Origin: Polyangia bacterium
GTDB lineage: Bacteria > Myxococcota_A > Polyangia > Fen-1088
NCBI GenBank assembly: GCA_035548155.1
Contig: DASZUD010000022.1
Span: forward strand, 23,399 to 87,398
Length of the DNA stretch: 64,000 nt
Direction of reading: 5' to 3'
The notes beneath the pieces were generated by a model. It did not search any database. It saw only the letters and a list, made by a program, of their open reading frames with translations, and had not been told where the DNA came from. Both the position numbers and the translations under genes were made by a program. Below are positions 1 through 64,000 of this stretch, piece after piece; position 1 is the first letter of the stretch, and each line of letters begins with the position of its first letter.

Positions 1-102
1 GTAGAACTGATTGACGCCCGCCACGACCAGCACGGGCTCGGGCGCCGGCGCGGGGCCCCCCTGCACGGTGATGTCCTGCGATGTGAAGTCGGTGGCGGTC
101 AT
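1..102 (-). CDS. urtE: Urea ABC transporter ATP-binding protein UrtE, N-terminal fragment only (gene continues beyond the window start)
   Basis: Minus-strand translation from the ATG at 102-100 gives MTATDFTSQDITVQGGPAPAPEPVLVVAGVNQFY, which is typical of the UrtE/LivF N-terminus. The start overlaps the urtD stop by 4 bp. Confidence 0.55.
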   Translation of the reverse strand, partial: MTATDFTSQDITVQGGPAPAPEPVLVVAGVNQFY

Positions 103-830
103 GTCCCGAGATACACCTCGATGACGCGCGGGTTCTTCTGGATGATGTCCATGGGGCCCTCGGCCAGCACACGGCCTTCGTGAAGCACCGTCACGTTGCG
201 CGCGATGCTGCGCACGAACTCCATGTCGTGCTCGACGACGACGACCGTGTGCTTGCCCGCGAGGCTGCGGAACAGCTCCGCCGTGCGCTCCATCTCCGGC
301 TGGGTCATGCCGGCGACCGGCTCGTCGATGAACAGCACCTTCGGGTTCTGCGCGAGCAGCATGCCGATCTCGAGCCACTGCTTCTGGCCGTGCGACAAGA
401 GCCCTGCCTGCCGATCGCGCTGGCCCGCAAGCCCGATCGTCTCGAGCACCTCGTCGATGCGCTCCCGATCGGCCTTCGACAGCCGCGCGAACAGGCTGTG
501 AAACACGCCCTTTCGGCCCTGGAGCGCCAGCTCGCAGTTCTCGAACACCGAGTGCCCCTGGAACACCGTCGGTCGCTGAAACTTCCGCCCGATGCCCAGC
601 CCCGCGATCTCGCACTCGGACATGCGCGTCAGGTTCTGCAGCCGGCTCTCGAGGAAGACCGATCCTTCGTCGGGCTTCGTCTTGCCCGTGATGACGTCCA
701 TCAGCGTCGTCTTGCCGGCGCCGTTCGGACCGATGATGCAGCGAAGCTCGCCGCGGTCGAGCAGGATCGTCACGTCATCGAGCGCCTTGAAGCCGTCGAA
801 GCTGACCGTGAGGTTCTCGGCCCACAGCAT
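99..830 (-). CDS. urtD: Urea ABC transporter ATP-binding protein UrtD (LivG-like)
   Basis: Begins MLWAENLTVSFDGFKALDDVTILL, has Walker A GPNGAGKTT and signature LSHGQKQWLEIG. It sits in urtABCDE order. The long 639-aa ORF reaching upstream of the ATG at 830 is an artefact of the frame. Confidence 0.85.
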   Translation of the reverse strand: MLWAENLTVSFDGFKALDDVTILLDRGELRCIIGPNGAGKTTLMDVITGKTKPDEGSVFLESRLQNLTRMSECEIAGLGIGRKFQRPTVFQGHSVFENCELALQGRKGVFHSLFARLSKADRERIDEVLETIGLAGQRDRQAGLLSHGQKQWLEIGMLLAQNPKVLFIDEPVAGMTQPEMERTAELFRSLAGKHTVVVVEHDMEFVRSIARNVTVLHEGRVLAEGPMDIIQKNPRVIEVYLGT

Positions 831-919
831 GATGGGCGGCACCGCCGGCCGGGGGAACGTGTCGTCGCTGTGACCGACACCCGCGTTCGGCTGCAGCGCC
901 TCGGACGTCTCGGCCACGG

Positions 920-2062
920 TCACGCGCCCTCCAGCTGCTTCTGCGGCTCTTGCGGCGCCGGCCGCGCGGGCGTCACCGCCGGCGCGTGGGTGCGCCTCCG
1001 GGCGAGCCACGCCGTCAGCGGCGCCGCCGCGCCGACGATCCCCTTCGGCAGGAACAGCGTCACGAGCACGAACATGCCGCCCAGCGCGTACAGCCACGCC
1101 GACGGGAACGCCGCGGTCAGCCAGCTCTTCGCGCCGTTGACCAGCCACGCGCCCAGCAGCGCGCCCGTCAACGTGCCGCGCCCGCCGACGGCCACCCAGA
1201 TCGCCATCTCGATCGAGTTCGAGGGCTGCATCTCGCTGGGGTTGATGATGCCGACCTGCGGGACGTACAACGCGCCCGCGAGCGCGCACAGCACGGCCGA
1301 GAGCGTCCACACGAAGAGCTTGTAGTTCGTGGACTCGTAGCCGCAAAAGCGCGTCTTGAGCTCGGCGTCGCGCAGCGCCGTCAGGACGCGCCCGAGCTTG
1401 CTGGTCACGATGAACCGGCACAGCAAGTAGGTGCCCCCCAGCGCGCCCGCCGAGAAGAAGTACAGCATCAGCTTCGTCTGCGGCGCCTGCAGCGGCCAGC
1501 CCACGATGCGCTTGAAGTCCGTGAGGCCGTTGTTGCCGCCGAAGCCCGTGGCGTTCTGGAAGAAGAGCAGCATCGCCGCGTAGGTGAGCGCCTGCGTGAC
1601 GATCGAGAGGTACACGCCCTTGATGCGCGAACGGAACGTGAGCCACCCGAAGACGAGCGCCAGCAGCCCGGGCGCCAGCAGCAGCATCACCACGGCGAAC
1701 CCGAAGTTCTGGAAGCCGTGCCAGTACCAGGGCAGCTCCTTCCAGTCGAGGAACACCATGAAGTCCGGCAACTGGCTGCGGTACACGCCCTCGCCCGCGA
1801 TGGCGCGCATGAGGTACATGCCCATGCCGTAGCCGCCCAGCGCGAAAAAGAGGCCGTGGCCCAGGCTGAGGATGCCGGCGTATCCCCACAAGAGGTCCAT
1901 CGCCAGCGCGGCGATGCCGAAGCAGAGAAACTTGCCGAGCAGCGGGACCAGATAGGCCGGCGCGACGGCCGGCACGACGGCCGCGATGACGACGGCGAAC
2001 GCCGCGGCGCCGAGCCACCCCCGGCGCGAGTGCATCCCGGCGAGGCGCGCGAGCACGCTCAT
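920..2062 (-). CDS. urtC: Urea ABC transporter permease UrtC
   Basis: 380-aa LivM-like membrane protein with several hydrophobic segments. It lies between urtB and urtD and overlaps the urtB stop by 4 bp. Confidence 0.85.
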   Translation of the reverse strand: MSVLARLAGMHSRRGWLGAAAFAVVIAAVVPAVAPAYLVPLLGKFLCFGIAALAMDLLWGYAGILSLGHGLFFALGGYGMGMYLMRAIAGEGVYRSQLPDFMVFLDWKELPWYWHGFQNFGFAVVMLLLAPGLLALVFGWLTFRSRIKGVYLSIVTQALTYAAMLLFFQNATGFGGNNGLTDFKRIVGWPLQAPQTKLMLYFFSAGALGGTYLLCRFIVTSKLGRVLTALRDAELKTRFCGYESTNYKLFVWTLSAVLCALAGALYVPQVGIINPSEMQPSNSIEMAIWVAVGGRGTLTGALLGAWLVNGAKSWLTAAFPSAWLYALGGMFVLVTLFLPKGIVGAAAPLTAWLARRRTHAPAVTPARPAPQEPQKQLEGA

Positions 2063-3708
2063 GCCTCCACCCGGCCCTTGATGGCGAACAGGCCCTGCGG
2101 CCGTCGCTGGATGAAAAGGATGATGAACGTCAGCACGGCGATCTTTCCGAGGACGGCGCCCGCGAGGGGCTCGAGGAACTTGTTGAGGACGCCGAGGCCC
2201 AGCGCCGCCGCGACGGCGCCCGCGAGGCGACCCACGCCGCCCAGGACGACGACCATGAACGAATCGATGACGTACGTCTGGCCGAGCTCAGGCCCGACGT
2301 TCGAGAGCTGCGAGAGCGCGACGCCCCCCAACCCCGCGATGCCCGACCCGAGACCGAACATCCACATGTCGATGCGCTTGGTCGAGATGCCCATGCACGA
2401 CGCCATGGCGCGGTTCTGCGTCACGGCACGCACGTAGAGGCCGAGGCGCGTCTTCTGCAGCAGGAACCACACGCCCGCGGCGACGACGATCACGAAGGCG
2501 ATCACACCGACGCGGCTCCACGGCAGCACCAGACCGTGCGTCAGCTCGATGCCGCCCGCGAGCCAGTCCGGGTTCGCGACGGCGACGTTCTGCGCGCCGA
2601 AGATGAGGCGCACCGTCTGGATGAGTCCGAGGCTGATGCCCCACGTCGCGAGCAACGTCTCGAGCGGACGCCCGTAGAGGTGCTTGATGACGGTGCGCTC
2701 GAGCAGCATGCCCACCGCCATCGTCACCGCGAAGGCGACGGGGATCGCCGCGAGCAAGTACCAGCGGAAGGCACCCGGCAGGTGCGCCTGAAAGAAGCTC
2801 TGCACGGCGTACGTCGAGTACGCGCCCAGCATCAGCATCTCGCCGTGCGCCATGTTGATGACGCCCAGCAGCCCGAAGGTCACGGCGAGGCCCAGCGCCG
2901 CGAACAGCAGCACGCTCGCCAGCGACAGGCCGTGGATCAAGCTGCCGACGACGCTGACGAGGCGCTGCTGCCCGAGGATCCCGTTGACCACGTCCTGGGC
3001 AGCGGAGCGCACGCGCGCGTCGGGTTCTACGAACGCACCCTGCTCCGTCTTCGAGACCATGTGCTGCGCCGCCGCGAGGAACTCGTCGTTGCCGAGCTTC
3101 TTGATGACCGCGAGCGCCGCGATGCGCGCATCCGCGCTGGGGCTCTGCAGGTCGACGCGCGCGACGGCCAACGACAGCGCGTCACGCACCTTCGCGTCCT
3201 TTTCGCGATCGAGCGCCTTGTGCAGGAGGCTCGTCGCCTCTCCGCCGCCCCCCTTCGACAGCTCCTCCGCCGCCGCCAGCCGCTCCGCGGCGCTCGGCGA
3301 GCCGAGCCGCAACTGCGCGAGCACGGGCGCTGCGACGCGCCGGATGTCGTTCGAGACGTCGACCTCTTTCAAAGGTCTCGGCGCGTTGACCACCGCCAAG
3401 GTCAGCGGGTCCTTCGCATCGTGCGTCTTCGATTCCCAGATGTACGGCTTGCCGTCGGCACCGACGCGCAAGCGATCGTCGCAGAGAGCATCCAGCGCCG
3501 GCCACGCGCGCGCATCGTCGAGCGTGCCGAGCTTGCGGATGCTGTCTTCGACCTTCTCTTCGGACGACGCCGCCAACCCGGCGACGGCGTCTTCAAGCGC
3601 CCCGGCGTGAGCGGCCGAACTCGACAACAAGACCAGCAGCACGCTCGCCCCCGAAAGAGCCGCTCGTCTGGCCGTCGTCCTTCCGCTCACGCCGGGTGCC
3701 TCCGTCAC
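2059..3708 (-). CDS. urtB: Urea ABC transporter permease UrtB with a roughly 230-aa N-terminal extension that carries a signal peptide
   Basis: The C-terminal 300 aa form a LivH-like permease (LGLAVTFGLLGVINMAHGEM...). The N-terminus has a signal-like segment followed by a helical, HEAT-like region. Confidence 0.8.
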   Translation of the reverse strand: MTEAPGVSGRTTARRAALSGASVLLVLLSSSAAHAGALEDAVAGLAASSEEKVEDSIRKLGTLDDARAWPALDALCDDRLRVGADGKPYIWESKTHDAKDPLTLAVVNAPRPLKEVDVSNDIRRVAAPVLAQLRLGSPSAAERLAAAEELSKGGGGEATSLLHKALDREKDAKVRDALSLAVARVDLQSPSADARIAALAVIKKLGNDEFLAAAQHMVSKTEQGAFVEPDARVRSAAQDVVNGILGQQRLVSVVGSLIHGLSLASVLLFAALGLAVTFGLLGVINMAHGEMLMLGAYSTYAVQSFFQAHLPGAFRWYLLAAIPVAFAVTMAVGMLLERTVIKHLYGRPLETLLATWGISLGLIQTVRLIFGAQNVAVANPDWLAGGIELTHGLVLPWSRVGVIAFVIVVAAGVWFLLQKTRLGLYVRAVTQNRAMASCMGISTKRIDMWMFGLGSGIAGLGGVALSQLSNVGPELGQTYVIDSFMVVVLGGVGRLAGAVAAALGLGVLNKFLEPLAGAVLGKIAVLTFIILFIQRRPQGLFAIKGRVEA

Positions 3709-3768
3709 TTCAGTGTTCTCCTAGGTCCCATTAAGCTCTGATTACGTTTCGTGCGGGTTTCCAGCGCG

Positions 3769-5151
3769 TTACTTCGCTTCGGCGACGGCCGGCGCGCCGC
3801 CGAACTTGGCCGCCGTGCAGTTGCCGCACGCCCACGGGTACAGCCAGTTCGCGATCTTGCCCTTGTCGTCCGGGATGTACGGGCTCCACGCCTGCGCCTT
3901 GATCGGGCCGTCCGTCTTCCACACGACGTGGAACTGACCGTCCGCCTTGACCTCGCCGATGTAGACCGGCTTGTGCAGGTGGTGGTTCTCGGCGTCCATC
4001 TCGATGTCGAAGCCCGACGGCGACTTGAAGTGCTGGTACCCGATCGCCTGGCGGACGGCGTCGACGTTGGTCGTGTGCGCCTGCTCGACGGCCTGCGCCC
4101 ACATGTGGATGCCGATGTACGTGGCCTCCATCGGATCGTTGGTGACGCGCTTGTCGCCGCCCGGGAGGTTGTTCTTCTTCACGTATGCCATCCACTTGTC
4201 GACGAACGCCTTGTTGGTCGGGTTGTCGATCGACTCGAAGTAGTTCCAGGCCGCCAGCTGGCCCACGAGCGGCTTCGTGTCGATCCCGCGAAGCTCCTCC
4301 TCGCCGACCGAGAACGCGACCACGGGGATGTCCGTCGCCTTGATGCCCTGGTTGCCGAGCTCCTTGTAGAACGGCACGTTCGAGTCGCCGTTGATCGTCG
4401 AGACGACCGCCGTGCGCTTGCCGGCCGCGAACTTCTTGATGTCCGCGACGATCGTCTGGTAGTCGCTGTGGCCGAACGGCGTGTACTTCTCCATGATGTC
4501 GTCGTCGGCCACGCCCTTCGCGTGCAGGAAGTAGCGCAGGATCTTGTTCGTCGTGCGCGGGTAGACGTAGTCGGTGCCGAGGAGCACCCAGCGCTTGGCG
4601 CCGCCGCCCTTCTTGCCCATGAGGTACTCGACGGCCGGGATCGCCTGCTGGTTGGGCGCCGCGCCCGTGTAGAAGACGTTCCACGACGACTCTTCACCCT
4701 CGTACTGCACGGGGTAGAAGAGCAGCCCGTTGAGCTCCTCGTAGACGGGGAGGACCGACTTGCGCGAGACCGACGTCCAGCACCCGAAGGTCACGGCGAC
4801 CTTCTCCTTCTGGATGAGGTCGCGCGCCTTCTCGGCGAACAGCGGCCAGTTCGACGCCGGGTCGACGACCACCGGCTCGAGCTTCCGGCCGAGCACGCCG
4901 CCCGCCTCGTTGATCTCCTCGATCGTCATGAGCGCGACGTCCTTCAGCGACGTCTCGCTGATGGCCATCGTGCCCGACAGCGAGTGGAGGATGCCGACCT
5001 TGATCGGCCCCTTGTCGTCGGCGGGCGCCGACGCCGCCGGCGCGGCAGGCGCGGCCGGGGCCGCGGCCGGAGCGGGCTCCGCCGGCTTCGAGCACGCCGC
5101 GAAGGTCCCGAGCGACCCCGCGAGCAGAACACCACAGAAGGATTTGCGCAT
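3769..5151 (-). CDS. urtA: Urea ABC transporter substrate-binding lipoprotein UrtA
   Basis: Contains the UrtA motif VGILHSLSGTMAISE. It has a lipobox (LGTFAAC) followed by a Pro/Ala-rich linker. A GGGGAGG ribosome-binding site precedes the ATG at 5151, and the stop is TAA at 3769. Confidence 0.85.
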   Translation of the reverse strand: MRKSFCGVLLAGSLGTFAACSKPAEPAPAAAPAAPAAPAASAPADDKGPIKVGILHSLSGTMAISETSLKDVALMTIEEINEAGGVLGRKLEPVVVDPASNWPLFAEKARDLIQKEKVAVTFGCWTSVSRKSVLPVYEELNGLLFYPVQYEGEESSWNVFYTGAAPNQQAIPAVEYLMGKKGGGAKRWVLLGTDYVYPRTTNKILRYFLHAKGVADDDIMEKYTPFGHSDYQTIVADIKKFAAGKRTAVVSTINGDSNVPFYKELGNQGIKATDIPVVAFSVGEEELRGIDTKPLVGQLAAWNYFESIDNPTNKAFVDKWMAYVKKNNLPGGDKRVTNDPMEATYIGIHMWAQAVEQAHTTNVDAVRQAIGYQHFKSPSGFDIEMDAENHHLHKPVYIGEVKADGQFHVVWKTDGPIKAQAWSPYIPDDKGKIANWLYPWACGNCTAAKFGGAPAVAEAK

Positions 5152-5154
5152 GGT

Positions 5155-5190
5155 CCTGAACCTCCCCTCGTTCACCTGAACCTCGTTCAG
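5155..5190. repeat. Direct repeat of CCTGAACCTC spaced 20 bp apart, with GTTCAG inverted elements, just upstream of the urtA start
   Basis: Seen directly: CCTGAACCTCccctcgttcaCCTGAACCTCGTTCAG. It abuts the urtA ribosome-binding site and lies in a locally AT-richer spacer between the porin and urtA. Confidence 0.5.
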
Positions 5191-5241
5191 TTTCCGGGTT
5201 GTAAATTGTTTGTTCATTGGTCGATTCGTCCGTTGTACGGC

Positions 5242-6471
5242 TTAGAAGAAGATCGCCTGCGCGTTGAGCCCGATGGCGTTGGCGGTCACGTCGCTCGCCA
5301 GCTTCGTGTAGCTGTACGTCGCGTTGAGGCGAAGCGCCGGGCCCTTGATGAGGTACGACACCGCGGCGTCGACGTTCCACGGGTTCGTCCCGGTGTTGCC
5401 CTTGATCGTCTCGCCCTGGTAGCGAACCATCGGCTGGATGTTGCCGATGCCGATCACGGGCGTCGCGTACGCCAGCGTCCCGTAATAGAAGTTGCTCACG
5501 CCGTTATCGAGCACGTTGTAGTGGTAGTAGGCGCCGCTGACCGAGAGGTACGAGCCCGGCGCGCCGAGCTTCTTCTCGAAGAGCCCGTCGACGTTGATGT
5601 CGGCGTAGTCCTTGTCGCCGCCCGCCATCGTCGAGCTGCCGTGCTTCTGGAACTGGCCGCCCACGTCGAAGCTCAGGATGTCCTTGTCGCCGAAGTACGT
5701 GCCGTTGCCCCAGAAGCCGGTCTCCTTGTCGAACAGCGAGATGCGCACGCGCCCCGAGTAGAGCGGGCTCGTGGCGATGTTGCCGTTGTCATAGACGCCC
5801 GCGAAGTACGACACCCTGCCGCCGGCGATGTCGCCCCAGACGTTGACGCCGTTGTTGCGCCCGAAGGGTCCTTCGGCAGGAGCGCCCACGGCCGGGGCGA
5901 AGAAGCCCGGGTAGTTCCAGGGGATCATGAAGAACGGGCCCGACGAGTTGTCGCGGTCGACCATGACCAAGAGGTGGCCCGCCCACACGTGAAACTCGTC
6001 CATCGGGTCGTAAGCGATGATCGCGTCCTCGACCTGCGCGGCCGCCGGACCGCCGGAGGTGCCGTAGTTCGCCATGTCGGCGTTGAGGTTCAGCGTGACG
6101 CTGAACTCCTTGGTGAGCTTGCCGCCGGCGTGAAGCTCGACATAGGCGCTGCTCATGTGCCAGTCGTTGAGCTTCTTCTGGTTCTGGCCCTGGAAGAGGC
6201 TGCCGACGCGCACCCAGGCGCCGACGTCGATCGGCGGCAGGACGTCCGGGCGGGTCGCCGGCATCGTCTCGGCGGCCGCCGGCGGCTTGGTCTCGACAGG
6301 CGCGGCCGCGGGCGGAGGAGGCGGCGGCGTCGCGGGAGCCTCGGCCGGCGGAGCGCCAGCCGGCGGCGCCGTGTCCTCTGCGAGCGCCGGAGCGGCCCAC
6401 AGCAACGCCCCCAACATCGCGCCCGTCGCCAGCTTCGTACAACGCGAACCGATAGTGCCGTCTCTCATCAT
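5242..6471 (-). CDS. Outer-membrane porin-like beta-barrel, possibly a urea or short-chain-amide porin
   Basis: Has a signal peptide and a Pro/Ala-rich linker. The body shows alternating beta-strand hydrophobicity and ends in the C-terminal aromatic IFF. It lies immediately upstream of urtA on the same strand. Confidence 0.55.
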   Translation of the reverse strand: MMRDGTIGSRCTKLATGAMLGALLWAAPALAEDTAPPAGAPPAEAPATPPPPPPAAAPVETKPPAAAETMPATRPDVLPPIDVGAWVRVGSLFQGQNQKKLNDWHMSSAYVELHAGGKLTKEFSVTLNLNADMANYGTSGGPAAAQVEDAIIAYDPMDEFHVWAGHLLVMVDRDNSSGPFFMIPWNYPGFFAPAVGAPAEGPFGRNNGVNVWGDIAGGRVSYFAGVYDNGNIATSPLYSGRVRISLFDKETGFWGNGTYFGDKDILSFDVGGQFQKHGSSTMAGGDKDYADINVDGLFEKKLGAPGSYLSVSGAYYHYNVLDNGVSNFYYGTLAYATPVIGIGNIQPMVRYQGETIKGNTGTNPWNVDAAVSYLIKGPALRLNATYSYTKLASDVTANAIGLNAQAIFF

Positions 6472-6732
6472 TTTTCCAGTCTCGTGATTGCCCCAGGCAC
6501 ACCTCGGGCGTACTGCGGTCGGAGCTCGACCGCCGGGCCACCCGGTGCGGGCCGTTCAACCGGCGGCCCGTTGCAATCACGTTCTGGGTCGGGCCGCCGA
6601 AACTTCCGTGTGAGTTGCGACCACCCTATCCGACAGAAGTAAACGGCAGATTTCCGAGTCGACTGACTTGCGTAACATTGGGTCCAAGACGACACGCGTG
6701 TTTCGGACCTCGCCGCGAGCCCCCACGGCTGT

Positions 6733-8544
6733 TCAAGTGAACGACTTGCGGAACGCGCGCCAGCCGCCGAACGAGGAGATCTCTCGCGCGCCGCCCAGCG
6801 CGTGCGGCTCGCACAAGAAACCGCTCACGCGCGCGCCGTCCTCCAGCTCCAGGCTGCCGATGCACAACGGCGCGGGCACGCGCGCCACGAACTCGCCGAA
6901 CGCGCGCGGATGCAGCGCCCACACCTCGACCTCGATCGCGGCGCCGCCCTCCCCCGCGCGCACGAGCCCCGGCTTCGGTGGCGTCGTGTTCGGCAGCGCG
7001 AACAGCTGATATCGCGGCGCCGTTCGGCACGCGCGCACCAGCACCCCGCCGACGCTCGTCAGCTGATGATTGAGCGGCTCGCCCGAGAGGTGGGCGCCCA
7101 CGACGCCGAGCCGCGGCCACGACGCGGGCGCCGAGGTGACCGGCGCGACGTCGGGGTGGCGGGCGGTCGTCGCGCCCAGCTGGTGACCGACGAGCGCGCG
7201 CTCGAAGCGGTCCGCGAAGCCCGCGAGCCGACCGTCCTCGCCCCAGCGCCCGATGAAGGTGATCCCCGCGGGCAGTCCGTCGGCGCGGAAGCCCGCGGGC
7301 ACGGCGACGGCCGACAGTCCCAGCAGGTTGACGAAATTCACGTACGCACCCAGCGTCGCGTTGAGCCGCAACGGGTCGGCCTCGACGGCCGCCACCGTGT
7401 AAATCGTGGGCGCCGTCGGCACGACGAGACAATCCACGCCCGCGAGCGCGCGCATCGCACGCCGGCCGAGCGCCAGGCGCTGCCGCAGGCCGGCGAACAC
7501 CGCGGCGCCGTCGCGCCGCCGCGCGCCCTCCAAGATCTCGCGGATCACGGGCAACAGCGCGCTGGGATCGCGCGCGAGCAGCGCGCCCGCGGCCTCGAGG
7601 CGCTCGGCGACGAAGGGGCCGTCGTACAGCAGCGCCGCCGTGTCCGCGAACGGCTGGAAGTCGATCGACACGGGGTCGCCGCCCAGCGCCCGCAGCCGCT
7701 CGAGCGCCTCGCCGAAGGCCCGCTCGGCCAGCGGGTCGCCGCAGAACCCGAGGTGGGGCGCCGCGGGCACGCCGAAGCGGAAACGCGCGGGCGCCGCCGC
7801 GACGGCGCTCGAGACGTCGTCGGCCTCGGCGCGCGAGTACGGATCCGCCTCGTCGTAGCCGCGCGCGAGCTCGGCGACGGCGGCGCCGTCGGCCGTGGTG
7901 AGCGCGAAGACCGACACGCAGTCGAGCGAGCGGCACGCGGGAACGACGCCGCGCGTGCTGAGCAGGCCGGGGCTCGGCTTGATGCCGGCGATGTTGTTGT
8001 AGCCCGCGGGCACGCGGCCCGACCCCGCCGTGTCCGTCCCCAGCGCGAAGCTGACGAGCCCCGTGGAGACGGCCACCGCCGATCCGGAGCTGGAGCCTCC
8101 GGGGATCATGCGTGCGTCGAAGGGATTCCGGGGAACCCCGTAAGGCGAGCGCGCGCCCACGAGCCCCGTCGCGAACTGGTCCAAATTCGTCTTGCCGACG
8201 GGGATCGCGCCCGCGGCGACGAGCTTCTTCACGACGGCGGCGTCCTCGACCGGCGTGAACGAAAACGCGGGGCACGCGGCCGTCGTCGGCAGGCCCGCGA
8301 CGTCGATGTTGTCCTTCACGGCGAACGGCACCCCGTAGAGGGGGAGCGCCTCGCCCGCCCGGCGGCGTTCCTCGACGGCGCGCGCGCGGGCCAGCAGCGC
8401 TTCGCGGCCGAACACCGAGATCCAGACCCCGTCGTCACCACGCCGAGCGATCCGCGCCAGCACGTCCTCGATCGTGTCCGTGGGCTTGGCGTTCCTGTCC
8501 GCGAGCGATTGCAGATCGAGGCTGGGATCCGTCACGCGTTCCAT
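6733..8544 (-). CDS. Allophanate hydrolase (AtzF-like amidase-signature enzyme with a C-terminal domain)
   Basis: Carries the amidase signature GGSSSGSAVAVSTGLVSFALGTDTAGSGRVPA and has the roughly 600-aa length expected. Its C-terminal 130-aa domain (VVGAHLSGEPLNHQL...) is like the allophanate hydrolase C-domain. I took MERVTDPSLDL as the start. Confidence 0.7.
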   Translation of the reverse strand: MERVTDPSLDLQSLADRNAKPTDTIEDVLARIARRGDDGVWISVFGREALLARARAVEERRRAGEALPLYGVPFAVKDNIDVAGLPTTAACPAFSFTPVEDAAVVKKLVAAGAIPVGKTNLDQFATGLVGARSPYGVPRNPFDARMIPGGSSSGSAVAVSTGLVSFALGTDTAGSGRVPAGYNNIAGIKPSPGLLSTRGVVPACRSLDCVSVFALTTADGAAVAELARGYDEADPYSRAEADDVSSAVAAAPARFRFGVPAAPHLGFCGDPLAERAFGEALERLRALGGDPVSIDFQPFADTAALLYDGPFVAERLEAAGALLARDPSALLPVIREILEGARRRDGAAVFAGLRQRLALGRRAMRALAGVDCLVVPTAPTIYTVAAVEADPLRLNATLGAYVNFVNLLGLSAVAVPAGFRADGLPAGITFIGRWGEDGRLAGFADRFERALVGHQLGATTARHPDVAPVTSAPASWPRLGVVGAHLSGEPLNHQLTSVGGVLVRACRTAPRYQLFALPNTTPPKPGLVRAGEGGAAIEVEVWALHPRAFGEFVARVPAPLCIGSLELEDGARVSGFLCEPHALGGAREISSFGGWRAFRKSFT

Positions 8545-8652
8545 CGTGCTTCGCACAATGCACGAACGCTTGCGCCGCGCGCACCTCCATTCGCTCACCG
8601 ACGGTCAAGTTACGAAGAATGGCGTCGTCGGAAAACTTCGAGAAACACGGCG
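8545..8652. promoter_or_regulatory. Divergent intergenic region of about 108 bp between the allophanate hydrolase and the BMP-type ABC operon; likely a shared regulatory region
   Basis: It is the only non-coding DNA between two divergently oriented units that are functionally linked. I did not verify any consensus promoter. Confidence 0.3.
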
Positions 8653-9771
8653 ATGTCTATAAACGGCCACATGACAAAGACCCGCTCCCTTGTTTCCGCC
8701 CTGTTAACGATGCTCGCCGTCAGCACGACGGCCACCCTGGCCCACGCCGCGCCGGGCATGACGGTCGGCTTCATCTACGTCGGACCGAAGACCGACTACG
8801 GCTACAACCAGGCCCACGCCCAGGGCGCCGCGGCCATCGCGAAGCTGCCCGGCATCAAGGTCCGCGAGGAGGAGATGGTCCCCGAGACGGTCGCCGTCCA
8901 GAAGACCATGGAGAGCATGATCAACCTCGACGGCGCGAAGATCCTCTTCCCGACGTCGTTCGGCTACTTCGATCCGCACATCCTCAAGGAGGCGGCCAAG
9001 AACAAGGACGTCACGTTCTTCCACTGTGGCGGCCTCTACCAGGAGGGCAAGCACCCCACGAACGTCGGCAGCTACTTCGGCTACATCGACGAAGCCGAGT
9101 ACATCTCGGGCATCGTCGCGGGCCTCACGTCGAAGAGCAACAAGCTGGGCTTCATCGCCGCAAAGCCGATCCCCCAGGTGCTCCGCAACATCAACTCGTT
9201 CACGCTGGGCGCGCGCTCCGTGAACCCGAAGGCCACGACGACCGTCATCTTCACGGGTGACTGGTCGATGCCCGTCAAGGAGGCCGAGGCCGCGACGAGC
9301 CTCATCGATCAGGGCGTGGACGTCCTGACGATGCACGTCGATTCGCCGAAGGTCATCGTCGAGACGGCCGAGCGCAAAGGCGTCTTCGTGACGGGCTACC
9401 ACGCGAATCAGGCGGCCCTGGCGCCCAAGGGTTACCTCACGGGCGCCGAGTGGAACTGGGCGAAGGTCTACACCGACTACATCACGATGGTTCAGGCGGG
9501 GAAGCCGTACCCGCACCTGCTGCGCGGCGGCCTCAAAGAGGGCTTCGTGAAGGTCTCGCCGTACGGCAAGGCCGTGTCGGCCGAGGCCAAGAAGAAGGCG
9601 GACGCCGCGAAGGCCAAGTTCATGGCCGGCACGATGGTGGTCTACAAGGGCCCGCTCAAGGACAACACGGGCAAGATCGTGATCCCCGCGGGCCAGGAGC
9701 AGAAGCAGACCGACATCAAGCTCGAGAGCATGGACTACCTCGTCGAGGGCGTCATCGGCAAGACGCACTGA
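8653..9771 (+). CDS. BMP-family (PnrA/Med-like) ABC transporter substrate-binding lipoprotein
   Basis: Begins MSINGHMTKTRSLVSALLTMLAVSTTATLA (signal peptide). The BMP fold is suggested by GFIYVGPKTDYGYNQAH, DVTFFHCGG and FTGDWS motifs. Confidence 0.8.
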   Translation: MSINGHMTKTRSLVSALLTMLAVSTTATLAHAAPGMTVGFIYVGPKTDYGYNQAHAQGAAAIAKLPGIKVREEEMVPETVAVQKTMESMINLDGAKILFPTSFGYFDPHILKEAAKNKDVTFFHCGGLYQEGKHPTNVGSYFGYIDEAEYISGIVAGLTSKSNKLGFIAAKPIPQVLRNINSFTLGARSVNPKATTTVIFTGDWSMPVKEAEAATSLIDQGVDVLTMHVDSPKVIVETAERKGVFVTGYHANQAALAPKGYLTGAEWNWAKVYTDYITMVQAGKPYPHLLRGGLKEGFVKVSPYGKAVSAEAKKKADAAKAKFMAGTMVVYKGPLKDNTGKIVIPAGQEQKQTDIKLESMDYLVEGVIGKTH

Positions 9772-9800
9772 TCCGCTGACATCCACCTGAGGAGGACAAC

Positions 9801-10979
9801 TTGAGCCTCGGCGCAAGCGTCGAATCGACACAGGGCCAGGCGGCCGCTTCGGTGGCCACGGTCTCGCCCGTCGCGCCCGCGACGGCGGTCAAGGTCGCAC
9901 CCATCGCCGAGGTTCACGCGCCGCTCGCGGGGCGCATCGTGGGCGCGCTCGCCGCGCCGACGATCGCCATCCTCGCGGCGCTGCTCCTCTTCGGAGTCTT
10001 CATCGCCTGCACCGGCCGAAACCCCGTGGGCGTCTATTACCAGATGTACCGCGGGTCGTTCGGGACCTGGTTCTCGTTCCAGAACACGCTGCTGCGCGCC
10101 GCGCCCCTGATGCTGACGGCGCTGGCGACGGCGCTGCCGCTGCGCCTCGGGCTGGTCGTGCTCGGCGGAGAAGGCGCGATGGTCATCGGCGGCCTCTCGG
10201 CCGCGGCCGCCGCGCTCGTGGCGCAGCACCACGGCCCCACGGGCATCAAGCTGGCGATGCTGGCGGCGGGCGCCATCGTGGGCGGCCTTTGGATGGCGTC
10301 GGCCGGCGCGCTGCGCGCCTACCGCGGCGTCAACGAGACGATCGGCACGCTGCTGCTCAATTACATCGCGATCGCGCTCCTCAACCACATCGTCGAGGGG
10401 CCGCTGCGCGACCCCGCCAGCCTCAACAAGCCCTCGACGCCGCCCATCGGCGACGACAACATGCTCGGCAACATCCCCGGCCTCGACTGCCATTGGGGCC
10501 TGGTCTTCGGGCTCATCGCGTGCGTGGCGACGTGGGTGCTCATGAACCGCACGACGTTCGGCTTCGCCGCCCGCATGGTGGGCGGCAACGTGCGCGCCGC
10601 CATGCTGAACGGCCTCCCCGTCGGGCGGCTGTTCGTGATCGTCACGGCGATCGGGGGCGCGTGCGCCGGCCTCGCGGGCGCCGTCGAGGTCGCGGCCATC
10701 CACGGCACGGCCAACGCCTCGCTGGTCACGGGCTACGGCTACACGGGCGTGCTCGTGGCGTTCATCGCGCGCGGCAACCCGCTGGCGGTCGTGCCGGTGG
10801 CGTTGCTTCTCGGGGGCATCGGCGCCAGCGGCGGGCTGCTCCAGCGCGTGTTCGAGCTGCCCGACGCCACGGTCAACGTGCTGCAGGGCATCCTCTTCAT
10901 CTGCATCCTCTTCTCCGAGACGTTCAACGGGCGGCAGCCGGGGTTCCTGCGCCGCGCCCGCACGACGGGAGCGACCTGA
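9801..10979 (+). CDS. ABC transporter permease (BMP/nucleoside-type, YufP/RnsC-like)
   Basis: 392-aa polytopic membrane protein. An AGGAGG ribosome-binding site sits 5 nt upstream of the TTG start, and the stop overlaps the next ATG as ATGA. Confidence 0.75.
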   Translation: MSLGASVESTQGQAAASVATVSPVAPATAVKVAPIAEVHAPLAGRIVGALAAPTIAILAALLLFGVFIACTGRNPVGVYYQMYRGSFGTWFSFQNTLLRAAPLMLTALATALPLRLGLVVLGGEGAMVIGGLSAAAAALVAQHHGPTGIKLAMLAAGAIVGGLWMASAGALRAYRGVNETIGTLLLNYIAIALLNHIVEGPLRDPASLNKPSTPPIGDDNMLGNIPGLDCHWGLVFGLIACVATWVLMNRTTFGFAARMVGGNVRAAMLNGLPVGRLFVIVTAIGGACAGLAGAVEVAAIHGTANASLVTGYGYTGVLVAFIARGNPLAVVPVALLLGGIGASGGLLQRVFELPDATVNVLQGILFICILFSETFNGRQPGFLRRARTTGAT

Positions 10980-11899
10980 TGGCCGACGGGGGCGTCTCCA
11001 GCGTCGCGCTCGCCGTGCTCGGCGGCGCCATCCGCATCAGCACGCCGTTCCTCTTCGTGAGCCTCGGCGAGTGCCTCACCGAGAAGAGCGGCCGCGTGAA
11101 CCTCGGCCTCGAGGGCACGCTGGTCATGGGCGCGATGGGGGCGTACGGCGTCTCGTACCTCTCCGGCTCGCCGTGGCTCGGCGTGCTGGCGGCCGGCGCG
11201 CTGGGCGTCGTGCTGGGCGCGCTGCACGCGTGGCTCTGCAGCCGGCCGCGCGTCAACGACGTCGCCGTCGGCATCGCGCTCATGCTCTTCGGAGTGGGGC
11301 TGGCCTTCTTCCTGGGCAAGCCGCTCATCGGGCCCACGGCGCCGCACCTGCCCGCGATCCCGCTCGGCTTCTGGAGCTCTTCGCCGCAGGTGCGGTCGGC
11401 GCTGCAGCTCAACGTGCTGTTCGTCGTGGGCCTGGCCCTGGCGGGCGTGGTGTTGTTCGTCCTCAACCGCACGCGCTGGGGGCTCATTCTCCGCACCGTC
11501 GGCGAGAGCGCCGATTCGGCGCGCGCCATGGGCTACGACGTCAACAGCGTGCGGCTGCGCGCCACGATGGCGGGCGGCTTTCTCGCGGGCGTGGGCGGCT
11601 CGTTCCTCTCGCTCTTCTACCCCGGCAGCTGGAACGAGGGCCTCTCCAGCGGTCAGGGGCTCATGGCCGTCGCGCTGGTGATCTTCGCGCGCTGGGATCC
11701 CATCCGCTGCCTCTGGGCCTCGCTGCTGTTCGGGGGCGCGAGCGCGCTGGGACCCGCGCTGCAGTCGGTGGGGATCACCTCCGGCTACTACCTCTTCAAC
11801 GCCGCGCCCTACGCGCTGACGCTCGCGATCATCATCGCGACCAGCTCGCGCGATCGGGCGCTCATTGGACAACCCGCAGAGCTGCGGACTGCCAGATGA
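10979..11899 (+). CDS. ABC transporter permease (BMP/nucleoside-type, YufQ/RnsD-like)
   Basis: Begins MADGGVSSVALAVLGGAIRISTPFLFVSLGECLTEKSG and is a polytopic membrane protein. Its start is translationally coupled to the preceding permease. Confidence 0.8.
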   Translation: MADGGVSSVALAVLGGAIRISTPFLFVSLGECLTEKSGRVNLGLEGTLVMGAMGAYGVSYLSGSPWLGVLAAGALGVVLGALHAWLCSRPRVNDVAVGIALMLFGVGLAFFLGKPLIGPTAPHLPAIPLGFWSSSPQVRSALQLNVLFVVGLALAGVVLFVLNRTRWGLILRTVGESADSARAMGYDVNSVRLRATMAGGFLAGVGGSFLSLFYPGSWNEGLSSGQGLMAVALVIFARWDPIRCLWASLLFGGASALGPALQSVGITSGYYLFNAAPYALTLAIIIATSSRDRALIGQPAELRTAR

Positions 11900-11918
11900 C
11901 CAGGAGGTGATGCCCCCC

Positions 11919-12625
11919 ATGACGAAGAAGAGCCCCGATCTCCGCTACGTGGCCGCCGAGCCCTACCCCTGGCCGTGGAACGGCGAGCTGCGCCCCAACA
12001 ACACGGCGCTCATCGTCATCGACATGCAGACCGACTTCTGCGGCGAAGGCGGCTACATCGCGCAGCTCGGCTACGACATCTCGCTCACGCGCGAGGCCAT
12101 CGGTCCCATCAAGAGGCTGCTCGAGCACGTGCGCGGCAAGGGCTACCGCATCATCCACACGCGCGAGGGGCACCGCCCCGATCTGTCCGACCTGCCGGCC
12201 AACAAGCGCTGGCGCTCGCGCCAGACCTACGGCAACAAGGACATGGGCATCGGCGACATGGGCCCGAAGGGCCGCATCCTCGTGCGAGGCGAGCCGGGCT
12301 GGGACATCATCCCGGAGCTCGCGCCGGCGCCGGGCGAGATCGTCATCGACAAGCCGGGCAAGGGATCGTTCTGCGCGACGGACCTCGAGCTCATCTTGCG
12401 CCAGCAAGGGATCGCGAACCTCGTCCTGACCGGGATCACCACGGACGTGTGCGTTCACACGACGATGCGCGAGGCGAACGACCGCGGCTTCGAGTGCCTG
12501 ATGCTCGAGGACTGCTGCCGCGCCACGGACCCGGGCAACCACGCGGCCGCCGTGAAGATGATCAAGATGCAGAACGGCGTCTTCGGCGCGGTCTCGCGCT
12601 CGAAGGCGTTCATCGAGGCGATCCT

Positions 12626-12629
<4 letters not shown>
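11919..12629 (+). CDS. Isochorismatase-like cysteine hydrolase (biuret/triuret/guanylurea-hydrolase-like amidohydrolase)
   Basis: Has IVIDMQTDF (Asp35), IVIDKPGKG (Lys145) and TGITTDVCVHTT (Cys178). An AGGAGG ribosome-binding site lies upstream. Other in-frame starts are possible at 11910 and 11865. Confidence 0.8.
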
Positions 12630-14158
<1,529 letters not shown>

Positions 14159-14235
14159 GACCGAAACATCATTGACAATTCCCTGCCCCGCTTGGCCGCG
14201 GACGCGATCCGTGCGATTGCTGCCGCAGGTGTTCG

Positions 14236-14586
14236 ATGAATGAACCTCGCCTCGTCTATCCCGACCTCCTCGCCCGCGCGAAATCGCCTGATTTTCAATG
14301 GACCCCCATGCGGCCAGGCATCGAGATCCACCGCATCTACGAGGATCCTTCGGGGCCCAGCGCGGCGTTGCTTCGTTACGCGCCCGGTGCGACGCTGCCC
14401 CGGCACTCGCACCCCGGCTATGAGCACATCACCGTCCTCGAGGGCTCGCAGGTCGACGAGCGCGGCACCTACGCCGCGCCTTGCTTCATCGTCAACCCTC
14501 CCGGCACCAGCCACGGCGTCACCAGCCCCGACGGGTGCCTGGTCCTCGTCGTCTGGCATCGCCCGGTCGAATTTGAGCAGCGCTGA
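14236..14586 (+). CDS. Cupin-domain protein (ChrR-like cupin)
   Basis: 116 aa with the motif HSHPGYEHITVLEGS and a possible metal-ligand stretch PPGTSHGV. Confidence 0.55.
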   Translation: MNEPRLVYPDLLARAKSPDFQWTPMRPGIEIHRIYEDPSGPSAALLRYAPGATLPRHSHPGYEHITVLEGSQVDERGTYAAPCFIVNPPGTSHGVTSPDGCLVLVVWHRPVEFEQR

Positions 14587-14590
14587 GGCC

Positions 14591-15451
14591 GTGGCCGGCG
14601 ACACGCACGCCGGCTGGCGCGCGCGCCTCGAGCTGGGGTTCGTGCGCGAGGGCGAATCGACGCGGCTCGGCCACCGGGCGCACGTCGGCCCGCTGGCCGT
14701 GCAGCGGCCCTTCTTCCCCGAAGGCCCGGGCGTCTGCCACGTCTACCTCCTGCACCCGCCCGGCGGCATCGTGGGCGGCGATCGTCTGCAGATCGACGTG
14801 CGTGTGGCCGAAGGCGCGCACGCGCTCGTGACGACGCCGGCCGCGACGAAGGTGTACCGCACGGCGGGACCCGGCGCGTCGCAAGAGTGTACGCTCGCCG
14901 TCGCGCCCGGCGCGACGCTGGAGTGGCTGCCGCAGGAGGCGATCGTCTACGACGGCGCGGACGTCTCGCTCACGACGCGCGTCCGCCTCGGCGCTGGCGC
15001 GCGGTTCCTCGGCGTCGACGTCCTGTGCTTCGGGCTGCCCGCGCGCCGCGACGGCCGCTTTCTGCGCGGGCGCTGCAAGCAGTCGGTCGAGCTGTGGCAC
15101 GGCCCGCGTCCCGTCGCGCTCGAGCGCGGCCGCTTCGACGGAGACGGCGCGGTCCACGCCGCCGGCTGGGGCCTCGCGGGCGCGCCCGTGCTCGGCACCT
15201 TCTTCGCCTCGCCCGCCCCCGCGGCGTGCGACGACCTCCTCGACGCCGCCCGCGCCCGCGCCGCCGCGCTGCCGGCCGGCGATCTCGGCGCGGCCACCGT
15301 GCTGGGCCGCGGCGACGCGAGCGCGCTCGTGTGCCGCTACGTCGGGGCCTCCGCCGAGCGCGCCAGCACCTTCTTGCGCGCCGTCTGGGCCGACGCGCGC
15401 GCGGCCCTCCTCGGCCGCGCCCCTGCTTTCCCCCGCATCTGGGCCACCTGA
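14591..15451 (+). CDS. ureD: Urease accessory protein UreD
   Basis: UreD-like sequence ([10 protein letters not shown]...[15 protein letters not shown]) in the correct position before ureA. The GTG start follows the cupin stop by 5 bp. Confidence 0.7.
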
Positions 15452-15488
15452 CCCTAAGAGAACAGAGAGAACAGATGGAGCCGTCGCG

Positions 15489-16132
15489 ATGGAGCTGACC
15501 CCACGAGAGAAGGACAAGCTGCTGCTGTTCACCGCGGCGCTGGTCGCCGAGCGCCGCCGCGCGCGCGGCGGGAAGCTGAACTACCCCGAGGCCGTCGCGC
15601 TGATCTCGGCCGAGATCCTCGAGGGGGCGCGCGACGGCAAGACCGTGGCCGAGCTGATGTCGCTGGGCACGAAGGTGCTGCGCGCCGACGAGGTCATGGA
15701 CGGCGTCGCCGAGCTCATCACCGAGGTGCAGGTCGAGGCCACCTTCCCCGACGGCACGAAGCTGGTGACGGTGCACAACCCGATTCCCCCCACACCGGGC
15801 GAGGTGCCGATCGGGGGCGTCGTGCCGGCCCCCGGCGCCATCACGATCAACGCCCACCGCCCCACCGTCACGCTCGAGGTCTCGAACACGGGCGACCGCC
15901 CCATCCAGGTCGGCTCGCACTACCACTTCGCCGAGACGAACCCGGCGCTGAAGTTCGATCGCGCGAGCGCGCGCGGCTTCCGCCTCGACATCCCGGCCGG
16001 CACGGCCGTTCGCTTCGAGCCGGGCGCGACGCGCACGGTGACGCTGGTCGCCTACGCCGGCGATCGCATCGTGCAGGGCTTCCGCGGCGAGGTGATGGGC
16101 GCCCTCGACGGCGACGAGCCGAGGGGGAATTC

Positions 16133-16136
<4 letters not shown>
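15489..16136 (+). CDS. ureAB: Urease gamma-beta fusion subunit (UreA fused to UreB)
   Basis: Starts [23 protein letters not shown] (UreA) and continues with no stop into the UreB-like stretch [24 protein letters not shown]. Total length is 215 aa. Confidence 0.85.
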
Positions 16137-17839
<1,703 letters not shown>

Positions 17840-17850
17840 CGGGAGAGACG

Positions 17851-18354
17851 ATGTTGCACCTGACCGAGCTCCTTACCGCGGGCACGCCCACGGGAACCGC
17901 GACGCTGACGCTGGACGAGCGGCGCCGCAGCCGGCTGCGCCTCACGCTGGACGACGGCCGCGAGGCGGCGCTGCTGCTGCCGCGCGGCTCGGCGCTGCGC
18001 GAAGGCGATCTGCTGCGCGCCGACGAGGGCGACGTCATCGTCGTGCGCGCGGCCTCCGAGTCGCTGTCCATGGCCAGCACGACCGACGCGCACACGCTCT
18101 TGCGCGGCGCGTACCACCTCGGCAATCGCCACGTCCCCGTGCAGATCGGCGACGGCTGGCTCGCGTACGAGCACGATCACGTGCTGGACGACATGGTGCG
18201 CGGGCTCGGGCTCACCGTCGAGGCGCGGCGCGCGCCCTTCGAGCCGGAAGGCGGGGCGTTCCGGCACGAGGGCAACGGCCATGCGCACTCGCGCGGCGAA
18301 GCGGACCACGACCACCACCATCACCATCACGGGGGCAGTCATCGCCACTCCTGA
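17851..18354 (+). CDS. ureE: Urease accessory protein UreE with a His-rich tail
   Basis: Begins MLHLTELL and ends in the His-rich C-terminus HDHHHHHHGGSHRHS. Confidence 0.8.
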   Translation: MLHLTELLTAGTPTGTATLTLDERRRSRLRLTLDDGREAALLLPRGSALREGDLLRADEGDVIVVRAASESLSMASTTDAHTLLRGAYHLGNRHVPVQIGDGWLAYEHDHVLDDMVRGLGLTVEARRAPFEPEGGAFRHEGNGHAHSRGEADHDHHHHHHGGSHRHS

Positions 18355-19039
18355 GCTACTGACGGCGGGCCCGCTGCTGCGCCTCCTGCACCTGTGCAGC
18401 CCCGCCCTGCCCATCGGCGCGTTCGCGTACTCCCAGGGCCTCGAGCCCGCGACGAGCGCCGGCTGGGTGCGCGACGAGGAGACGGCGCGCGCGTGGATCG
18501 TCGGCATCCTCGAATCGCAGCTCGCGACGCTGGACCTGGCCGTGCTGGCGCGCCTCTATGCGGCGTGGGGCGACGACGACGGGATCGAAGCGCCCACCGT
18601 CGCCGAGTGGAGCGCCTTCCTGCTCGCGTCGCGCCCCTCCGCCGAGCTGCAAGCCGAGGAGCGTCACCTGGGCGGCGCGCTGGCGCGCCTCGTCGCGGGG
18701 CTCGGGATCCCCGAAGCCTCCTCGTGGACGATGCGCGACGAGACGACGTACGCCGCCGTCTTCGCGCTCGCGGCGCGACGATGGGACGTCCCGCTGCGCG
18801 CGGCCGCCCAGGGGTTCGCGTTCGCGTGGGCCGAGGCGCAGGTCAGCGCCGCCGTGCGCGTCATCCCGCTGGGACAAAGCGCGGGCCAGCGCATACTGGC
18901 GGCGGCGGCGGCCGTCATCCCGGCCGCCGTCGAGCGCGCCCTCTCGCTGCCCGCCGACGAGCTCGGCGCCAGCTCCCCTCGCCTCGCCGTCGCGAGCGCC
19001 GCGCACGAGCACCAGTACTCGCGACTCTTCCGCTCCTGA
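18281..19039 (+). CDS. ureF: Urease accessory protein UreF (start uncertain)
   Basis: Contains LLRLLHLCSPALPIGAFAYSQGLE. The only in-frame ATG, at 18281, overlaps ureE by 74 nt, so the real start may be a non-canonical codon further downstream. Confidence 0.65.
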   Translation: MRTRAAKRTTTTTITITGAVIATPELLTAGPLLRLLHLCSPALPIGAFAYSQGLEPATSAGWVRDEETARAWIVGILESQLATLDLAVLARLYAAWGDDDGIEAPTVAEWSAFLLASRPSAELQAEERHLGGALARLVAGLGIPEASSWTMRDETTYAAVFALAARRWDVPLRAAAQGFAFAWAEAQVSAAVRVIPLGQSAGQRILAAAAAVIPAAVERALSLPADELGASSPRLAVASAAHEHQYSRLFRS

Positions 19040-19066
19040 TCGCCACCCCACGAGGAGACCTCGAAC

Positions 19067-19702
19067 ATGGACATCGCCAAGTCACACCGCACCGCGCGCG
19101 CCCCGCTCCGCCTCGGCGTCGCGGGCCCCGTCGGCTCGGGCAAGACGGCCCTCGTCGACGCGCTCTGCAAGCGCCTGCGCGACCAGTTCAACATCGCCGT
19201 CGTGACGAACGACATCTACACGAAGGAGGACGCGCAGTTCCTCATGCGCTCCGGCGCCCTGTCCGTCGACCGCATCGTGGGCGTCGAGACCGGCGGCTGC
19301 CCCCACACCGCCATCCGCGAGGACGCCTCGATCAACCTCGCGGCCGTCGACGAGATGAACGCGCGCCACCCGGGCCTCGACATGGTCATCATCGAGAGCG
19401 GCGGCGACAACCTGGCCGCCACGTTCAGCCCGGAGCTGGCCGATCTGTGCATTTACGTGATCGACGTCGCGGGCGGCGACAAGATCCCGCGCAAAGGCGG
19501 CCCGGGCATCACGAAGTCCGATCTCCTGGTCATCAACAAGACCGATCTCGCGCCGCACGTGGGCGCGTCGCTCGAGGTCATGGATCGCGACGCCCGCAAG
19601 CAGCGCGGGGAGCGGCCGTTCGTGTTCACCAGCCTCAAGGCCAAGGAAGGCGTCGAGCCCGTGGCCCAGTTCGTGATCCGCGCGGGCCTGCTGGGCGCGT
19701 AG
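19067..19702 (+). CDS. ureG: Urease accessory GTPase UreG
   Basis: Has the P-loop GPVGSGKT plus ETGGCPH and the UreG G4 motif NKTD. Confidence 0.9.
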
Positions 19703-19711
19703 CGGCGCGGC

Positions 19712-20431
19712 TCAGGAATGGTGCCGGCCGCGCGCGGGGTAACCCACCGACTGCGCGAACAGCACCCGCTGAGTGGGGCGCAGCCCCATGGCCCGAGACA
19801 GCGCGTTGCGGTCGCAGTTGTGGAACCAGCACGCGAGCCCCTGCGCCGCCGCGAAGAGGTACACGTTGGCGGCGATGAGGCCCGTGTCGACGAAGTAGTA
19901 CGACTTCTGCACCTCCGGATCGTGCAAGCCCGGTTCTTCGTACCCCGCCGTGTGCTCCAGCTTCTCCAGATCCGCCACGAAGATCAGCTGAACGGGCGCG
20001 ATGGCCGACGCCTCGGGTTGGCGCGGCCCCAGCGTGAAGGCCCGCACGTCGTCGGGCGAGATCGGCAGCAGCTCGTGCGCCACGGGGTTGAACAGGTACG
20101 CGCCGCCGGCGAGCGCGACGTACATCTCGATCTCTTGCGAGTTGCTGGCCGACGCCGCCGTGAGCCCGAAGGCGCCGAACGGGCCGTGTCGCCGGTTCAC
20201 GCCGCACGCGGCGAACAGGAGGTCGGAGAGGACCTGCGGCTCGAGCGCGCGCTCGCTGATCTCGCGCACCGTTCGTCGCGCCTTGAGCGCCTGTTCGAGC
20301 GACGTCTCCGAATCCAGCTTCGGCTTGGGAAGCTTCAGGATCGCCGCCTCGTTCGCGGCACGCGCTTCGGTCATCTTCTTCGTGTCCCGAGTCACCTTCC
20401 TCGCCGGCGTGTGGTGCTTCTCGTGGAGCAT
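19712..20431 (-). CDS. Nitroreductase-family (SagB-type) oxidoreductase
   Basis: The stretch LKARRTVREISERALEPQVLSDLLFAACGV has the nitroreductase fold signature. It converges on the ureG stop. Confidence 0.55.
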   Translation of the reverse strand: MLHEKHHTPARKVTRDTKKMTEARAANEAAILKLPKPKLDSETSLEQALKARRTVREISERALEPQVLSDLLFAACGVNRRHGPFGAFGLTAASASNSQEIEMYVALAGGAYLFNPVAHELLPISPDDVRAFTLGPRQPEASAIAPVQLIFVADLEKLEHTAGYEEPGLHDPEVQKSYYFVDTGLIAANVYLFAAAQGLACWFHNCDRNALSRAMGLRPTQRVLFAQSVGYPARGRHHS

Positions 20432-20650
20432 GCGTCACCTCATGCGCTCACGGAGAGCATCACGCGTGCCGCAGGCGGCGCCCTTCTTCGGGGCGGCGCA
20501 AACGCGCAAGACCTGCGGTGACCGCGATCCCGCCCGCAGCGCCTGCACGAACCACGGGCATCGGCGCGCGGCCCGCCGGGACGTACGGCATGGCATGAGC
20601 CTCGCACCGCCTCGCTTCGGATCGCGCACACCGAGCGAGAGGAGCGTGGG

Positions 20651-21344
20651 TATGCCTCATGCGCGCACGAAGCCAGCGAAACGACCTTCCGTCGACGGAC
20701 GCGCGACGTACGAGCTCCGCGAGATCCTGGGCCAGATGGGCTCCGAGGTGCGGTCGACCTTGAGACGCGCCGTGGAGGCCGCCTGCCTGCACGACGCTCG
20801 TCGCGCGCGCGCCGCGCTCGCGCGCTCCTCCGCCGCCGAGCGGCTCGCAGACGAGGCGGATCGGCTCTGCCTCGAACTGTTGTCGCTCTCACGCGGCCGG
20901 CCCGCGCCCGCCGAGCTGAAGGCCATAGGGACCGCGCTGAAGCTCGTCACGGCGCTGGCGCGCATCGAAGGCCTCTGCGCCAGCCTGTGCCAGACGGTCC
21001 TCGAGAGCGACGAGCGGCCCGGCCCGGAGCAGCAGGCGCTGCTGGGCGACATGGGCGCGCGGTCGAGCGCGATGGTCGACGCCGCCGTGACCGCCTACCT
21101 CACGCACGACCCGCGCCTCGCGGCGCTCGTGCTCGAGAACCACGCCATCCTGAAGGACGACGGCGAGGCCTCGTTCGAAGGGCTGGTCGAGCGCCTGGTT
21201 CGTCGCGAGCTGACCACCGACGCCGCCGCGCGGCTGCACGCCGTCACCGAGCTCGTGTCCCGCATCGGAGACCACGCGACCAGCCTGGCCGAGCTCGCGA
21301 TGGGGGGTGGCGGGCGCGATGAAACGCGGCGGCTCGCCTCGTGA
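20651..21344 (+). CDS. PhoU-domain protein
   Basis: Two helical PhoU-like repeats. A GAGAGGAG ribosome-binding site precedes the ATG at 20651. Confidence 0.5.
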
Positions 21345-21374
21345 CCGGATCCATATTTGACGTGGAGGAACATC

Positions 21375-21578
21375 ATGTTGCTCGACCTCACCGAGAAAGA
21401 ACGAGGAGCCCTCGAGATCGCGCTGGACGCGCACCTCGTGTCGCTTCGCAACGAGCTCGTGCACACCGACGACCGCGCGTACCGGCAGATGGTCCGCGAC
21501 CGTCTCGACACGCTCGAGCGCGTCGCGCAGAGAGTGACGGTCAACGCGCCCAAGACGGCCGAGGCGCGCCCTGCCTGA
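21375..21578 (+). CDS. Small hypothetical protein (67 aa)
   Basis: Has a GGAGG ribosome-binding site 6 nt before the ATG. Predicted helical: MLLDLTEKERGALEIALDAHLVSL. Confidence 0.35.
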   Translation: MLLDLTEKERGALEIALDAHLVSLRNELVHTDDRAYRQMVRDRLDTLERVAQRVTVNAPKTAEARPA

Positions 21579-21609
21579 CCGCGTCTTCCGGAGCTTCAGG
21601 AGAGCTCCC

Positions 21610-22254
21610 ATGCAGGTCGATCGCGATTCCTTGATCGCCGACGTGATGTGGCGCGGCGCCGTGGGTGAGGCGCCCAGGGCCGAGGCGGCCGTGTTGGCCG
21701 TGCTGGACGCGCTCGCGGGGCTGCTGCCTCCGCCCGACGCCGAGCTGCTCGCGGCCAGCTTGCCGCCTGATCTGGCAGGGGCTCTCGCGCCCGCCGAGCA
21801 CGAGCCGCCGAGCGATCCCGGCGCGCTCTTCGACCGCGTCGCCGCCGCCGAGCACGTGTCCGCCGGCCTGGCCGTCGAGCACGCGCGCGCGGCGTGCGAG
21901 GCGCTCGCGGCCGCCTTCGACCCCGAGCAGCGCATCCTGCTGGCGCGCAGGCTCCCGCACGCGTGGGCCGAGCTGTTCGCGCCGCCGCCGCGCGCGCCCG
22001 CCGCCGAGCTGAGCCTCGGCACACCGCCTGGCCACGGGCACACGCTCGCGACGGGGAGGCCCGGCAGCGACCGGCCCCTCGCCGGCGATCGCCCGGCGGA
22101 CGCGCAAGCTCACTCCGTCGCCGAGGAGAACCCGCACGCCGACACCAAGCTCTCGAGCGCGCCCGGCCCCGTCGTCGAGCGCCCGCTCGCGACCGCGCGC
22201 AACGGCTCCGAAGAGCCGCTCGCCGAGGCGCGTGACGAGCGCCAGGGCCGTTGA
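21610..22254 (+). CDS. DUF2267-like protein
   Basis: Two tandem helical repeats with the typical ...AVLDALAGLLPPPDAELLAASLPPDL / ...ACEALAAAFDPEQRILLARRLPHAW pattern. Confidence 0.45.
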   Translation: MQVDRDSLIADVMWRGAVGEAPRAEAAVLAVLDALAGLLPPPDAELLAASLPPDLAGALAPAEHEPPSDPGALFDRVAAAEHVSAGLAVEHARAACEALAAAFDPEQRILLARRLPHAWAELFAPPPRAPAAELSLGTPPGHGHTLATGRPGSDRPLAGDRPADAQAHSVAEENPHADTKLSSAPGPVVERPLATARNGSEEPLAEARDERQGR

Positions 22255-22416
22255 TTCGCCGTCGTAGGGCCGCCCCGTAGTCTTTCGGTGCTCGGCAGCG
22301 CACGCCGTGCACCGTCGCGCGCGCCGGGCGCGAAAAAGCTGCACACCATCGCGTGACGCCCGTCGTGGCGTGCGCGAAGGCCGCCGGGGCACGTCTTTTG
22401 CGACGGCCGCAGCGGC

Positions 22417-23220
22417 ATGAACGCTTCGATCTTCCATCCCCTCGAGATCCCGCTGCGCGCGGTGGGGCGCGTCGGGCGCGTCGCCCTTCGCTTCGTGGCG
22501 GAGTCGGGACGCATGGCGCGGTTCCTGGGCGCGACCGTGACCCGCCTCTTTCGCCCGCCGCTCCGCCCGCTCGAGATCGTCAGCCAGCTCGAGTTCGTCG
22601 GCGCGCGGTCCGTGGGCGTGATCGTCTTGTCGGCGATCTTCACGGGCCTCGTGCTCGCGCTGCAGGGCTACAACGTGCTGGTCCGCTTCGGCAGCGAGAA
22701 CCTCGTGGGCTCGCTGGTCACGCTCAGCCTCACGCGGGAGCTCGCGCCCGTGCTGGCGGCGCTGATGGTGACGGCACGCGCCGGCTCGGCGATCACCGCG
22801 ACGATCGGCAACATGGCCGTCACGGAGCAGCTCGACGCGCTGAAGTCCGTGGCCGTCGATCCGCAACACTACCTGGCGGGGCCGCGCCTCGTGGCGTCGG
22901 TGATCGCCCTACCCCTGCTCACGGCGCTGTTCTCGGTGGCCGGCATCGCGGCCGCCTACGTGTTCTGCGTCACCGTCCTCGGGCTCGACGGGCAGGCCTT
23001 CATGTCGAACGTGCGCTCCTCCACGCGCTGGAGTGACGTCTCGATCGGCTTGTGGAAGGGGTTGATCTTCGGCGCGCTGATCGCATGGATCGCTACGTTT
23101 CGAGGCTTTCACACCTCGGGCGGCGCGCGCGGCGTCGGCCTCGCGACGAGCCGCACCGTCGTCGAGACCGCAGTCCTGGTCCTGTGCGGTGACTACGTCG
23201 TCACGGCGCTGCTGTCATGA
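22417..23220 (+). CDS. mlaE: MlaE-like ABC transporter permease
   Basis: 267-aa MlaE/Ttg2B family protein (LEFVGARSVGVIVLSAIFTGLVLALQ). Confidence 0.8.
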   Translation: MNASIFHPLEIPLRAVGRVGRVALRFVAESGRMARFLGATVTRLFRPPLRPLEIVSQLEFVGARSVGVIVLSAIFTGLVLALQGYNVLVRFGSENLVGSLVTLSLTRELAPVLAALMVTARAGSAITATIGNMAVTEQLDALKSVAVDPQHYLAGPRLVASVIALPLLTALFSVAGIAAAYVFCVTVLGLDGQAFMSNVRSSTRWSDVSIGLWKGLIFGALIAWIATFRGFHTSGGARGVGLATSRTVVETAVLVLCGDYVVTALLS

Positions 23221-23765
23221 TTGAACAAAGGACGCCCCTCTTCGATTACACCCGCGCCGAGATCGTGGCGGGCATCTTCGTGCTCGTGGGGCTCGGCGCC
23301 CTCGCCTATCTGTCCATCTCGATCGGCGGGCTCCACGTGTTGCCGCGCCAGGCGTATAGCGTCCGCGCGCGCTTCTCGAACATCGGCGATCTCAAGCCAC
23401 ACGCGTCGGTGAAGATCGCGGGCGTCACGGTGGGCCGCGTCGAGGCGATCCGCCTGGCCGAATTCGTGGGCGAGGCCGAGCTGAGCATCGACAAGGCCGT
23501 CCGGCTGCCGAAGGACACCATCGCCTCGATCACGACGGCGGGGCTGCTCGGCGACGCCTACGTGTCGCTGACGCCCGGCGGTGACGACGTCGACCTCAAG
23601 GAGGGCGATCGCATCGCCCAGACGGAGCCGGCCATGAACATGGCCGACCTCGTCGGACACGCGGCGTTCGGAAACGCCTCCGCGCCCGCCAGGCAAGACC
23701 AACCAAGCAAGGCTGCCAAGCCAGACCCGTCCAACAGGTCCCCCTCGAAAGGAGAACCGAAATGA
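23217..23765 (+). CDS. mlaD: MlaD-like MCE-domain protein
   Basis: N-terminal transmembrane segment, then an MCE domain (SVKIAGVTVGRVEAIRL). Its start overlaps the mlaE stop. Confidence 0.8.
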   Translation: MIEQRTPLFDYTRAEIVAGIFVLVGLGALAYLSISIGGLHVLPRQAYSVRARFSNIGDLKPHASVKIAGVTVGRVEAIRLAEFVGEAELSIDKAVRLPKDTIASITTAGLLGDAYVSLTPGGDDVDLKEGDRIAQTEPAMNMADLVGHAAFGNASAPARQDQPSKAAKPDPSNRSPSKGEPK

Positions 23766-25162
23766 CCCGCGTCGTCGCGCCCTTGGTGCTCGTCGCCTTC
23801 CTGCTGGGGCCCGCCTCCAGCGCGCGAGCGCGCACGCTCGATCGGCGCAGCGCCGTGGCCGCGGCGCTCGCCCAGAACCCGCAGGTCGCGGCCGCGCGCG
23901 CCGAAGAGGCCGCGCTGGAAGCGCAGCGCGCGCAGGTGCGCGCCGCGAAGTGGCCCACCCTCTCGTTCACGGCGGGCGTCGGCCCGTCGGACATCGCGAC
24001 GTTGGTGCCGGGCACCGACGTGTCGAAGCAACAGCAGTACACCGTGCCCTGGTCGGATCTGTCGGCCGTGTTCATCGGCGAGCTCTCGCTGCTGCAGCCC
24101 ATTTACACCTTCGGCAAGATCGCGCTGCGCGGCGAGGCGGCGCTCGCGGGCCTCCACGCCAAGCAGGCCGAGACGCGCATGAAGCGCGCCGACGTCGCCT
24201 TCGCCGTCGCGCAGATCTACGAAGGCCTGCTGTACGCGCGCGACGCGGAGCGCTTCTTCGCCGAGATGGACCGCTGGCTGGCCTCGATCCTCGACGAGAC
24301 GCAGGAGAAGGTGAAGAACGGCGTCGCCAACACGCACGAGCGCGACGTGCTGCGCGTGCAGGCCGCGCAGGGGCTGACGGCCATGGCGCTGCACCAGGCG
24401 CGCGCGGGCCAGGCGCAGGCGCGCGCCGGGCTCATCGCGTACCTCGGGCTCCCGGCCGGCGAGACCATCGAGGTGGCCGAGGACGACCTGCTGCCCGTCG
24501 GTCACCTCCCCAGCGACGTCGCCGAGCTCTCGCGCGTCGCGCTCGACAACCGCCCCGAGCTGACGGCGCTGCGCGAGGGGAACAAGGCGCTCGCGGCGCT
24601 GGGTCGGGCCGAGCACGCCGGCTACCTCCCGGACTTCTTCGCGCTGGGCTTTCTGTCGGTCGCCTACACGCCGGGCCGCGACTGGGTCGAGAACCGGTTC
24701 ATCGTCGATCCGCTTCAGCACTTCGCGCCGGGGTTGCTGCTCGGCCTCCGGTGGCAGCTCCAGGCCAACATGGCCGGCGCGCGCGCCGCCGAGCAGCAGG
24801 CGCACGCGAGCTCGCTGGCCCACCTGCGCGACTGGGCGGACGACGGCATCCCCGCCGAGGTGCGCAAGGCGTGGGAGGACGTGCACCGGTGCGACCAGGA
24901 CCTCGAAAAAGGTGCGATCGCCGTGAAGAAAGCCAAGCAGTGGATGGTGGAAGCGTCCGCCGACTTCGACGTGGGTCTCGTCGAGCTGCGCGAGGTGAAC
25001 GACGCCGTAGAATCCTATGTCACCCTACGGACGTCCCTTCTCAAGGCGCTTTACGATCGCAACGTGGCGATGGCGGACCTGACGCGAGCGACGGGTACGC
25101 TCGACGGTGACGCGAAGCTGCTCTACCTCGAGCCCCCTGCCGTCACGGTGGTGAAGCCGTGA
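23762..25162 (+). CDS. TolC-family outer-membrane efflux protein
   Basis: Signal peptide followed by two tandem TolC-like repeats. It is inserted between mlaD and mlaC, with its start overlapping the mlaD stop. Confidence 0.7.
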   Translation: MTRVVAPLVLVAFLLGPASSARARTLDRRSAVAAALAQNPQVAAARAEEAALEAQRAQVRAAKWPTLSFTAGVGPSDIATLVPGTDVSKQQQYTVPWSDLSAVFIGELSLLQPIYTFGKIALRGEAALAGLHAKQAETRMKRADVAFAVAQIYEGLLYARDAERFFAEMDRWLASILDETQEKVKNGVANTHERDVLRVQAAQGLTAMALHQARAGQAQARAGLIAYLGLPAGETIEVAEDDLLPVGHLPSDVAELSRVALDNRPELTALREGNKALAALGRAEHAGYLPDFFALGFLSVAYTPGRDWVENRFIVDPLQHFAPGLLLGLRWQLQANMAGARAAEQQAHASSLAHLRDWADDGIPAEVRKAWEDVHRCDQDLEKGAIAVKKAKQWMVEASADFDVGLVELREVNDAVESYVTLRTSLLKALYDRNVAMADLTRATGTLDGDAKLLYLEPPAVTVVKP

Positions 25163-25779
25163 GGGGCCGGCGCCTCCCGTGGCTGCTCGCGATCGGCCTC
25201 TTGCTGGGCGCGGGCGGCGCGTCGGCCGGGGCCGCCGAGGGCAAGCCCGAGCCCATCATCCGCCGCACCGTCGACGAGGCGTTCACGATCCTGAGGAACA
25301 AGCAGCTCGCGGGCACAGCGCACCGCGGTGAGCGCCTGACCGAGCTGCGCGCCGTGGCCGACCGCACCTTCGATTGGGCGGAGATGGCGCGGGCCAGCCT
25401 GGGTGCCCCTTGGCGCACGATGGATCCCGCCAAGCGGAAGAAGTTCGTCGACGTCTTCAAGGACGTCCTCGCGGCGCGCTACATGGACGACATCAACCGG
25501 TTCGAGGGCACGGAGACGGTGTCCGTCGACGGGTCGGCGCGCGACGGCGACGACTGGATCGTCCGCACGACGCTGGTCACGGGCAGTCGCGAGCGCGTGC
25601 CCATCGACTACCGCATGAGGGGCGCCGGTGATCGCTGGAGCATCGTCGACATCAGCATCGAGGGGGTGAGCCTCGTGAACCACTACCGGAAGACGTTCTC
25701 GGCGGCCCTGGTGAACATGACGGTCGAGCAGCTCATCGACAAGCTGAACAAGCAATTGCCCGCGGCGAGCCGAAAATGA
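25159..25779 (+). CDS. mlaC: MlaC-like (Ttg2D) periplasmic lipid-binding protein
   Basis: Signal peptide and a typical 206-aa Ttg2D-family sequence. Confidence 0.7.
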   Translation: MRGRRLPWLLAIGLLLGAGGASAGAAEGKPEPIIRRTVDEAFTILRNKQLAGTAHRGERLTELRAVADRTFDWAEMARASLGAPWRTMDPAKRKKFVDVFKDVLAARYMDDINRFEGTETVSVDGSARDGDDWIVRTTLVTGSRERVPIDYRMRGAGDRWSIVDISIEGVSLVNHYRKTFSAALVNMTVEQLIDKLNKQLPAASRK

Positions 25780-27473
25780 CGCGCGCCTGGGTCCTCGTCG
25801 CCGTGGTCGCGCTCGGAGTCGCTGGCGTCGCGGTGGCGGGCCCGGCGGCGCTCCGCCGCTTCGCGGATCGTCCGGTCGCGTGGAGCGAGCACGACGACGA
25901 GAACGTGCCCGCGCCGCCGAAGAAGAATCACCTGCAGGGTCTCGAGCTCACGATCACGCTGCGCGACAGTCTCCAGAACGAGGCCGACCGCATCCTTTCC
26001 GTCGAGGGCCGCGTGCCTGCGCGCGACGTCAACGCGGTCGACGAGGTGCCGTGCTCGACGTGGTTCTGCCCGCGCAACCACCTGCACCCCATGTCCGTCG
26101 ACGAGGTGGCCGCCGGGCCCAATTCGTCGGCCCCCGTGCTGCCGCTGCGCGTGACGAAGACCAAGGACGAAGGCGCGGCCGTGGGCTTCGAGGTGACCGA
26201 CGCCGCGGGGCACAAGTTCCTCGTCAAGTTCGATCCCAGTGATCGCCTGGGCCTGGTCACGGCCGCCGAGGCCGTGGGCAACCGCCTCTTCTACGCGGCC
26301 GGCTACAACGTCCCCGGCGCCTACGTCGTCGATCTCTCCCCGGAAGACTTCACGATCGACCCCCAGGCGACGTACGTGCTCTTCCGCGTGCAGCACCGGA
26401 AGCTCGACGGCGCGCGCTTGCGCGAACGGCTGTCGCTGGCCGCGCGCGCGCCCGACGGCCGCCTGCGCGCCGTGGCGGTGCCGTGGATCGGCGGCGACAT
26501 CCTCGGCTCGCAGGACATGCTCGGGACGCGCGAGGGTGATCCGAACGATCGGATACCGCACGAGAACCGCCGGTCGATGCGGGCGAGCTGGGTGCTGTAC
26601 GCGTGGCTGGGCGTGCTGGACCCCGGCCCCATCAACACGATCGACACCTACGTCGCGTCGGGGGAGCGCCACTTCGTGCGGCACTACCTCATCGACTTCA
26701 GCTGCGCGTTCGGCTCGGCGACGAACTACGCGCAGGGGCCGCAGCAGGACGGCGAGTACCTCATCGAGGTGGGGCGGACGCTCCGCGCGCTGTTCTCGCT
26801 CGGCTTCTACCAGCGCGATTTCCAGGCGAAGGACGAGCGCGAGGAGTACCGCACGCTCGACGCGGAGTACCCGGCCGTCGGCTACTTCCCCGCCGACTTC
26901 GATCCCGACAACTACCGGACCAACCGCAAGGTGCCCCCGCACATGCGGATGACGGCGGACGACGCCTACTGGGGGGCGAAGGTCGTGACGTCCTTCTCGA
27001 ACGAGCAGATCCAGGGCGCGGTGGGCACCTCGCGGCTGGACACGCGCACGGCCGCCTACGTCGCGCGCGCGCTCGAGTCGCGCCGGGACATCATCGGGCG
27101 CCGCTACCTGCGCGCCCTGGCCGCGGTCGAGAACCCCGCCGTGTCGACCGACGCGCGGCACCTCTGCTTCGACGATCTGGCGATCGCGCGCGGCTTCGCG
27201 CGCCCCGACGAGGTCCGGTATCTCGTCGACGTCCAGAACGGCGTGGGCGTCACGCTCAGCTCGTACGAGCAGCCGCCCACGGGCGCGCGCACGTGCATTC
27301 CGTTCGACGACGCGCCGGTCGCCGACGGGTACCGCGTGATCAGCGTGCGCGAGCGTCTGGAGGGCGGCGCCGGGCACGCGGACACGGCCGTCGGCAAGGC
27401 GTCCCGCGTCCACCTCATGTGGCGCCCCGCGGAGGGCCGCTACGCCGTCGTCGGCCTGGAGCGCGACCAATGA
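25776..27473 (+). CDS. Secreted hypothetical protein with weak kinase-like motifs
   Basis: Signal peptide. Motifs GHKFLVKF, IPHENRRS and HYLIDFSCAFG are reminiscent of lipid or atypical protein kinases. Its start overlaps the mlaC stop. Confidence 0.45.
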   Translation: MTRAWVLVAVVALGVAGVAVAGPAALRRFADRPVAWSEHDDENVPAPPKKNHLQGLELTITLRDSLQNEADRILSVEGRVPARDVNAVDEVPCSTWFCPRNHLHPMSVDEVAAGPNSSAPVLPLRVTKTKDEGAAVGFEVTDAAGHKFLVKFDPSDRLGLVTAAEAVGNRLFYAAGYNVPGAYVVDLSPEDFTIDPQATYVLFRVQHRKLDGARLRERLSLAARAPDGRLRAVAVPWIGGDILGSQDMLGTREGDPNDRIPHENRRSMRASWVLYAWLGVLDPGPINTIDTYVASGERHFVRHYLIDFSCAFGSATNYAQGPQQDGEYLIEVGRTLRALFSLGFYQRDFQAKDEREEYRTLDAEYPAVGYFPADFDPDNYRTNRKVPPHMRMTADDAYWGAKVVTSFSNEQIQGAVGTSRLDTRTAAYVARALESRRDIIGRRYLRALAAVENPAVSTDARHLCFDDLAIARGFARPDEVRYLVDVQNGVGVTLSSYEQPPTGARTCIPFDDAPVADGYRVISVRERLEGGAGHADTAVGKASRVHLMWRPAEGRYAVVGLERDQ

Positions 27474-29098
27474 GCGCGCGCCTGATGTTCCCCGCCGCGC
27501 TCGCGCTCGCAGCCTTCGCCGCCGGCGCGCCGTCGTCGACCGCGAAGGAGCGCGCCGCCTCGCAGGGCTCCGTCGCGCAGGTCAGGACCCCCGCCACGCT
27601 GACGCAGCCCGCGCCGCGGGCGCCCAGCCCGCCGCCCGCCGGCGAGACGCAGTCCCCGGCCGAGGCGGCGCCCTCGGACGTGCCCACGCCGTCCGACGTC
27701 AACGTGCCCGCGGACGTGGACACGACGCCGGCCGCGCCCACGCCGATCGCGACGCCCCCTGCGGAGGAGTCGCCCACCGCCGCGCCCACGCCTCCCGACT
27801 GTGGCGTCCCGCCCGTGGACCGCGCGCCCGATCCGCGCTGCGGTGAGACCCTGGACGGGCGCGAGGTGGCGCCCGCACAGAACGGCGCCGCGCGTGGCGC
27901 GCTGGCCGTGCCGCGCGTCGCGACGCACGCGATCCTGTGGCCGTTCGTCGAGACGACCGACGTCATGGAGAACCACCACCTCCTCGACTGGATGGAGGCG
28001 CTCTTCACGACGGACGACGGGCTCGTGGGCGTGCGCCCGGTGATCAACTACTCGACGGGCTTCCGGCCGTCGGCTGGCTTGCGCGCGTTCTACCGCCGCC
28101 TGCCGGGAAACACCGAGCTGGCCGCCCACTACGAGACCGCGGGGCCGGGGCTCAACATCGCCCGCCTGCACTTCCGATCGCTCGCGAAGATGGGGATCTT
28201 CATCGACGCCGAGTGGGTCGACCGCAACGATCTGCTGTTCGCGGGCATCGGCCCGAACTCGACGTCGGACCTCATGGACATGGGCCGCGGGCTCGCGCGC
28301 TACAGCGTGAACGCGCTGGACGCCCAGGCGCTGTGGACGCGCAAGCTGCCGGCCTACTTCGTCGTGCGCCTGCACGGCGACGTCTTGCGGCGTACCTACG
28401 GCGACTCCTCCGTGCGCGGGGGCCCGCCCGTCTCCGACTTCTACGGCCTGCCGCCCGACGCCTGCGCCTCGATCGGCGAGCAGCCCGGCTGCGTGAACCC
28501 GATGCAGATGCCCGAGTTCAACAGCGGCGAACGGCTGGTCCACGGGGGCGGCGGGTTCGCCTGGGACTTCCGCCGGCCAGGACGCGAGGGCCCGGGCGCG
28601 AGCCTCCTCCTCGACGCCAACTACGCGCACGGCATCGCCGGAGATCCCAGCGAGCACATCACGTACAGCGCCGACGGCGTCGTGGCCGTGGGCGGCATCA
28701 ACCGCACGTTCCTCGTGCGCGGCCACGCCGCCATGGTCGACAAGCTGGGCAGCGCGCCCATTCCGTTCGAGGAGCTGGTCATGCCGTCGGGCACGGCGGG
28801 CATGCGCGGCTTCCTCGAGGGCCGCTTCCGGGACGCGAGCGGCCTCGTCGCCACGGCCGAGTACCGCTGGTACATCTCGTCGTACCTCGACGCGTCGCTG
28901 TTCACCGACTGGGGCACCGTCGCCGGCCGCAACTTCCAAGGCCTCGGCTCGAGCCAATGGTTCCCGACCTACGGGCTCGGACTCCGCTGGTTCAAGACGC
29001 AGGGCCCGTACTGGGAGGCGGCGCCGCGCGGCGGGTTCCAGCTGGCCTACGGCCAGGGTTACGGCCTGCGCTTCCTGCTGACCATGGCCAGCTTCTAG
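27470..29098 (+). CDS. Outer-membrane beta-barrel protein (hypothetical)
   Basis: Signal peptide, a Pro/Thr-rich linker, and a C-terminal beta-signal ending ...LLTMASF. Its start ATGA-overlaps the previous gene. Confidence 0.5.
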   Translation: MSARLMFPAALALAAFAAGAPSSTAKERAASQGSVAQVRTPATLTQPAPRAPSPPPAGETQSPAEAAPSDVPTPSDVNVPADVDTTPAAPTPIATPPAEESPTAAPTPPDCGVPPVDRAPDPRCGETLDGREVAPAQNGAARGALAVPRVATHAILWPFVETTDVMENHHLLDWMEALFTTDDGLVGVRPVINYSTGFRPSAGLRAFYRRLPGNTELAAHYETAGPGLNIARLHFRSLAKMGIFIDAEWVDRNDLLFAGIGPNSTSDLMDMGRGLARYSVNALDAQALWTRKLPAYFVVRLHGDVLRRTYGDSSVRGGPPVSDFYGLPPDACASIGEQPGCVNPMQMPEFNSGERLVHGGGGFAWDFRRPGREGPGASLLLDANYAHGIAGDPSEHITYSADGVVAVGGINRTFLVRGHAAMVDKLGSAPIPFEELVMPSGTAGMRGFLEGRFRDASGLVATAEYRWYISSYLDASLFTDWGTVAGRNFQGLGSSQWFPTYGLGLRWFKTQGPYWEAAPRGGFQLAYGQGYGLRFLLTMASF

Positions 29099-29218
29099 AG
29101 CCGGCGCCGCATGGACCACGCGCTGAGGCAGAGCACGAGCGCGGCGAGCGCCGCCGACAAGACCGCGGCGCCGAACGCGTAGCGCATCATCTCCGACCTC
29201 GTCCGGCGGTGGGCCGCT

Positions 29219-29833
29219 TCACGCCCGAGTGGAACGCAAGCGGCGTTCCACCCGCGCGCGTGACGTCCGGGCGCCCTCGACGACGTCGTACGGCAGCTCC
29301 CGTCCCTCGCGCGCGGCGCGCAGCAGGAGCGCGCCTCGGCTCATGTCGCCGCGCCCCACGAAGTCCGGCGGGAACAGCAGGTGATCGCCGAGCACGCGCG
29401 CGAGCGGACGCACGTACTTCTCCGTGGCGACGCTGCCCAGCAGCACGAAGCGCGTCGTCGCGCCGAACGCGCGCTCGAGCATCTCCGCGTCGCGCGTGAG
29501 CGGCCCCGTGAAGTCGCCGTTGCGCGCCCCGATCGGCACGCGCGCCCACGCCTCGAGGCGGGCGGCCGTGACGGGCTCGTCCAGCGCCAGCAGCCCCTCG
29601 GCGGGCGTGATGACCAGACCGGCGGCGCCGCCGGCGGGCGGTCGCGCGAACGCGCGCGCGTACGCGGCCTTGCCGCGGAAGTACAGGCTGCTCACGAAGC
29701 TGAAGGCCTCGGCGAGCGGCGCGCCGGCGCTCCCCTCGGCGCGCAGCGCCTGCGCGAGCGGCAAGTCGGAGCCCCGCCGCAGCAGCCACGCCGCCCGCGC
29801 GCCTCCGAGGTTCGCGGGCGAGAGCAAGAACAC
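29219..29833 (-). CDS. Hypothetical protein
   Basis: 204-aa ORF with GC3-rich coding character. I recognised no family. Confidence 0.35.
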   Translation of the reverse strand: MFLLSPANLGGARAAWLLRRGSDLPLAQALRAEGSAGAPLAEAFSFVSSLYFRGKAAYARAFARPPAGGAAGLVITPAEGLLALDEPVTAARLEAWARVPIGARNGDFTGPLTRDAEMLERAFGATTRFVLLGSVATEKYVRPLARVLGDHLLFPPDFVGRGDMSRGALLLRAAREGRELPYDVVEGARTSRARVERRLRSTRA

Positions 29834-29893
29834 CGTGTGAGACGCGTCGCTGGAGATCCCCGAACGATAGCAGCTACGGGGCGTGAGCTCGGC

Positions 29894-30493
29894 TCACAGC
29901 GGGCGCACGACGCAGCGGCCGTCCTCCAGCGTGACCTGCGCGGGCTTGCCGAAGCGCTCGGGCGCGATGTCTTCGGCGGCGACGTAGGCCGCGTCGATGC
30001 CGACCAGCTCGGCCTCGAGGCGCTGGCAGAAGATGCGCGCCTCGCGCGCGCCGCGCACGCCCGCGACGGCGCGGCCGCGCAGCGGGGCGTAGACGTGGAT
30101 GTTCCCGTCCGCGAGGAGCTGCGCGCCCGGGTTCACGGGGGCGAGGACGATGAGGTCGTTCTGCTCGGCGTAAACGATCTGTCCCGCGCGCACGGGCTGG
30201 CGCACGACGAGCGGCAAGACGTGATCGGGCGACGGGCGCGACGCGGGCGCCGCCACCGCCCTGGCCGGCGCCTTGGTGATGAGGCCGGGCGCCGCGGCCG
30301 CCGCCGCGCTCACGCCCTGCCCTTCCAGCTCGCGGAGCCGCGCCGACCAGCGCGCGTGCCGTTCGTCGTCGCCGCCGCGCGCGCAGAGCTGCCGGTAGAT
30401 GGCGAGGGCGTCGGCGATCCGCCCCTGCCGCGCCGAGAGCTCGGCCATGGTCTCCGTGCCGAAGAGCTCTCGGGATTCGCTGTCGCCGTGCAT
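29894..30493 (-). CDS. MinC C-terminal-domain protein (orphan)
   Basis: The C-terminal beta-helix [42 protein letters not shown] matches MinC_C. The N-terminus is a short helical segment, not the MinC FtsZ-binding domain. Confidence 0.55.
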
Positions 30494-30690
30494 CGCGCGA
30501 TCTTCGGCACCGGGGCGGCGCGGTCAAGCTCGTTTCACGACGGTAGGGCCCGGCACCAAAGGCAGGCCCGCGACGTTGGCGGGTGGTCTCGGCTCACTAG
30601 ATTGGCCAGGAGCGGCTGCGATGCGTGTGTCACGAAGCGGGGACCAACGTCACCGATGGGCAACACGAGGCGCAGCAGGAGGGTGAGATC

Positions 30691-31290
30691 ATGGGAACGA
30701 CGGTGAACGGAGGCGCGTGGAGAAGCGTCGTGGCCCTCTGCGGCCTCGCGATGGCCGTGGGGTGCGCTTCGACGGAGATGACGAACACCTGGTTCGATCC
30801 GGCGGCGATGGGCCAGCCACTGCACAAGGTGGCGGTCATCGCTCTCACGAAGGACCCGGGCATGCGGCGCATGGCCGAGACCGAGGCGTCGAAGCAGGTC
30901 AAGGGCACGCAGGTCATCCCGAGCTACCTCGTGCTTTCCGACGAGGACCTGCGCAGCCGCGACGTCGTCAAGGCGAAGCTCCAGGATCAGGGCTTCGACG
31001 GCGCGCTGGTGATGCGGCTCGCGGCGGTCACCGAGCAGGTCACGAACACGGGCTACTACGGCACCTTCGACAGCTACTACGACTGGGCGAGCAACACGGT
31101 GTACGCCCCCGGCTACCTGTCGACCGACGTGGTCGTCGACGTCGTGAGCAGCCTCTACTCGCTGCCGCAGGACAAGCTCATCTGGTCGGGCACGAGCCGC
31201 ACCTTCGATCCCGCCTCGGCGAAAGAGGTCGTGGGTGACGTCTCGAAGCAGGTGGCGAAGGAGATCAAGAAGGACCGCCTCGTCCTCTGA
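30691..31290 (+). CDS. Lipoprotein (DUF4136-like)
   Basis: An AGGAGGG ribosome-binding site precedes it. Lipobox LAMAVGCAST. Confidence 0.55.
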   Translation: MGTTVNGGAWRSVVALCGLAMAVGCASTEMTNTWFDPAAMGQPLHKVAVIALTKDPGMRRMAETEASKQVKGTQVIPSYLVLSDEDLRSRDVVKAKLQDQGFDGALVMRLAAVTEQVTNTGYYGTFDSYYDWASNTVYAPGYLSTDVVVDVVSSLYSLPQDKLIWSGTSRTFDPASAKEVVGDVSKQVAKEIKKDRLVL

Positions 31291-31335
31291 CGGGCCCCGC
31301 CGGGAGTCACGCCGAGCGGCGTGGCTCCCGCGCGC

Positions 31336-33162
31336 TCATTCGGCGCCGGCGGCGACGCGGGGCTCGTCGCCCGCGCGCAGGCGCACGGCGCAGCGCTGGT
31401 GCAGCGCCAGGTTGAAGGCGCTGTTGACCAGCGCGAGGTGCGTGAAGGCCTGCGGCATGTTGCCGGCGAGGCAGCGACGGCGCGTGTCCCACTCCTCCGA
31501 GAGCAGGCCCACGTCGTTGCGCAGCGACAGCAGCCGGTTGAACAATCGCTGCGCCTCGTCGTTGCGGCCCAGCTTCACGAGCGCGTCGACCATCCAGAAG
31601 CTGCACGGCAGGAAGACGCCCTCGCCCTGCGGCAGCCCGTCGATCTCGCCGTGTGGGTCCGTGCGGTACCGCAGGACCAGGCCGTCCACGACGAGCTCGC
31701 GCTCGATCGCGGCCACCGTGCCCAGCACGCGCGGATCGCTGGGCGGCAGAAAGCCGACCAGCGGGATGAGAAGCAGGCTCGCGTCCAGCTCGGGGCTCCC
31801 GTAGGACTGCGTGAAGGTGTTCTGCGCGGCGTCGAAGCCTTCGCGGCACACCTCTTCGTGGATCTCCTTGCGGACCTGCTTCCAGCGCGCGCTCGGCCCC
31901 TCCATCCCGAAGAGGTCGACGGACTTGACGCCGCGATCGAACGCGACCCAAGCCATGACCTTCGAGTGCGTGAAGTGCCGCGCGGGGCCGCGCGTCTCCC
32001 AGATGCCGTGGTCGGGTTCGCGCCAGCGCGTCTCCAGCGCCTCCAGCACGTTGCGCTCGAGCCTCCACGCCCACGGGTCCGCCTCGATCCCGAAGGCGCG
32101 CGCCTGGTAGAAGCAATCGATGAGCTCGCCGTAGACGTCGAGCTGCAACTGCCCCGAGGCGGCGTTGCCCACGCGCACGGGCCTCGCCCCGCGATATCCG
32201 TCCAGCCACGGCAGCTCGTACTCGTCGAGCCGCCGCTCGCCGCCGACGCCGTACATGATCTGCAGGCGGCTGGGATCGCCGGCGGCCGAGCGAAGCAGCC
32301 ACTCGCGCCACGCGATCGCCTCTTCGGTGTAGCCGCCCATCATGAGCGCGTAGAGCGTGAGCGTCGCGTCGCGGAGCCAGCAGTACCGGTAGTCCCAGTT
32401 GCGGACGCCGCCCGGCTGTTCCGGCAGCGACGTCGTGGGCGCGGCCACCATGCCGCCCGTGGGCTCGTACGTGAGCCCCTTCAGCACGGCCAGCGACGTC
32501 ACGACGGCCTCACGCGCCGGTCCTTCGTAGCGGCACCTGCTGGCCCAATCCCGCCACCACGTGTCGGTCTCCAGGAGGGACAGCAGCGGGTCGCACGGCG
32601 GCGGCACCGGCTCGTGCGACGGGAACCAGGTCAGCACCAGCACGCGGCGCTCGCCCGCGCCGATCGTGAACCGGCCCTTCGTCGACATGTCCTCCCCGTG
32701 CAGCTCGACGTCGCCGCGAATGCAGAGGGCGTCCGGGCCGGCCGTCGCCGTGAGGGCGTCGCCCTGGCGGCGCACCCAGGGCACCGTCTGGCCGTAGTCG
32801 AAGCGGATGACCAGGTCCGTCTCCATCTCGACGCGGCCGCGCACGCCCTCGATGACGCGCACGAGATCGGGCACGCGGCCCCGGACCGGCATGAAGTCGA
32901 CCAGCCGGACGACGCCGTCTTCGGTCTCGAGCTCCGTCTCGAGCACCAGGGTGCCCGGACGATAGCGCCGGCGGCGGGCGATCACGCGCGCGGTCGGCGC
33001 CAGCGCCCAGCGGCCGTTCGAACGATCGCCGAGGATCGCCGCGAAGCAGGCGGCCGAGTCGAAGCGCGGGAACGGCAGCCAGTCGACGGAGCCGTCGGCG
33101 CCGATCAGGGCGGCCGTCTGGGTGTCGCCGACGAGGGCGTAGTCCTGGATTTCGAGCGACAT
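31336..33162 (-). CDS. Glycoside hydrolase family 15 (glucoamylase/trehalase-like)
   Basis: 608 aa with GH15 (alpha/alpha)6 catalytic-domain motifs WDYRYCWLRDA and PQGEGVFLPCSFW. Confidence 0.8.
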   Translation of the reverse strand: MSLEIQDYALVGDTQTAALIGADGSVDWLPFPRFDSAACFAAILGDRSNGRWALAPTARVIARRRRYRPGTLVLETELETEDGVVRLVDFMPVRGRVPDLVRVIEGVRGRVEMETDLVIRFDYGQTVPWVRRQGDALTATAGPDALCIRGDVELHGEDMSTKGRFTIGAGERRVLVLTWFPSHEPVPPPCDPLLSLLETDTWWRDWASRCRYEGPAREAVVTSLAVLKGLTYEPTGGMVAAPTTSLPEQPGGVRNWDYRYCWLRDATLTLYALMMGGYTEEAIAWREWLLRSAAGDPSRLQIMYGVGGERRLDEYELPWLDGYRGARPVRVGNAASGQLQLDVYGELIDCFYQARAFGIEADPWAWRLERNVLEALETRWREPDHGIWETRGPARHFTHSKVMAWVAFDRGVKSVDLFGMEGPSARWKQVRKEIHEEVCREGFDAAQNTFTQSYGSPELDASLLLIPLVGFLPPSDPRVLGTVAAIERELVVDGLVLRYRTDPHGEIDGLPQGEGVFLPCSFWMVDALVKLGRNDEAQRLFNRLLSLRNDVGLLSEEWDTRRRCLAGNMPQAFTHLALVNSAFNLALHQRCAVRLRAGDEPRVAAGAE

Positions 33163-33243
33163 GGTCGCTCCTTCATCTCTAATTCGCCCGGCGCGTCTGT
33201 AAAGCCGTTGCGCGCGCGACGCCCGTCGTCTCCGTCTCCTCCC

Positions 33244-34173
33244 TCATCTGGGCCAGAGCGTGACGACGTGACGCCGGTAGTCGAGCTGGACGACGAAGCG
33301 CGTGAGGTACGAGCCGCCGAGGAGCCCGTCGACGGTGTGCCCGATCTCCCGCGCGAGCGAGTCGAGCGCGAAGGGCGAGCGCACGGCGCCCACCTCCTTC
33401 TGCTCGGCGTCGCCCAGCGCCACGCTGGAGAGCACGGTGGTCGGCTGCGTCGTCGTGCCCGTGATCGTGAGGACGCTCGCGGACCCCTGCGGACGGCCGT
33501 CGGCGACGATCGCGTCGAAGAGCTCCGCCGACAGCAGCACCTGGCTCGAGCCCGTGTCGAGCACGAACGGGTGAACGCTCCCTTCGATCGCGACGTCGAC
33601 GGCGATTCGCGTCGCGGGCACGTTGACGTTGGCGCCGCCCGAGACGATGACGTGGCCGCCTCCGAGCAGATCGAACGAGGAGGTGGACGGCGCGCCCAGG
33701 CTCTGCGTCTCCGGCTGGACGTCGAAGCCGACCGTGCCCGTGGCGTAGTCGATCGTGACCGAGAAGTTGCCCAGGACGTCGCCGCCGAGCAGGCCCGCGG
33801 GCGTCGTCTCGCTGCACATCATCACGCCGCACGGGCTGGTCGACAGGATCGCGACGTTCATGAGGTGAAGACCGCCGACGTCGACCGCAGCGGCCGTCCC
33901 CACGCCGCTCGGCAAGCCCAGCGACGCGAAGCGGTTCGGATCCACCAGCGTCAGGGGCGAGCCCGTGTCGACGATGAACGACATCGCAGGCGTCCCTTCG
34001 ATCGAGACGGGCAGCGTGACCAGATTGCCCATCGTCACGCCTTGCACCACCTGACCTGCGCCTCCGTCGGCCGGGAGCACCGCGGGCGTCGTATCGAGAC
34101 CGTCCCCTCCACCACATCCCGCCGCCACCAGGAAGCTGACCCCTGCGGCGAACACGACACGACGGAGGCGCAT
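33244..34173 (-). CDS. Pepsin-like bilobal aspartic protease lipoprotein
   Basis: Lipobox LVAAGCGG. Two DTGS active-site motifs (FIVDTGSPLTLV and FVLDTGSSQVLL) within a single 309-aa chain. Confidence 0.55.
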   Translation of the reverse strand: MRLRRVVFAAGVSFLVAAGCGGGDGLDTTPAVLPADGGAGQVVQGVTMGNLVTLPVSIEGTPAMSFIVDTGSPLTLVDPNRFASLGLPSGVGTAAAVDVGGLHLMNVAILSTSPCGVMMCSETTPAGLLGGDVLGNFSVTIDYATGTVGFDVQPETQSLGAPSTSSFDLLGGGHVIVSGGANVNVPATRIAVDVAIEGSVHPFVLDTGSSQVLLSAELFDAIVADGRPQGSASVLTITGTTTQPTTVLSSVALGDAEQKEVGAVRSPFALDSLAREIGHTVDGLLGGSYLTRFVVQLDYRRHVVTLWPR

Positions 34174-34307
34174 GTGTTGTAAATGCGAACGCCGCCCGAT
34201 CGTCGCAAACGGGAGTGGGACCTGATTCACCCGTCGCTGCGGCGTCGGCGACGCGCGAGATCGACGTCGAGCTCGTGCGGCTCTGTCTCCGGAGTGGCGA
34301 GCGATGG

Positions 34308-34814
34308 CTACTCGCCGCTGGACCAGTGTCCGAGCGGCGCGATCGTGACGCGCTCCGCGATCGACCCGTTGCCGAACAGGTGGACGAACACGCCGAAGGC
34401 GACGCCGACGGTCAGCAGCGCGCCCATGGCGATCATCGTCCTCAGCGGCCGGCGCGAACGAGGTGTCGAGCACCACGCGCAGCGCTGAGCGAACAGGGAC
34501 ACCGGCTTGTAGCAGCCGTGGCAGGTCTTGAATCGGGCCAGCCCCGCGAGCTTCTGCTCCTGCGGCCTCTGGCACACGCGGTCATAGTGTCCGGTCCAAT
34601 CGAAGAGCACGCCCGTCAGCTCGGTCCGCACGGGCGCGTTCGCTCGCTTGGGCGCGCCGCCGGCCCCGCGATGGACATGAACGTGGACCTCGATGTTTTC
34701 GGGGCCCTCGGCCGAGTCATGATCCGGCGCGTCGTTCGACGCGTCGGGCTCGATCGTGGCACGCTGATGGCGGTAACGGCTGATCTGTTTTGCGCGGCGC
34801 GCCGCAGATCTCAC
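34308..34814 (-). CDS. Hypothetical zinc-ribbon / membrane protein
   Basis: Has a CHGC...CAWC motif followed by a hydrophobic helix. It is the only same-strand ORF in the 750-bp gap here. Confidence 0.3.
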   Translation of the reverse strand: MRSAARRAKQISRYRHQRATIEPDASNDAPDHDSAEGPENIEVHVHVHRGAGGAPKRANAPVRTELTGVLFDWTGHYDRVCQRPQEQKLAGLARFKTCHGCYKPVSLFAQRCAWCSTPRSRRPLRTMIAMGALLTVGVAFGVFVHLFGNGSIAERVTIAPLGHWSSGE

Positions 34815-34922
34815 GACAAGCCCCCGAGGTACACGTCCACGGCTCTCCTAGTCCCCGGTGGATCGGTCGGTCGGGTCCAGAACTTGAGAGCTGAACGCGA
34901 TGGCTTCGCGGGCCCGGCGCGG

Positions 34923-35318
34923 TCACTCCCGCATCCACTTCTTCATGAGCGCGCGCGTGCCCATCGTGGCCGCGGCGCTGCCCGCCGCCGCCAGGATCTT
35001 CAGCGCGACGTTCGGCTTCTCCGCCGCGACGCGCTCCGGATGCTTCGCGGCGCGCGTCCACATGTCCTGGAGCCGCCGAACGCGCGAGCGGCGGCGGCGG
35101 TGGTAGTGACGCCAGGTGATCGCGCCGCCGATCGACAGCGCCACCATGCCCGCCGCGATCGCGATCACCGGCGTGCGCAGTCTGCGGCCGCGGCGCTCGA
35201 GCTCGACCACGAGATCGCCGAGGCGCGCCCGAGCGACGTCGACCTCGTGCTCGAGCCGCTCCGACTCGCGTTCGGGGCTGGCCGAGCGCGTCTCTAGCTC
35301 ACGCGTTCCTTCGTCCAT
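34923..35318 (-). CDS. DUF3618-like protein
   Basis: Begins MDEGTRELE, then a helical stretch and a transmembrane segment. Only the C-terminal 131 aa of the long 291-aa ORF look like real coding sequence. Confidence 0.45.
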   Translation of the reverse strand: MDEGTRELETRSASPERESERLEHEVDVARARLGDLVVELERRGRRLRTPVIAIAAGMVALSIGGAITWRHYHRRRRSRVRRLQDMWTRAAKHPERVAAEKPNVALKILAAAGSAAATMGTRALMKKWMRE

Positions 35319-35779
35319 TTGACGTCCTCCTCGAGCTCGTGGCGCGTCCGCACCAGCGGCCGCCGCACCCGCTTGCGCCAGCCGACCGCGCCCACGATCG
35401 CCGCCGTGGCGAGGACCACGCCGCTGACGATGAGCCCCGCGGCCCAGCCCGGAAGGACCGTCGCCAGCGCCAAGATCGCCGTCACCAGCAGCAGGTTGAC
35501 CCCGATGAGCGCCGCCACCGCGCCTATGCCGAGCCCTGCGGCCGTCTTCGCCTCCGCGGCGACGTTGGCGCGCACCTCGACGCGGGCGAGCGCGATCTGC
35601 GCCTTCACGAGGTGCTGAATCTCGCGGGCGATCTCCTTGATCAACACGCCGCCCGACAGCGCCTCCAGGTTGGCGGTGGCGTTGGCCCCAGACGTGGCCA
35701 TGGGCGCGGTCGCCTTGGGGATCGGCACTCCCTCTCCGTTCATCCGCATCGTCCCCCTCCTCTCCGCGAGATCCTTCAA
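35294..35779 (-). CDS. Phage-holin-family-like membrane protein
   Basis: Two transmembrane helices (GLGIGAVAALIGVNLLLVTAILALA... and GLIVSGVVLATAAIVGAV). It overlaps the DUF3618 gene by 25 nt. Confidence 0.45.
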   Translation of the reverse strand: MKDLAERRGTMRMNGEGVPIPKATAPMATSGANATANLEALSGGVLIKEIAREIQHLVKAQIALARVEVRANVAAEAKTAAGLGIGAVAALIGVNLLLVTAILALATVLPGWAAGLIVSGVVLATAAIVGAVGWRKRVRRPLVRTRHELEEDVKWTKERVS

Positions 35780-35918
35780 TACAGATCTGCGTCTCCACGG
35801 GCGTGAGGAAAGCCCTGGCCCGCGGGCGAGGCCTGAAAAATGGGACCAGGGGCGCGCCGCGGCGGGTGGCGGATCTTCTCCCGCGGCTCGCCCCCAGTCC
35901 CGAGGATCGTTGTGCGCG

Positions 35919-36764
35919 TCAGTCCAGCGCGCGCGACGGGGTGGCGCCTTCTCCCTCGGAGAGGACGGCCTGCAGCGCCGCCAGCGCGTCCAGCGCCTCG
36001 GCGGCGTCCGAGCGGGCGACGCGCGCGCGATCGTCGCAGGCCTCGATGCGCCGCGCTTGCAAGCGGATCAGATCGACGGGGACCTGCTCGAGCGCGCCGA
36101 CGATCTCCTCGACGGCGCCCAGCAGGCGCAGGGCCTCGACCTGCAGGGCGAGGAGGCTGTCGAGGCGCTCTTGGCAGCGCGCGGCCGCCCGCCCGAAGGC
36201 CGCGCGCGCTCTCGGATCGTCGATGGCGCCGCGCGCACGAAGCCGGTCGATCTGACCGTGGAGCTCACCCACGGGGTGCGCGTCGATGAACCGAGTGAGC
36301 GAGTCGAAGCGCGCCAGCAGCACCACGGCGTCGCGCTCGACCCGCGGCACGCGCGCCAGCGGCTTCGCGACGTCGAAGGCCGGCCCCTCGGGTCCCGCGA
36401 GCAGCGCCCGCGCCGTGCCCCGGCGCGCGAGCACGAGCCGCGTCGCGAGAGACTTGGCCCGCGCATCGTAGAACGAAGAAGGATCGGGCAAGCGGCTCAG
36501 CGGCGCCTCCGCGCCGGCCCACGCTGCCCGCCGAGCGGCCCCGTCGAACAGCGCCGCCGCGAACACCGCCGTGAAGACCAGCGGCACCGCGAGCAGCAGC
36601 GCGGGCAGGCCGGCCGCCATCGCCGACACGACCCCCAGCGCAGCGAGCGCGATCCCCGGACGGTTCGCCGCTGCCGTGTCGAGGCTGGCCGCCAACCACG
36701 ACCGAAGCCCTGCCCCCTGCCCCGCGGTCCCTCCCGACAGATCCCGCCACCTTGCGCTCGCCAT
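35919..36764 (-). CDS. Hypothetical membrane protein
   Basis: Begins MASARW..., with a transmembrane region followed by a long helical domain. The rest of the upstream ORF is frame artefact. Confidence 0.4.
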   Translation of the reverse strand: MASARWRDLSGGTAGQGAGLRSWLAASLDTAAANRPGIALAALGVVSAMAAGLPALLLAVPLVFTAVFAAALFDGAARRAAWAGAEAPLSRLPDPSSFYDARAKSLATRLVLARRGTARALLAGPEGPAFDVAKPLARVPRVERDAVVLLARFDSLTRFIDAHPVGELHGQIDRLRARGAIDDPRARAAFGRAAARCQERLDSLLALQVEALRLLGAVEEIVGALEQVPVDLIRLQARRIEACDDRARVARSDAAEALDALAALQAVLSEGEGATPSRALD

Positions 36765-36896
36765 CCTCTTGCCCTCCGCCTGCACCTGCGCCCGCGCCTC
36801 CTCCAACCATGTGACGAAGGCATCCGCGCGCAATGGCCTCCCGACCCGAGCGCGCCGCGGCCTTGGCCCGTGCGCCCGAGTCACTAGCTTCCACGT

Positions 36897-38474
36897 ATGT
36901 CGAGCCAGTCTGCACGAAGCGCTCGCGTCGGCTTCGTCCTGGTGGCGGCCGCCCTCGCGTGCGGCTGTCACCGCCGGGTCGCGCCTCCGCCGCCTCCGCC
37001 GTCGTCGAAGGCGCCGATCCCGCCGGCGAATCAACGGCAGGTCGAGAGCGTCACCCCGAAGCTCACGCCCTCGCCGCAAGCGACGGCGCTGTCCGAAGCC
37101 TTCGAGGCGGTCGCCAAGGCCATTCGGCCGTCCGTCGTGCGCATCGACGTCGAAGAGGCGCCGAGCGCCGTGATCGGGCAGCCGGACATCGATCCCGATC
37201 TGCCCGACTTCCTCCGCCACTTCTTCCACGAGGCCCCCCAGCAGCTGCCGTCGCCGCGCCGGATCGTGAAGGGGACGGGCGCGGGCGTCGTCGTCGACGC
37301 CGCCGGCGACGTCCTCACGAACAGCCACGTCGTGCGCGGCGCGCGCAAGGTCACGATCCAGCTCCCCGACGGGCGGGCGTTCCCCGCGCGCGTCGTGGGC
37401 GCCGATCCGCTGACCGACGTCGCGGTCGTGCGCTTCGAGCACGCGCCTTCCGGGCTGGTCGCGGCGCGCCTCGGCGACTCGGACAAGCTGCACATCGGGC
37501 AGTGGTCGATCGCCGTCGGCAGCCCGCTCGGCATGGACCAGACGGTCACGGCGGGCATCGTGAGCGCGGTCGGCGAGACGGGCACGCACTTTCGCTTCGA
37601 GTCGGGCGAGCGCGTGCGCAAGTACATCCAGACCGACGCCAAGATCAACCCGGGGAACTCGGGCGGCCCGCTGGTGAACCTCGAGGGCGAGGTCGTGGCG
37701 ATCAACACACTGATCAACGTCGGGCCCGGCGGCAGCTACGGGTTCGCGATCCCCGTGAACCAGGCCTGGCAGGTGGCCGGCGTGCTCATCAAGGAGGGGC
37801 GCGTCCGGTACCCGTTCATCGGCGTCAGCGTGATGACGCTGAGCGAGCCGCTGCGCGCGCAGCTGCTGCAGCAGGCGCCCAACCTGAGCGGCAACCTCCC
37901 CAAGGACGGAGCGCTCGTGGGCGGCGTCACCGTCGACGGGCCCGCGGCCAGCGCGGGCCTTCAGGTGGGCGACATCATCACGCGCATCGACGGCCGCGCG
38001 GTGAAGAGCGCCGACGAGCTGGTGGCGGATCTCTCCGAACACCACATCGGCACGACGGTGCACCTCGATTACTGGCGCGACGGCTCGATTCGCCCCGTCG
38101 ACCTGAAGGTCGGCGAGTACCCGACCGAGCAGCCTCAGCCGTCGACGGCAGCGCCGCCGCCGTCAGGCCAGCTGCCCGCCCCGCCGTCCGGCCCGGCGCA
38201 CCTCGGCGTCGCGTTGCAGACGCTGACGCCGCCGCTCGCGCGCGCTCTCGACCTCGACCCCAAGCTGCGGGGCGCGCTGATCACGGAGGTGCTTCCCGGC
38301 ACGCCAGCCGAGCGCGCGGGCCTGAGCGTCGGCGACGTCATCCGCGAGGTCGACGGCAAGCCCGTGCGCACGGGCGACGAGGCGGTCGAGGTGATGCGCA
38401 GTCGAAAGGGCGTGCACCTGCTGCGCGTGACGAACGCGCTCGGCACGCGCTTCGTCTCTGTGTTGCCCCAGTGA
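36897..38474 (+). CDS. HtrA/DegP-family serine protease with two PDZ domains (lipoprotein)
   Basis: His/Asp/Ser triad context (TNSHVV, GNSGGPLVN), two PDZ segments, and lipobox LACGC. Confidence 0.85.
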   Translation: MSSQSARSARVGFVLVAAALACGCHRRVAPPPPPPSSKAPIPPANQRQVESVTPKLTPSPQATALSEAFEAVAKAIRPSVVRIDVEEAPSAVIGQPDIDPDLPDFLRHFFHEAPQQLPSPRRIVKGTGAGVVVDAAGDVLTNSHVVRGARKVTIQLPDGRAFPARVVGADPLTDVAVVRFEHAPSGLVAARLGDSDKLHIGQWSIAVGSPLGMDQTVTAGIVSAVGETGTHFRFESGERVRKYIQTDAKINPGNSGGPLVNLEGEVVAINTLINVGPGGSYGFAIPVNQAWQVAGVLIKEGRVRYPFIGVSVMTLSEPLRAQLLQQAPNLSGNLPKDGALVGGVTVDGPAASAGLQVGDIITRIDGRAVKSADELVADLSEHHIGTTVHLDYWRDGSIRPVDLKVGEYPTEQPQPSTAAPPPSGQLPAPPSGPAHLGVALQTLTPPLARALDLDPKLRGALITEVLPGTPAERAGLSVGDVIREVDGKPVRTGDEAVEVMRSRKGVHLLRVTNALGTRFVSVLPQ

Positions 38475-38475
38475 C

Positions 38476-39270
38476 TCAGCGCCGGGGAGCCGCGGGCTTG
38501 GCGACCGGGCGCGCCTCGGCGTGCACGCCGCTCACCAGGCGGCGGCCCGGGTTCGGGACCTCGGCGGTGACCTGCACCTGGCCCGTCCCCGGGTCCACCG
38601 TCGGCGAGATCTCCGTGATCGTGCCGCGGAACGTGCCCGCGTAGCCGGCCACCGAGACGTCGACCGGCTGCCCCACCTTCAGCGCGCCCACCTCGTCGGG
38701 CGCGACGGCCGCGGCCAGGATCATCGTCGACGTGTCCACGAGCGTGGCCACGGCGGCGTCTGCCGCCACGGTGTCACCGGGCTCGACGTTGCGCTCGCCG
38801 ATGACGCCGTCGAACGGCGCACGAACCTCGAGCTTGGCCATGGCGCGCTCGACGGTCTCGAGCCGCGACCGCGCCTGGGCCACCGCGTCTCGCGTCGACG
38901 CGAGCAGGGCGCGCGAGCGATCGACGTCCGAGTCCAGCAGCTCGCGCCGAGCCGCGCGCGCCTGCACGTCCGCGAGCGACGCCTTCGCCATCTCCTCGGC
39001 GCGGACGGCCGCCGCGACCGACGCGCGCGCCTCGCCCACGGCTTCGTCGAAGGTCGGATCCTGCACGCGCGCCACCGGCGCGCCCCGCTTGACGGGCTGC
39101 CCGACGTCGGCGGTGACGGCGGCCACCATTCCGGAGACCGGCGCCCGCAGCGTCGCCGACCGTCCGGGCTGCAACGTGCCCGAGATCGCGGGTACGGCCA
39201 AGGCCGGCGCCGCCGCGCCGACGAGGAGCGCCGTCAACGCCCACCGGATCAACCGACGCTCGTGCCGCAT
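38476..39270 (-). CDS. HlyD-family / RND membrane-fusion-like periplasmic adaptor (short)
   Basis: Signal peptide, a coiled-coil region and a beta-barrel-like C-terminus. Confidence 0.5.
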   Translation of the reverse strand: MRHERRLIRWALTALLVGAAAPALAVPAISGTLQPGRSATLRAPVSGMVAAVTADVGQPVKRGAPVARVQDPTFDEAVGEARASVAAAVRAEEMAKASLADVQARAARRELLDSDVDRSRALLASTRDAVAQARSRLETVERAMAKLEVRAPFDGVIGERNVEPGDTVAADAAVATLVDTSTMILAAAVAPDEVGALKVGQPVDVSVAGYAGTFRGTITEISPTVDPGTGQVQVTAEVPNPGRRLVSGVHAEARPVAKPAAPRR

Positions 39271-39279
39271 GTCGCCCCC

Positions 39280-40302
39280 CTAGGACAAGGCCCGCCGCGC
39301 GGGCCGCCACGCGAGCGCGCCCGCGATCGAGGCCGCGGCCAAGGCCAGCCAACCTTTGTGCGTCCGCGTCCACAACCTGCTGCTGAAGCGGCGCGCCCGC
39401 GCGTCGAAGGGCCCGTGCGCGCCGGGATCCCCGGGCAAGGGCGCGTCGAGGTTGTCCTCGTCGTGCCGCACCGGGTGCCCCGGCGGAAGCCGCTCGGTCT
39501 CTTGCCCCCGCCACGCGTACCGCGCGAGGTAGCGATCCAGCAAGCCGGGAATGAAGCGCTGCCCGATGATCGCCCGCGCGGCGCTCCACCCGACCCACAG
39601 CTCGCGGCGCGGGTGAAGCACGGCGTCGACGGCGGCGCGCGCGATCACCTCGGGCTGGAAGATGGGCGCGATCGGCTGCGGGTGCAGCGGCATTCGGTTG
39701 CGCACGACCTCGAACTGCGGCGTGTTGACGGCCGGGAGCTGCAGCATCGTGACGGCCACGTGGCTCTGTTCGTGGATGAGCTCGCTGCGCAGCGAGTCGG
39801 TGAAGCCGCGGATCGCCGCCTTCGACGCGCAGTACGCGCTCTGCAGCGGGATGGACCGATAGGCGAGCGCCGAGCCGATCTGCATGATGAGCCCGCGATC
39901 GCGCGGCCGCATGTGCCGGAGCGCCGCGAGCGTGCCGTGGACGTAGCCCAAATAGTTCACGTCCATCACGCGGCGGAACTCGTCGGCCGTCATCTCGCTG
40001 ATCGGTGAGATGACGGAGACCATGGCGTCGTTGACCCACACGTCGATGCCGCCCCACTCCCGGGCGACCTGATCCGCGGCGTCGTCGACCGCGCGCGCGT
40101 TCGAGACGTCGATCGGGAGGATCAGCGCGCGGCCGCCGCGCTCGCGGACCTCGACGGCGGCGTTCTCGAGGGCCTCGGCGGCGCGCGCGATGAGCGCGAC
40201 GTCGGCGCCTTCGTCCGCAAAGGCACGCGCGACGGCCCGCCCCACGCCGCTCGAAGCCCCCGTGACGACGGCAACCTTCCCGCTCAACCGGCGCTTCGCC
40301 AT
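39280..40302 (-). CDS. SDR-family oxidoreductase with a C-terminal membrane anchor
   Basis: Has TGASSGVG and the YCASK catalytic motif. A GGAAGGTGA ribosome-binding site lies upstream. Confidence 0.75.
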   Translation of the reverse strand: MAKRRLSGKVAVVTGASSGVGRAVARAFADEGADVALIARAAEALENAAVEVRERGGRALILPIDVSNARAVDDAADQVAREWGGIDVWVNDAMVSVISPISEMTADEFRRVMDVNYLGYVHGTLAALRHMRPRDRGLIMQIGSALAYRSIPLQSAYCASKAAIRGFTDSLRSELIHEQSHVAVTMLQLPAVNTPQFEVVRNRMPLHPQPIAPIFQPEVIARAAVDAVLHPRRELWVGWSAARAIIGQRFIPGLLDRYLARYAWRGQETERLPPGHPVRHDEDNLDAPLPGDPGAHGPFDARARRFSSRLWTRTHKGWLALAAASIAGALAWRPARRALS

Positions 40303-40366
40303 GCATTCACCTTCCGTTCCCAACATGGCCATCCTGGGCCAGCTCGAAAAGAAGGTGGTCCTATGG

Positions 40367-40807
40367 TCAGCCCACGAGCTCGGCGCCGAGCGCGAACGCG
40401 AGCGTGTGGGCGCCCAGCATGGCCGCCTGCCCACGGGGCCAGCGCCGCACGGGCGGCGTCGCGCCCGTCGCCGGCAAGGCCAGCAGCTCGCCGAGATAGA
40501 TCATCGCGCCGAAGGACAGCGCGCGCCCGAGCCCGGGCCTGCGCCCGCCCGGAACCCACCGGCGCGCGAGGGCGAGCGCCGGCCCATAGGCCCAGCGCAA
40601 GGCAGAGCCGAGCCGGCGCGCGCCGCGTGAGCTCACCGCGAGGCCGCCTCGGCGCGCGAGCCGCGTGGCCACGCGACCGGCCGCGTACACCGGCTCGCGC
40701 CCGGCGAGGAGGTGCTCGACGCGCTCTCCGACCGCGAGGGCCGCGACGCCGCACACCCCCGCGACGAGCGCGCGACCGAGCGAAGCTTTCCCCTGATTCC
40801 GGGCCAT
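40367..40807 (-). CDS. Hypothetical small membrane protein
   Basis: 146-aa ORF with hydrophobic segments. Confidence 0.3.
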   Translation of the reverse strand: MARNQGKASLGRALVAGVCGVAALAVGERVEHLLAGREPVYAAGRVATRLARRGGLAVSSRGARRLGSALRWAYGPALALARRWVPGGRRPGLGRALSFGAMIYLGELLALPATGATPPVRRWPRGQAAMLGAHTLAFALGAELVG

Positions 40808-40855
40808 CGCCTTCCCAAGCTGGGTCGGCGCGCGGCCCGGAGCAACGTCAGGCGG

Positions 40856-41575
40856 TCACTGCGGCGGAGCGTCGCCGCCGCCGAGCCCCGGCTGGATCCC
40901 CAGGGTGGGCACGAGCAGCTCGGGCTCGGGGGCGGGCGGCGGCCGGCGGCCGAAGACGCCCAGGTACGAGGCGACGCGCACCATGTCCGCCGCCGAATGG
41001 ACGCCGAGCTTCGCGTTGATGTGGCAGCGGTGCGTCTCGACCGTCTTCACGCTGATTCCCAGCGTCGACGCGATGTCCTTGTTCGAAGCGCCCCACACGA
41101 CCAAGTCGAACACCTCGCGCTCGCGCTGCGACAGGCACGCGATGCTGCCCTTCGGCGGCGCGCCGCTCGCGCCGGCGTGGCTCCGCACGGCGCCGCCCGA
41201 GTCGAGCTGCACGACGGTCTCGCCCGCGAACGCCCGATCGAGCGCGCCCAAGATCCGGGGCACCGGCTGGCTCTTGACGATGTAGCCGGAGGCGCCCGCG
41301 TTCAGCGCCTGCTGCACCACCGCGCGCGACGAGTGGTCGCACGAGATCACCACCCGCGTCGCGGGGATCAGCTTCTTCAAGCCCCCCGTCAGAACGACGC
41401 TGCCCCCCGGCACCTCGAGATCGACGAGCAGGACGTCGGGCGTCGCGCGCGCCACGCGCTCGACCTCCATCCGATCCGACTCTTCGGCCGTCTCGATGTC
41501 GGGCCGCTGCGCGGCGAGAACCGCGCGCAGTCCAATGCGAAAAATCTCCGACCCATCAATGACCATGATCCTCAT
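40856..41575 (-). CDS. LuxR/NarL-family response regulator
   Basis: Receiver domain with a C-terminal LuxR helix-turn-helix (LSQREREVFDLVVWGASNKDIASTLGISVKTVETH). Confidence 0.85.
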   Translation of the reverse strand: MRIMVIDGSEIFRIGLRAVLAAQRPDIETAEESDRMEVERVARATPDVLLVDLEVPGGSVVLTGGLKKLIPATRVVISCDHSSRAVVQQALNAGASGYIVKSQPVPRILGALDRAFAGETVVQLDSGGAVRSHAGASGAPPKGSIACLSQREREVFDLVVWGASNKDIASTLGISVKTVETHRCHINAKLGVHSAADMVRVASYLGVFGRRPPPAPEPELLVPTLGIQPGLGGGDAPPQ

Positions 41576-42023
41576 CGTGCCCGCCCCCCTGTGAGACGCT
41601 AACGATGTTTAAGGTGTGTTCGGCCTAGGGCAAGGGCCCGCCGTCAAGGTTGATCGCCAAATCGTTTCATTGACGCGTGACCGGGACGCCGTCGAACGCG
41701 AACGGCACGCCCGAGCGATCGAGCGCCGGTTCGTCGGGCGCGATTGCGAGAGGCGCTCGCGCCCGCCTGCTGGATCGCGTCTTGCTTCAGCGAGCCCCCG
41801 ATGAATCGCCGTTCCACCCCTGATTCGACGCGGACGGGCCTATTGCGCCCGCGCGATCACTGCACGTTCACGTGGACCCAAGCCGAAGACGCCGAAATTC
41901 GCACCGTGGAGGTACGCCCCGATCACTGCCTGCAGTGCATCGCCGAGCTGCGGCGACGCGGGCACCGCCTGATCTCGAGCGACGGCAACGAGCTGCCCTA
42001 GCCGCGCGGGCGTCCCAATTTCG

Positions 42024-42053
42024 AACAACTTGCGCGGAGCTGTGCAAATTGTT
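42024..42053. repeat. Imperfect 12-bp-arm inverted repeat AACAACTTGCGC-ggagct-GTGCAAATTGTT
   Basis: Seen directly. The arms match at 10 of 12 positions. It lies 14 bp 3' of the histidine-kinase stop, in a region of locally lower GC. Confidence 0.5.
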
Positions 42054-42066
42054 TACGGCCGGCGCG

Positions 42067-43629
42067 TCAGCGGACCAGCGGGAGCTGAACCTCGAACACG
42101 GCGCCCGAGCCCTCGCCGTGACGGCGGTTGGCGCCCACGATCTTGCCGCCGTGCTCGAGGACGATGTTCTGGCTGACGGCCAGGCCCAGGCCGTGCCCGT
42201 CCCGCTTCGTCGTGAAGAACGGCTTGAAGAGATCCGACAGCGCGCGCTCGGGGATGCCGGGCCCGCGATCGGCGACGCGGATCGCGACCTCGTCGCGCCC
42301 GAGCACGACCGCCCGCTGGGCGCTGATTTCGATGCGGCCGCCCGCGGGCGCCATGGCCTGCGCGGCGTTCGTCAGCAGGTTGACCAGCACCTGCGTCATC
42401 AGCGTGGGATCGACCTCGATGGGCGGCAGCGAGGGGTCGCACCGCCGCTCGATCGACGCCTTGAGGTCGCGCAGCGCGGGCGCCGACGCGCCCACGGCCG
42501 AATCGATGATGTCGTCGATCGATACGACCTCGATGCGCGGCGACAGCGGCCGCGCGAAGGTCATGAGGCGACGCAGCAGCCCTTCGACGCGCGTGATCTC
42601 GCGGTTGATCGCCTCGCAGGTCTGCATCGTCTCCGCGCCGGTCGACGCGCCCTGGCGCGCCAGCAGCTGCACGGCCGCCTTCATGCCGGCCATCGGGTTC
42701 AACACCTCGTGCGCCAGCTTGGCCGACAGCTCGCCGATGGCTGACAGCTTCTCGCTCTGCACGAGGCGCCGCCGGTGCTCGGCCAGCGCGGAGTCGGTCT
42801 CCTCGAGCTTCTCGACGAGCGCCGCCACCTGCTCGCCGATCGCGTCCAGGCCCGCGCGCCCGGGCGCGATCTTGATGCGCGTGCGCTCGGCCGCCGACTC
42901 CACGCGGACGCCCAGCTCGTAGATGGGCTTCGTCACCTTGCGCGCCCACAGGAAGCCGGCCAGCAAGCTGGCGATCGCGCCGGCGATGGCGGTGCCGACG
43001 AAGACGAGGCCGAGGCGCTCGACCTTCTGGCGCGACTCGGCCAGCGAGCGCTCGGCGTCGGCGCGCATGATGCCGCCGAACTCGCGGAACAGGCCCCAGA
43101 GCGTGCGCGTCCGCCCGGTGTTGCTGCGCAGCACCGCCTTGGCGTCCTCGATCTGCCCCTTCTGATAGAGCTCCACGGCGCGCCGGCGGACGGCGTCGTA
43201 CTGGCGGTAGACGCCCTGGATCTCGCCGAGCAGCTGCGCCGACTCGACGCCGCCCGCGCGTTGCGTGCGCGCGAGCCAGTCCTCGAACGCGGGCCGGCTG
43301 CTGTCGAGCTCGGCGAGCCGCGTCGGATCGCCGGTGAGCAAGTACTCCGCGACGAGCCCCTTTTGGTACTGGAAGGCGCTCATGGCCGCGGTGTCGTCGA
43401 TCAACGCGAGCTGACGCGTGACCGCCGCGTTGCCGTCGGCGGCTGCGTGGCGGAGGGAATAGAGCCCGACGGCGCACACGATGCCCACGGCCAACGCCGT
43501 GCCGAGAGAGGCCAGCGCCAGCCTGACGGAGAGCTCATCGGGACGCCCGCTTCGAATCGACGGCATCGACGCCAGCATACCCAACACACCCGCGATCGGC
43601 GCGAGCGCGTTGGCCGGGCGCGGCGTCAA
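42067..43629 (-). CDS. Sensor histidine kinase
   Basis: Two transmembrane segments, a HAMP-like region, an H-box (LAHEVLNPM) and a HATPase domain (GHGLGLAVS). Confidence 0.85.
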   Translation of the reverse strand: MTPRPANALAPIAGVLGMLASMPSIRSGRPDELSVRLALASLGTALAVGIVCAVGLYSLRHAAADGNAAVTRQLALIDDTAAMSAFQYQKGLVAEYLLTGDPTRLAELDSSRPAFEDWLARTQRAGGVESAQLLGEIQGVYRQYDAVRRRAVELYQKGQIEDAKAVLRSNTGRTRTLWGLFREFGGIMRADAERSLAESRQKVERLGLVFVGTAIAGAIASLLAGFLWARKVTKPIYELGVRVESAAERTRIKIAPGRAGLDAIGEQVAALVEKLEETDSALAEHRRRLVQSEKLSAIGELSAKLAHEVLNPMAGMKAAVQLLARQGASTGAETMQTCEAINREITRVEGLLRRLMTFARPLSPRIEVVSIDDIIDSAVGASAPALRDLKASIERRCDPSLPPIEVDPTLMTQVLVNLLTNAAQAMAPAGGRIEISAQRAVVLGRDEVAIRVADRGPGIPERALSDLFKPFFTTKRDGHGLGLAVSQNIVLEHGGKIVGANRRHGEGSGAVFEVQLPLVR

Positions 43630-43754
43630 AGGATCTGACCGCGCCCGGGAGGGCCGGGCAAAAAGTTACCGTCCGCGAGGCCGCCATTCGCGCCCGGGCC
43701 CGCGCCCGCGCGGCGAGGTGCGCGGCACGCGCCTTGCCTCTGAGGAAGGAGCCG

Positions 43755-44030
43755 ATGCGTGTGTTGGAGGCGCGGTTCCACGCGAACCGAGGCGGAGGCG
43801 GCGACTTCGTCGTCGTCGCTCACGTCGTGTGGGAGCGGGACGTCGACCGCGAGCCGCCCAGCGTCCGGCCGGCCGCGGCGTTCGAGGGCGCGGGGCAGCG
43901 CGCGCCGATGCTCGCGAAGCTGCGCTTCCTCGTCGATCGGTCGGCGCCCGACGCCTTCGAGCGCCTGCAGGCCCTCAAGAGCCAGCACTGGTCGTTCGTC
44001 GAGGTCGCCTCGGCGCTCGCGGGGACCTGA
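43755..44030 (+). CDS. Small hypothetical protein
   Basis: A GAGGAAGGAG ribosome-binding site sits 3 nt before the ATG. 91 aa. Confidence 0.35.
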   Translation: MRVLEARFHANRGGGGDFVVVAHVVWERDVDREPPSVRPAAAFEGAGQRAPMLAKLRFLVDRSAPDAFERLQALKSQHWSFVEVASALAGT

Positions 44031-44084
44031 GCCCAGGCTGGCCCTACGGCCAGCGGGCTTGCGGCGCGCGCCCGCCGTCACCAG

Positions 44085-44516
44085 ATGATCCGGCGAGACC
44101 CGGGCATGCGGCGCTTGGAGCGGGTGCTGATCGGCGCGCTCATCGGGATGATGGGCCTGGTGCTCGTCGTTTCGGTGGCCGACCTCGCCTGGCTCATCAT
44201 CAAGGACCTGTTGTCCCCGCCGCTGGTCCTCCTGGGCGTCGACGAGCTGGTCGACGTCTTCGGGCTGTTCCTGCTGGTGCTCATCGGACTCGAGCTCTTC
44301 GAGACGCTGCGCGTGCACAGCCATTCGGCGGAGCGGCGCGCCGAGGTGATCCTCCTGGTCGCGATCATCGCGCTCGCCCGCAAGGTGATCACGCTCGAGC
44401 TCAAGGCCGTGTCCGGCGCGGCGCTGCTGGGGCTCGCCGGCCTCGAGGTGGCGCTGGCGATCGCGTTCATGATCGTGCGCCGCGCCCGCCGCAACGCGCC
44501 GCCGGAGGACGAGTGA
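44085..44516 (+). CDS. PsiE-like small membrane protein
   Basis: 143 aa with four hydrophobic helices, similar to the phosphate-starvation-inducible E family. Confidence 0.45.
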   Translation: MIRRDPGMRRLERVLIGALIGMMGLVLVVSVADLAWLIIKDLLSPPLVLLGVDELVDVFGLFLLVLIGLELFETLRVHSHSAERRAEVILLVAIIALARKVITLELKAVSGAALLGLAGLEVALAIAFMIVRRARRNAPPEDE

Positions 44517-47254
44517 CGGAGCCGCTGTGGGCCGTCGACGTCCCGCGCGCGCTCGAGCTCGCGGCCAGCCGCGCGTCCGGCCTCTCCGCCGCCGAGGCCG
44601 ACCAGCGGCGCGCCCGGCACGGTCCCAACCGCCTGCCCGAGGCCCCGCCCCGCTCCCGCTGGGCCCTCGCCTTCGCGCAGCTCCGCGGCGGCCTCAACCT
44701 CGTGCTGGTCGCGGCGGCCGTCCTCGCGGCCATCGTGAGCGACGTCGGCGACGCCGTCCTCATCGGCGCCGTCGTCTTCCTCAACTCGGCGCTCGGCTTC
44801 TACCAGGAGCACCGCGCCGAGCAGTCGCTGCGCGCGCTGCGCGCCCTCTCGGCGCCGCGCGCGCGGGTCCGCCGCTGCGACGCGGCCGGGGACGTCGTGC
44901 AGGCCGCCGAGCTCCTCGTGCCGGGCGACGTCGTCCTCGTCGAGGCCGGCGATCGCGTGCCCGCCGACGGGCGGCTCCTCGAGGCCCACGCGCTGGAGAT
45001 CGACGAATCGGCGCTGACGGGCGAGTCGCTGCCGGTCGACAAGCACGCGCGCGGCACGGTCGCTGCCGCGGCGCCCGTCGCGCAGCGCTCGAATTTCTTG
45101 TTCATGAACACCGTCGTCACGCGCGGCCGCGGCGCGCTGCTGGTGGCGGCGACGGGCGCACACACGGAGATGGGCCACGTCGCGGACATGCTGCGCGACA
45201 CGGCGCCGCCCGCGACGCCGCTCCAGCGCCAGCTGGATCAGCTCGGGAAGCACCTGGCCGTCATCGCGGCGATCGCCGTCGTCGTCGTCACGGGCGTCGA
45301 CATGCTGCGCGGGCAGACGCTGGCCGAGAACGTCCTCGAGGCGATCACGCTGTTCGTCGCCGCCATCCCCGAGGGCCTGCCCGCGGTGGTGACCGTCACG
45401 CTGGCGCTGGGCGTGCAACGCATGGCGCGGCAGCGCGCCATCGTCAAGCGGCTGGGCGCCGTCGAGACGCTGGGCTGCACCACGGTGATCTGCACCGACA
45501 AGACGGGCACGCTCACCGTCAACCAGATGACGGCGCGCGCGTTCACGGCGGGCGGTCGCAGCTACGCCGTCTCGGGCGAGGGCTACGGGCGGGCCGGATC
45601 GATCGCACGGGACGACGACGATGGCGGCGCGCCCACGAAGGCCGAGCTCGAGCCGCTCGCGCTCGCGTGCGCGCTGTGCAACGACGCCAGCCTACGGGGC
45701 GGCCGGGCCGTGGGCGATCCCACGGAGCTGGCCTTGCTGGTGCTGGCGCGCAAGACAGGGCTCGACCTCGAGGCGGCGCGCGGGCGCTTCCCGCGCCTTG
45801 CCGAGATCCCCTTCGAGTCGGAGCGGCGCTTCATGGCCACCGTCCACGGCGACGGCGATCGCGCGCGCGTCGTCGTGAAGGGCGCGCCCGACGTCGTGCT
45901 CGGGCGGTGCGCCGCCGTCCAACTGGGCGAAGGCGAAGGCGACGAGCCGCTCTCGGACGCCTCGCGCGCCGCGCTCGCACGCCGCGGGGAGGAGATGGCC
46001 GCGCGCGGGCTCCGCGTGCTGGCGCTCGCCGCCCGCAGGGTGCCCGAGCGCGCGCTCCACGCCTCGGAGGATCTCGAGGCGCGCGCGCACGACCTCACGC
46101 TGGTCGGCCTCGTGGGGCTGGTGGATCCGCCGCGCGCCGCCGCGCGAGACGCGATCGCCCACTGCCGGACGGCCGGCATCACGGTGAAGATGATCACGGG
46201 CGACCACCGCGCGACCGCGCGCGCGATCGCCGCCGATCTCGGCCTGGCCGGCGCGGCCGTCGACGGCGCCGCGCTGGACGCCATGAGCGACGCCGAGCTC
46301 GCCGCGCGCGTCGAGACGATCGCCGTGTTCGCGCGCGTCACGCCCGAGCACAAGCTGCGCCTCGTGCGCGCCCTGCGCGCGCGCGGCCACGTCGTGGCCA
46401 TGACGGGGGACGGCGTCAACGACGCGCCCGCGCTCAAGAGCGCCGACATCGGCGTGGCGATGGGGTCGGGCACCGAGGTGGCCAAGGAGGCCGCCACCAT
46501 GGTCCTCACCGACGACGACTTCGCGACGATCGTGGGCGCCGTCCGCGAGGGGCGGACGATCTACGACAACATCCTCAAGTTCGTGCGCTTCCAGATCTCG
46601 ACGAACATGGGCGCGATCCTCACCGTGTTCACGGCGCCCCTCCTGGGCCTGCCCCCGCCGCTCAAGCCCGTGCACGTCCTGTTCGTCGCGATGTTCGCCG
46701 ACGGGCCGCCCGCGATCACGCTGGGCCTCGAGCCGCCGCGCCCGTCCATCATGCGGTGCCCGCCGCGCGACCCGCGCGCGCGCATGCTGACGGCGCCGCG
46801 CCTGGGCGTGCTCGTCTTCCACGGCGCGGTCATGGCGGCGGGCACGCTGGCGCTGCTCGGCTGGAAGGGCGTCGGCGCGGATCACGCCGCGACGCTGGCG
46901 TTCACGACCTTCGTGCTCTTCCAGCTGTTCAACCTGCTGAACGTGCGCACGGAGCCGCGCTCGGTCTTCAGCCGGCAGACGTTCACGAACGCGCGCCTGT
47001 GGCTGGCGCTGGCCGTCGTCGCGGGGCTGCAGGTCGCGATCGTGACGTGGGGCCCGCTGCGGCGGCTCTTCGACACGGTGCCGCTGTCCGCGAGCGAATG
47101 GGGATTGGCGGCGGCGTTCGCCTCCTCGCTGGTGGCCGTCGAAGAGCTGCGGAAGCTGGGCGCGCGCGCCCTCGCGCGGCGGCGCGCGTCGACGGGGCAC
47201 GCGACGCGGCACCCGCCTGAGCTCACCCGTGACACGGCGTCACCGGCGCGCTAG
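44513..47254 (+). CDS. P-type cation-transporting ATPase (type II, Ca2+/Mg2+-like)
   Basis: Has DKTGTLT, TGES and MTGDGVNDAPAL motifs. The GTG start overlaps the PsiE-like TGA. Confidence 0.85.
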   Translation: MTEPLWAVDVPRALELAASRASGLSAAEADQRRARHGPNRLPEAPPRSRWALAFAQLRGGLNLVLVAAAVLAAIVSDVGDAVLIGAVVFLNSALGFYQEHRAEQSLRALRALSAPRARVRRCDAAGDVVQAAELLVPGDVVLVEAGDRVPADGRLLEAHALEIDESALTGESLPVDKHARGTVAAAAPVAQRSNFLFMNTVVTRGRGALLVAATGAHTEMGHVADMLRDTAPPATPLQRQLDQLGKHLAVIAAIAVVVVTGVDMLRGQTLAENVLEAITLFVAAIPEGLPAVVTVTLALGVQRMARQRAIVKRLGAVETLGCTTVICTDKTGTLTVNQMTARAFTAGGRSYAVSGEGYGRAGSIARDDDDGGAPTKAELEPLALACALCNDASLRGGRAVGDPTELALLVLARKTGLDLEAARGRFPRLAEIPFESERRFMATVHGDGDRARVVVKGAPDVVLGRCAAVQLGEGEGDEPLSDASRAALARRGEEMAARGLRVLALAARRVPERALHASEDLEARAHDLTLVGLVGLVDPPRAAARDAIAHCRTAGITVKMITGDHRATARAIAADLGLAGAAVDGAALDAMSDAELAARVETIAVFARVTPEHKLRLVRALRARGHVVAMTGDGVNDAPALKSADIGVAMGSGTEVAKEAATMVLTDDDFATIVGAVREGRTIYDNILKFVRFQISTNMGAILTVFTAPLLGLPPPLKPVHVLFVAMFADGPPAITLGLEPPRPSIMRCPPRDPRARMLTAPRLGVLVFHGAVMAAGTLALLGWKGVGADHAATLAFTTFVLFQLFNLLNVRTEPRSVFSRQTFTNARLWLALAVVAGLQVAIVTWGPLRRLFDTVPLSASEWGLAAAFASSLVAVEELRKLGARALARRRASTGHATRHPPELTRDTASPAR

Positions 47255-47277
47255 ATGAGCGCACGACGGAGGGGACC

Positions 47278-47913
47278 ATGAGGATCGGCGTCATCGGAGC
47301 GGGCATGATCGGCGGGACGGTGGGGCGGCTCCTGCACGCGGCGGGGCACGAGGTGCGGTTCGGGACGCGGCACCCCGACGCGCTCGAGAGGCTGGTGGCC
47401 GAGCTGGGGGCGCGCGCGAGCGCGGGCACGCCGCGCGAGGCGGTCACGGGCGGCGACGCCGTGCTGCTCGCCGTGCCGCTCCACGCCGTGCCCGCCGTCG
47501 CGCGCGAGATCGGCGAAGCCGCCGCGGGGCAGGTCGTCCTCGACGCGTGCAACGCCTACCCGAGCCGCGACGGCGAGGCAGCCCACACGGCGACGAAGCA
47601 CGCCGCTGGTTCGAGCGGCTGGGTCGCCTCTCACCTGCCGGGCTCGAAGATCGTGAAGGCCTTCAACACCGTCTACTTCAAGGTGCTGGCCTCCGAATCG
47701 AGGCGCGGGGCGGCCGACGGCGTCGGTATTCCGCTGGCCGGGGACGACGACGGCGCGCTCGCAACGGCGCGGCGCCTCGTCGAGGACGCCGGGTTCTCGC
47801 CCGTCGTCGTCGGGCCGCTGGCGACGGGCAAGCTCTTCGAGCCCGGCACGCCCGTCTACAACACGGGCCTGCACGCGTCCGACGTCGCGCGCGCGCTGGG
47901 GGTCGCGCGATGA
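47278..47913 (+). CDS. NADP-dependent oxidoreductase (F420-reductase/Npd-like Rossmann protein)
   Basis: Begins MRIGVIGAGMIGGTVG (a GxGxxG Rossmann motif). Confidence 0.65.
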   Translation: MRIGVIGAGMIGGTVGRLLHAAGHEVRFGTRHPDALERLVAELGARASAGTPREAVTGGDAVLLAVPLHAVPAVAREIGEAAAGQVVLDACNAYPSRDGEAAHTATKHAAGSSGWVASHLPGSKIVKAFNTVYFKVLASESRRGAADGVGIPLAGDDDGALATARRLVEDAGFSPVVVGPLATGKLFEPGTPVYNTGLHASDVARALGVAR

Positions 47914-47973
47914 CGGCCCTCGCCTCGCCGCGACCGGCTGGGATCCGGCCCTAGCGAGGGGTGGCCGCGGACC

Positions 47974-48768
47974 TCACAGCATCGCGCGCACGACGCCGCC
48001 GTCGACGCGAAGCGCGGCGCCGTTGGTCGCCGACGAGGCGGCGCTCGCGACGTACACGACGAGGTTCGCCACCTCATCCGGCTCGATGAAGCGCTTGAGC
48101 AGCGAAGACGGGCGCGCCGTCTCGAAGAAGTCGCGCTCGACGGCCGCCTCGTCGCGCTTCGTCTGCCGCGCGAGGCCGCTCACGAAGCCCGCGACGCCCT
48201 CCGAGCGCGTCGGCCCCGCCAGCACGGTGTTCACCGTGACGCGCGTCCCGACGGTGAGCTCGGCCAGGCCGCGCGCGACGGCAACCTGCGCCGATTTGGT
48301 CATGCCGTAGTGGATCATCTCGGCCGGGATCTGCACGGCCGACTCGCTCGACACGAAGATGATGCGGCCGTCGCCGCGCGCGAGCATGCGCGGCAAGTAC
48401 CGGCGCGCCAGGCGCACGCCGCTCATGACGTTCGTCTCGAACAGGCGCTGCCAGTCGTCGTCGCCGATCTCGGCGAACGGCCGCGCCTCGAAGATGCCCA
48501 GGTTGTTCACGAGGATGTCCAGCTCGGGCAGCTGCTCGAGCGCCGCGGCGACGCCCGACGCGCTGCCGAGATCGGCGGCGACGCCCGTGAGGCGCGCGCC
48601 GGGCTGCTCGGCGCCGATCTGCGCGATCGCCGCGTCGACGCGGGCGCGCGTTCGGCCGTTCAGGTAGACGACGGCGCCCTCGCGCGCGAGCGCCCGTGCG
48701 ATGGCGAGGCCTATGCCTGCCGTCGAGCCAGAGACGAAGGCACGCTTGCCGGCGATCCCGAGATCCAT
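47974..48768 (-). CDS. SDR-family oxidoreductase
   Basis: Has GSTAGIGLAIA and the YGMTK motif. Confidence 0.8.
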   Translation of the reverse strand: MDLGIAGKRAFVSGSTAGIGLAIARALAREGAVVYLNGRTRARVDAAIAQIGAEQPGARLTGVAADLGSASGVAAALEQLPELDILVNNLGIFEARPFAEIGDDDWQRLFETNVMSGVRLARRYLPRMLARGDGRIIFVSSESAVQIPAEMIHYGMTKSAQVAVARGLAELTVGTRVTVNTVLAGPTRSEGVAGFVSGLARQTKRDEAAVERDFFETARPSSLLKRFIEPDEVANLVVYVASAASSATNGAALRVDGGVVRAML

Positions 48769-48921
48769 GAGACGAGCATGGGGCGGAGAAGCGACCGGCG
48801 CAATCGCGACGGAAGCGTCCGGTCCTCGACGCCCCGACGCCGAGGCCCTCGGCCCTCATCCGCCGAACGGGCCGCGCGCGCCCGAGAGCGCCGCGGGCCG
48901 TCCGCACGGAGCGCCGCTCCG

Positions 48922-49623
48922 TCACTCCATGCGCGTCGGCGCTGCGGGATAGGCGCCGAGCGCGGGCCGGCCGCGCAGCACGATGCCGAGGTGCTGGTAC
49001 GCCTCGCGCCGCCCGGCGCGCACGTCGTAGTCGTGCCAGCGACGGAGGAGCGCGTCGCGCTCGAGGTACGCGTAGCCGGTGCGCACCGACGGATCCATGG
49101 CGTAGACGCGCGCGTCGTCGAGGCCGACGAGCACCACGTAGTGGCCGTCTTCCCAATCCGATTCCCAATCCGTCGCCGCATCGACCGGCCGCGCGGCCCA
49201 CGCCTGCACGGCGAGGATCACGACCGAGCCGCGCGCGAGCTGCGCGGCGAGGTCGTCGAGCGTGAGCCCCGTTCGGACCTCGGCCTCGACCCCGAACTTG
49301 CGCGCGACCGCCGCCAGGCTGGCCGGATCGATGCCTTGCTCGGGCGTCGCGCCGAGCTCCGCAGTGAGGCGCGCCTCGGCGTCGTCGTACACGCCGAAGT
49401 AGACGAGCGCCGCCATCAACGACGCCGGCCCGCACGTCCAGGACGTCGCCTGCGAGATGAGGGGCACGGGCAGGAGCCGCCGCGGCGGCTGTGCGGCCGC
49501 GCCGAGCCCCAGCGAGGCGGCCCCCAGCGCCATCGCCGCCGCGAATCCCAGCCCCAGCCCCAGCCCTGCCCGCACGCGCCTCACGCCGCGTAGAACGTGG
49601 GTCGCGCGCGGCGGCCTGACCAC
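48922..49623 (-). CDS. C39-like papain-fold cysteine peptidase-domain protein
   Basis: Signal peptide. QATSWTCGPASL supplies the Cys; His/Asp candidates lie downstream. Confidence 0.5.
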   Translation of the reverse strand: MVRPPRATHVLRGVRRVRAGLGLGLGFAAAMALGAASLGLGAAAQPPRRLLPVPLISQATSWTCGPASLMAALVYFGVYDDAEARLTAELGATPEQGIDPASLAAVARKFGVEAEVRTGLTLDDLAAQLARGSVVILAVQAWAARPVDAATDWESDWEDGHYVVLVGLDDARVYAMDPSVRTGYAYLERDALLRRWHDYDVRAGRREAYQHLGIVLRGRPALGAYPAAPTRME

Positions 49624-49648
49624 CGCACCGCGGCGCGCCGGCGCAGAA

Positions 49649-50152
49649 TCAGGAGTGGCCGTCGCGACAGGCGTTCGAGTGCGAGGCGCGTAGAAGAGCG
49701 GTCACCACCTCGAGCTCGACGTCGTCGCGCGGGCCGTAGACCATGACGATGTTCGTGCCCAGGCCGAACTGGCCGGCCAGCGGGTGGCGCTCGGCCCAGC
49801 CGTTCTCGACGACCTGGTCCACGATCCCGGGCGGCAGCGCCATGTGCAGGCTGCCGTCGCGAACAGGGTGCAAGTGCGCGAATTCGCGCTCGATCATGAA
49901 CCCGCTCGCGACCGGCTGGCGGCACGCCGGCAGGTGGAACGCCCGCGCGCCGGGCACCGACACCAGGCTCTTGCCGGGGACGACGTTCGGCAGCGATCGC
50001 GCGAAGGCGAACACGCGTTCTTGCAGCGCCGGCGGCGCGATCTGATCGAGCTGCGTGTGCGGGTTCGTCGGCGTCGTGCGTGGCCGGTTCCCCGGACGCC
50101 GATCTTCGAGGTGGTTGGCCATATGGCGCGGGCAAGATAACATCGCGCCCAT
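49649..50152 (-). CDS. Hypothetical protein
   Basis: 167-aa ORF. I am not confident of any family. Confidence 0.35.
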   Translation of the reverse strand: MGAMLSCPRHMANHLEDRRPGNRPRTTPTNPHTQLDQIAPPALQERVFAFARSLPNVVPGKSLVSVPGARAFHLPACRQPVASGFMIEREFAHLHPVRDGSLHMALPPGIVDQVVENGWAERHPLAGQFGLGTNIVMVYGPRDDVELEVVTALLRASHSNACRDGHS

Positions 50153-50198
50153 TCACGGGCGCAGGGCCAAAATCGCCCCCCACTGCGAGGACCCTCCT

Positions 50199-51677
50199 AT
50201 GAAGCTACAGTCGACGTCCGTCCTGATCGTGGCCGCGAGCGCGGCGCTCGCCCTTCATTGCACGTTCAACCCCGGACCACCCATGGGCAGCTCGATCACG
50301 CCTCCCAGCGGCTTCGCGGGCAACACGGGCGGCGGCGGCACCATCATGAGCGGCTTGGCCGGCTACTCGGGCGCGTGCACGGGCCTGCAGTGCCAGCAGT
50401 CGACGTGCACCGCGGGCAACTGCGCGGTGCCGGCGTGCCCGAACGGGGGGCGCACGACGGTGAGCGGCACGGTCTTCGATCCCGCCGGCAAGGTGCCGCT
50501 CTACGGCATCACGGTGTACGTGCCCAACAAGGAGCTCAAGCCGTTCACCGACGGCCCCAGCTGCGACCCGTGTGACAAGGCGACCGGCACGTCGCTGCTC
50601 TCGGGAGATCCCGTCACGTTCACGAAGAGCGACGTGAAGGGCAACTTCAAGCTGGGCGCGACGGGCGCCGACGTCCCCGCGGGCGACAACATCCCGCTCG
50701 TGATCCAGGTCGGCAAGTGGCAGCGCAAGGTGACGCTCGACCACGTGGTCGCCTGCCAGGACAACCCGATCACGAACGCGGACCTCACGCGCCTGCCGCG
50801 CAACCAGAGCGAGGGCCACATCCCCAGGATCGCGCTCACGACCGGAGAGAAGGACGCGATGGAGTGCCTGCTGCGCAAGATCGGCATCTCCGATGCGGAG
50901 TTCACGCCCGAGACGGGTACGGGCCGCGTGAACCTGTACGCGGGCGGCGGCGGCACGGCGGCCTACGCGACGACGCTGAACGCCGGCGCGCCGTTCACGC
51001 CGGTGAACCCGTGGTGGGACAGCCTCGACAATCTCAAGAAGTACGACATCGTGCTGCACTCTTGCGAGGGCGGACAGGGCTCGTACAACGGCAACAACCC
51101 GCCGAAGTCCACGAAGAGCCCGGCCGCGGTGAAGGCGCTGCAGGACTTCGCAGACGCCGGCGGCCGCGTGTTCGCTTCGCACTGGCACGCGTACTGGTTC
51201 GAGAAGGGCACGCCGGCGTTCCAGTCGATCGCGACGTTCAACCATCAGGGCGTTCTGCCGAACCCGTACACCGCGACCATCGATCAGAGCTTCGCGCAGG
51301 GCCAGGCGCTCGCGTCGTGGATGGTGAACGTGATGGGCTCGCCGCCGCCGGGCGGCACGGTTTCGCTGGCGCAGGACGCGAACCCGCTCCTCCTCCAGGC
51401 CGCCACGGGCGGCAACGTCTCGCAGCGTTGGATCTACGCGGCCGACAAGAACCCGCAGACCACCCAATACCTCAGCGCGACCACGCCCGTTCCGGGTGGC
51501 ACGTGCGGCCGCGTCGTGCTCTCCGACATCCACGTGAGCTCGGGCGGCGCGATGAGCGACATGCCGAACACGCCCTTCCCCATGGGCTGCATCACGACGG
51601 ACCTCACGCCGCAGGAGAAGGTGATCGAGTTCATGCTGTTCGACATCGCTTCCTGCGTGCAGCCGATCATCCCCTAG
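50199..51677 (+). CDS. Secreted two-domain protein: carboxypeptidase-regulatory-like N-domain plus a ThuA-like C-domain
   Basis: Signal peptide and a Cys-rich linker. TTVSGTVFDPAGKVPLYGITVYV resembles a CarbopepD_reg domain. YDIVLHSCEGG...AGGRVFASHWHAYW resembles the ThuA/GATase1-like fold. Confidence 0.45.
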   Translation: MKLQSTSVLIVAASAALALHCTFNPGPPMGSSITPPSGFAGNTGGGGTIMSGLAGYSGACTGLQCQQSTCTAGNCAVPACPNGGRTTVSGTVFDPAGKVPLYGITVYVPNKELKPFTDGPSCDPCDKATGTSLLSGDPVTFTKSDVKGNFKLGATGADVPAGDNIPLVIQVGKWQRKVTLDHVVACQDNPITNADLTRLPRNQSEGHIPRIALTTGEKDAMECLLRKIGISDAEFTPETGTGRVNLYAGGGGTAAYATTLNAGAPFTPVNPWWDSLDNLKKYDIVLHSCEGGQGSYNGNNPPKSTKSPAAVKALQDFADAGGRVFASHWHAYWFEKGTPAFQSIATFNHQGVLPNPYTATIDQSFAQGQALASWMVNVMGSPPPGGTVSLAQDANPLLLQAATGGNVSQRWIYAADKNPQTTQYLSATTPVPGGTCGRVVLSDIHVSSGGAMSDMPNTPFPMGCITTDLTPQEKVIEFMLFDIASCVQPIIP

Positions 51678-51701
51678 TCCCGCAGCCGGCGCCGGGACCG
51701 T

Positions 51702-52148
51702 TCAGCGGCGCTCGATCGTCAAGATCTCCGCGGACATCTGCGGGGCGCTCAGGCAGCCTTGCTCCTCGTCGACCATGTCGTCGAGGAGGTCCTGGGCCAG
51801 CCTGCGCAGGGCCCCGGCCAACCTCGCGACGTCGCCCTGGACCTGGAACGTCGCGAGGAGGCCGTCGAGGCTGCGCCGCTGGCGCAAGTGGTCCTCATAG
51901 AGGCTCCGGACGCGCTCGGGTCCCCACGAGTCGAGCACGGCCAGCACCGGCTGGAGCGCGTCATCCTCGTAGGCGAGGTGCGCGCGGAAGCGCAGGTGAA
52001 TGGCGCGGGCCAGCTCGAAGAGGCGCCCGGCGTCGCGTTCGGAGGCACCCTCGCACAGCGACACGGCCTCGTTCAGGAGCGGGCGGAGCTCTGCATGCTG
52101 CTCCAGCACCTGTTCCCTCACCGTGCATGGAAATAGCAGGATCGGCAT
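51702..52148 (-). CDS. Hemerythrin-like domain protein
   Basis: 148 aa with H...H..E / H...E spacing typical of HHE cation-binding proteins. A GGGGGAGGGTGG ribosome-binding site lies upstream. Confidence 0.5.
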   Translation of the reverse strand: MPILLFPCTVREQVLEQHAELRPLLNEAVSLCEGASERDAGRLFELARAIHLRFRAHLAYEDDALQPVLAVLDSWGPERVRSLYEDHLRQRRSLDGLLATFQVQGDVARLAGALRRLAQDLLDDMVDEEQGCLSAPQMSAEILTIERR

Positions 52149-52282
52149 GACCACCCTCCCCCTGGATCGGTCGCTGCATCGGATGTGCCGCTGGAGGACC
52201 GCGGCGGGCGCGGCTCGGGCGCGCGCGATCGCGAACGATCTGCGCGCGAAATCCAGCGGCTCGCGAGTTCTGCGCCGGGCGC

Positions 52283-53833
52283 TCAGCCGACGGCGACGAG
52301 CGGCGGCGGCTTCGCGTGGCGCGCGACCAACCGTGCGATGTCGTTCTTGCAAGATCCGCAGCCCGTTCCCGCCCGGCAGGCGCGGCCCACGGCTTCGACC
52401 GAGGCGCTGCCCGCTTCGATGCACTGCTTGAGCGTGCCTTCGGTCACCCTGTTGCAGTTGCATACGACGCGCTCGTCGCCCGCCGCGGCCGCCCCGACCA
52501 TGCCGGGGCACAGCGCCTCGAGGGGATCCGCCGGCATGGCGTCGCCGCGATCGAAGAGCTGGACCAGCGACGCGGCCGCGGCCGTGTTGCCGACCAGCAT
52601 GGCCCCCACCAGCTTGCCGTCACGCATGATGAGCTTGCGGTAGCTGCTGCGCCGCTGCTCGACGACCTCGAGCACGTCGTCGGTCTCGAACTCGGGATCC
52701 ATCGAGCCCATCGTCGCGACGTCGACGCCGGCGACCTTGAGGCGAACGTACAGCTTCGATCCCTGATAGCGCGCCTGCTGGCCCGCGGGCGCAGGCGAGC
52801 CCGTGAGGACGTCGGCCAGCACGGCCGCCTGCTCCCAGGCGGGCGCGACGACGCCGTAGATCTGGCCCCGGTGCTCGCAGCACTCGCCGAGGGCGTACAC
52901 GCCCGGCACCTCGGTCGCGAGCGCGTCGTTGACGATGATGCCCTTGTTGATGGGAAGCCCCGAGGCGCGCGCGACGTCGACGCGCGGGCGGACGCCGCAG
53001 GCCAGGACCAGCATGTCCGCGGGCAGCCGCTTGTCGTCGTCGAGCGTCACGCCGTCGACGGGGCCGTCATTCGGTTCGTCCGGCTCGTCGTCGAGCACGA
53101 CGTCGTTGACCGGTCCGTCGCCGTCGGCGCCGCGCGCGCGGCCGTGAACCGTCTCGATCGTGCGGCCCAGGCGGATGAAGATTCCGAAGCGCTCCATCTG
53201 GCGCGCCAGCATCTCGCCCGCCATCGGGTCGAGCTGCGCGTTCATCAGCGTCTCGCGCGCGTGGACGACGGTGACGTGCAGGCCCGCGTCGCCCAGCACC
53301 TTGGCGGCCTCGAGGCCCAGCAGGCCGCCGCCGAGGACGATCGCGCTCGAGGCGCCGCGCGCGTGCTCGCGCATGGCGAGGCAATCGGCCATCGTGCGGT
53401 AGACGAACACGCCGGGACGCAGCTCGCCCCCCGCGACGGTCGCGCCCTCGATGGCGGGCACGAGCGGCTGGCTGCCGGTGGCGAACACGGCCGCGTCGTA
53501 GCGATCGAAGTGGCCCGCCGTCGTCTCGACCACCTTCCGGCTCGTGTCGAGGCGTTTGACCGTCACGCCCGAGCGCAGCCGGATGCCGTTCGCCTCGAAC
53601 CACGCCGCGTCCTTCGTGACGATCTCGTCCGGCGCCTCGCCGCCCAGCACCTTCGACAGCAGGACGCGGTTGTACGTGCCGCCCGGCTCTTCGCCGTAGA
53701 CGGTGATGTCCCAGCGCCCCGTGGCGCCGCGCGCCAGCAACTCGTCGAGGAGGCGGCACGTCGCCATGCCGTTCCCGATGATGGCGAGGCGCTTCTTCGC
53801 GAGGGGCGTCGGGGTCTTTCCGGCGCCAGGCAT
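52283..53833 (-). CDS. Assimilatory nitrate reductase electron-transfer flavoprotein (NirB-N-terminal-like, FAD/NAD(P) plus BFD [2Fe-2S] domain, no siroheme domain)
   Basis: GNGMATCRLL and GGGLLGLEAA (two Rossmann sites), with a BFD-like Cys cluster CNCNRV...CGSC. 516 aa. The ATG overlaps the nasA stop as TGATG. Confidence 0.8.
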   Translation of the reverse strand: MPGAGKTPTPLAKKRLAIIGNGMATCRLLDELLARGATGRWDITVYGEEPGGTYNRVLLSKVLGGEAPDEIVTKDAAWFEANGIRLRSGVTVKRLDTSRKVVETTAGHFDRYDAAVFATGSQPLVPAIEGATVAGGELRPGVFVYRTMADCLAMREHARGASSAIVLGGGLLGLEAAKVLGDAGLHVTVVHARETLMNAQLDPMAGEMLARQMERFGIFIRLGRTIETVHGRARGADGDGPVNDVVLDDEPDEPNDGPVDGVTLDDDKRLPADMLVLACGVRPRVDVARASGLPINKGIIVNDALATEVPGVYALGECCEHRGQIYGVVAPAWEQAAVLADVLTGSPAPAGQQARYQGSKLYVRLKVAGVDVATMGSMDPEFETDDVLEVVEQRRSSYRKLIMRDGKLVGAMLVGNTAAAASLVQLFDRGDAMPADPLEALCPGMVGAAAAGDERVVCNCNRVTEGTLKQCIEAGSASVEAVGRACRAGTGCGSCKNDIARLVARHAKPPPLVAVG

Positions 53834-55917
53834 CAGGCTGCGACCTCGGCGGGCACGGCGCGCGCCCGCACGGCGCACACCTTGAATTCGGGCATGCGGC
53901 TCGTTGGATCGAGGGCCGGGACGGTCAAGATGTTGGCGGCCTGCTTTCCGCCCCAGTGGAACGGCGCGAACAGCGTGTCCGCCCGGATCTCGGGCGACAC
54001 GGTCACCGTGAACGTCACGCCGCCGCGCCGGCTCTCGACCATGAGCCGCCCGCCGTCCTCGGCGCCGAGCGTCGCGGCGAGGCGCGGGTGAATCTGCACG
54101 CGCGGCTCCGGCTTCGCGTCGACGAGCGCGCGCACCTGGCGCGTCTGCGCGCCCGAGTTGTAGTGCTCGCGGTAGCGGCCCGTGATGAAGTACAGCGGGT
54201 ATTCGCCGTCGGGCGTCTCGGCCGAAGCGCGATCGCGCGTCACGACGAAGCGCGCCTTGCCGTCGGGGTGGAAGAAGCGCTCGGCGAACAGGCGCGGCGT
54301 TCCGGGGTGGCCCGGCTCGGGGCACGGCCAGAACACGCCCTTTTCGCGGCGGATCTGCTGGTACGTCATGCCGCTGTAGTCGGCGCGCGCGCCCGCCGTG
54401 GCCGCGCCGAGCTCGGCGAACACGGCCTCGGGCGCGCTGGTCGGGAAGTGGCTCGCCGCGCCCAGCCGCGCCGCGAGCGCGTTGATGATCTCGAGGTCGC
54501 TCTTCACGCCCGCCGGCGGCTCGCGAAACGGCTCGCGCAGGATGACGCGCCCCTCGAGATTCGTCAGCGTGCCCGCCTCTTCCCCGAACTGCGTCACGGG
54601 GAGGACGACGTGGGCGTGGGCCGCCGTCTCGTTCTCGAAGGCGTCGGCGACGACGAGCAGATCGAGCGCGGCCAGACGCCGCCCGACGTTGAGCGCGTGC
54701 GGGGACGCGACGGCGACGTTCGAGCCGAAGACCAGCAGCGCCCGCACGCCGCCCTCGGGGCCGAGCGCGTCGAGCAGCTCGTAGGCGCTCTTGCCCTTCC
54801 CGGGCAGCGTCGCCGGCTCGACGCCCCACACGCGCGCGACGTGCTCGCGATCGGCGGCGTTCTCGATGAGGCGATAGCCGGGCAGCTGGTCGGCCTTCTG
54901 CCCGTGCTCGCGGCCGCCCTGGCCGTTGCCCTGGCCCGTGATGCAGCCGTAGCCCGACGAGGGCTTGCCGACCTTGCCGAGCGCGAGCATGAGGTTCGTG
55001 AGGGCAGAGACCGTGTCGGCGCCCTTCGACTGCTGCTCGGGGCCGCGGCCCGAGAGCGTCATGCTGGCCGGCGCCGCCGCGAGGAGGCGCACCACCTCGC
55101 GCTGCCGCTCGAGCGAGATGCCCGTGCGCCGCTCGACGTGAGCGGGATCGGTCATGAGCAGGTGGCGGCGAACGTCATCGAAGCCCACGGTGCGCGCCGC
55201 GACGTACGAGAGATCGACGAGCCCCTCCTCGATGGCGATCGCGAGCAGGCCGTTGGCCAGCGCGAGGTCGGTGCCGGGCGTCGGCTGCAGATGAATGTCG
55301 GCGACGCGCGCCGTCTCCGTGCGCCGCGGGTCGACGACGATCAGCTTGCCGCCGCGCTCGCGCTGCAGGTTCAACCACTGCATCATGGGCGGCATCGTGT
55401 CGGCCGGGTTCGCGCCCCACAGCATGAGCGCGTCGGCCTTGCTCACGTCTTCCATGGGGAAGGGCATGCCCCGATCGACGCCGAAGGCCCGGTTCTGGCC
55501 CGCCGCCGCCGACGACATGCAGTAGCGACCGTTGTAGTCGATGTTGGGCGTGCGCAGCGCGACGCGCGCGAACTTGCCCAGAAGGTAGGCCTTCTCGTTC
55601 GTGAGCGCGCCGCTGCCGAAGAGGCCCACGGCCGCGTCGCCGTAGGTGGCGCGCACGGCCGAGAGCCGCTCGGCCACGAAGTCGAGCGCGTCGTCCCACG
55701 ACGCGGGCGCGAGCCGACCGTCGCGCCCGCGCAGCTTGGGAGCGAGCAGCCGCGCGGGGTGGTCGAGCAGCGTCGCCGAGGTGAAGCCCTTGATGCACAT
55801 CTGGCCGCGGTTCACCGGGAAGTCCTCGTCGGCCTTCACGGCGTAGGATCGATCCGCGCCCTGTGTGACGCGGATGCCGCACTGAAAAGCGCAGTACGGG
55901 CAGTGCGTCCGATTCAT
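53833..55917 (-). CDS. nasA: Assimilatory nitrate reductase catalytic subunit (molybdopterin oxidoreductase)
   Basis: N-terminal Fe-S motif CPYCAFQCG, a molybdopterin domain, and a GGAGGG ribosome-binding site. 694 aa. Confidence 0.9.
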   Translation of the reverse strand: MNRTHCPYCAFQCGIRVTQGADRSYAVKADEDFPVNRGQMCIKGFTSATLLDHPARLLAPKLRGRDGRLAPASWDDALDFVAERLSAVRATYGDAAVGLFGSGALTNEKAYLLGKFARVALRTPNIDYNGRYCMSSAAAGQNRAFGVDRGMPFPMEDVSKADALMLWGANPADTMPPMMQWLNLQRERGGKLIVVDPRRTETARVADIHLQPTPGTDLALANGLLAIAIEEGLVDLSYVAARTVGFDDVRRHLLMTDPAHVERRTGISLERQREVVRLLAAAPASMTLSGRGPEQQSKGADTVSALTNLMLALGKVGKPSSGYGCITGQGNGQGGREHGQKADQLPGYRLIENAADREHVARVWGVEPATLPGKGKSAYELLDALGPEGGVRALLVFGSNVAVASPHALNVGRRLAALDLLVVADAFENETAAHAHVVLPVTQFGEEAGTLTNLEGRVILREPFREPPAGVKSDLEIINALAARLGAASHFPTSAPEAVFAELGAATAGARADYSGMTYQQIRREKGVFWPCPEPGHPGTPRLFAERFFHPDGKARFVVTRDRASAETPDGEYPLYFITGRYREHYNSGAQTRQVRALVDAKPEPRVQIHPRLAATLGAEDGGRLMVESRRGGVTFTVTVSPEIRADTLFAPFHWGGKQAANILTVPALDPTSRMPEFKVCAVRARAVPAEVAA

Positions 55918-56351
55918 TCGCCCTCCGGTCGGGGCGCGCGCAGGTGCACCTCGACGCGCCCCGCGCGCACGCGCGCCGGCCACACCGGGAGCACGACGGC
56001 CGCGTCGTCGAGGCACTGCCCCGTCCGCAGGTCGAAGCTCTGCTTGTAGATGGGCGACGCGATCTTCGCGACGCCGCGCTTGTCGCCCACGATGCCGCGC
56101 GAGAGCACGAAGGCCTCGCTGAACGGATCGAAGTTGCTGATCGCGAAGACGTCGTCGCCCTCGCCCACGCGCACGACGGCGATCTGCTGGCCCGCGATCA
56201 GCGCGCACACGCCCGTGTCGGGCACGATGTCGGCGAGGTCGCACACGGGGTGCCACTCGGCGTCCGCGCGGCTCGAAACGTCGCGCTCGTTCGCGGGCGG
56301 CTGGCGCGTCGCCTCGACGGGCAGCGCCACGGTGAGGCCCATGCGGCTCAC
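55914..56351 (-). CDS. nirD: Nitrite reductase small subunit NirD (Rieske-like)
   Basis: 145-aa NirD family protein. Overlaps the nasA start as ATGA. Confidence 0.8.
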   Translation of the reverse strand: MSRMGLTVALPVEATRQPPANERDVSSRADAEWHPVCDLADIVPDTGVCALIAGQQIAVVRVGEGDDVFAISNFDPFSEAFVLSRGIVGDKRGVAKIASPIYKQSFDLRTGQCLDDAAVVLPVWPARVRAGRVEVHLRAPRPEGE

Positions 56352-58960
56352 GACGACTTCCCTCCCCCCGCGGCCGCCGCCATCAACAAGGCCGGCATGT
56401 CGCCCTTCTTCTCATCCCAGGTCGCGGGCCGGTGCTGCTGCCGCAGCGGCAGGCGGACGATGCTGGGATCGGCGGCCTCGCTGTTGACGAAGGAGCGGAA
56501 GCGGCGCACGGACGCTGGATCTTCGATCGTCGTGCGCCACTCGTCCTGATAGGTGTCGACGACGTGCTGCATGTCGCGCTCGAGCTCGGCCGCGAGGCCC
56601 AGCGAGTCTTCGACGACCACGGCCTTGAGGTAGTCCATGCCGCCCTCGAGCTTGTTGAACCAGGTCGCCGTACGTTCGAGCCGATCCGCCGTGCGCACGT
56701 AGAGCATGAGGAACCGGTCGACGTACCGGATCAGCGTGTCCTCGTCGAGGTCCTGCGCCAGGAGCCGCGCGTGTTGCGGCTTCATGCCGCCGTTGCCGCA
56801 CACGTAGAGGTTGTAGCCCTTCTCCGTGGCGATGACGCCGAAGTCCTTGCTCTGCGCCTCGGCGCACTCGCGCGCGCACCCCGACACGGCGCTCTTGAGC
56901 TTGTGCGGGCTGCGCAGGCCCTTGTAGCGGTTCTCGAGCCGGATCGCGAAGGCCACCGAGTCCTGGACGCCGTAGCGGCACCACGTGCTGCCCACGCACG
57001 ACTTCACCGTGCGCAGCGCCTTGCCGTACGCGTGCCCCGACTCGAAGCCGGCGTCGATGAGCTCGCGCCAGATGTGCGGCAGCTGCTCGACGCGCGCGCC
57101 GAAGAGGTCGACGCGCTGGCCGCCCGTGATCTTCGTGTAGAGGCCGTAGCGCTCGGCCACCTCGCCGAGGGCGATGAGCTGGCGCGGCGTGATCTCGCCC
57201 CCGGCGACGCGCGGCACCACCGAATAGGTCCCGTCGCGCTGGATGTTGGCCAGAAATCGATCGTTCGTGTCCTGCAAGCCGACGTGCTCGCGCTTCGTGA
57301 TGACCTCGTTGAAGATCGACGCGAGGATCGAGGCCATGGCGGGCTTGCAGATCTCGCACCCGGCGCCGCGCCCGAAGCTGCCGAGCGCCCCGGCGAAGGT
57401 CTTGGTCTGGCGCACCTTCACCAGGTGGAACAGCTCCTGGCGCGAGTGCGGGAAGTGCTCGCAGAGGTGGTTGTCGACCGCGACGCCCGAGCGCCGCAGC
57501 TCGGCCTTGAGGATCTCGGTGACCAGCGGCACGCACGAGCCGCAGCTGGTGCCCGCCTTCGTGCACGACTTCACCGCGCCGATCGTCCCGAGGCTCTCGG
57601 CGGCGATCGCGTCGCAGATCACGCCCTTCGTGACGTTGTTGCAGCTGCACACCATCGCCTCGGCGGGCAGGGCGTCGGGGCCGAGGCCGCCGCTCTTCCC
57701 CGAGCGCGGCGGCAGGATCAGCTCTTCGGGCTGCGCCGGCAGCTTCATGCGCGTCTGCACCATCGCGAGCAGCTGCGAGTAGGCCGCCGCGTCGCCCACG
57801 AGGATGCCGCCCAGCAGGCGCTCCTTGTCGGCGCTCACGACGAGCTTCTTGTAGACGCCCTGCACGCTGTCGACGAGACAGAGCGTGTGCGCGCCGGCCT
57901 CGAGGCCGAACGCGTCGCCGAAGCTGGCGACGTCGACCCCCAGGAGCTTCAGCTTCGAGCTCATGTCGAAGTGCCCCAGCTCGTCGCTGTGCCCCTCGAG
58001 GATCTGCTTGGCCGCGATCTCGGCCATCTTGTAGCCGGGCGCGACCAGGCCGTAGGTGCGGCCCATCCAGGCGGCGCACTCGCCGATGGCGTAGACGTGG
58101 GCATCTCCCGGCGTCCGGCAGTGCTGGTCGACGACGACGCCGCCGCGCGCCGCGATCTCGAGGCCGGCGGCGCGCGCGACGCCGTCGTTGGGGCGGATGC
58201 CGGCCGAGAAGACGACGATCTCGGCGGGCAGCTCGCCGCCGTCCGCGAAGACCATGCGGCCCACGGGCGCGCGGCCGTCGTCGCGCACGCTGGCGCCCGC
58301 GATCTTCTTCGTGTTGATGCCCGTGTGGACGCCCACGCCCAGGCTCTCGATCCGGCGCCGCAGGATCGCGCCGCCCAGCTCGTCGACCTGCAGCGGCATC
58401 AGACGCGGCGCCACCTCGAGCACGTGCGTCTCGAGGCCGAGGTTGCGCAGCGCGTTCGCCGCCTCGAGGCCGAGAAGCCCACCGCCGACGACGACGCCCG
58501 CCGAGACCTCAGGCCGCGCCGCCCAGGTGCGGATCGCCTCGAGGTCCTCGATCGTGCGGTAGACGAAGCAGCCGGGCCGGTCGCGGCCGTCGACGGGCGG
58601 CACGAACGGGAACGAGCCCGTCGCCAGGACGAGGACGTCGTAGGGCACGTCGTCGCCGCGCGACGAGCGGACGGTCTTCGCGGCGCGATCGATCGACACG
58701 GCGCGGTCACCGACGCGCACCTCGATCCCCGCCGCTTCGTAAGAGCCTGGCTCGACGAGCGACAGCTTCTCGGCGCCCTCCTCGACCTCGGCGTGCTCGA
58801 AGAGCTTCGAGAGATTGACGCGGTCGTAGGCGAGGCGCGGCTCCTCGCAGAAGACCGTGACCGAGAGCCGATCCATGCCGCCGCCGGCGACGAGCTTCTC
58901 GAGGAACCGGTGACCGACCATTCCGTTTCCGAGCACGACCAGCTTCGTCCGCGTCGACAT
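56348..58960 (-). CDS. nirB: Nitrite reductase [NAD(P)H] large subunit NirB
   Basis: Begins MSTRTKLVVLGNGMVGHRF. Has FAD/NAD domains, a BFD Cys cluster, and a siroheme/[4Fe-4S] domain with the CxxxxxC...C motif. 870 aa. Confidence 0.9.
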   Translation of the reverse strand: MSTRTKLVVLGNGMVGHRFLEKLVAGGGMDRLSVTVFCEEPRLAYDRVNLSKLFEHAEVEEGAEKLSLVEPGSYEAAGIEVRVGDRAVSIDRAAKTVRSSRGDDVPYDVLVLATGSFPFVPPVDGRDRPGCFVYRTIEDLEAIRTWAARPEVSAGVVVGGGLLGLEAANALRNLGLETHVLEVAPRLMPLQVDELGGAILRRRIESLGVGVHTGINTKKIAGASVRDDGRAPVGRMVFADGGELPAEIVVFSAGIRPNDGVARAAGLEIAARGGVVVDQHCRTPGDAHVYAIGECAAWMGRTYGLVAPGYKMAEIAAKQILEGHSDELGHFDMSSKLKLLGVDVASFGDAFGLEAGAHTLCLVDSVQGVYKKLVVSADKERLLGGILVGDAAAYSQLLAMVQTRMKLPAQPEELILPPRSGKSGGLGPDALPAEAMVCSCNNVTKGVICDAIAAESLGTIGAVKSCTKAGTSCGSCVPLVTEILKAELRRSGVAVDNHLCEHFPHSRQELFHLVKVRQTKTFAGALGSFGRGAGCEICKPAMASILASIFNEVITKREHVGLQDTNDRFLANIQRDGTYSVVPRVAGGEITPRQLIALGEVAERYGLYTKITGGQRVDLFGARVEQLPHIWRELIDAGFESGHAYGKALRTVKSCVGSTWCRYGVQDSVAFAIRLENRYKGLRSPHKLKSAVSGCARECAEAQSKDFGVIATEKGYNLYVCGNGGMKPQHARLLAQDLDEDTLIRYVDRFLMLYVRTADRLERTATWFNKLEGGMDYLKAVVVEDSLGLAAELERDMQHVVDTYQDEWRTTIEDPASVRRFRSFVNSEAADPSIVRLPLRQQHRPATWDEKKGDMPALLMAAAAGGGKSS

Positions 58961-59163
58961 CTGAAAGCCAGGGTAGAGGTCGCCACGTTTCCTCTCCGTC
59001 AAGAGATCGTCGAAACCTCGTATCGCGGTCACCGGGTCGCAACTTCGGCGCCTCCGCGCACGTCTCGATCGTGAAGTCCGACGCGAGGCGAGCGTTACGC
59101 ACACGAGACCGCGCAGAAACGCCTGCGAAACCGCGACTCCCTAGACTATAAGACGAGCCCCAA
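58961..59163. promoter_or_regulatory. Divergent intergenic region between nirB and the NIT-domain protein
   Basis: 203 bp of non-coding DNA. The minus strand carries a weak sigma-54-like element aGGCGCC-gaag-TTGCG at about 59044-59062. Confidence 0.3.
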
Positions 59164-60243
59164 ATGCCCATCGGCTCAGCCGACGCCACGCGCATCTTGC
59201 GCTTCTGTCTCGGAGCGGACGACTCCGGCCAGGCGACGCTCACCCCGGACGGAACGTGCGTCGTCACGATCGCGCTCTGCCGCGCGTCCTACGAGGTGCT
59301 GACCTTCAAGGCGCCGACGTTCGAAGAGGCGCTGCGCGCCGCGGGCGCCGCGGGCGCCGTGAAGGCCGCCTGCATCGACAAGCAGATCGCCTTCCTCTCG
59401 CGTGGCGAAGCGCGTGAAGAAGCGCCGCGGGGCCTGCCGCTCGCGTTCGGCGCGCCGGCGCTCACGACGCCGGCGGCGACGACCCGCTTCTCCTTCCTCG
59501 AGCTCACCGACACGATCGGCGCGCTGGTCCACGAGACGCAGCGCGAGCGCGGGATGTCGACGTTGTTCATCGGCTCGGGCGGGCGCCTCCTCAACGCCGA
59601 TCTGCGCGAGCAGTGGCACCAGACGGATCGCCGGCACGGCGCGCTGATCGATCTGCTGAAGCGGGAGACCGCCGCGCCCCCGCTGGTGCGGCGCAGGCTC
59701 GAGCGCGCCGAGACGTTGCTGGCGACCGTCGCGCCGCTGCGCACGGGCGTCGCCCAAGGCGCCGTCACGCCGCCGCTCGTGATCGAGGCGTTCACGAAGG
59801 TCAACGCCGAGCTGCTGGCGGCCGTGGACACCTTCATGGCCTTCGGCACGCTCGACGCGGATCGCACGGCGGCGATGGCGTGCCTCACCCTGCTGCACGC
59901 CAAGGAGAAGACGGGGATCGAGCGCGCGCAGCTGACCGCTGCTTTCGTCGAGGATCGCTTCACGACCGATCAGCGGATCGCCGTGGCCGCGCTGATCGCG
60001 GCCCAGTCGAGCTACCTGCACATGTTCGCGGCCGTCGCGCCGCGCCCCGCCGAGCAGCTTCTGCGACGCACGCTGGCCTCGCCCGCCGCCAACGAGGTCA
60101 GCCGGATGGAGAGCGTCGTCTTCGGACACGACGACAGCGGCTTCGGGATCGATCCTTCGGCCTGGTTCACCACGATCACGCGCAAGATCGACATGCTCGG
60201 CGACGTGGCGAACGTCACCCTCTCGCTGCTCCGCGAGCTCTGA
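59164..60243 (+). CDS. NIT (nitrate/nitrite-sensing) domain protein without a recognisable output domain
   Basis: LVHETQRERGMSTLFIGSGG is the hallmark start of a NIT domain, and helical repeats follow. Neither an ANTAR nor a helix-turn-helix domain is detectable. Confidence 0.55.
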   Translation: MPIGSADATRILRFCLGADDSGQATLTPDGTCVVTIALCRASYEVLTFKAPTFEEALRAAGAAGAVKAACIDKQIAFLSRGEAREEAPRGLPLAFGAPALTTPAATTRFSFLELTDTIGALVHETQRERGMSTLFIGSGGRLLNADLREQWHQTDRRHGALIDLLKRETAAPPLVRRRLERAETLLATVAPLRTGVAQGAVTPPLVIEAFTKVNAELLAAVDTFMAFGTLDADRTAAMACLTLLHAKEKTGIERAQLTAAFVEDRFTTDQRIAVAALIAAQSSYLHMFAAVAPRPAEQLLRRTLASPAANEVSRMESVVFGHDDSGFGIDPSAWFTTITRKIDMLGDVANVTLSLLREL

Positions 60244-60259
60244 ACGGCGCCCAGCGCCC

Positions 60260-61600
60260 TCACCCGCGCCGCAGGTCCTCGAGGCACCGCGAGATCTCGA
60301 GAGGCGGCGCCGCCGCGGGCTCGAGCTCTCGAAGCGCCGGCGGCAGCGTCGCGAGCGACTCGGCGGCGCGCCGGCGCGCCTCGGACAGCGGCGCGCGCAC
60401 GAGCCGCCGTCCGCAGCTCATGACCCGCTCGAGCAGCGGCGCGCCGTCGCCAGGCTCGTCGGCGAGGTGCAGCTGGTCGCGCGCGATGAACCCGGCGCCG
60501 TCCAGCCCGCGGCTCACCTGCTTGCGCCCCGGGTAGGTCGCCTTGCCCTCCGAGCGCTTGAGGCGCGGCCGCCCCGCGTACTCGACCAGCTTGTACGCGC
60601 AGTCGAGGTAGGGCGCGTCGAACGACGTGACGATGCGAGTGCCGGGCGCGAACGTGTCGATGGGCGCGCCCACGCGGACCAGGTGATCGATGTCGCGCTC
60701 GTCGAGCCCGCTCGAGGCGACGATCGCGACCTCGCGCAGCCCGCCCGCGTCCAGGATGCCGCGCACGGCGCGGGCGTGCGCCGCCAGGTCGCCGCTGTCG
60801 ATGCGCACCGCCTTGACCGTGATGCCGCGGCTGCCGAGCCGCCCGGCGAGCGCGACGACCTTCTGCGCGGCGGCCTCCGTGTCGTAGGTGTCGATCAACA
60901 AGACGACGTCACGCGGGTGGCTCACGGCGAAGTGCTCGAACGCCTCCTCCTCGTCGTCGTGCGCCTGCACGAACGAGTGAGCCATCGTCCCGAACACGGG
61001 AAGACCGAACCGCGCGCCCGCCTGCACGTTCGACGTGCCGTCGAAGCCGGCCACGTAGGCCGCGCGCGCCGCGTAGAGCCCCGCCTCCGCGCCGTGCGCG
61101 CGCCGCAAGCCGAAGTCGACGAGCTTGCGCCCGCGCGCGGCGAGCACCGCGCGCGCCGCCTTCGAGGCCACCGCCGTCTGGAGGTGGAGCAGGTTGATGA
61201 GCCGCGTCTCGACCAGCTGCGCCTCGCCGATGGGCGCCGTCACGCGCAGGAGGGGCTCGTTCGCGAAGAAGACCGTCCCCTCGGGCATCGCCCACGCCTC
61301 CCCCGTGAAGCGCACGTCGCCGAGGCGATCGACGAACTCCGTCGAGAGCTGGCCGGTGCGCGCCAGCGTCGCGAGATGAGCACGGTCGTCGGCCGTGAAC
61401 CGGAACGTCTCCAAGAAGTCGAGCGCCTGCTCGAGGCCGGCGGCGATCAGGAAGTTGCGCCCGGGCGGCAGCCGGCGCACGAACAGCTCGAACGACGCCG
61501 GCGCGTCCATGCCTCGCTCGAAGTACGTCTCGGCCATCGTGAGCTCGTAGAGGTCGATCGAGAGAGCTTCCGACGGGGCTTCACCGGTCGCGCTGGGCAT
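60260..61600 (-). CDS. pncB: Nicotinate phosphoribosyltransferase
   Basis: 446-aa PncB-like protein (LYELTMAETYF...GTMAHSFV). A strong AGGAGGGAAGG ribosome-binding site precedes it. Confidence 0.85.
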   Translation of the reverse strand: MPSATGEAPSEALSIDLYELTMAETYFERGMDAPASFELFVRRLPPGRNFLIAAGLEQALDFLETFRFTADDRAHLATLARTGQLSTEFVDRLGDVRFTGEAWAMPEGTVFFANEPLLRVTAPIGEAQLVETRLINLLHLQTAVASKAARAVLAARGRKLVDFGLRRAHGAEAGLYAARAAYVAGFDGTSNVQAGARFGLPVFGTMAHSFVQAHDDEEEAFEHFAVSHPRDVVLLIDTYDTEAAAQKVVALAGRLGSRGITVKAVRIDSGDLAAHARAVRGILDAGGLREVAIVASSGLDERDIDHLVRVGAPIDTFAPGTRIVTSFDAPYLDCAYKLVEYAGRPRLKRSEGKATYPGRKQVSRGLDGAGFIARDQLHLADEPGDGAPLLERVMSCGRRLVRAPLSEARRRAAESLATLPPALRELEPAAAPPLEISRCLEDLRRG

Positions 61601-61633
61601 GTCCTTCCCTCCTTGCCGACTTACGTTTGGGAG

Positions 61634-62299
61634 ATGCGCGTCGATCGTTCGAAAGATGCGTTGCTGATCGTCGACGTCCAGCGTGATTTCTTGCCGGGCG
61701 GCGCGCTGGCCGTCGCCGAGGGCGATCAGATCCTGCGCGGGCTCGCGAAGGTCACGGGGCTCTTCGAGACGGTGGTGGCCACGCAAGACTTTCACCCGCG
61801 CGGGCACGTGTCGTTCGCGTCGTCGCACCCCGGGCGCGGCCCGCTCGAGACCGTCCCCGTCCATGGCGTCCCGCAGGAGCTCTGGCCCGACCACTGCGTC
61901 GCGGGGACGCCGGGCGCCGCGCTGGCGCCCGAGGTGCCCGAAGACGCGCTGACGCTGATCCTGCGCAAGGGGACGCGCCGGCACATCGATTCGTACAGCG
62001 CCTTCCGCGAACAGGTGGGCCCCGACGGCCGGCGAACACCCACGGGCCTCGCGGCTTGGCTGCGCGCGCGCGGCGTCTCGCGCGTCTTCGTCGTCGGCCT
62101 GGCCCGCAACTACTGCGTGCGCGCGACGGCCGTCGATGCCGTCAACGAGGGCTTCGAGACCGTCGTCGTCGAGGACCTGACCAAACCCGTGGAGCCCCGG
62201 CGGCGCGCCGAGACCGACGAGGCCTGGCGCGAGGCGGGCGTGCGCGTCGTCTGCGCCCGCGACCTGTCCGGCGACGCCCGAGCGAAGAGCGCACGCTGA
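61634..62299 (+). CDS. pncA: Nicotinamidase/pyrazinamidase
   Basis: LLIVDVQRDF, QDFHP, DSYSAF and the NYCV Cys motif. An isochorismatase-fold enzyme. Confidence 0.8.
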   Translation: MRVDRSKDALLIVDVQRDFLPGGALAVAEGDQILRGLAKVTGLFETVVATQDFHPRGHVSFASSHPGRGPLETVPVHGVPQELWPDHCVAGTPGAALAPEVPEDALTLILRKGTRRHIDSYSAFREQVGPDGRRTPTGLAAWLRARGVSRVFVVGLARNYCVRATAVDAVNEGFETVVVEDLTKPVEPRRRAETDEAWREAGVRVVCARDLSGDARAKSAR

Positions 62300-62334
62300 C
62301 GCGGGGCGGGGTAAGATGTCCGCGAGCGCCCGCC

Positions 62335-62544
62335 ATGAACGACGACCCGCTGGACACGACCCCGATGGACCGCCGGCCCTTCCCGGAGAGCCTGTGTCAC
62401 CGCTGCGGGGCGAGCCGAGCGGTGATCGCGGCGCGCTCCGTGTTCATCCGCTGCACGGCGCTGCCGCAGAAGTACCCGCGCCAGCCTGTGACGGATTGCG
62501 CGGCCTTCCGGCCGATCGCGACCTCGCCGCCCCGCGCGCAGTGA
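62335..62544 (+). CDS. Small zinc-ribbon-like hypothetical protein
   Basis: 69 aa with CHRC...C...C. Its support is weak. Confidence 0.25.
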   Translation: MNDDPLDTTPMDRRPFPESLCHRCGASRAVIAARSVFIRCTALPQKYPRQPVTDCAAFRPIATSPPRAQ

Positions 62545-62569
62545 CGCTCAGCGCGCAGTGACGCTCAGC
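62536..62569. repeat. Tandem direct repeat, two copies of the 17-bp unit GCGCAGTGACGCTCAGC
   Basis: Seen directly. Each copy supplies a TGA stop codon for one of the two convergent flanking ORFs. Confidence 0.6.
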
Positions 62570-64000
62570 GCGAGCGCGTCAGCGCCGCGAGGGCGAAGAC
62601 GATCGCGCAGCCGATCACGTTGAACCACAGGAAGCCCACGTCGGACCCCAACCACAGGGCGAACACGACGGCCTCGGCGAGGATCGCAGCGCCGAACACG
62701 GGCGTGGCGCGCGCCTTCGGCAGGAAGAACGCCGCCAGGAAGATGCCCAGGATCGGCCCGTAGAACAGCGACCCGAGGATGTTCACGGCCTGGATGAGGT
62801 TGTCGACCATCGACGCGCCCAGCGCGAAGACGATCGAGAGCACGCCCCACGCCGCCGTGAACAGCTTCGCCGCGCGCAGGTAATGGGCGTCGGTGGCCTC
62901 GGGCCGGAAGGTCGGCCGATAGAAGTCGACCAGCGTGCACTGGGCCAGCGCCGTGAGCTCGCTGGCCGTCGACGACATCGCCGCGCAGAAGATCACGGCA
63001 AGCAAGAGGCCGACCAGGCCGCGCGGCAGGTTCGCCATCACGAAGGACAGGAAGACGTAATCGCCGTCCTGCGGCTCGCCGCGCGGAACGGCCCCGGCGA
63101 TGAGGCGCTTGGCGCGCGCCCGGACGTCGTCGGCCCGCGCCGCCGAGGTCCGCACGCCGCGCTCGGCGGCGTCCACGGCCGCCGTGTCGCCGCGATCGAG
63201 CGCGGCCTCGTAGCGCGCGATCTCGGCGCGCTTGCGCTCGAACGCCGCCGCGTGCTCGGCCTCGAGCGCGTGGAGCTCGGTCGCGCGCGGCGTCTTCGCG
63301 ACGCGCGCGAGCTCCGACTCGTTGAAGAAGAGCGGCGGCGCGTTGAACTGATAGAAGACGAAGACCAGCACGCCCACGAACAGGATGAGCGCCTGCATGG
63401 GCACCTTGAGGAGCCCGTTGAACAGCAGCCCCAGCCGGCTTTCTGCGACCGACCGCCCCGACAGATAGCGCTGCACCTGCGACTGGTCGGTGCCGAAGTA
63501 GGACATCGCCAGGAAGAAGCCGCCCGTGATCCCCGACCAGAACGTGTAGCGGCTCTTCGGGTCGAACGCGAAGTCGACGATGTTCATGCGGCCGAGCACG
63601 CCGGCGAGGCGGACGGCGCGCCCGAACGAAAGGTCCGGCGGCAGCCGCCACACGATGACGACGGCCGCCACCGCCATGCCGCCCAGCATGACGACCATCT
63701 GCTGCTTCTGCGTCTGGCTGACGGCGCGCGTGCCGCCGGAGACCGTGTACAGCGTCACCAGGCCGCCGATCGCCAGGCACGTCCACGTGAGCGACCAGCC
63801 CAGCACCTTCGAGAGGATGATCGCCGGTGCGTAGATCGTGACGCCCGCAGACAGCCCCCGCTGCAGCAGGAACAGGAACGCCGTCAGCTGGCGCGTCTTC
63901 CGATCGAAGCGGCCCTCGAGGTACTCGTACGCCGTGAAGACGCGCATGCGGTAGTAGCGCGGCACGAAGGCGATCGAGAGCGCGATCATCGCCAGCGGCA
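62565..64000 (-). CDS. Sodium:solute symporter family transporter, C-terminal part only (the 5' end lies beyond the window)
   Basis: Polytopic SSS-family sequence (YFGTDQSQVQRYLS). The ORF is still open at the window edge. Confidence 0.8.
   Translation of the reverse strand, partial: PLAMIALSIAFVPRYYRMRVFTAYEYLEGRFDRKTRQLTAFLFLLQRGLSAGVTIYAPAIILSKVLGWSLTWTCLAIGGLVTLYTVSGGTRAVSQTQKQQMVVMLGGMAVAAVVIVWRLPPDLSFGRAVRLAGVLGRMNIVDFAFDPKSRYTFWSGITGGFFLAMSYFGTDQSQVQRYLSGRSVAESRLGLLFNGLLKVPMQALILFVGVLVFVFYQFNAPPLFFNESELARVAKTPRATELHALEAEHAAAFERKRAEIARYEAALDRGDTAAVDAAERGVRTSAARADDVRARAKRLIAGAVPRGEPQDGDYVFLSFVMANLPRGLVGLLLAVIFCAAMSSTASELTALAQCTLVDFYRPTFRPEATDAHYLRAAKLFTAAWGVLSIVFALGASMVDNLIQAVNILGSLFYGPILGIFLAAFFLPKARATPVFGAAILAEAVVFALWLGSDVGFLWFNVIGCAIVFALAALTRSR

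Follow-up and report, generated by a model that had tools for sequence, protein, structure and literature searches.

The locus at positions 6,733 to 14,586 of the 64,000-nt (64-kb) stretch of Polyangia DNA analysed here, referred to below as the window, is probably a nitrogen-scavenging module that imports biuret (carbamoylurea) and breaks it down to ammonia. It represents, in soil Polyangia, a gene cluster that is widespread and has been described before, here stripped to biuret only. The genes for a BMP-type substrate-binding protein (SBP), two ABC permeases, the biuret hydrolase BiuH, and an ATPase with two nucleotide-binding domains (NBDs) follow one another in this order, and the gene of the allophanate hydrolase AtzF is divergent from them. 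In the proposed pathway, the periplasmic SBP would capture biuret, which the permease pair would then import together with the double-NBD ATPase. In the cytoplasm, BiuH, whose coding region would lie centrally in the same mRNA and be coupled in translation with that of the ATPase, would convert biuret to allophanate and NH3, and AtzF would convert allophanate to 2 CO2 and 2 NH3. The neighbouring clusters for urea import (urt) and urease (ure) would join the module in a single island for urea-family nitrogen.

The gene map is based on GC3-based gene calls, Pfam, NCBIfam, and the gene calls of the source assembly, all of which agree with the first-pass annotation on the five genes of the transporter operon and the divergent amidase. 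The SBP (372 aa; plus strand, 8653-9771) matches Pfam Bmp with 136.8 bits. Permease 1 (392 aa; plus strand, 9801-10979), which has a TTG start, and permease 2 (306 aa; plus strand, 10979-11899) match BPD_transp_2 with 122.8 and 130.2 bits, respectively. BiuH, an isochorismatase-like cysteine hydrolase of 236 aa, is encoded at 11919-12629 on the plus strand between permease 2 and the ATPase. The ATPase (510 aa; plus strand, 12626-14158) is a fused two-NBD protein with two stretches of Pfam ABC_tran, and in the NCBIfam search it resembled, over its whole length, the two-NBD ATPases that serve CUT2/BMP-type importers. This means that, by Pfam, the transporter set is complete for an importer of the BMP/PnrA family: one Bmp SBP, two BPD_transp_2 permeases, and one double-NBD ATPase. 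A sixth gene, which the earlier gene list had missed, encodes a stand-alone ChrR-like cupin (116 aa; plus strand, 14236-14586; Cupin_7, 66.7 bits). On the minus strand, atzF occupies 6733-8544 in the source call (603 aa), with the longest ORF extending to 8598. As had been noted, the operon lies between the urt and ure clusters, which were located by Pfam and NCBIfam: urtDCBA span 99-5217 (minus strand) and ureD-(AB)-C-E-F-G span approximately 14573-19702 (plus strand). A porin-like ORF (5242-6471) parts urtA from atzF.

The first-pass annotation had described the five genes as chained by overlapping start and stop codons, which is correct for only some of the junctions. The BiuH stop codon overlaps the GTG start of the ATPase gene in the GTGA at 12626-12629, as described. 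The junction of the two permeases at 10979 is also a 1-nt overlap, but its sequence is TGATG (stop 10977-10979, ATG 10979-10981), not ATGA. At the two remaining junctions the genes are separate: the gap between the SBP and permease 1 is 29 nt, with AGGAGG 5 nt upstream of the TTG start, and the gap between permease 2 and BiuH is 19 nt, with AGGAGG at 11902-11907. The scan of 6400-15000 for sigma-70 promoters and intrinsic terminators gave nothing exceeding the shuffled expectation, inspection of the atzF-SBP intergenic region by eye gave no sigma-54 -24/-12 match, and no regulator of the cluster was identified. Therefore, it is only the spacing of the genes that points to their co-transcription. 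The Rfam search of the whole window detected no riboswitch, such as a guanidine riboswitch, by the cluster; its sole match was the 5_ureB_sRNA model, antisense within ureC.

The hydrolase had been proposed to be of the ureide (biuret) type, and the profile searches bear this out. It scores 396.5 bits on the NCBIfam equivalog NF050097 (cutoff 370), whereas a TrtA-like paralogue used as a control (from locus L001) scores 236.3 bits, under the cutoff. The BiuH of Rhizobium leguminosarum bv. viciae 3841 has been characterised and crystallised (PDB 6AZO/6AZQ), and its catalytic triad, Asp36-Lys142-Cys175, and its biuret-contact residues are described (PMC5806882). The window's hydrolase matches 6AZO with an E-value of 1.8e-113 and 72.6% identity. 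In the phmmer alignment to 6AZO, the triad residues D36, K142, and C175 and the biuret contacts F41, Y47, K145, I170, T171, V174, and Q215 are all identical. The matches to TrtA (6XIX; E=9e-65) and RutB (E=4e-26) are far weaker. The same order is seen in bit scores: 381 with the R. leguminosarum BiuH, 310 with the Herbaspirillum BiuH, 222 with TrtA, and 95 with RutB. From these comparisons, the hydrolase is assigned as an orthologue of biuret hydrolase BiuH (EC 3.5.1.84). It is known that TrtA and BiuH have contact residues in common (PMC7948467), and isochorismatase-like hydrolases with near-identical active sites can still differ in their substrates. A module for another ureide, such as triuret, guanylurea, ureidoacrylate, or N-carbamoylsarcosine, might be considered on these grounds. 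The clear gap between the score on the BiuH model and that of the TrtA-like paralogue, and the higher scores with BiuH than with TrtA or RutB, make such a substrate very improbable. Furthermore, in relatives having both paralogues, the counterpart of the window's enzyme sits in the BiuH position of the operon, not in the TrtA position.

The divergent amidase, earlier called AtzF-like, scores 765.5 bits on the equivalog TIGR02713 (cutoff 511) and 804 bits on NF006043. It consists of a Pfam Amidase domain (289.5 bits) and an AH_C C-terminal domain (164.2 bits). On this profile evidence it is identified as the allophanate hydrolase AtzF, the enzyme predicted to act on the product of BiuH.

The neighbourhood comparison covered 80 species-level loci, and the downstream content was scored in the 69 of them with enough downstream DNA. 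In 76 of the 80 loci, BiuH has transporter genes as direct neighbours and occupies the slot that separates permease 2 from the ATPase; Fmd or AtzD is sometimes inserted at this site as well. These loci belong to Alpha-, Beta-, and Gammaproteobacteria, Myxococcota, Phycisphaerales, Methylomirabilota/Rokubacteria, and Solirubrobacteraceae, and in five of the Myxococcota loci (L007, L008, L032, L050, and L052) the neighbours are as in the window. Recurrence in 76 genomes out of 80 is far beyond chance. In other words, the order SBP, permease, permease, BiuH, and ATPase is the standard context of BiuH, and the synteny expected by the first-pass annotation is conserved. BiuH is also the sole enzyme present in every cluster compared. 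TrtA or AtzD is encoded within the same operon in many relatives, while TrtA, the cupin, and an AtzH-like gene are all absent from 17 of the 69 clusters.

The closest parallels among studied systems are found in Rhizobium and Herbaspirillum. R. leguminosarum bv. trifolii strain 4B (locus L002), with a BiuH that shares 97.8% identity with 6AZO, has the same backbone of SBP, permease, permease, BiuH, and two-NBD ATPase, followed by the cupin. Its BiuH and SBP are 72% and 62% identical to those of the window, and its SBP has the same pocket signature (Y-Q-Q-Q-L-H-D). However, a formamidase, AtzD, and a TrtA paralogue are inserted inside or after its transporter genes, with a divergent GntR regulator, and the locus lacks atzF; the window has a divergent atzF and the flanking urt and ure clusters. 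In H. huttiense (locus L038), AtzF is followed by SBP-P1-P2-BiuH-ATPase in the same order as in the window, with 75% identity for BiuH and 69% for the SBP. In this case atzF is co-directional, TrtA, an AtzH/HpxZ-like gene (probably TrtB), and GntR lie downstream, and there is no cupin. This genus includes the characterised strain BH-1, the cluster of which (trtA, biuH, trtB, atzF, GntR, and the ABC cassette) is drawn in Supplementary Figure 1 of Tassoulas et al. 2020 (PMC7948467). In nitrifier MAGs, bmpA-nupABC is collocated with biuH/trtA/trtB/atzF, and a ure cassette is nearby on the same contig; these clusters include trtA, and trtB is found in those of ammonia-oxidising bacteria but not of comammox, whereas the window has neither (PMC12625717). 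The first-pass annotation had regarded the locus as a candidate new catabolic module, which does not hold for a cluster type already published in these two papers.

The window differs from these systems mainly by what it lacks. A tblastn search of the whole 64-kb window with TrtA-like and AtzH-like queries returned only BiuH itself and an ORF at 61.6 kb with 22-23% identity. AtzD, the cyanuric acid amidohydrolase, had no match anywhere in the window, a formamidase was not found in it, and no purine catabolic genes were seen in or near the cluster. The module thus contains BiuH and AtzF without TrtA, AtzD, a formamidase, a TrtB/AtzH-like gene, or a GntR regulator, and for this reason it is regarded as a minimal, biuret-only version of the cluster, which elsewhere among bacteria extends to triuret or cyanuric acid as well.

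The SBP carries a signal peptide of the Sec type, the last residues of which are AHA, and it lacks a lipobox Cys. A protein identical to it (P0001) is present in a Polyangia-type MAG. Its best PDB matches are AtzT from pADP-1 (6PI5; E=8.7e-63, 38% identity), followed by the Brucella protein 3S99 (36% identity). As for PnrA-type nucleoside binders, which had been taken as the reference, the PDB search (12 matches at E<=0.01) gave no chain named PnrA, and the nearest nucleoside-related matches are Borrelia BmpA/BmpD (E=7e-8 to 5e-6). The nearest characterised BMP relatives are the purine-base binders AtzT and 3S99. AtzT binds 2-hydroxyatrazine, ammeline, and guanine/adenine, its contact residues are known, and Glu165 forms a hydrogen bond with the purine; it already ties BMP proteins to s-triazine and ureide catabolism (PMC6834077). 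The window's SBP belongs with AtzT and 3S99 to one fold family, cluster B-I, and has in common with them the aromatic sandwich and the conserved positions S97, F98, and N169.

For the pocket comparison, 74 biuH-linked SBPs and 5 non-linked relatives were aligned without gaps over the regions surrounding the contact residues of AtzT, the outgroup SBPs being taken from a plasmid tblastn. Y45, S97, F98, N169, and W194 of AtzT are retained in the biuH-linked SBPs, so that the aromatic sandwich is kept (Y51/W204 in the window's SBP). At the position of Glu165, 69 of the 74 linked SBPs have Gln instead, the window's (Q175) among them, whereas all five non-linked relatives have Glu or Asp there. Further changes specific to the clade are Y47 to Q, D196 to M/L, and T219 to V in AtzT numbering; positions 47, 196, and 219 thus also distinguish the window's SBP from AtzT and 3S99, which bind guanine, adenine, or 2-hydroxyatrazine via Glu165. 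Consequently, the purine-contact set (Tyr/Trp45, Ser97, Phe98, Glu165, Trp194, and Asn/His218-Asn/Asp220) is incomplete in the window's SBP, Glu165 being lost and the others kept. None of the outcomes that the first-pass annotation had named as speaking against its reading was observed. Among the plasmid-borne SBPs inspected, all of those with at least 50% identity are biuH-linked, and none of the four at 40% or less is; one of these four adjoins purine-catabolism genes. The biuH-linked SBPs make up a clade of their own, with about 38% identity to AtzT.

These residues bear on the possibility that the importer carries purine bases or nucleosides, BiuH and AtzF serving to clear the biuret formed in the cell by oxidative purine or urate breakdown. 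Membership in the BMP family and the binding of guanine or adenine by the nearest solved relatives (PMC6834077) are consistent with such a role. In addition, the cassette has been annotated as a nucleoside transporter, in a pathway framed as the use of purine degradation products (PMC12625717). Nevertheless, the residue that bonds the purine is replaced across the linked clade and kept in the non-linked relatives, and a relative that does lie next to purine catabolic genes (L091, non-linked) has the Glu-type pocket. The low identities to AtzT and 3S99 and the lack of purine catabolic genes at the cluster point the same way, and purine import seems quite unlikely.

A broad importer of planar ureides and triazines (cyanuric acid, triuret, biuret, and possibly formylurea) is somewhat easier to envisage, although it too seems unlikely. 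Biuret would then be one substrate among several, or a minor one, and only the biuret branch would have been kept here. The aromatic sandwich Y51/W204 is as in AtzT, the binder of 2-hydroxyatrazine and ammeline (PMC6834077); it is typical of purine/triazine binders, and the preferred ligand could be a planar ring, for instance cyanuric acid, or triuret, which is longer than biuret. Relatives insert AtzD, TrtA-like hydrolases, and a formamidase into the operon with no change of the pocket signature, and the pocket residues showed no association with whether a cluster encodes AtzD, TrtA, or Fmd. Since the signature is constant whichever enzymes are present, it does not discriminate among biuret, triuret, and cyanuric acid as ligands. 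What argues for biuret over a broad range is the enzyme content: BiuH is the only invariant enzyme, the 17 clusters noted above have neither TrtA nor the cupin nor an AtzH-like gene, and import of cyanuric acid or triuret would be pointless in a window without AtzD and a formamidase.

Import of biuret differs from the published label of the cassette, "nucleoside transporter bmpA-nupABC", which was given with no discussion of the ligand (PMC12625717). The literature searched contained no paper measuring binding or uptake for this clade of BMP transporters, or explicitly assigning biuret as the ligand, in line with the first-pass statement that ureides have not been assigned to BMP transporters. 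A further proposal, which we put slightly below an even chance, is that the linked SBPs might be a dedicated biuret-binding clade, retuned from purine-base binders mainly by the change of Glu165 to Gln together with Y47Q, D196M/L, and T219V. In the same proposal, the invariant placement of BiuH within the transporter genes could mean that uptake and hydrolysis are coupled functionally and possibly also physically, and the cupin would be an uncharacterised enzyme of the pathway. If this is true, the clade would provide the first demonstrated case of BMP proteins specific for a small ureide.

Urea fertiliser contains biuret and triuret as impurities, and both also arise by urate oxidation; how they are taken up and mineralised is therefore relevant to nitrogen cycling in soil. 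Because the enzymology of BiuH, TrtA, and AtzF is established and the cluster is published, the locus itself adds little to the known pathway. Its value seems to lie in two points: soil Polyangia carry a biuret-only version wired into a urea island, and the clade-specific pocket change offers a hypothesis for re-annotation of a transporter that databases still label "nucleoside" or "simple sugar".

The cupin follows the ATPase gene after a gap of 77 nt, and with this spacing it may or may not belong to the operon. It is present in 29 of the 69 biuH clusters with enough downstream DNA, and it never occurs together with the AtzH-like gene in the clusters compared. The cupin is a conserved accessory gene of biuH clusters. 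Its sequence contains the motif HSHPGYEH...SH and is 46% identical to that of its counterpart in a Mesorhizobium biuH cluster.

The hydrolase encoded at 11919-12629 (+) scores 396.5 bits on NF050097, the NCBI equivalog model of biuret amidohydrolase (cutoff 370); as a control, the TrtA-like second isochorismatase-like paralogue of relatives reaches 236 bits. It is most similar to R. leguminosarum BiuH (6AZO; E=1.8e-113, 381 bits, 72.6% identity), followed by Herbaspirillum BiuH (6XJM; E=1.2e-91, 310 bits), TrtA (6XIX; E=9e-65, 222 bits) and RutB (E=4e-26, 95 bits). Solved structures of nicotinamidases, isochorismatases and N-carbamoylsarcosine amidases gave far weaker scores. In BiuH, the catalytic triad is formed by Asp36, Lys142 and Cys175, biuret is contacted by Lys145, Ile170, Thr171, Val174, Gln215, Phe41 and Tyr47, and Gln38, Phe148, Thr151, Gly169 and Thr179 are also conserved (Esquirol et al. 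2018, PMC5806882). All of these residues are identical in the window hydrolase when aligned to 6AZO. A substrate other than biuret is very improbable for the hydrolase. The divergently encoded amidase, AtzF (6733-8544, -; the longest ORF reaches 8598), scores 765 bits on the allophanate hydrolase equivalog TIGR02713 (cutoff 511) and carries an AH_C domain. The equivalog scores, contact residues and AH_C domain agree with the enzymology guessed in the first-pass annotation: judging from sequence, the two enzymes very probably convert biuret to allophanate and then to NH3 and CO2.

Because the window has a base composition of ~70% G+C, raw ORF lists were noisy; genes were called by third-position GC score and checked against Pfam and NCBIfam. 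The SBP (BMP-type binding protein, 8653-9771), permease 1 (9801-10979), permease 2 (10979-11899), the hydrolase and a two-NBD ATPase (12626-14158) are all on the plus strand. This five-gene operon and the divergent amidase had been recognized in the first-pass annotation and need only small corrections. The GTGA overlap at 12626-12629 was read correctly, whereas the junction at 10979, given as ATGA, reads TGATG with a 1-nt overlap, and the other two junctions, also given as start-stop overlaps, are short gaps (29 and 19 nt), both of which contain an AGGAGG ribosome-binding site. The genes named are all there, and a ChrR-like cupin gene (14236-14586, +) within the same interval had been left unlisted. 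The spacing and overlapping codons suggest that the operon genes are co-transcribed. Scans of the cluster turned up no promoter, terminator or riboswitch.

The module is flanked by urtD-C-B-A (99-5217, -) and ureD-(AB)-C-E-F-G (about 14573-19702, +), the latter with urease gamma and beta subunits fused in one gene (15489-16136, +; NF009671 bifunctional gamma/beta, 312 bits). Between urtA and atzF, a porin-like ORF (5242-6471, -; Porin_O_P 28.6 bits; ExtI-like 57 bits, below cutoff) could encode an outer-membrane channel through which urea or small amides pass. An Rfam match to 5_ureB_sRNA (16282-16568, -; 82 bits, gathering score 40) lies antisense inside ureC; its probable cause is the conserved coding sequence of urease and not a real sRNA in a myxobacterium. 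Far from the cluster lies a distant isochorismatase-like ORF (61613-62299, +; ~23% identity to BiuH).

In the proposed model, the SBP would capture biuret in the periplasm, the ABC system would import it, BiuH would convert it to allophanate, and AtzF would release ammonia and CO2. Together with urt and ure, the module would form one nitrogen-scavenging island. The model as a whole is probable. Among the papers available, none was found that measures or explicitly assigns the ligand of the BMP transporter. BMP/PnrA-family binding proteins had been described in the first-pass annotation as classically purine-nucleoside binders; the nearest solved relatives of the SBP are not of the PnrA type but purine-base binders, namely AtzT of pADP-1 (6PI5; E=8.7e-63, 38% identity) and Brucella 3S99 (36% identity), which was modelled with adenine. 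AtzT binds guanine at 110 nM and 2-hydroxyatrazine at 2.2 uM, and its Glu165 hydrogen-bonds the purine or triazine (PMC6834077).

The published contact residues of AtzT were located in 74 SBPs linked to biuH and in five non-linked relatives. The linked SBPs keep the aromatic sandwich (Tyr/Trp45 and Trp194), Ser97, Phe98, Asn169, His218 and Asp220. The position of Glu165 is occupied by Gln in 69 of the 74 (Gln175 in the window) and by Ser, Thr or Ile in the remainder; in the non-linked relatives it is Glu or Asp (5/5). Further clade-specific changes are Tyr47 to Gln, Asp196 to Met/Leu, and Thr219 to Val. Among the plasmid SBPs in the matches listed, identity to the window SBP steps from at least 50% to at most 40%, with little between. 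All those inspected with at least 50% identity are biuH-linked, including a 50.8% identical Allorhizobium protein; none of the four inspected with at most 40% is, and one of these lies among purine-catabolism genes. A true purine or nucleoside importer would fit the solved relatives, but given the replacement of Glu165 it is quite unlikely.

The pocket signature of linked SBPs does not depend on whether AtzD, TrtA or formamidase is present, and among the enzymes only BiuH accompanies the transporter invariably in the loci compared. Biuret is thus suggested as the common ligand, with triuret or cyanuric acid as possible co-substrates. A broader planar-ureide importer is unlikely. Specificity for biuret is the favoured assignment, held a little less firmly than the model as a whole. 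A minority SBP sub-lineage (loci L011, L026, L066, L069 and L088; ~51-56% identity to the window) carries Trp45 and His139, with Ser/Thr/Ile replacing Gln at 165, and might have a different ligand preference; AtzD is present in two of its five loci.

This gene arrangement is not an unusual one. One genome per species was scanned, and a close BiuH relative was found in at least 594 genomes, in the best 80 loci of which 14 marker proteins were mapped by tblastn. In 76 of these 80, BiuH lies within a BMP-type ABC operon, in the interval from permease 2 to the ATPase, with transporter genes directly on its flanks. Taxa represented are, among others, Alpha-, Beta- and Gammaproteobacteria, Myxococcota, Phycisphaerales, Methylomirabilota/Rokubacteria and Solirubrobacteraceae. 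After the ATPase there is often a TrtA-like paralogue, followed by a cupin or AtzH/HpxZ-like gene and then by atzF and a GntR regulator. The placement of BiuH is exactly the same in the R. leguminosarum locus, whose BiuH shares 97.8% identity with the crystallised enzyme. An "ABC transporter cassette" has been drawn with trtA, biuH, atzF and GntR (Tassoulas et al. 2020, PMC7948467 Supp. Fig. 1), and in nitrifier MAGs (2025) atzF is collocated with biuH, trtA, trtB and "bmpA-nupABC", a complete urease cassette lying close by (PMC12625717). The module thus belongs to a known cluster type, of which it is the minimal form, and the novelty claimed for it does not hold; homologues of TrtA, AtzD, formamidase, AtzH-like protein and GntR were found nowhere in the 64-kb window. 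The functional interpretation was largely right. What remains of interest, modestly, is the putative ligand of this BMP clade, whose pocket has switched from Glu to Gln, and the cupin.

The window is most closely related to Polyangia and Myxococcales MAGs and to Sorangium. In the Myxococcota loci L007, L008, L032, L050 and L052, urt and/or ure also adjoin, and L008 has the same gene order as the window. The 90-kb contig CAZQUU010000314.1 (MAG GCA_964596565.1) matches the window, with an identical SBP and neighbouring gene calls equal in length and spacing.

Among biuH clusters, the ChrR-like cupin is a conserved accessory gene, and its counterpart in the matching position of a Mesorhizobium cluster shares 46% identity with it. 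Among 69 loci (L001-L084), the cupin occurs in 29, the AtzH-like gene, probably TrtB, in 14, and both in none (Fisher p=1.7e-4, kinship ignored). Since the cupin is found also in loci without TrtA and AtzD, it may not be simply an analogue of carboxybiuret decarboxylase.

Formamidase (NF009803, 587 bits) and/or AtzD share the slot that BiuH takes after permease 2 and ahead of the ATPase in L002 (R. leguminosarum bv. trifolii 4B), L004, L018, L021, L024, L028, L092 and others, a pattern that would fit a recurrent hot spot within the transporter operon for the insertion of catabolic genes. In L092 (Enterobacter cloacae pENT-784, CP009856.1), an IncFII/IncR plasmid of sink-drain origin, the order is AtzF-SBP-P1-P2-AmiF-BiuH-ATPase-second cysteine hydrolase-GntR, and the cluster is flanked by transposase genes. 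SBPs of equal identity (64.4%) occur on plasmids of Klebsiella aerogenes from water and of Enterobacter kobei and E. hormaechei from clinical sources (matches H34-H36).

Follow-up and report, generated by a model that had tools for sequence, protein, structure and literature searches.

The gene at 11919–12629 (+) in the 64 kb stretch of DNA analysed here (the window) encodes a predicted biuret amidohydrolase, and we refer to it as biuH. Translation gave a single unbroken ORF of 236 aa followed by a stop codon, and an independent gene call on the contig returned the identical product. A ribosome-binding site (GGAGG) lies 8–12 nt 5' of the ATG, and GC content at the third codon position of the biuH frame is 0.93–0.97, in a window with an overall GC content of 71%. 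A Pfam scan of the product found one Isochorismatase domain (PF00857, E=1.8e-45). Together with the match to the BiuH of Rhizobium leguminosarum (PDB 6AZO, E=1.8e-113), this excludes a chance match by far.

We mapped the neighbouring genes from codon-position GC, family scans and the existing gene annotation. Upstream of biuH on the same strand is a gene for a BMP/PnrA-family ABC substrate-binding protein of 372 aa with a signal peptide (8653–9771, alternative start 8671; Pfam Bmp, E=1.1e-39), followed by the genes for two ABC transporter permeases. Permease 1 (9801–10979, +) was assigned by family scan, gene call and synteny; permease 2 (10979–11899, +) starts in overlap with the permease 1 stop codon and ends 19 nt before biuH. 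Downstream, a transporter ATPase with two ATP-binding domains (12626–14158, +) begins at a GTG in a 4-nt overlap (GTGA) with the biuH stop codon, an arrangement that suggests translational coupling. The overlap of the ATPase gene with biuH, and that of the two permease genes, show that these genes form one tight operon. The last gene of the cassette is conserved and encodes a small Cupin_7 (ChrR-like cupin) protein (14236–14586, +, with a start at 14308 in the other gene call; Pfam Cupin_7, E=1.8e-18).

The operon is adjoined by a divergent gene for an AtzF-type allophanate hydrolase (6733–8598, −), which scored above the equivalog cut-offs of two family models (TIGR02713, 765.5 bits versus 511; NF006043, 804 bits versus 487) and provides biuH with a pathway context. 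Beyond it on the same strand, family scans identified a porin-like gene (5242–6471) and the urea ABC transporter genes urtC, urtB and urtA (920–5217). Directly downstream of the cassette is a urease cluster (14591–19702, +) comprising ureD, a fused ureAB gene for the gamma and beta subunits (15489–16136), ureC, ureE, ureF and ureG; urease is not needed for biuret breakdown. The region from 920 to 19702 is thus a contiguous nitrogen-scavenging island, made up of urtCBA, the porin-like gene, the allophanate hydrolase gene, the biuret cassette and the full urease cluster. The next ORF after ureG (19712–20431, −), on the other strand, belongs to the nitroreductase family and had no NCBIfam matches.

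To place the biuH product within its superfamily, we scored it against NF050097, the NCBIfam curated equivalog model for BiuH, which has a cut-off of 370 bits. The window ORF scored 396.9 bits. The R. leguminosarum-type BiuH and the BiuH of Rhodococcus sp. Mel reached 427.7 and 424.3 bits, respectively, while a Rhizobium TrtA-like paralogue reached 244.5 bits and the crystallized Herbaspirillum TrtA 257.1 bits. As the BiuH references score above 370 bits and the TrtA proteins below, the cut-off distinguishes BiuH from the sister family nearest to it, with the window ORF on the BiuH side.

Searches of the PDB gave a consistent picture. The best sequence matches were the R. leguminosarum BiuH structures 6AZO and 6AZQ (E=1.8e-113; 72.2% identity), followed by Rhodococcus BiuH 6XJM (1.2e-91), TrtA 6XIX (9e-65), RutB (4e-26) and carbamoylsarcosine amidase 1NBA (4e-9). 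An AlphaFold model of the ORF had moderate confidence (mean pLDDT 73.7, pTM 0.77), lowest in the loops at residues 41–44, 85–88 and 98–103, and for this reason the model was used for fold ranking only. Foldseek placed BiuH 6AZO/6AZS at the top, with TM-scores of 0.82–0.85, and the ranking agreed with the sequence order. The reading of the locus made from sequence only (the sequence-only reading) had proposed a BiuH-type cysteine hydrolase, a proposal borne out by the family model score, the top sequence and fold matches and the alignment of the catalytic triad.

That triad was predicted to be Asp35, Lys145 and Cys178, and translation and motif positions confirmed it: the motifs IVIDMQTDF, IVIDKPGKG and TGITTDVCVHTT begin at residues 32, 141 and 171 of the ORF, which puts the catalytic residues at D35, K145 and C178. 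The triad of R. leguminosarum BiuH is D36/K142/C175 (PMC5806882), just as the sequence-only reading had given it. A four-way alignment of the window ORF, R. leguminosarum BiuH, Rhodococcus BiuH and TrtA, from which all residue equivalences were taken, put the two triads in the same columns. Some care with numbering is needed here, because K145 of the ORF is the catalytic lysine (K142 in BiuH), whereas the substrate-binding K145 of BiuH corresponds to K148 of the ORF. The catalytic cysteine, on whose conservation the sequence-only reading had made its assignment depend, is present in all 80 orthologues, as are the other two members of the triad.

The substrate pocket is conserved to the same degree. 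In R. leguminosarum BiuH, biuret is bound by K145, Q215 of the partner subunit, the I170/T171 backbone, F41, Y47 and V174, and Q215 and V218 gate the substrate tunnel (PMC5806882). All of the corresponding residues are identical in the window ORF, namely the contacts K148, Q218, I173–T174, F40, Y46 and V177 and the gate Q218/V221. The full published set of contact and conserved residues was likewise matched (D36, Q38, F41, Y47, K142, K145, F148, T151, G169, I170, T171, V174, C175, T179, Q215 and V218 in R. leguminosarum numbering).

Six positions separate TrtA from the BiuH consensus, and correspond to Y47, Y53, S147, D173, T200 and V218 of R. leguminosarum BiuH (PMC7948467). Alignment to BiuH and TrtA, which the sequence-only reading had put forward as the way to distinguish biuret from triuret specificity, showed the BiuH residue at six of six positions in the window ORF: Y46 (Y in the BiuH consensus, F35 in TrtA), Y52 (Y, N41), S150 (S, A134), D176 (D, E160), T203 (T, Y187) and V221 (V, I205). 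We assessed the discriminating power of these positions in a validation set from 80 genomes, consisting of 80 orthologues (70–79% identity) and 49 TrtA-like paralogues (43–55%). The orthologues carried Y/Y/S/D/T/V, with one exception at T, and the paralogues F/N/A(M)/E/Y/I, a near-perfect separation. In a neighbour-joining tree, which is distance-based only and without bootstrap, the smallest clade containing the window ORF and both characterized BiuH proteins had 83 leaves, none of them TrtA or a TrtA-like paralogue.

The window ORF is therefore equivalent to BiuH in sequence, in fold and at the residue level, and is set in orthologous synteny. We conclude that the product of 11919–12629 is very probably a BiuH orthologue (EC 3.5.1.84), a metal-free cysteine hydrolase of the isochorismatase-like family whose activity is predicted. 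It is a routine member of the family: the curated equivalog model names BiuH directly, and the gene context has been described previously.

The closest characterized counterpart is BiuH of R. leguminosarum bv. viciae 3841 (PDB 6AZO/6AZQ/6AZS; PMC5806882), which shares the triad, substrate contacts and gating residues with the window enzyme at 72% identity. Outside these sites, S177 and M51 of the R. leguminosarum enzyme are replaced by H180 and L50 in the window enzyme, whose loop after W98-R-S also carries an insertion of four residues (RSRQTYGNKDMGIGD in the window, RSQRIGAGIGD in R. leguminosarum). The insertion (the T-Y-G-N-K-D-M region, approximately residues 102–109, window 12222–12245) falls in a segment of low pLDDT. 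A few of the related genome loci also have it, and so does the consensus of the nearest homologues in the database, several of them from Polyangia/Myxococcales MAGs. The insertion is lineage-specific and is the sole peculiarity of the window BiuH; the same loop varies in length among R. leguminosarum BiuH, Rhodococcus BiuH and TrtA.

At the level of the operon, the window and R. leguminosarum share a backbone of BMP binding protein, two permeases, BiuH, ATPase and cupin. In an annotated plasmid locus of R. leguminosarum, the genes run GntR, binding protein, permease, permease, formamidase, BiuH, AtzD (cyanuric acid hydrolase), ATPase, TrtA-like protein and cupin. In contrast, the window operon is without the formamidase, AtzD, TrtA and GntR genes found in Rhizobium, and no homologue of any of these four, or of an HpxZ-like protein, was found anywhere in the 64 kb window. 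The gene content of the window thus corresponds to the R. leguminosarum-type cassette minus AtzD, TrtA and formamidase, which identifies it as an orthologous cassette in minimal form. The flanks also differ from those in Rhizobium, being composed of urease and urea-transporter genes and the divergent allophanate hydrolase gene. A megablast search of 13 kb around biuH against plasmids gave partial matches only, at 72–77% identity, and no near-identical record.

A parallel for the flanks is found in ammonia-oxidizing bacteria, in which biuH occurs with atzF, a BMP-type ABC transporter (bmpA-nupABC) and a complete urease cassette nearby, as in the window (PMC12625717). The hosts differ, being nitrifiers in that study and a Polyangia-like MAG here, and the ammonia-oxidizer contigs additionally carry trtA and trtB (PMC12625717), both of which are lacking in the window. 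Urease genes and urt/porin genes also flank the Polyangia-type loci L001, L003, L004, L028 and L048 among the related loci that we compared.

These related loci came from 80 genomes of Alpha-, Beta- and Gammaproteobacteria, Polyangia, Phycisphaerales, Rokubacteria and Actinomycetota. The transporter genes were the most constant companions of biuH: the binding protein beside it and permease 1 were each present in 68 of the 80 loci, permease 2 in 74 and the ATPase after biuH in 71. Other genes were more sporadic, with a cupin in 30 of 80 (and in the R. leguminosarum operon), an allophanate hydrolase within 8 kb in 23, a formamidase in 22, an HpxZ/AtzH-like NTF2 protein in 13 and AtzD in five. 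The position of biuH inside a BMP/PnrA-family importer operon, between permease 2 and the ATPase, is kept in about 70 of the 80 genomes and across several phyla.

Sequence identity alone does not fix specificity in the BiuH family. The BiuH of Rhodococcus sp. Mel, encoded together with AtzD, shares 67% identity with its R. leguminosarum counterpart but works more slowly and on both biuret and triuret (PMC7948467). The Rhodococcus enzyme hydrolysed triuret at 0.3 U/mg and biuret at 1.7 U/mg (ratio ~0.2), compared with 0.0044 s-1 at 1 mM triuret and a biuret kcat of 4.0 s-1 (ratio ~1e-3) for the R. leguminosarum enzyme (PMC7948467). The window BiuH is 61.6% identical to that of Rhodococcus (PDB 6XJM), and both have the BiuH-type discriminating residues. 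It is conceivable, but in our judgement improbable, that the window enzyme is a generalist of the Rhodococcus kind that hydrolyses biuret and triuret at modest rates and substitutes for an absent TrtA. The gene content is in keeping with this idea, in that the 64 kb window has no TrtA-like paralogue, compared with 49–50 of the 80 related loci, and single-biuH genomes may select for generalists (PMC7948467); trtA could nevertheless lie elsewhere in the genome, beyond the window. The residues point the other way. H180, which follows the catalytic Cys-Val and is common to the window and Rhodococcus enzymes, is the majority state in the BiuH clade (77 of 80 orthologues) and thus no marker of a generalist. 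Moreover, where Rhodococcus BiuH resembles TrtA, with A and Y in GAFYATD, the window enzyme reads GSFCATD and has the R. leguminosarum residues S150 and C152.

We also considered a broader proposal, in which the Polyangia-like lineage has reduced its biuret cassette to importer, BiuH and cupin and fused it into the urea-scavenging island, with the loop-inserted BiuH acting as a wider ureide amidase (on biuret and triuret or related carbamoyl compounds) and the cupin carrying out a further pathway step. To this combination of claims we assign a low probability.

Assignment of the ORF as a triuret hydrolase, a TrtA that makes carboxybiuret, was rejected at the sequence level. The window BiuH has the fold and triad of Herbaspirillum sp. 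BH-1 TrtA (PDB 6XIX/6XJE), at 48.6% identity to 6XIX, and the substrate-coordinating Gln is kept. However, the two proteins differ at all six of the specificity-linked second-shell residues, the window ORF lies outside the TrtA clade, and its NF050097 score is ~140–150 bits above those of genuine TrtAs, so that this identity is extremely unlikely. TrtA also lacks four N-terminal residues of the window BiuH (W20-N-G-E) and has a shorter loop.

Another isochorismatase-like amidase, whether RutB (ureidoacrylate amidohydrolase), N-carbamoylsarcosine amidase (CSHase), guanylurea hydrolase or nicotinamidase, has next to no likelihood: the Asp-Lys-Cys triad and fold are common across the superfamily, and guanylurea hydrolases can stand fairly close to BiuH in sequence (they are reported as ≤65% identical to other family members; PMC9800807), but the ORF scored only 124.5 bits against the RutB model TIGR03614 (cut-off 377.95) and 45.3 bits against the PncA model NF008623 (cut-off 174), matched CSHase 1NBA at E=4e-9 only, and has no rut genes nearby, its neighbours being the allophanate hydrolase, the BiuH-type transporter backbone and urease. 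The RutB or CSHase identity that the sequence-only reading had named as grounds for abandoning BiuH was accordingly not found. As to guanylurea hydrolases (guuH), a published phylogeny placed the biuH sequences that it covered apart from both guuH and trtA (PMC12625717). The window also holds a separate PncA-like gene, as had been claimed, at 61634–62299 (+); this second isochorismatase-family ORF scored 165.7 bits, just under the nicotinamidase/pyrazinamidase cut-off of 174, and is ~23% identical to the window BiuH. The argument that a length of 236 aa marks a BiuH/TrtA-type enzyme rather than PncA did not hold, as the PncA-like ORF has 221 aa, R. leguminosarum BiuH 233 aa and TrtA 222–227 aa.

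For the BiuH orthologue that we favour, homology with the R. leguminosarum enzyme allows a catalytic mechanism to be proposed, in which C178 would be the nucleophile, D35 the general base/acid, and K145 would tune both. Biuret would be gripped by D35, K148, the I173–T174 backbone and Q218' of the neighbouring subunit, and packed by F40, Y46 and V177. With the aid of D35 and K145, C178 is predicted to lose its proton and attack a terminal carbonyl of biuret; the oxyanion would be bound by the main-chain NH groups of T174 and C178. Release of ammonia would leave a thioester, and hydrolysis of the thioester by water would yield allophanate.

From the surrounding genes we infer how this activity might be embedded in metabolism. 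The BMP-type ABC system is the likely importer feeding BiuH, with the BMP-family protein as the putative biuret-binding component, and the allophanate formed by BiuH would go on to the divergent allophanate hydrolase for conversion to ammonia and CO2. The locus as a whole may thereby serve a Polyangia-like bacterium in the use of biuret as a nitrogen source. Biuret is an impurity of urea fertilizer and a breakdown product of cyanuric acid and, besides urea, is probably a nitrogen source open to this uncultured Polyangia-like soil bacterium. The finding extends an enzyme family of known wide distribution by one lineage, and has little meaning beyond annotation.

The substrate of the importer deserves separate comment. 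Transporters of the BMP type are usually annotated as nucleoside or vitamin B6 importers, and the published descriptions of biuH loci consulted here give the transporter no annotation other than nucleoside importer and report no test of its substrate. Because biuH is embedded in a conserved importer operon, we consider biuret or related ureides more likely substrates at this locus than nucleosides.

Finally, we examined the cupin. Considered as a candidate for the carboxybiuret decarboxylase TrtB, the protein matched ChrR-type cupin domains only, and it was left without an assignment. None of the 80 loci combined a cupin with an HpxZ/AtzH-like NTF2 protein, compared with about five co-occurrences expected by chance if the kinship of the loci is ignored. 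In its 13 loci the NTF2 protein takes the position of the cupin (for example, L034:10934–11311 for the NTF2 protein and L081:12943–13296 for the cupin), and it is possible that the two proteins are functional alternatives. In Herbaspirillum, trtA is followed at the equivalent position by a gene for an NTF2-like protein that scores as HpxZ.
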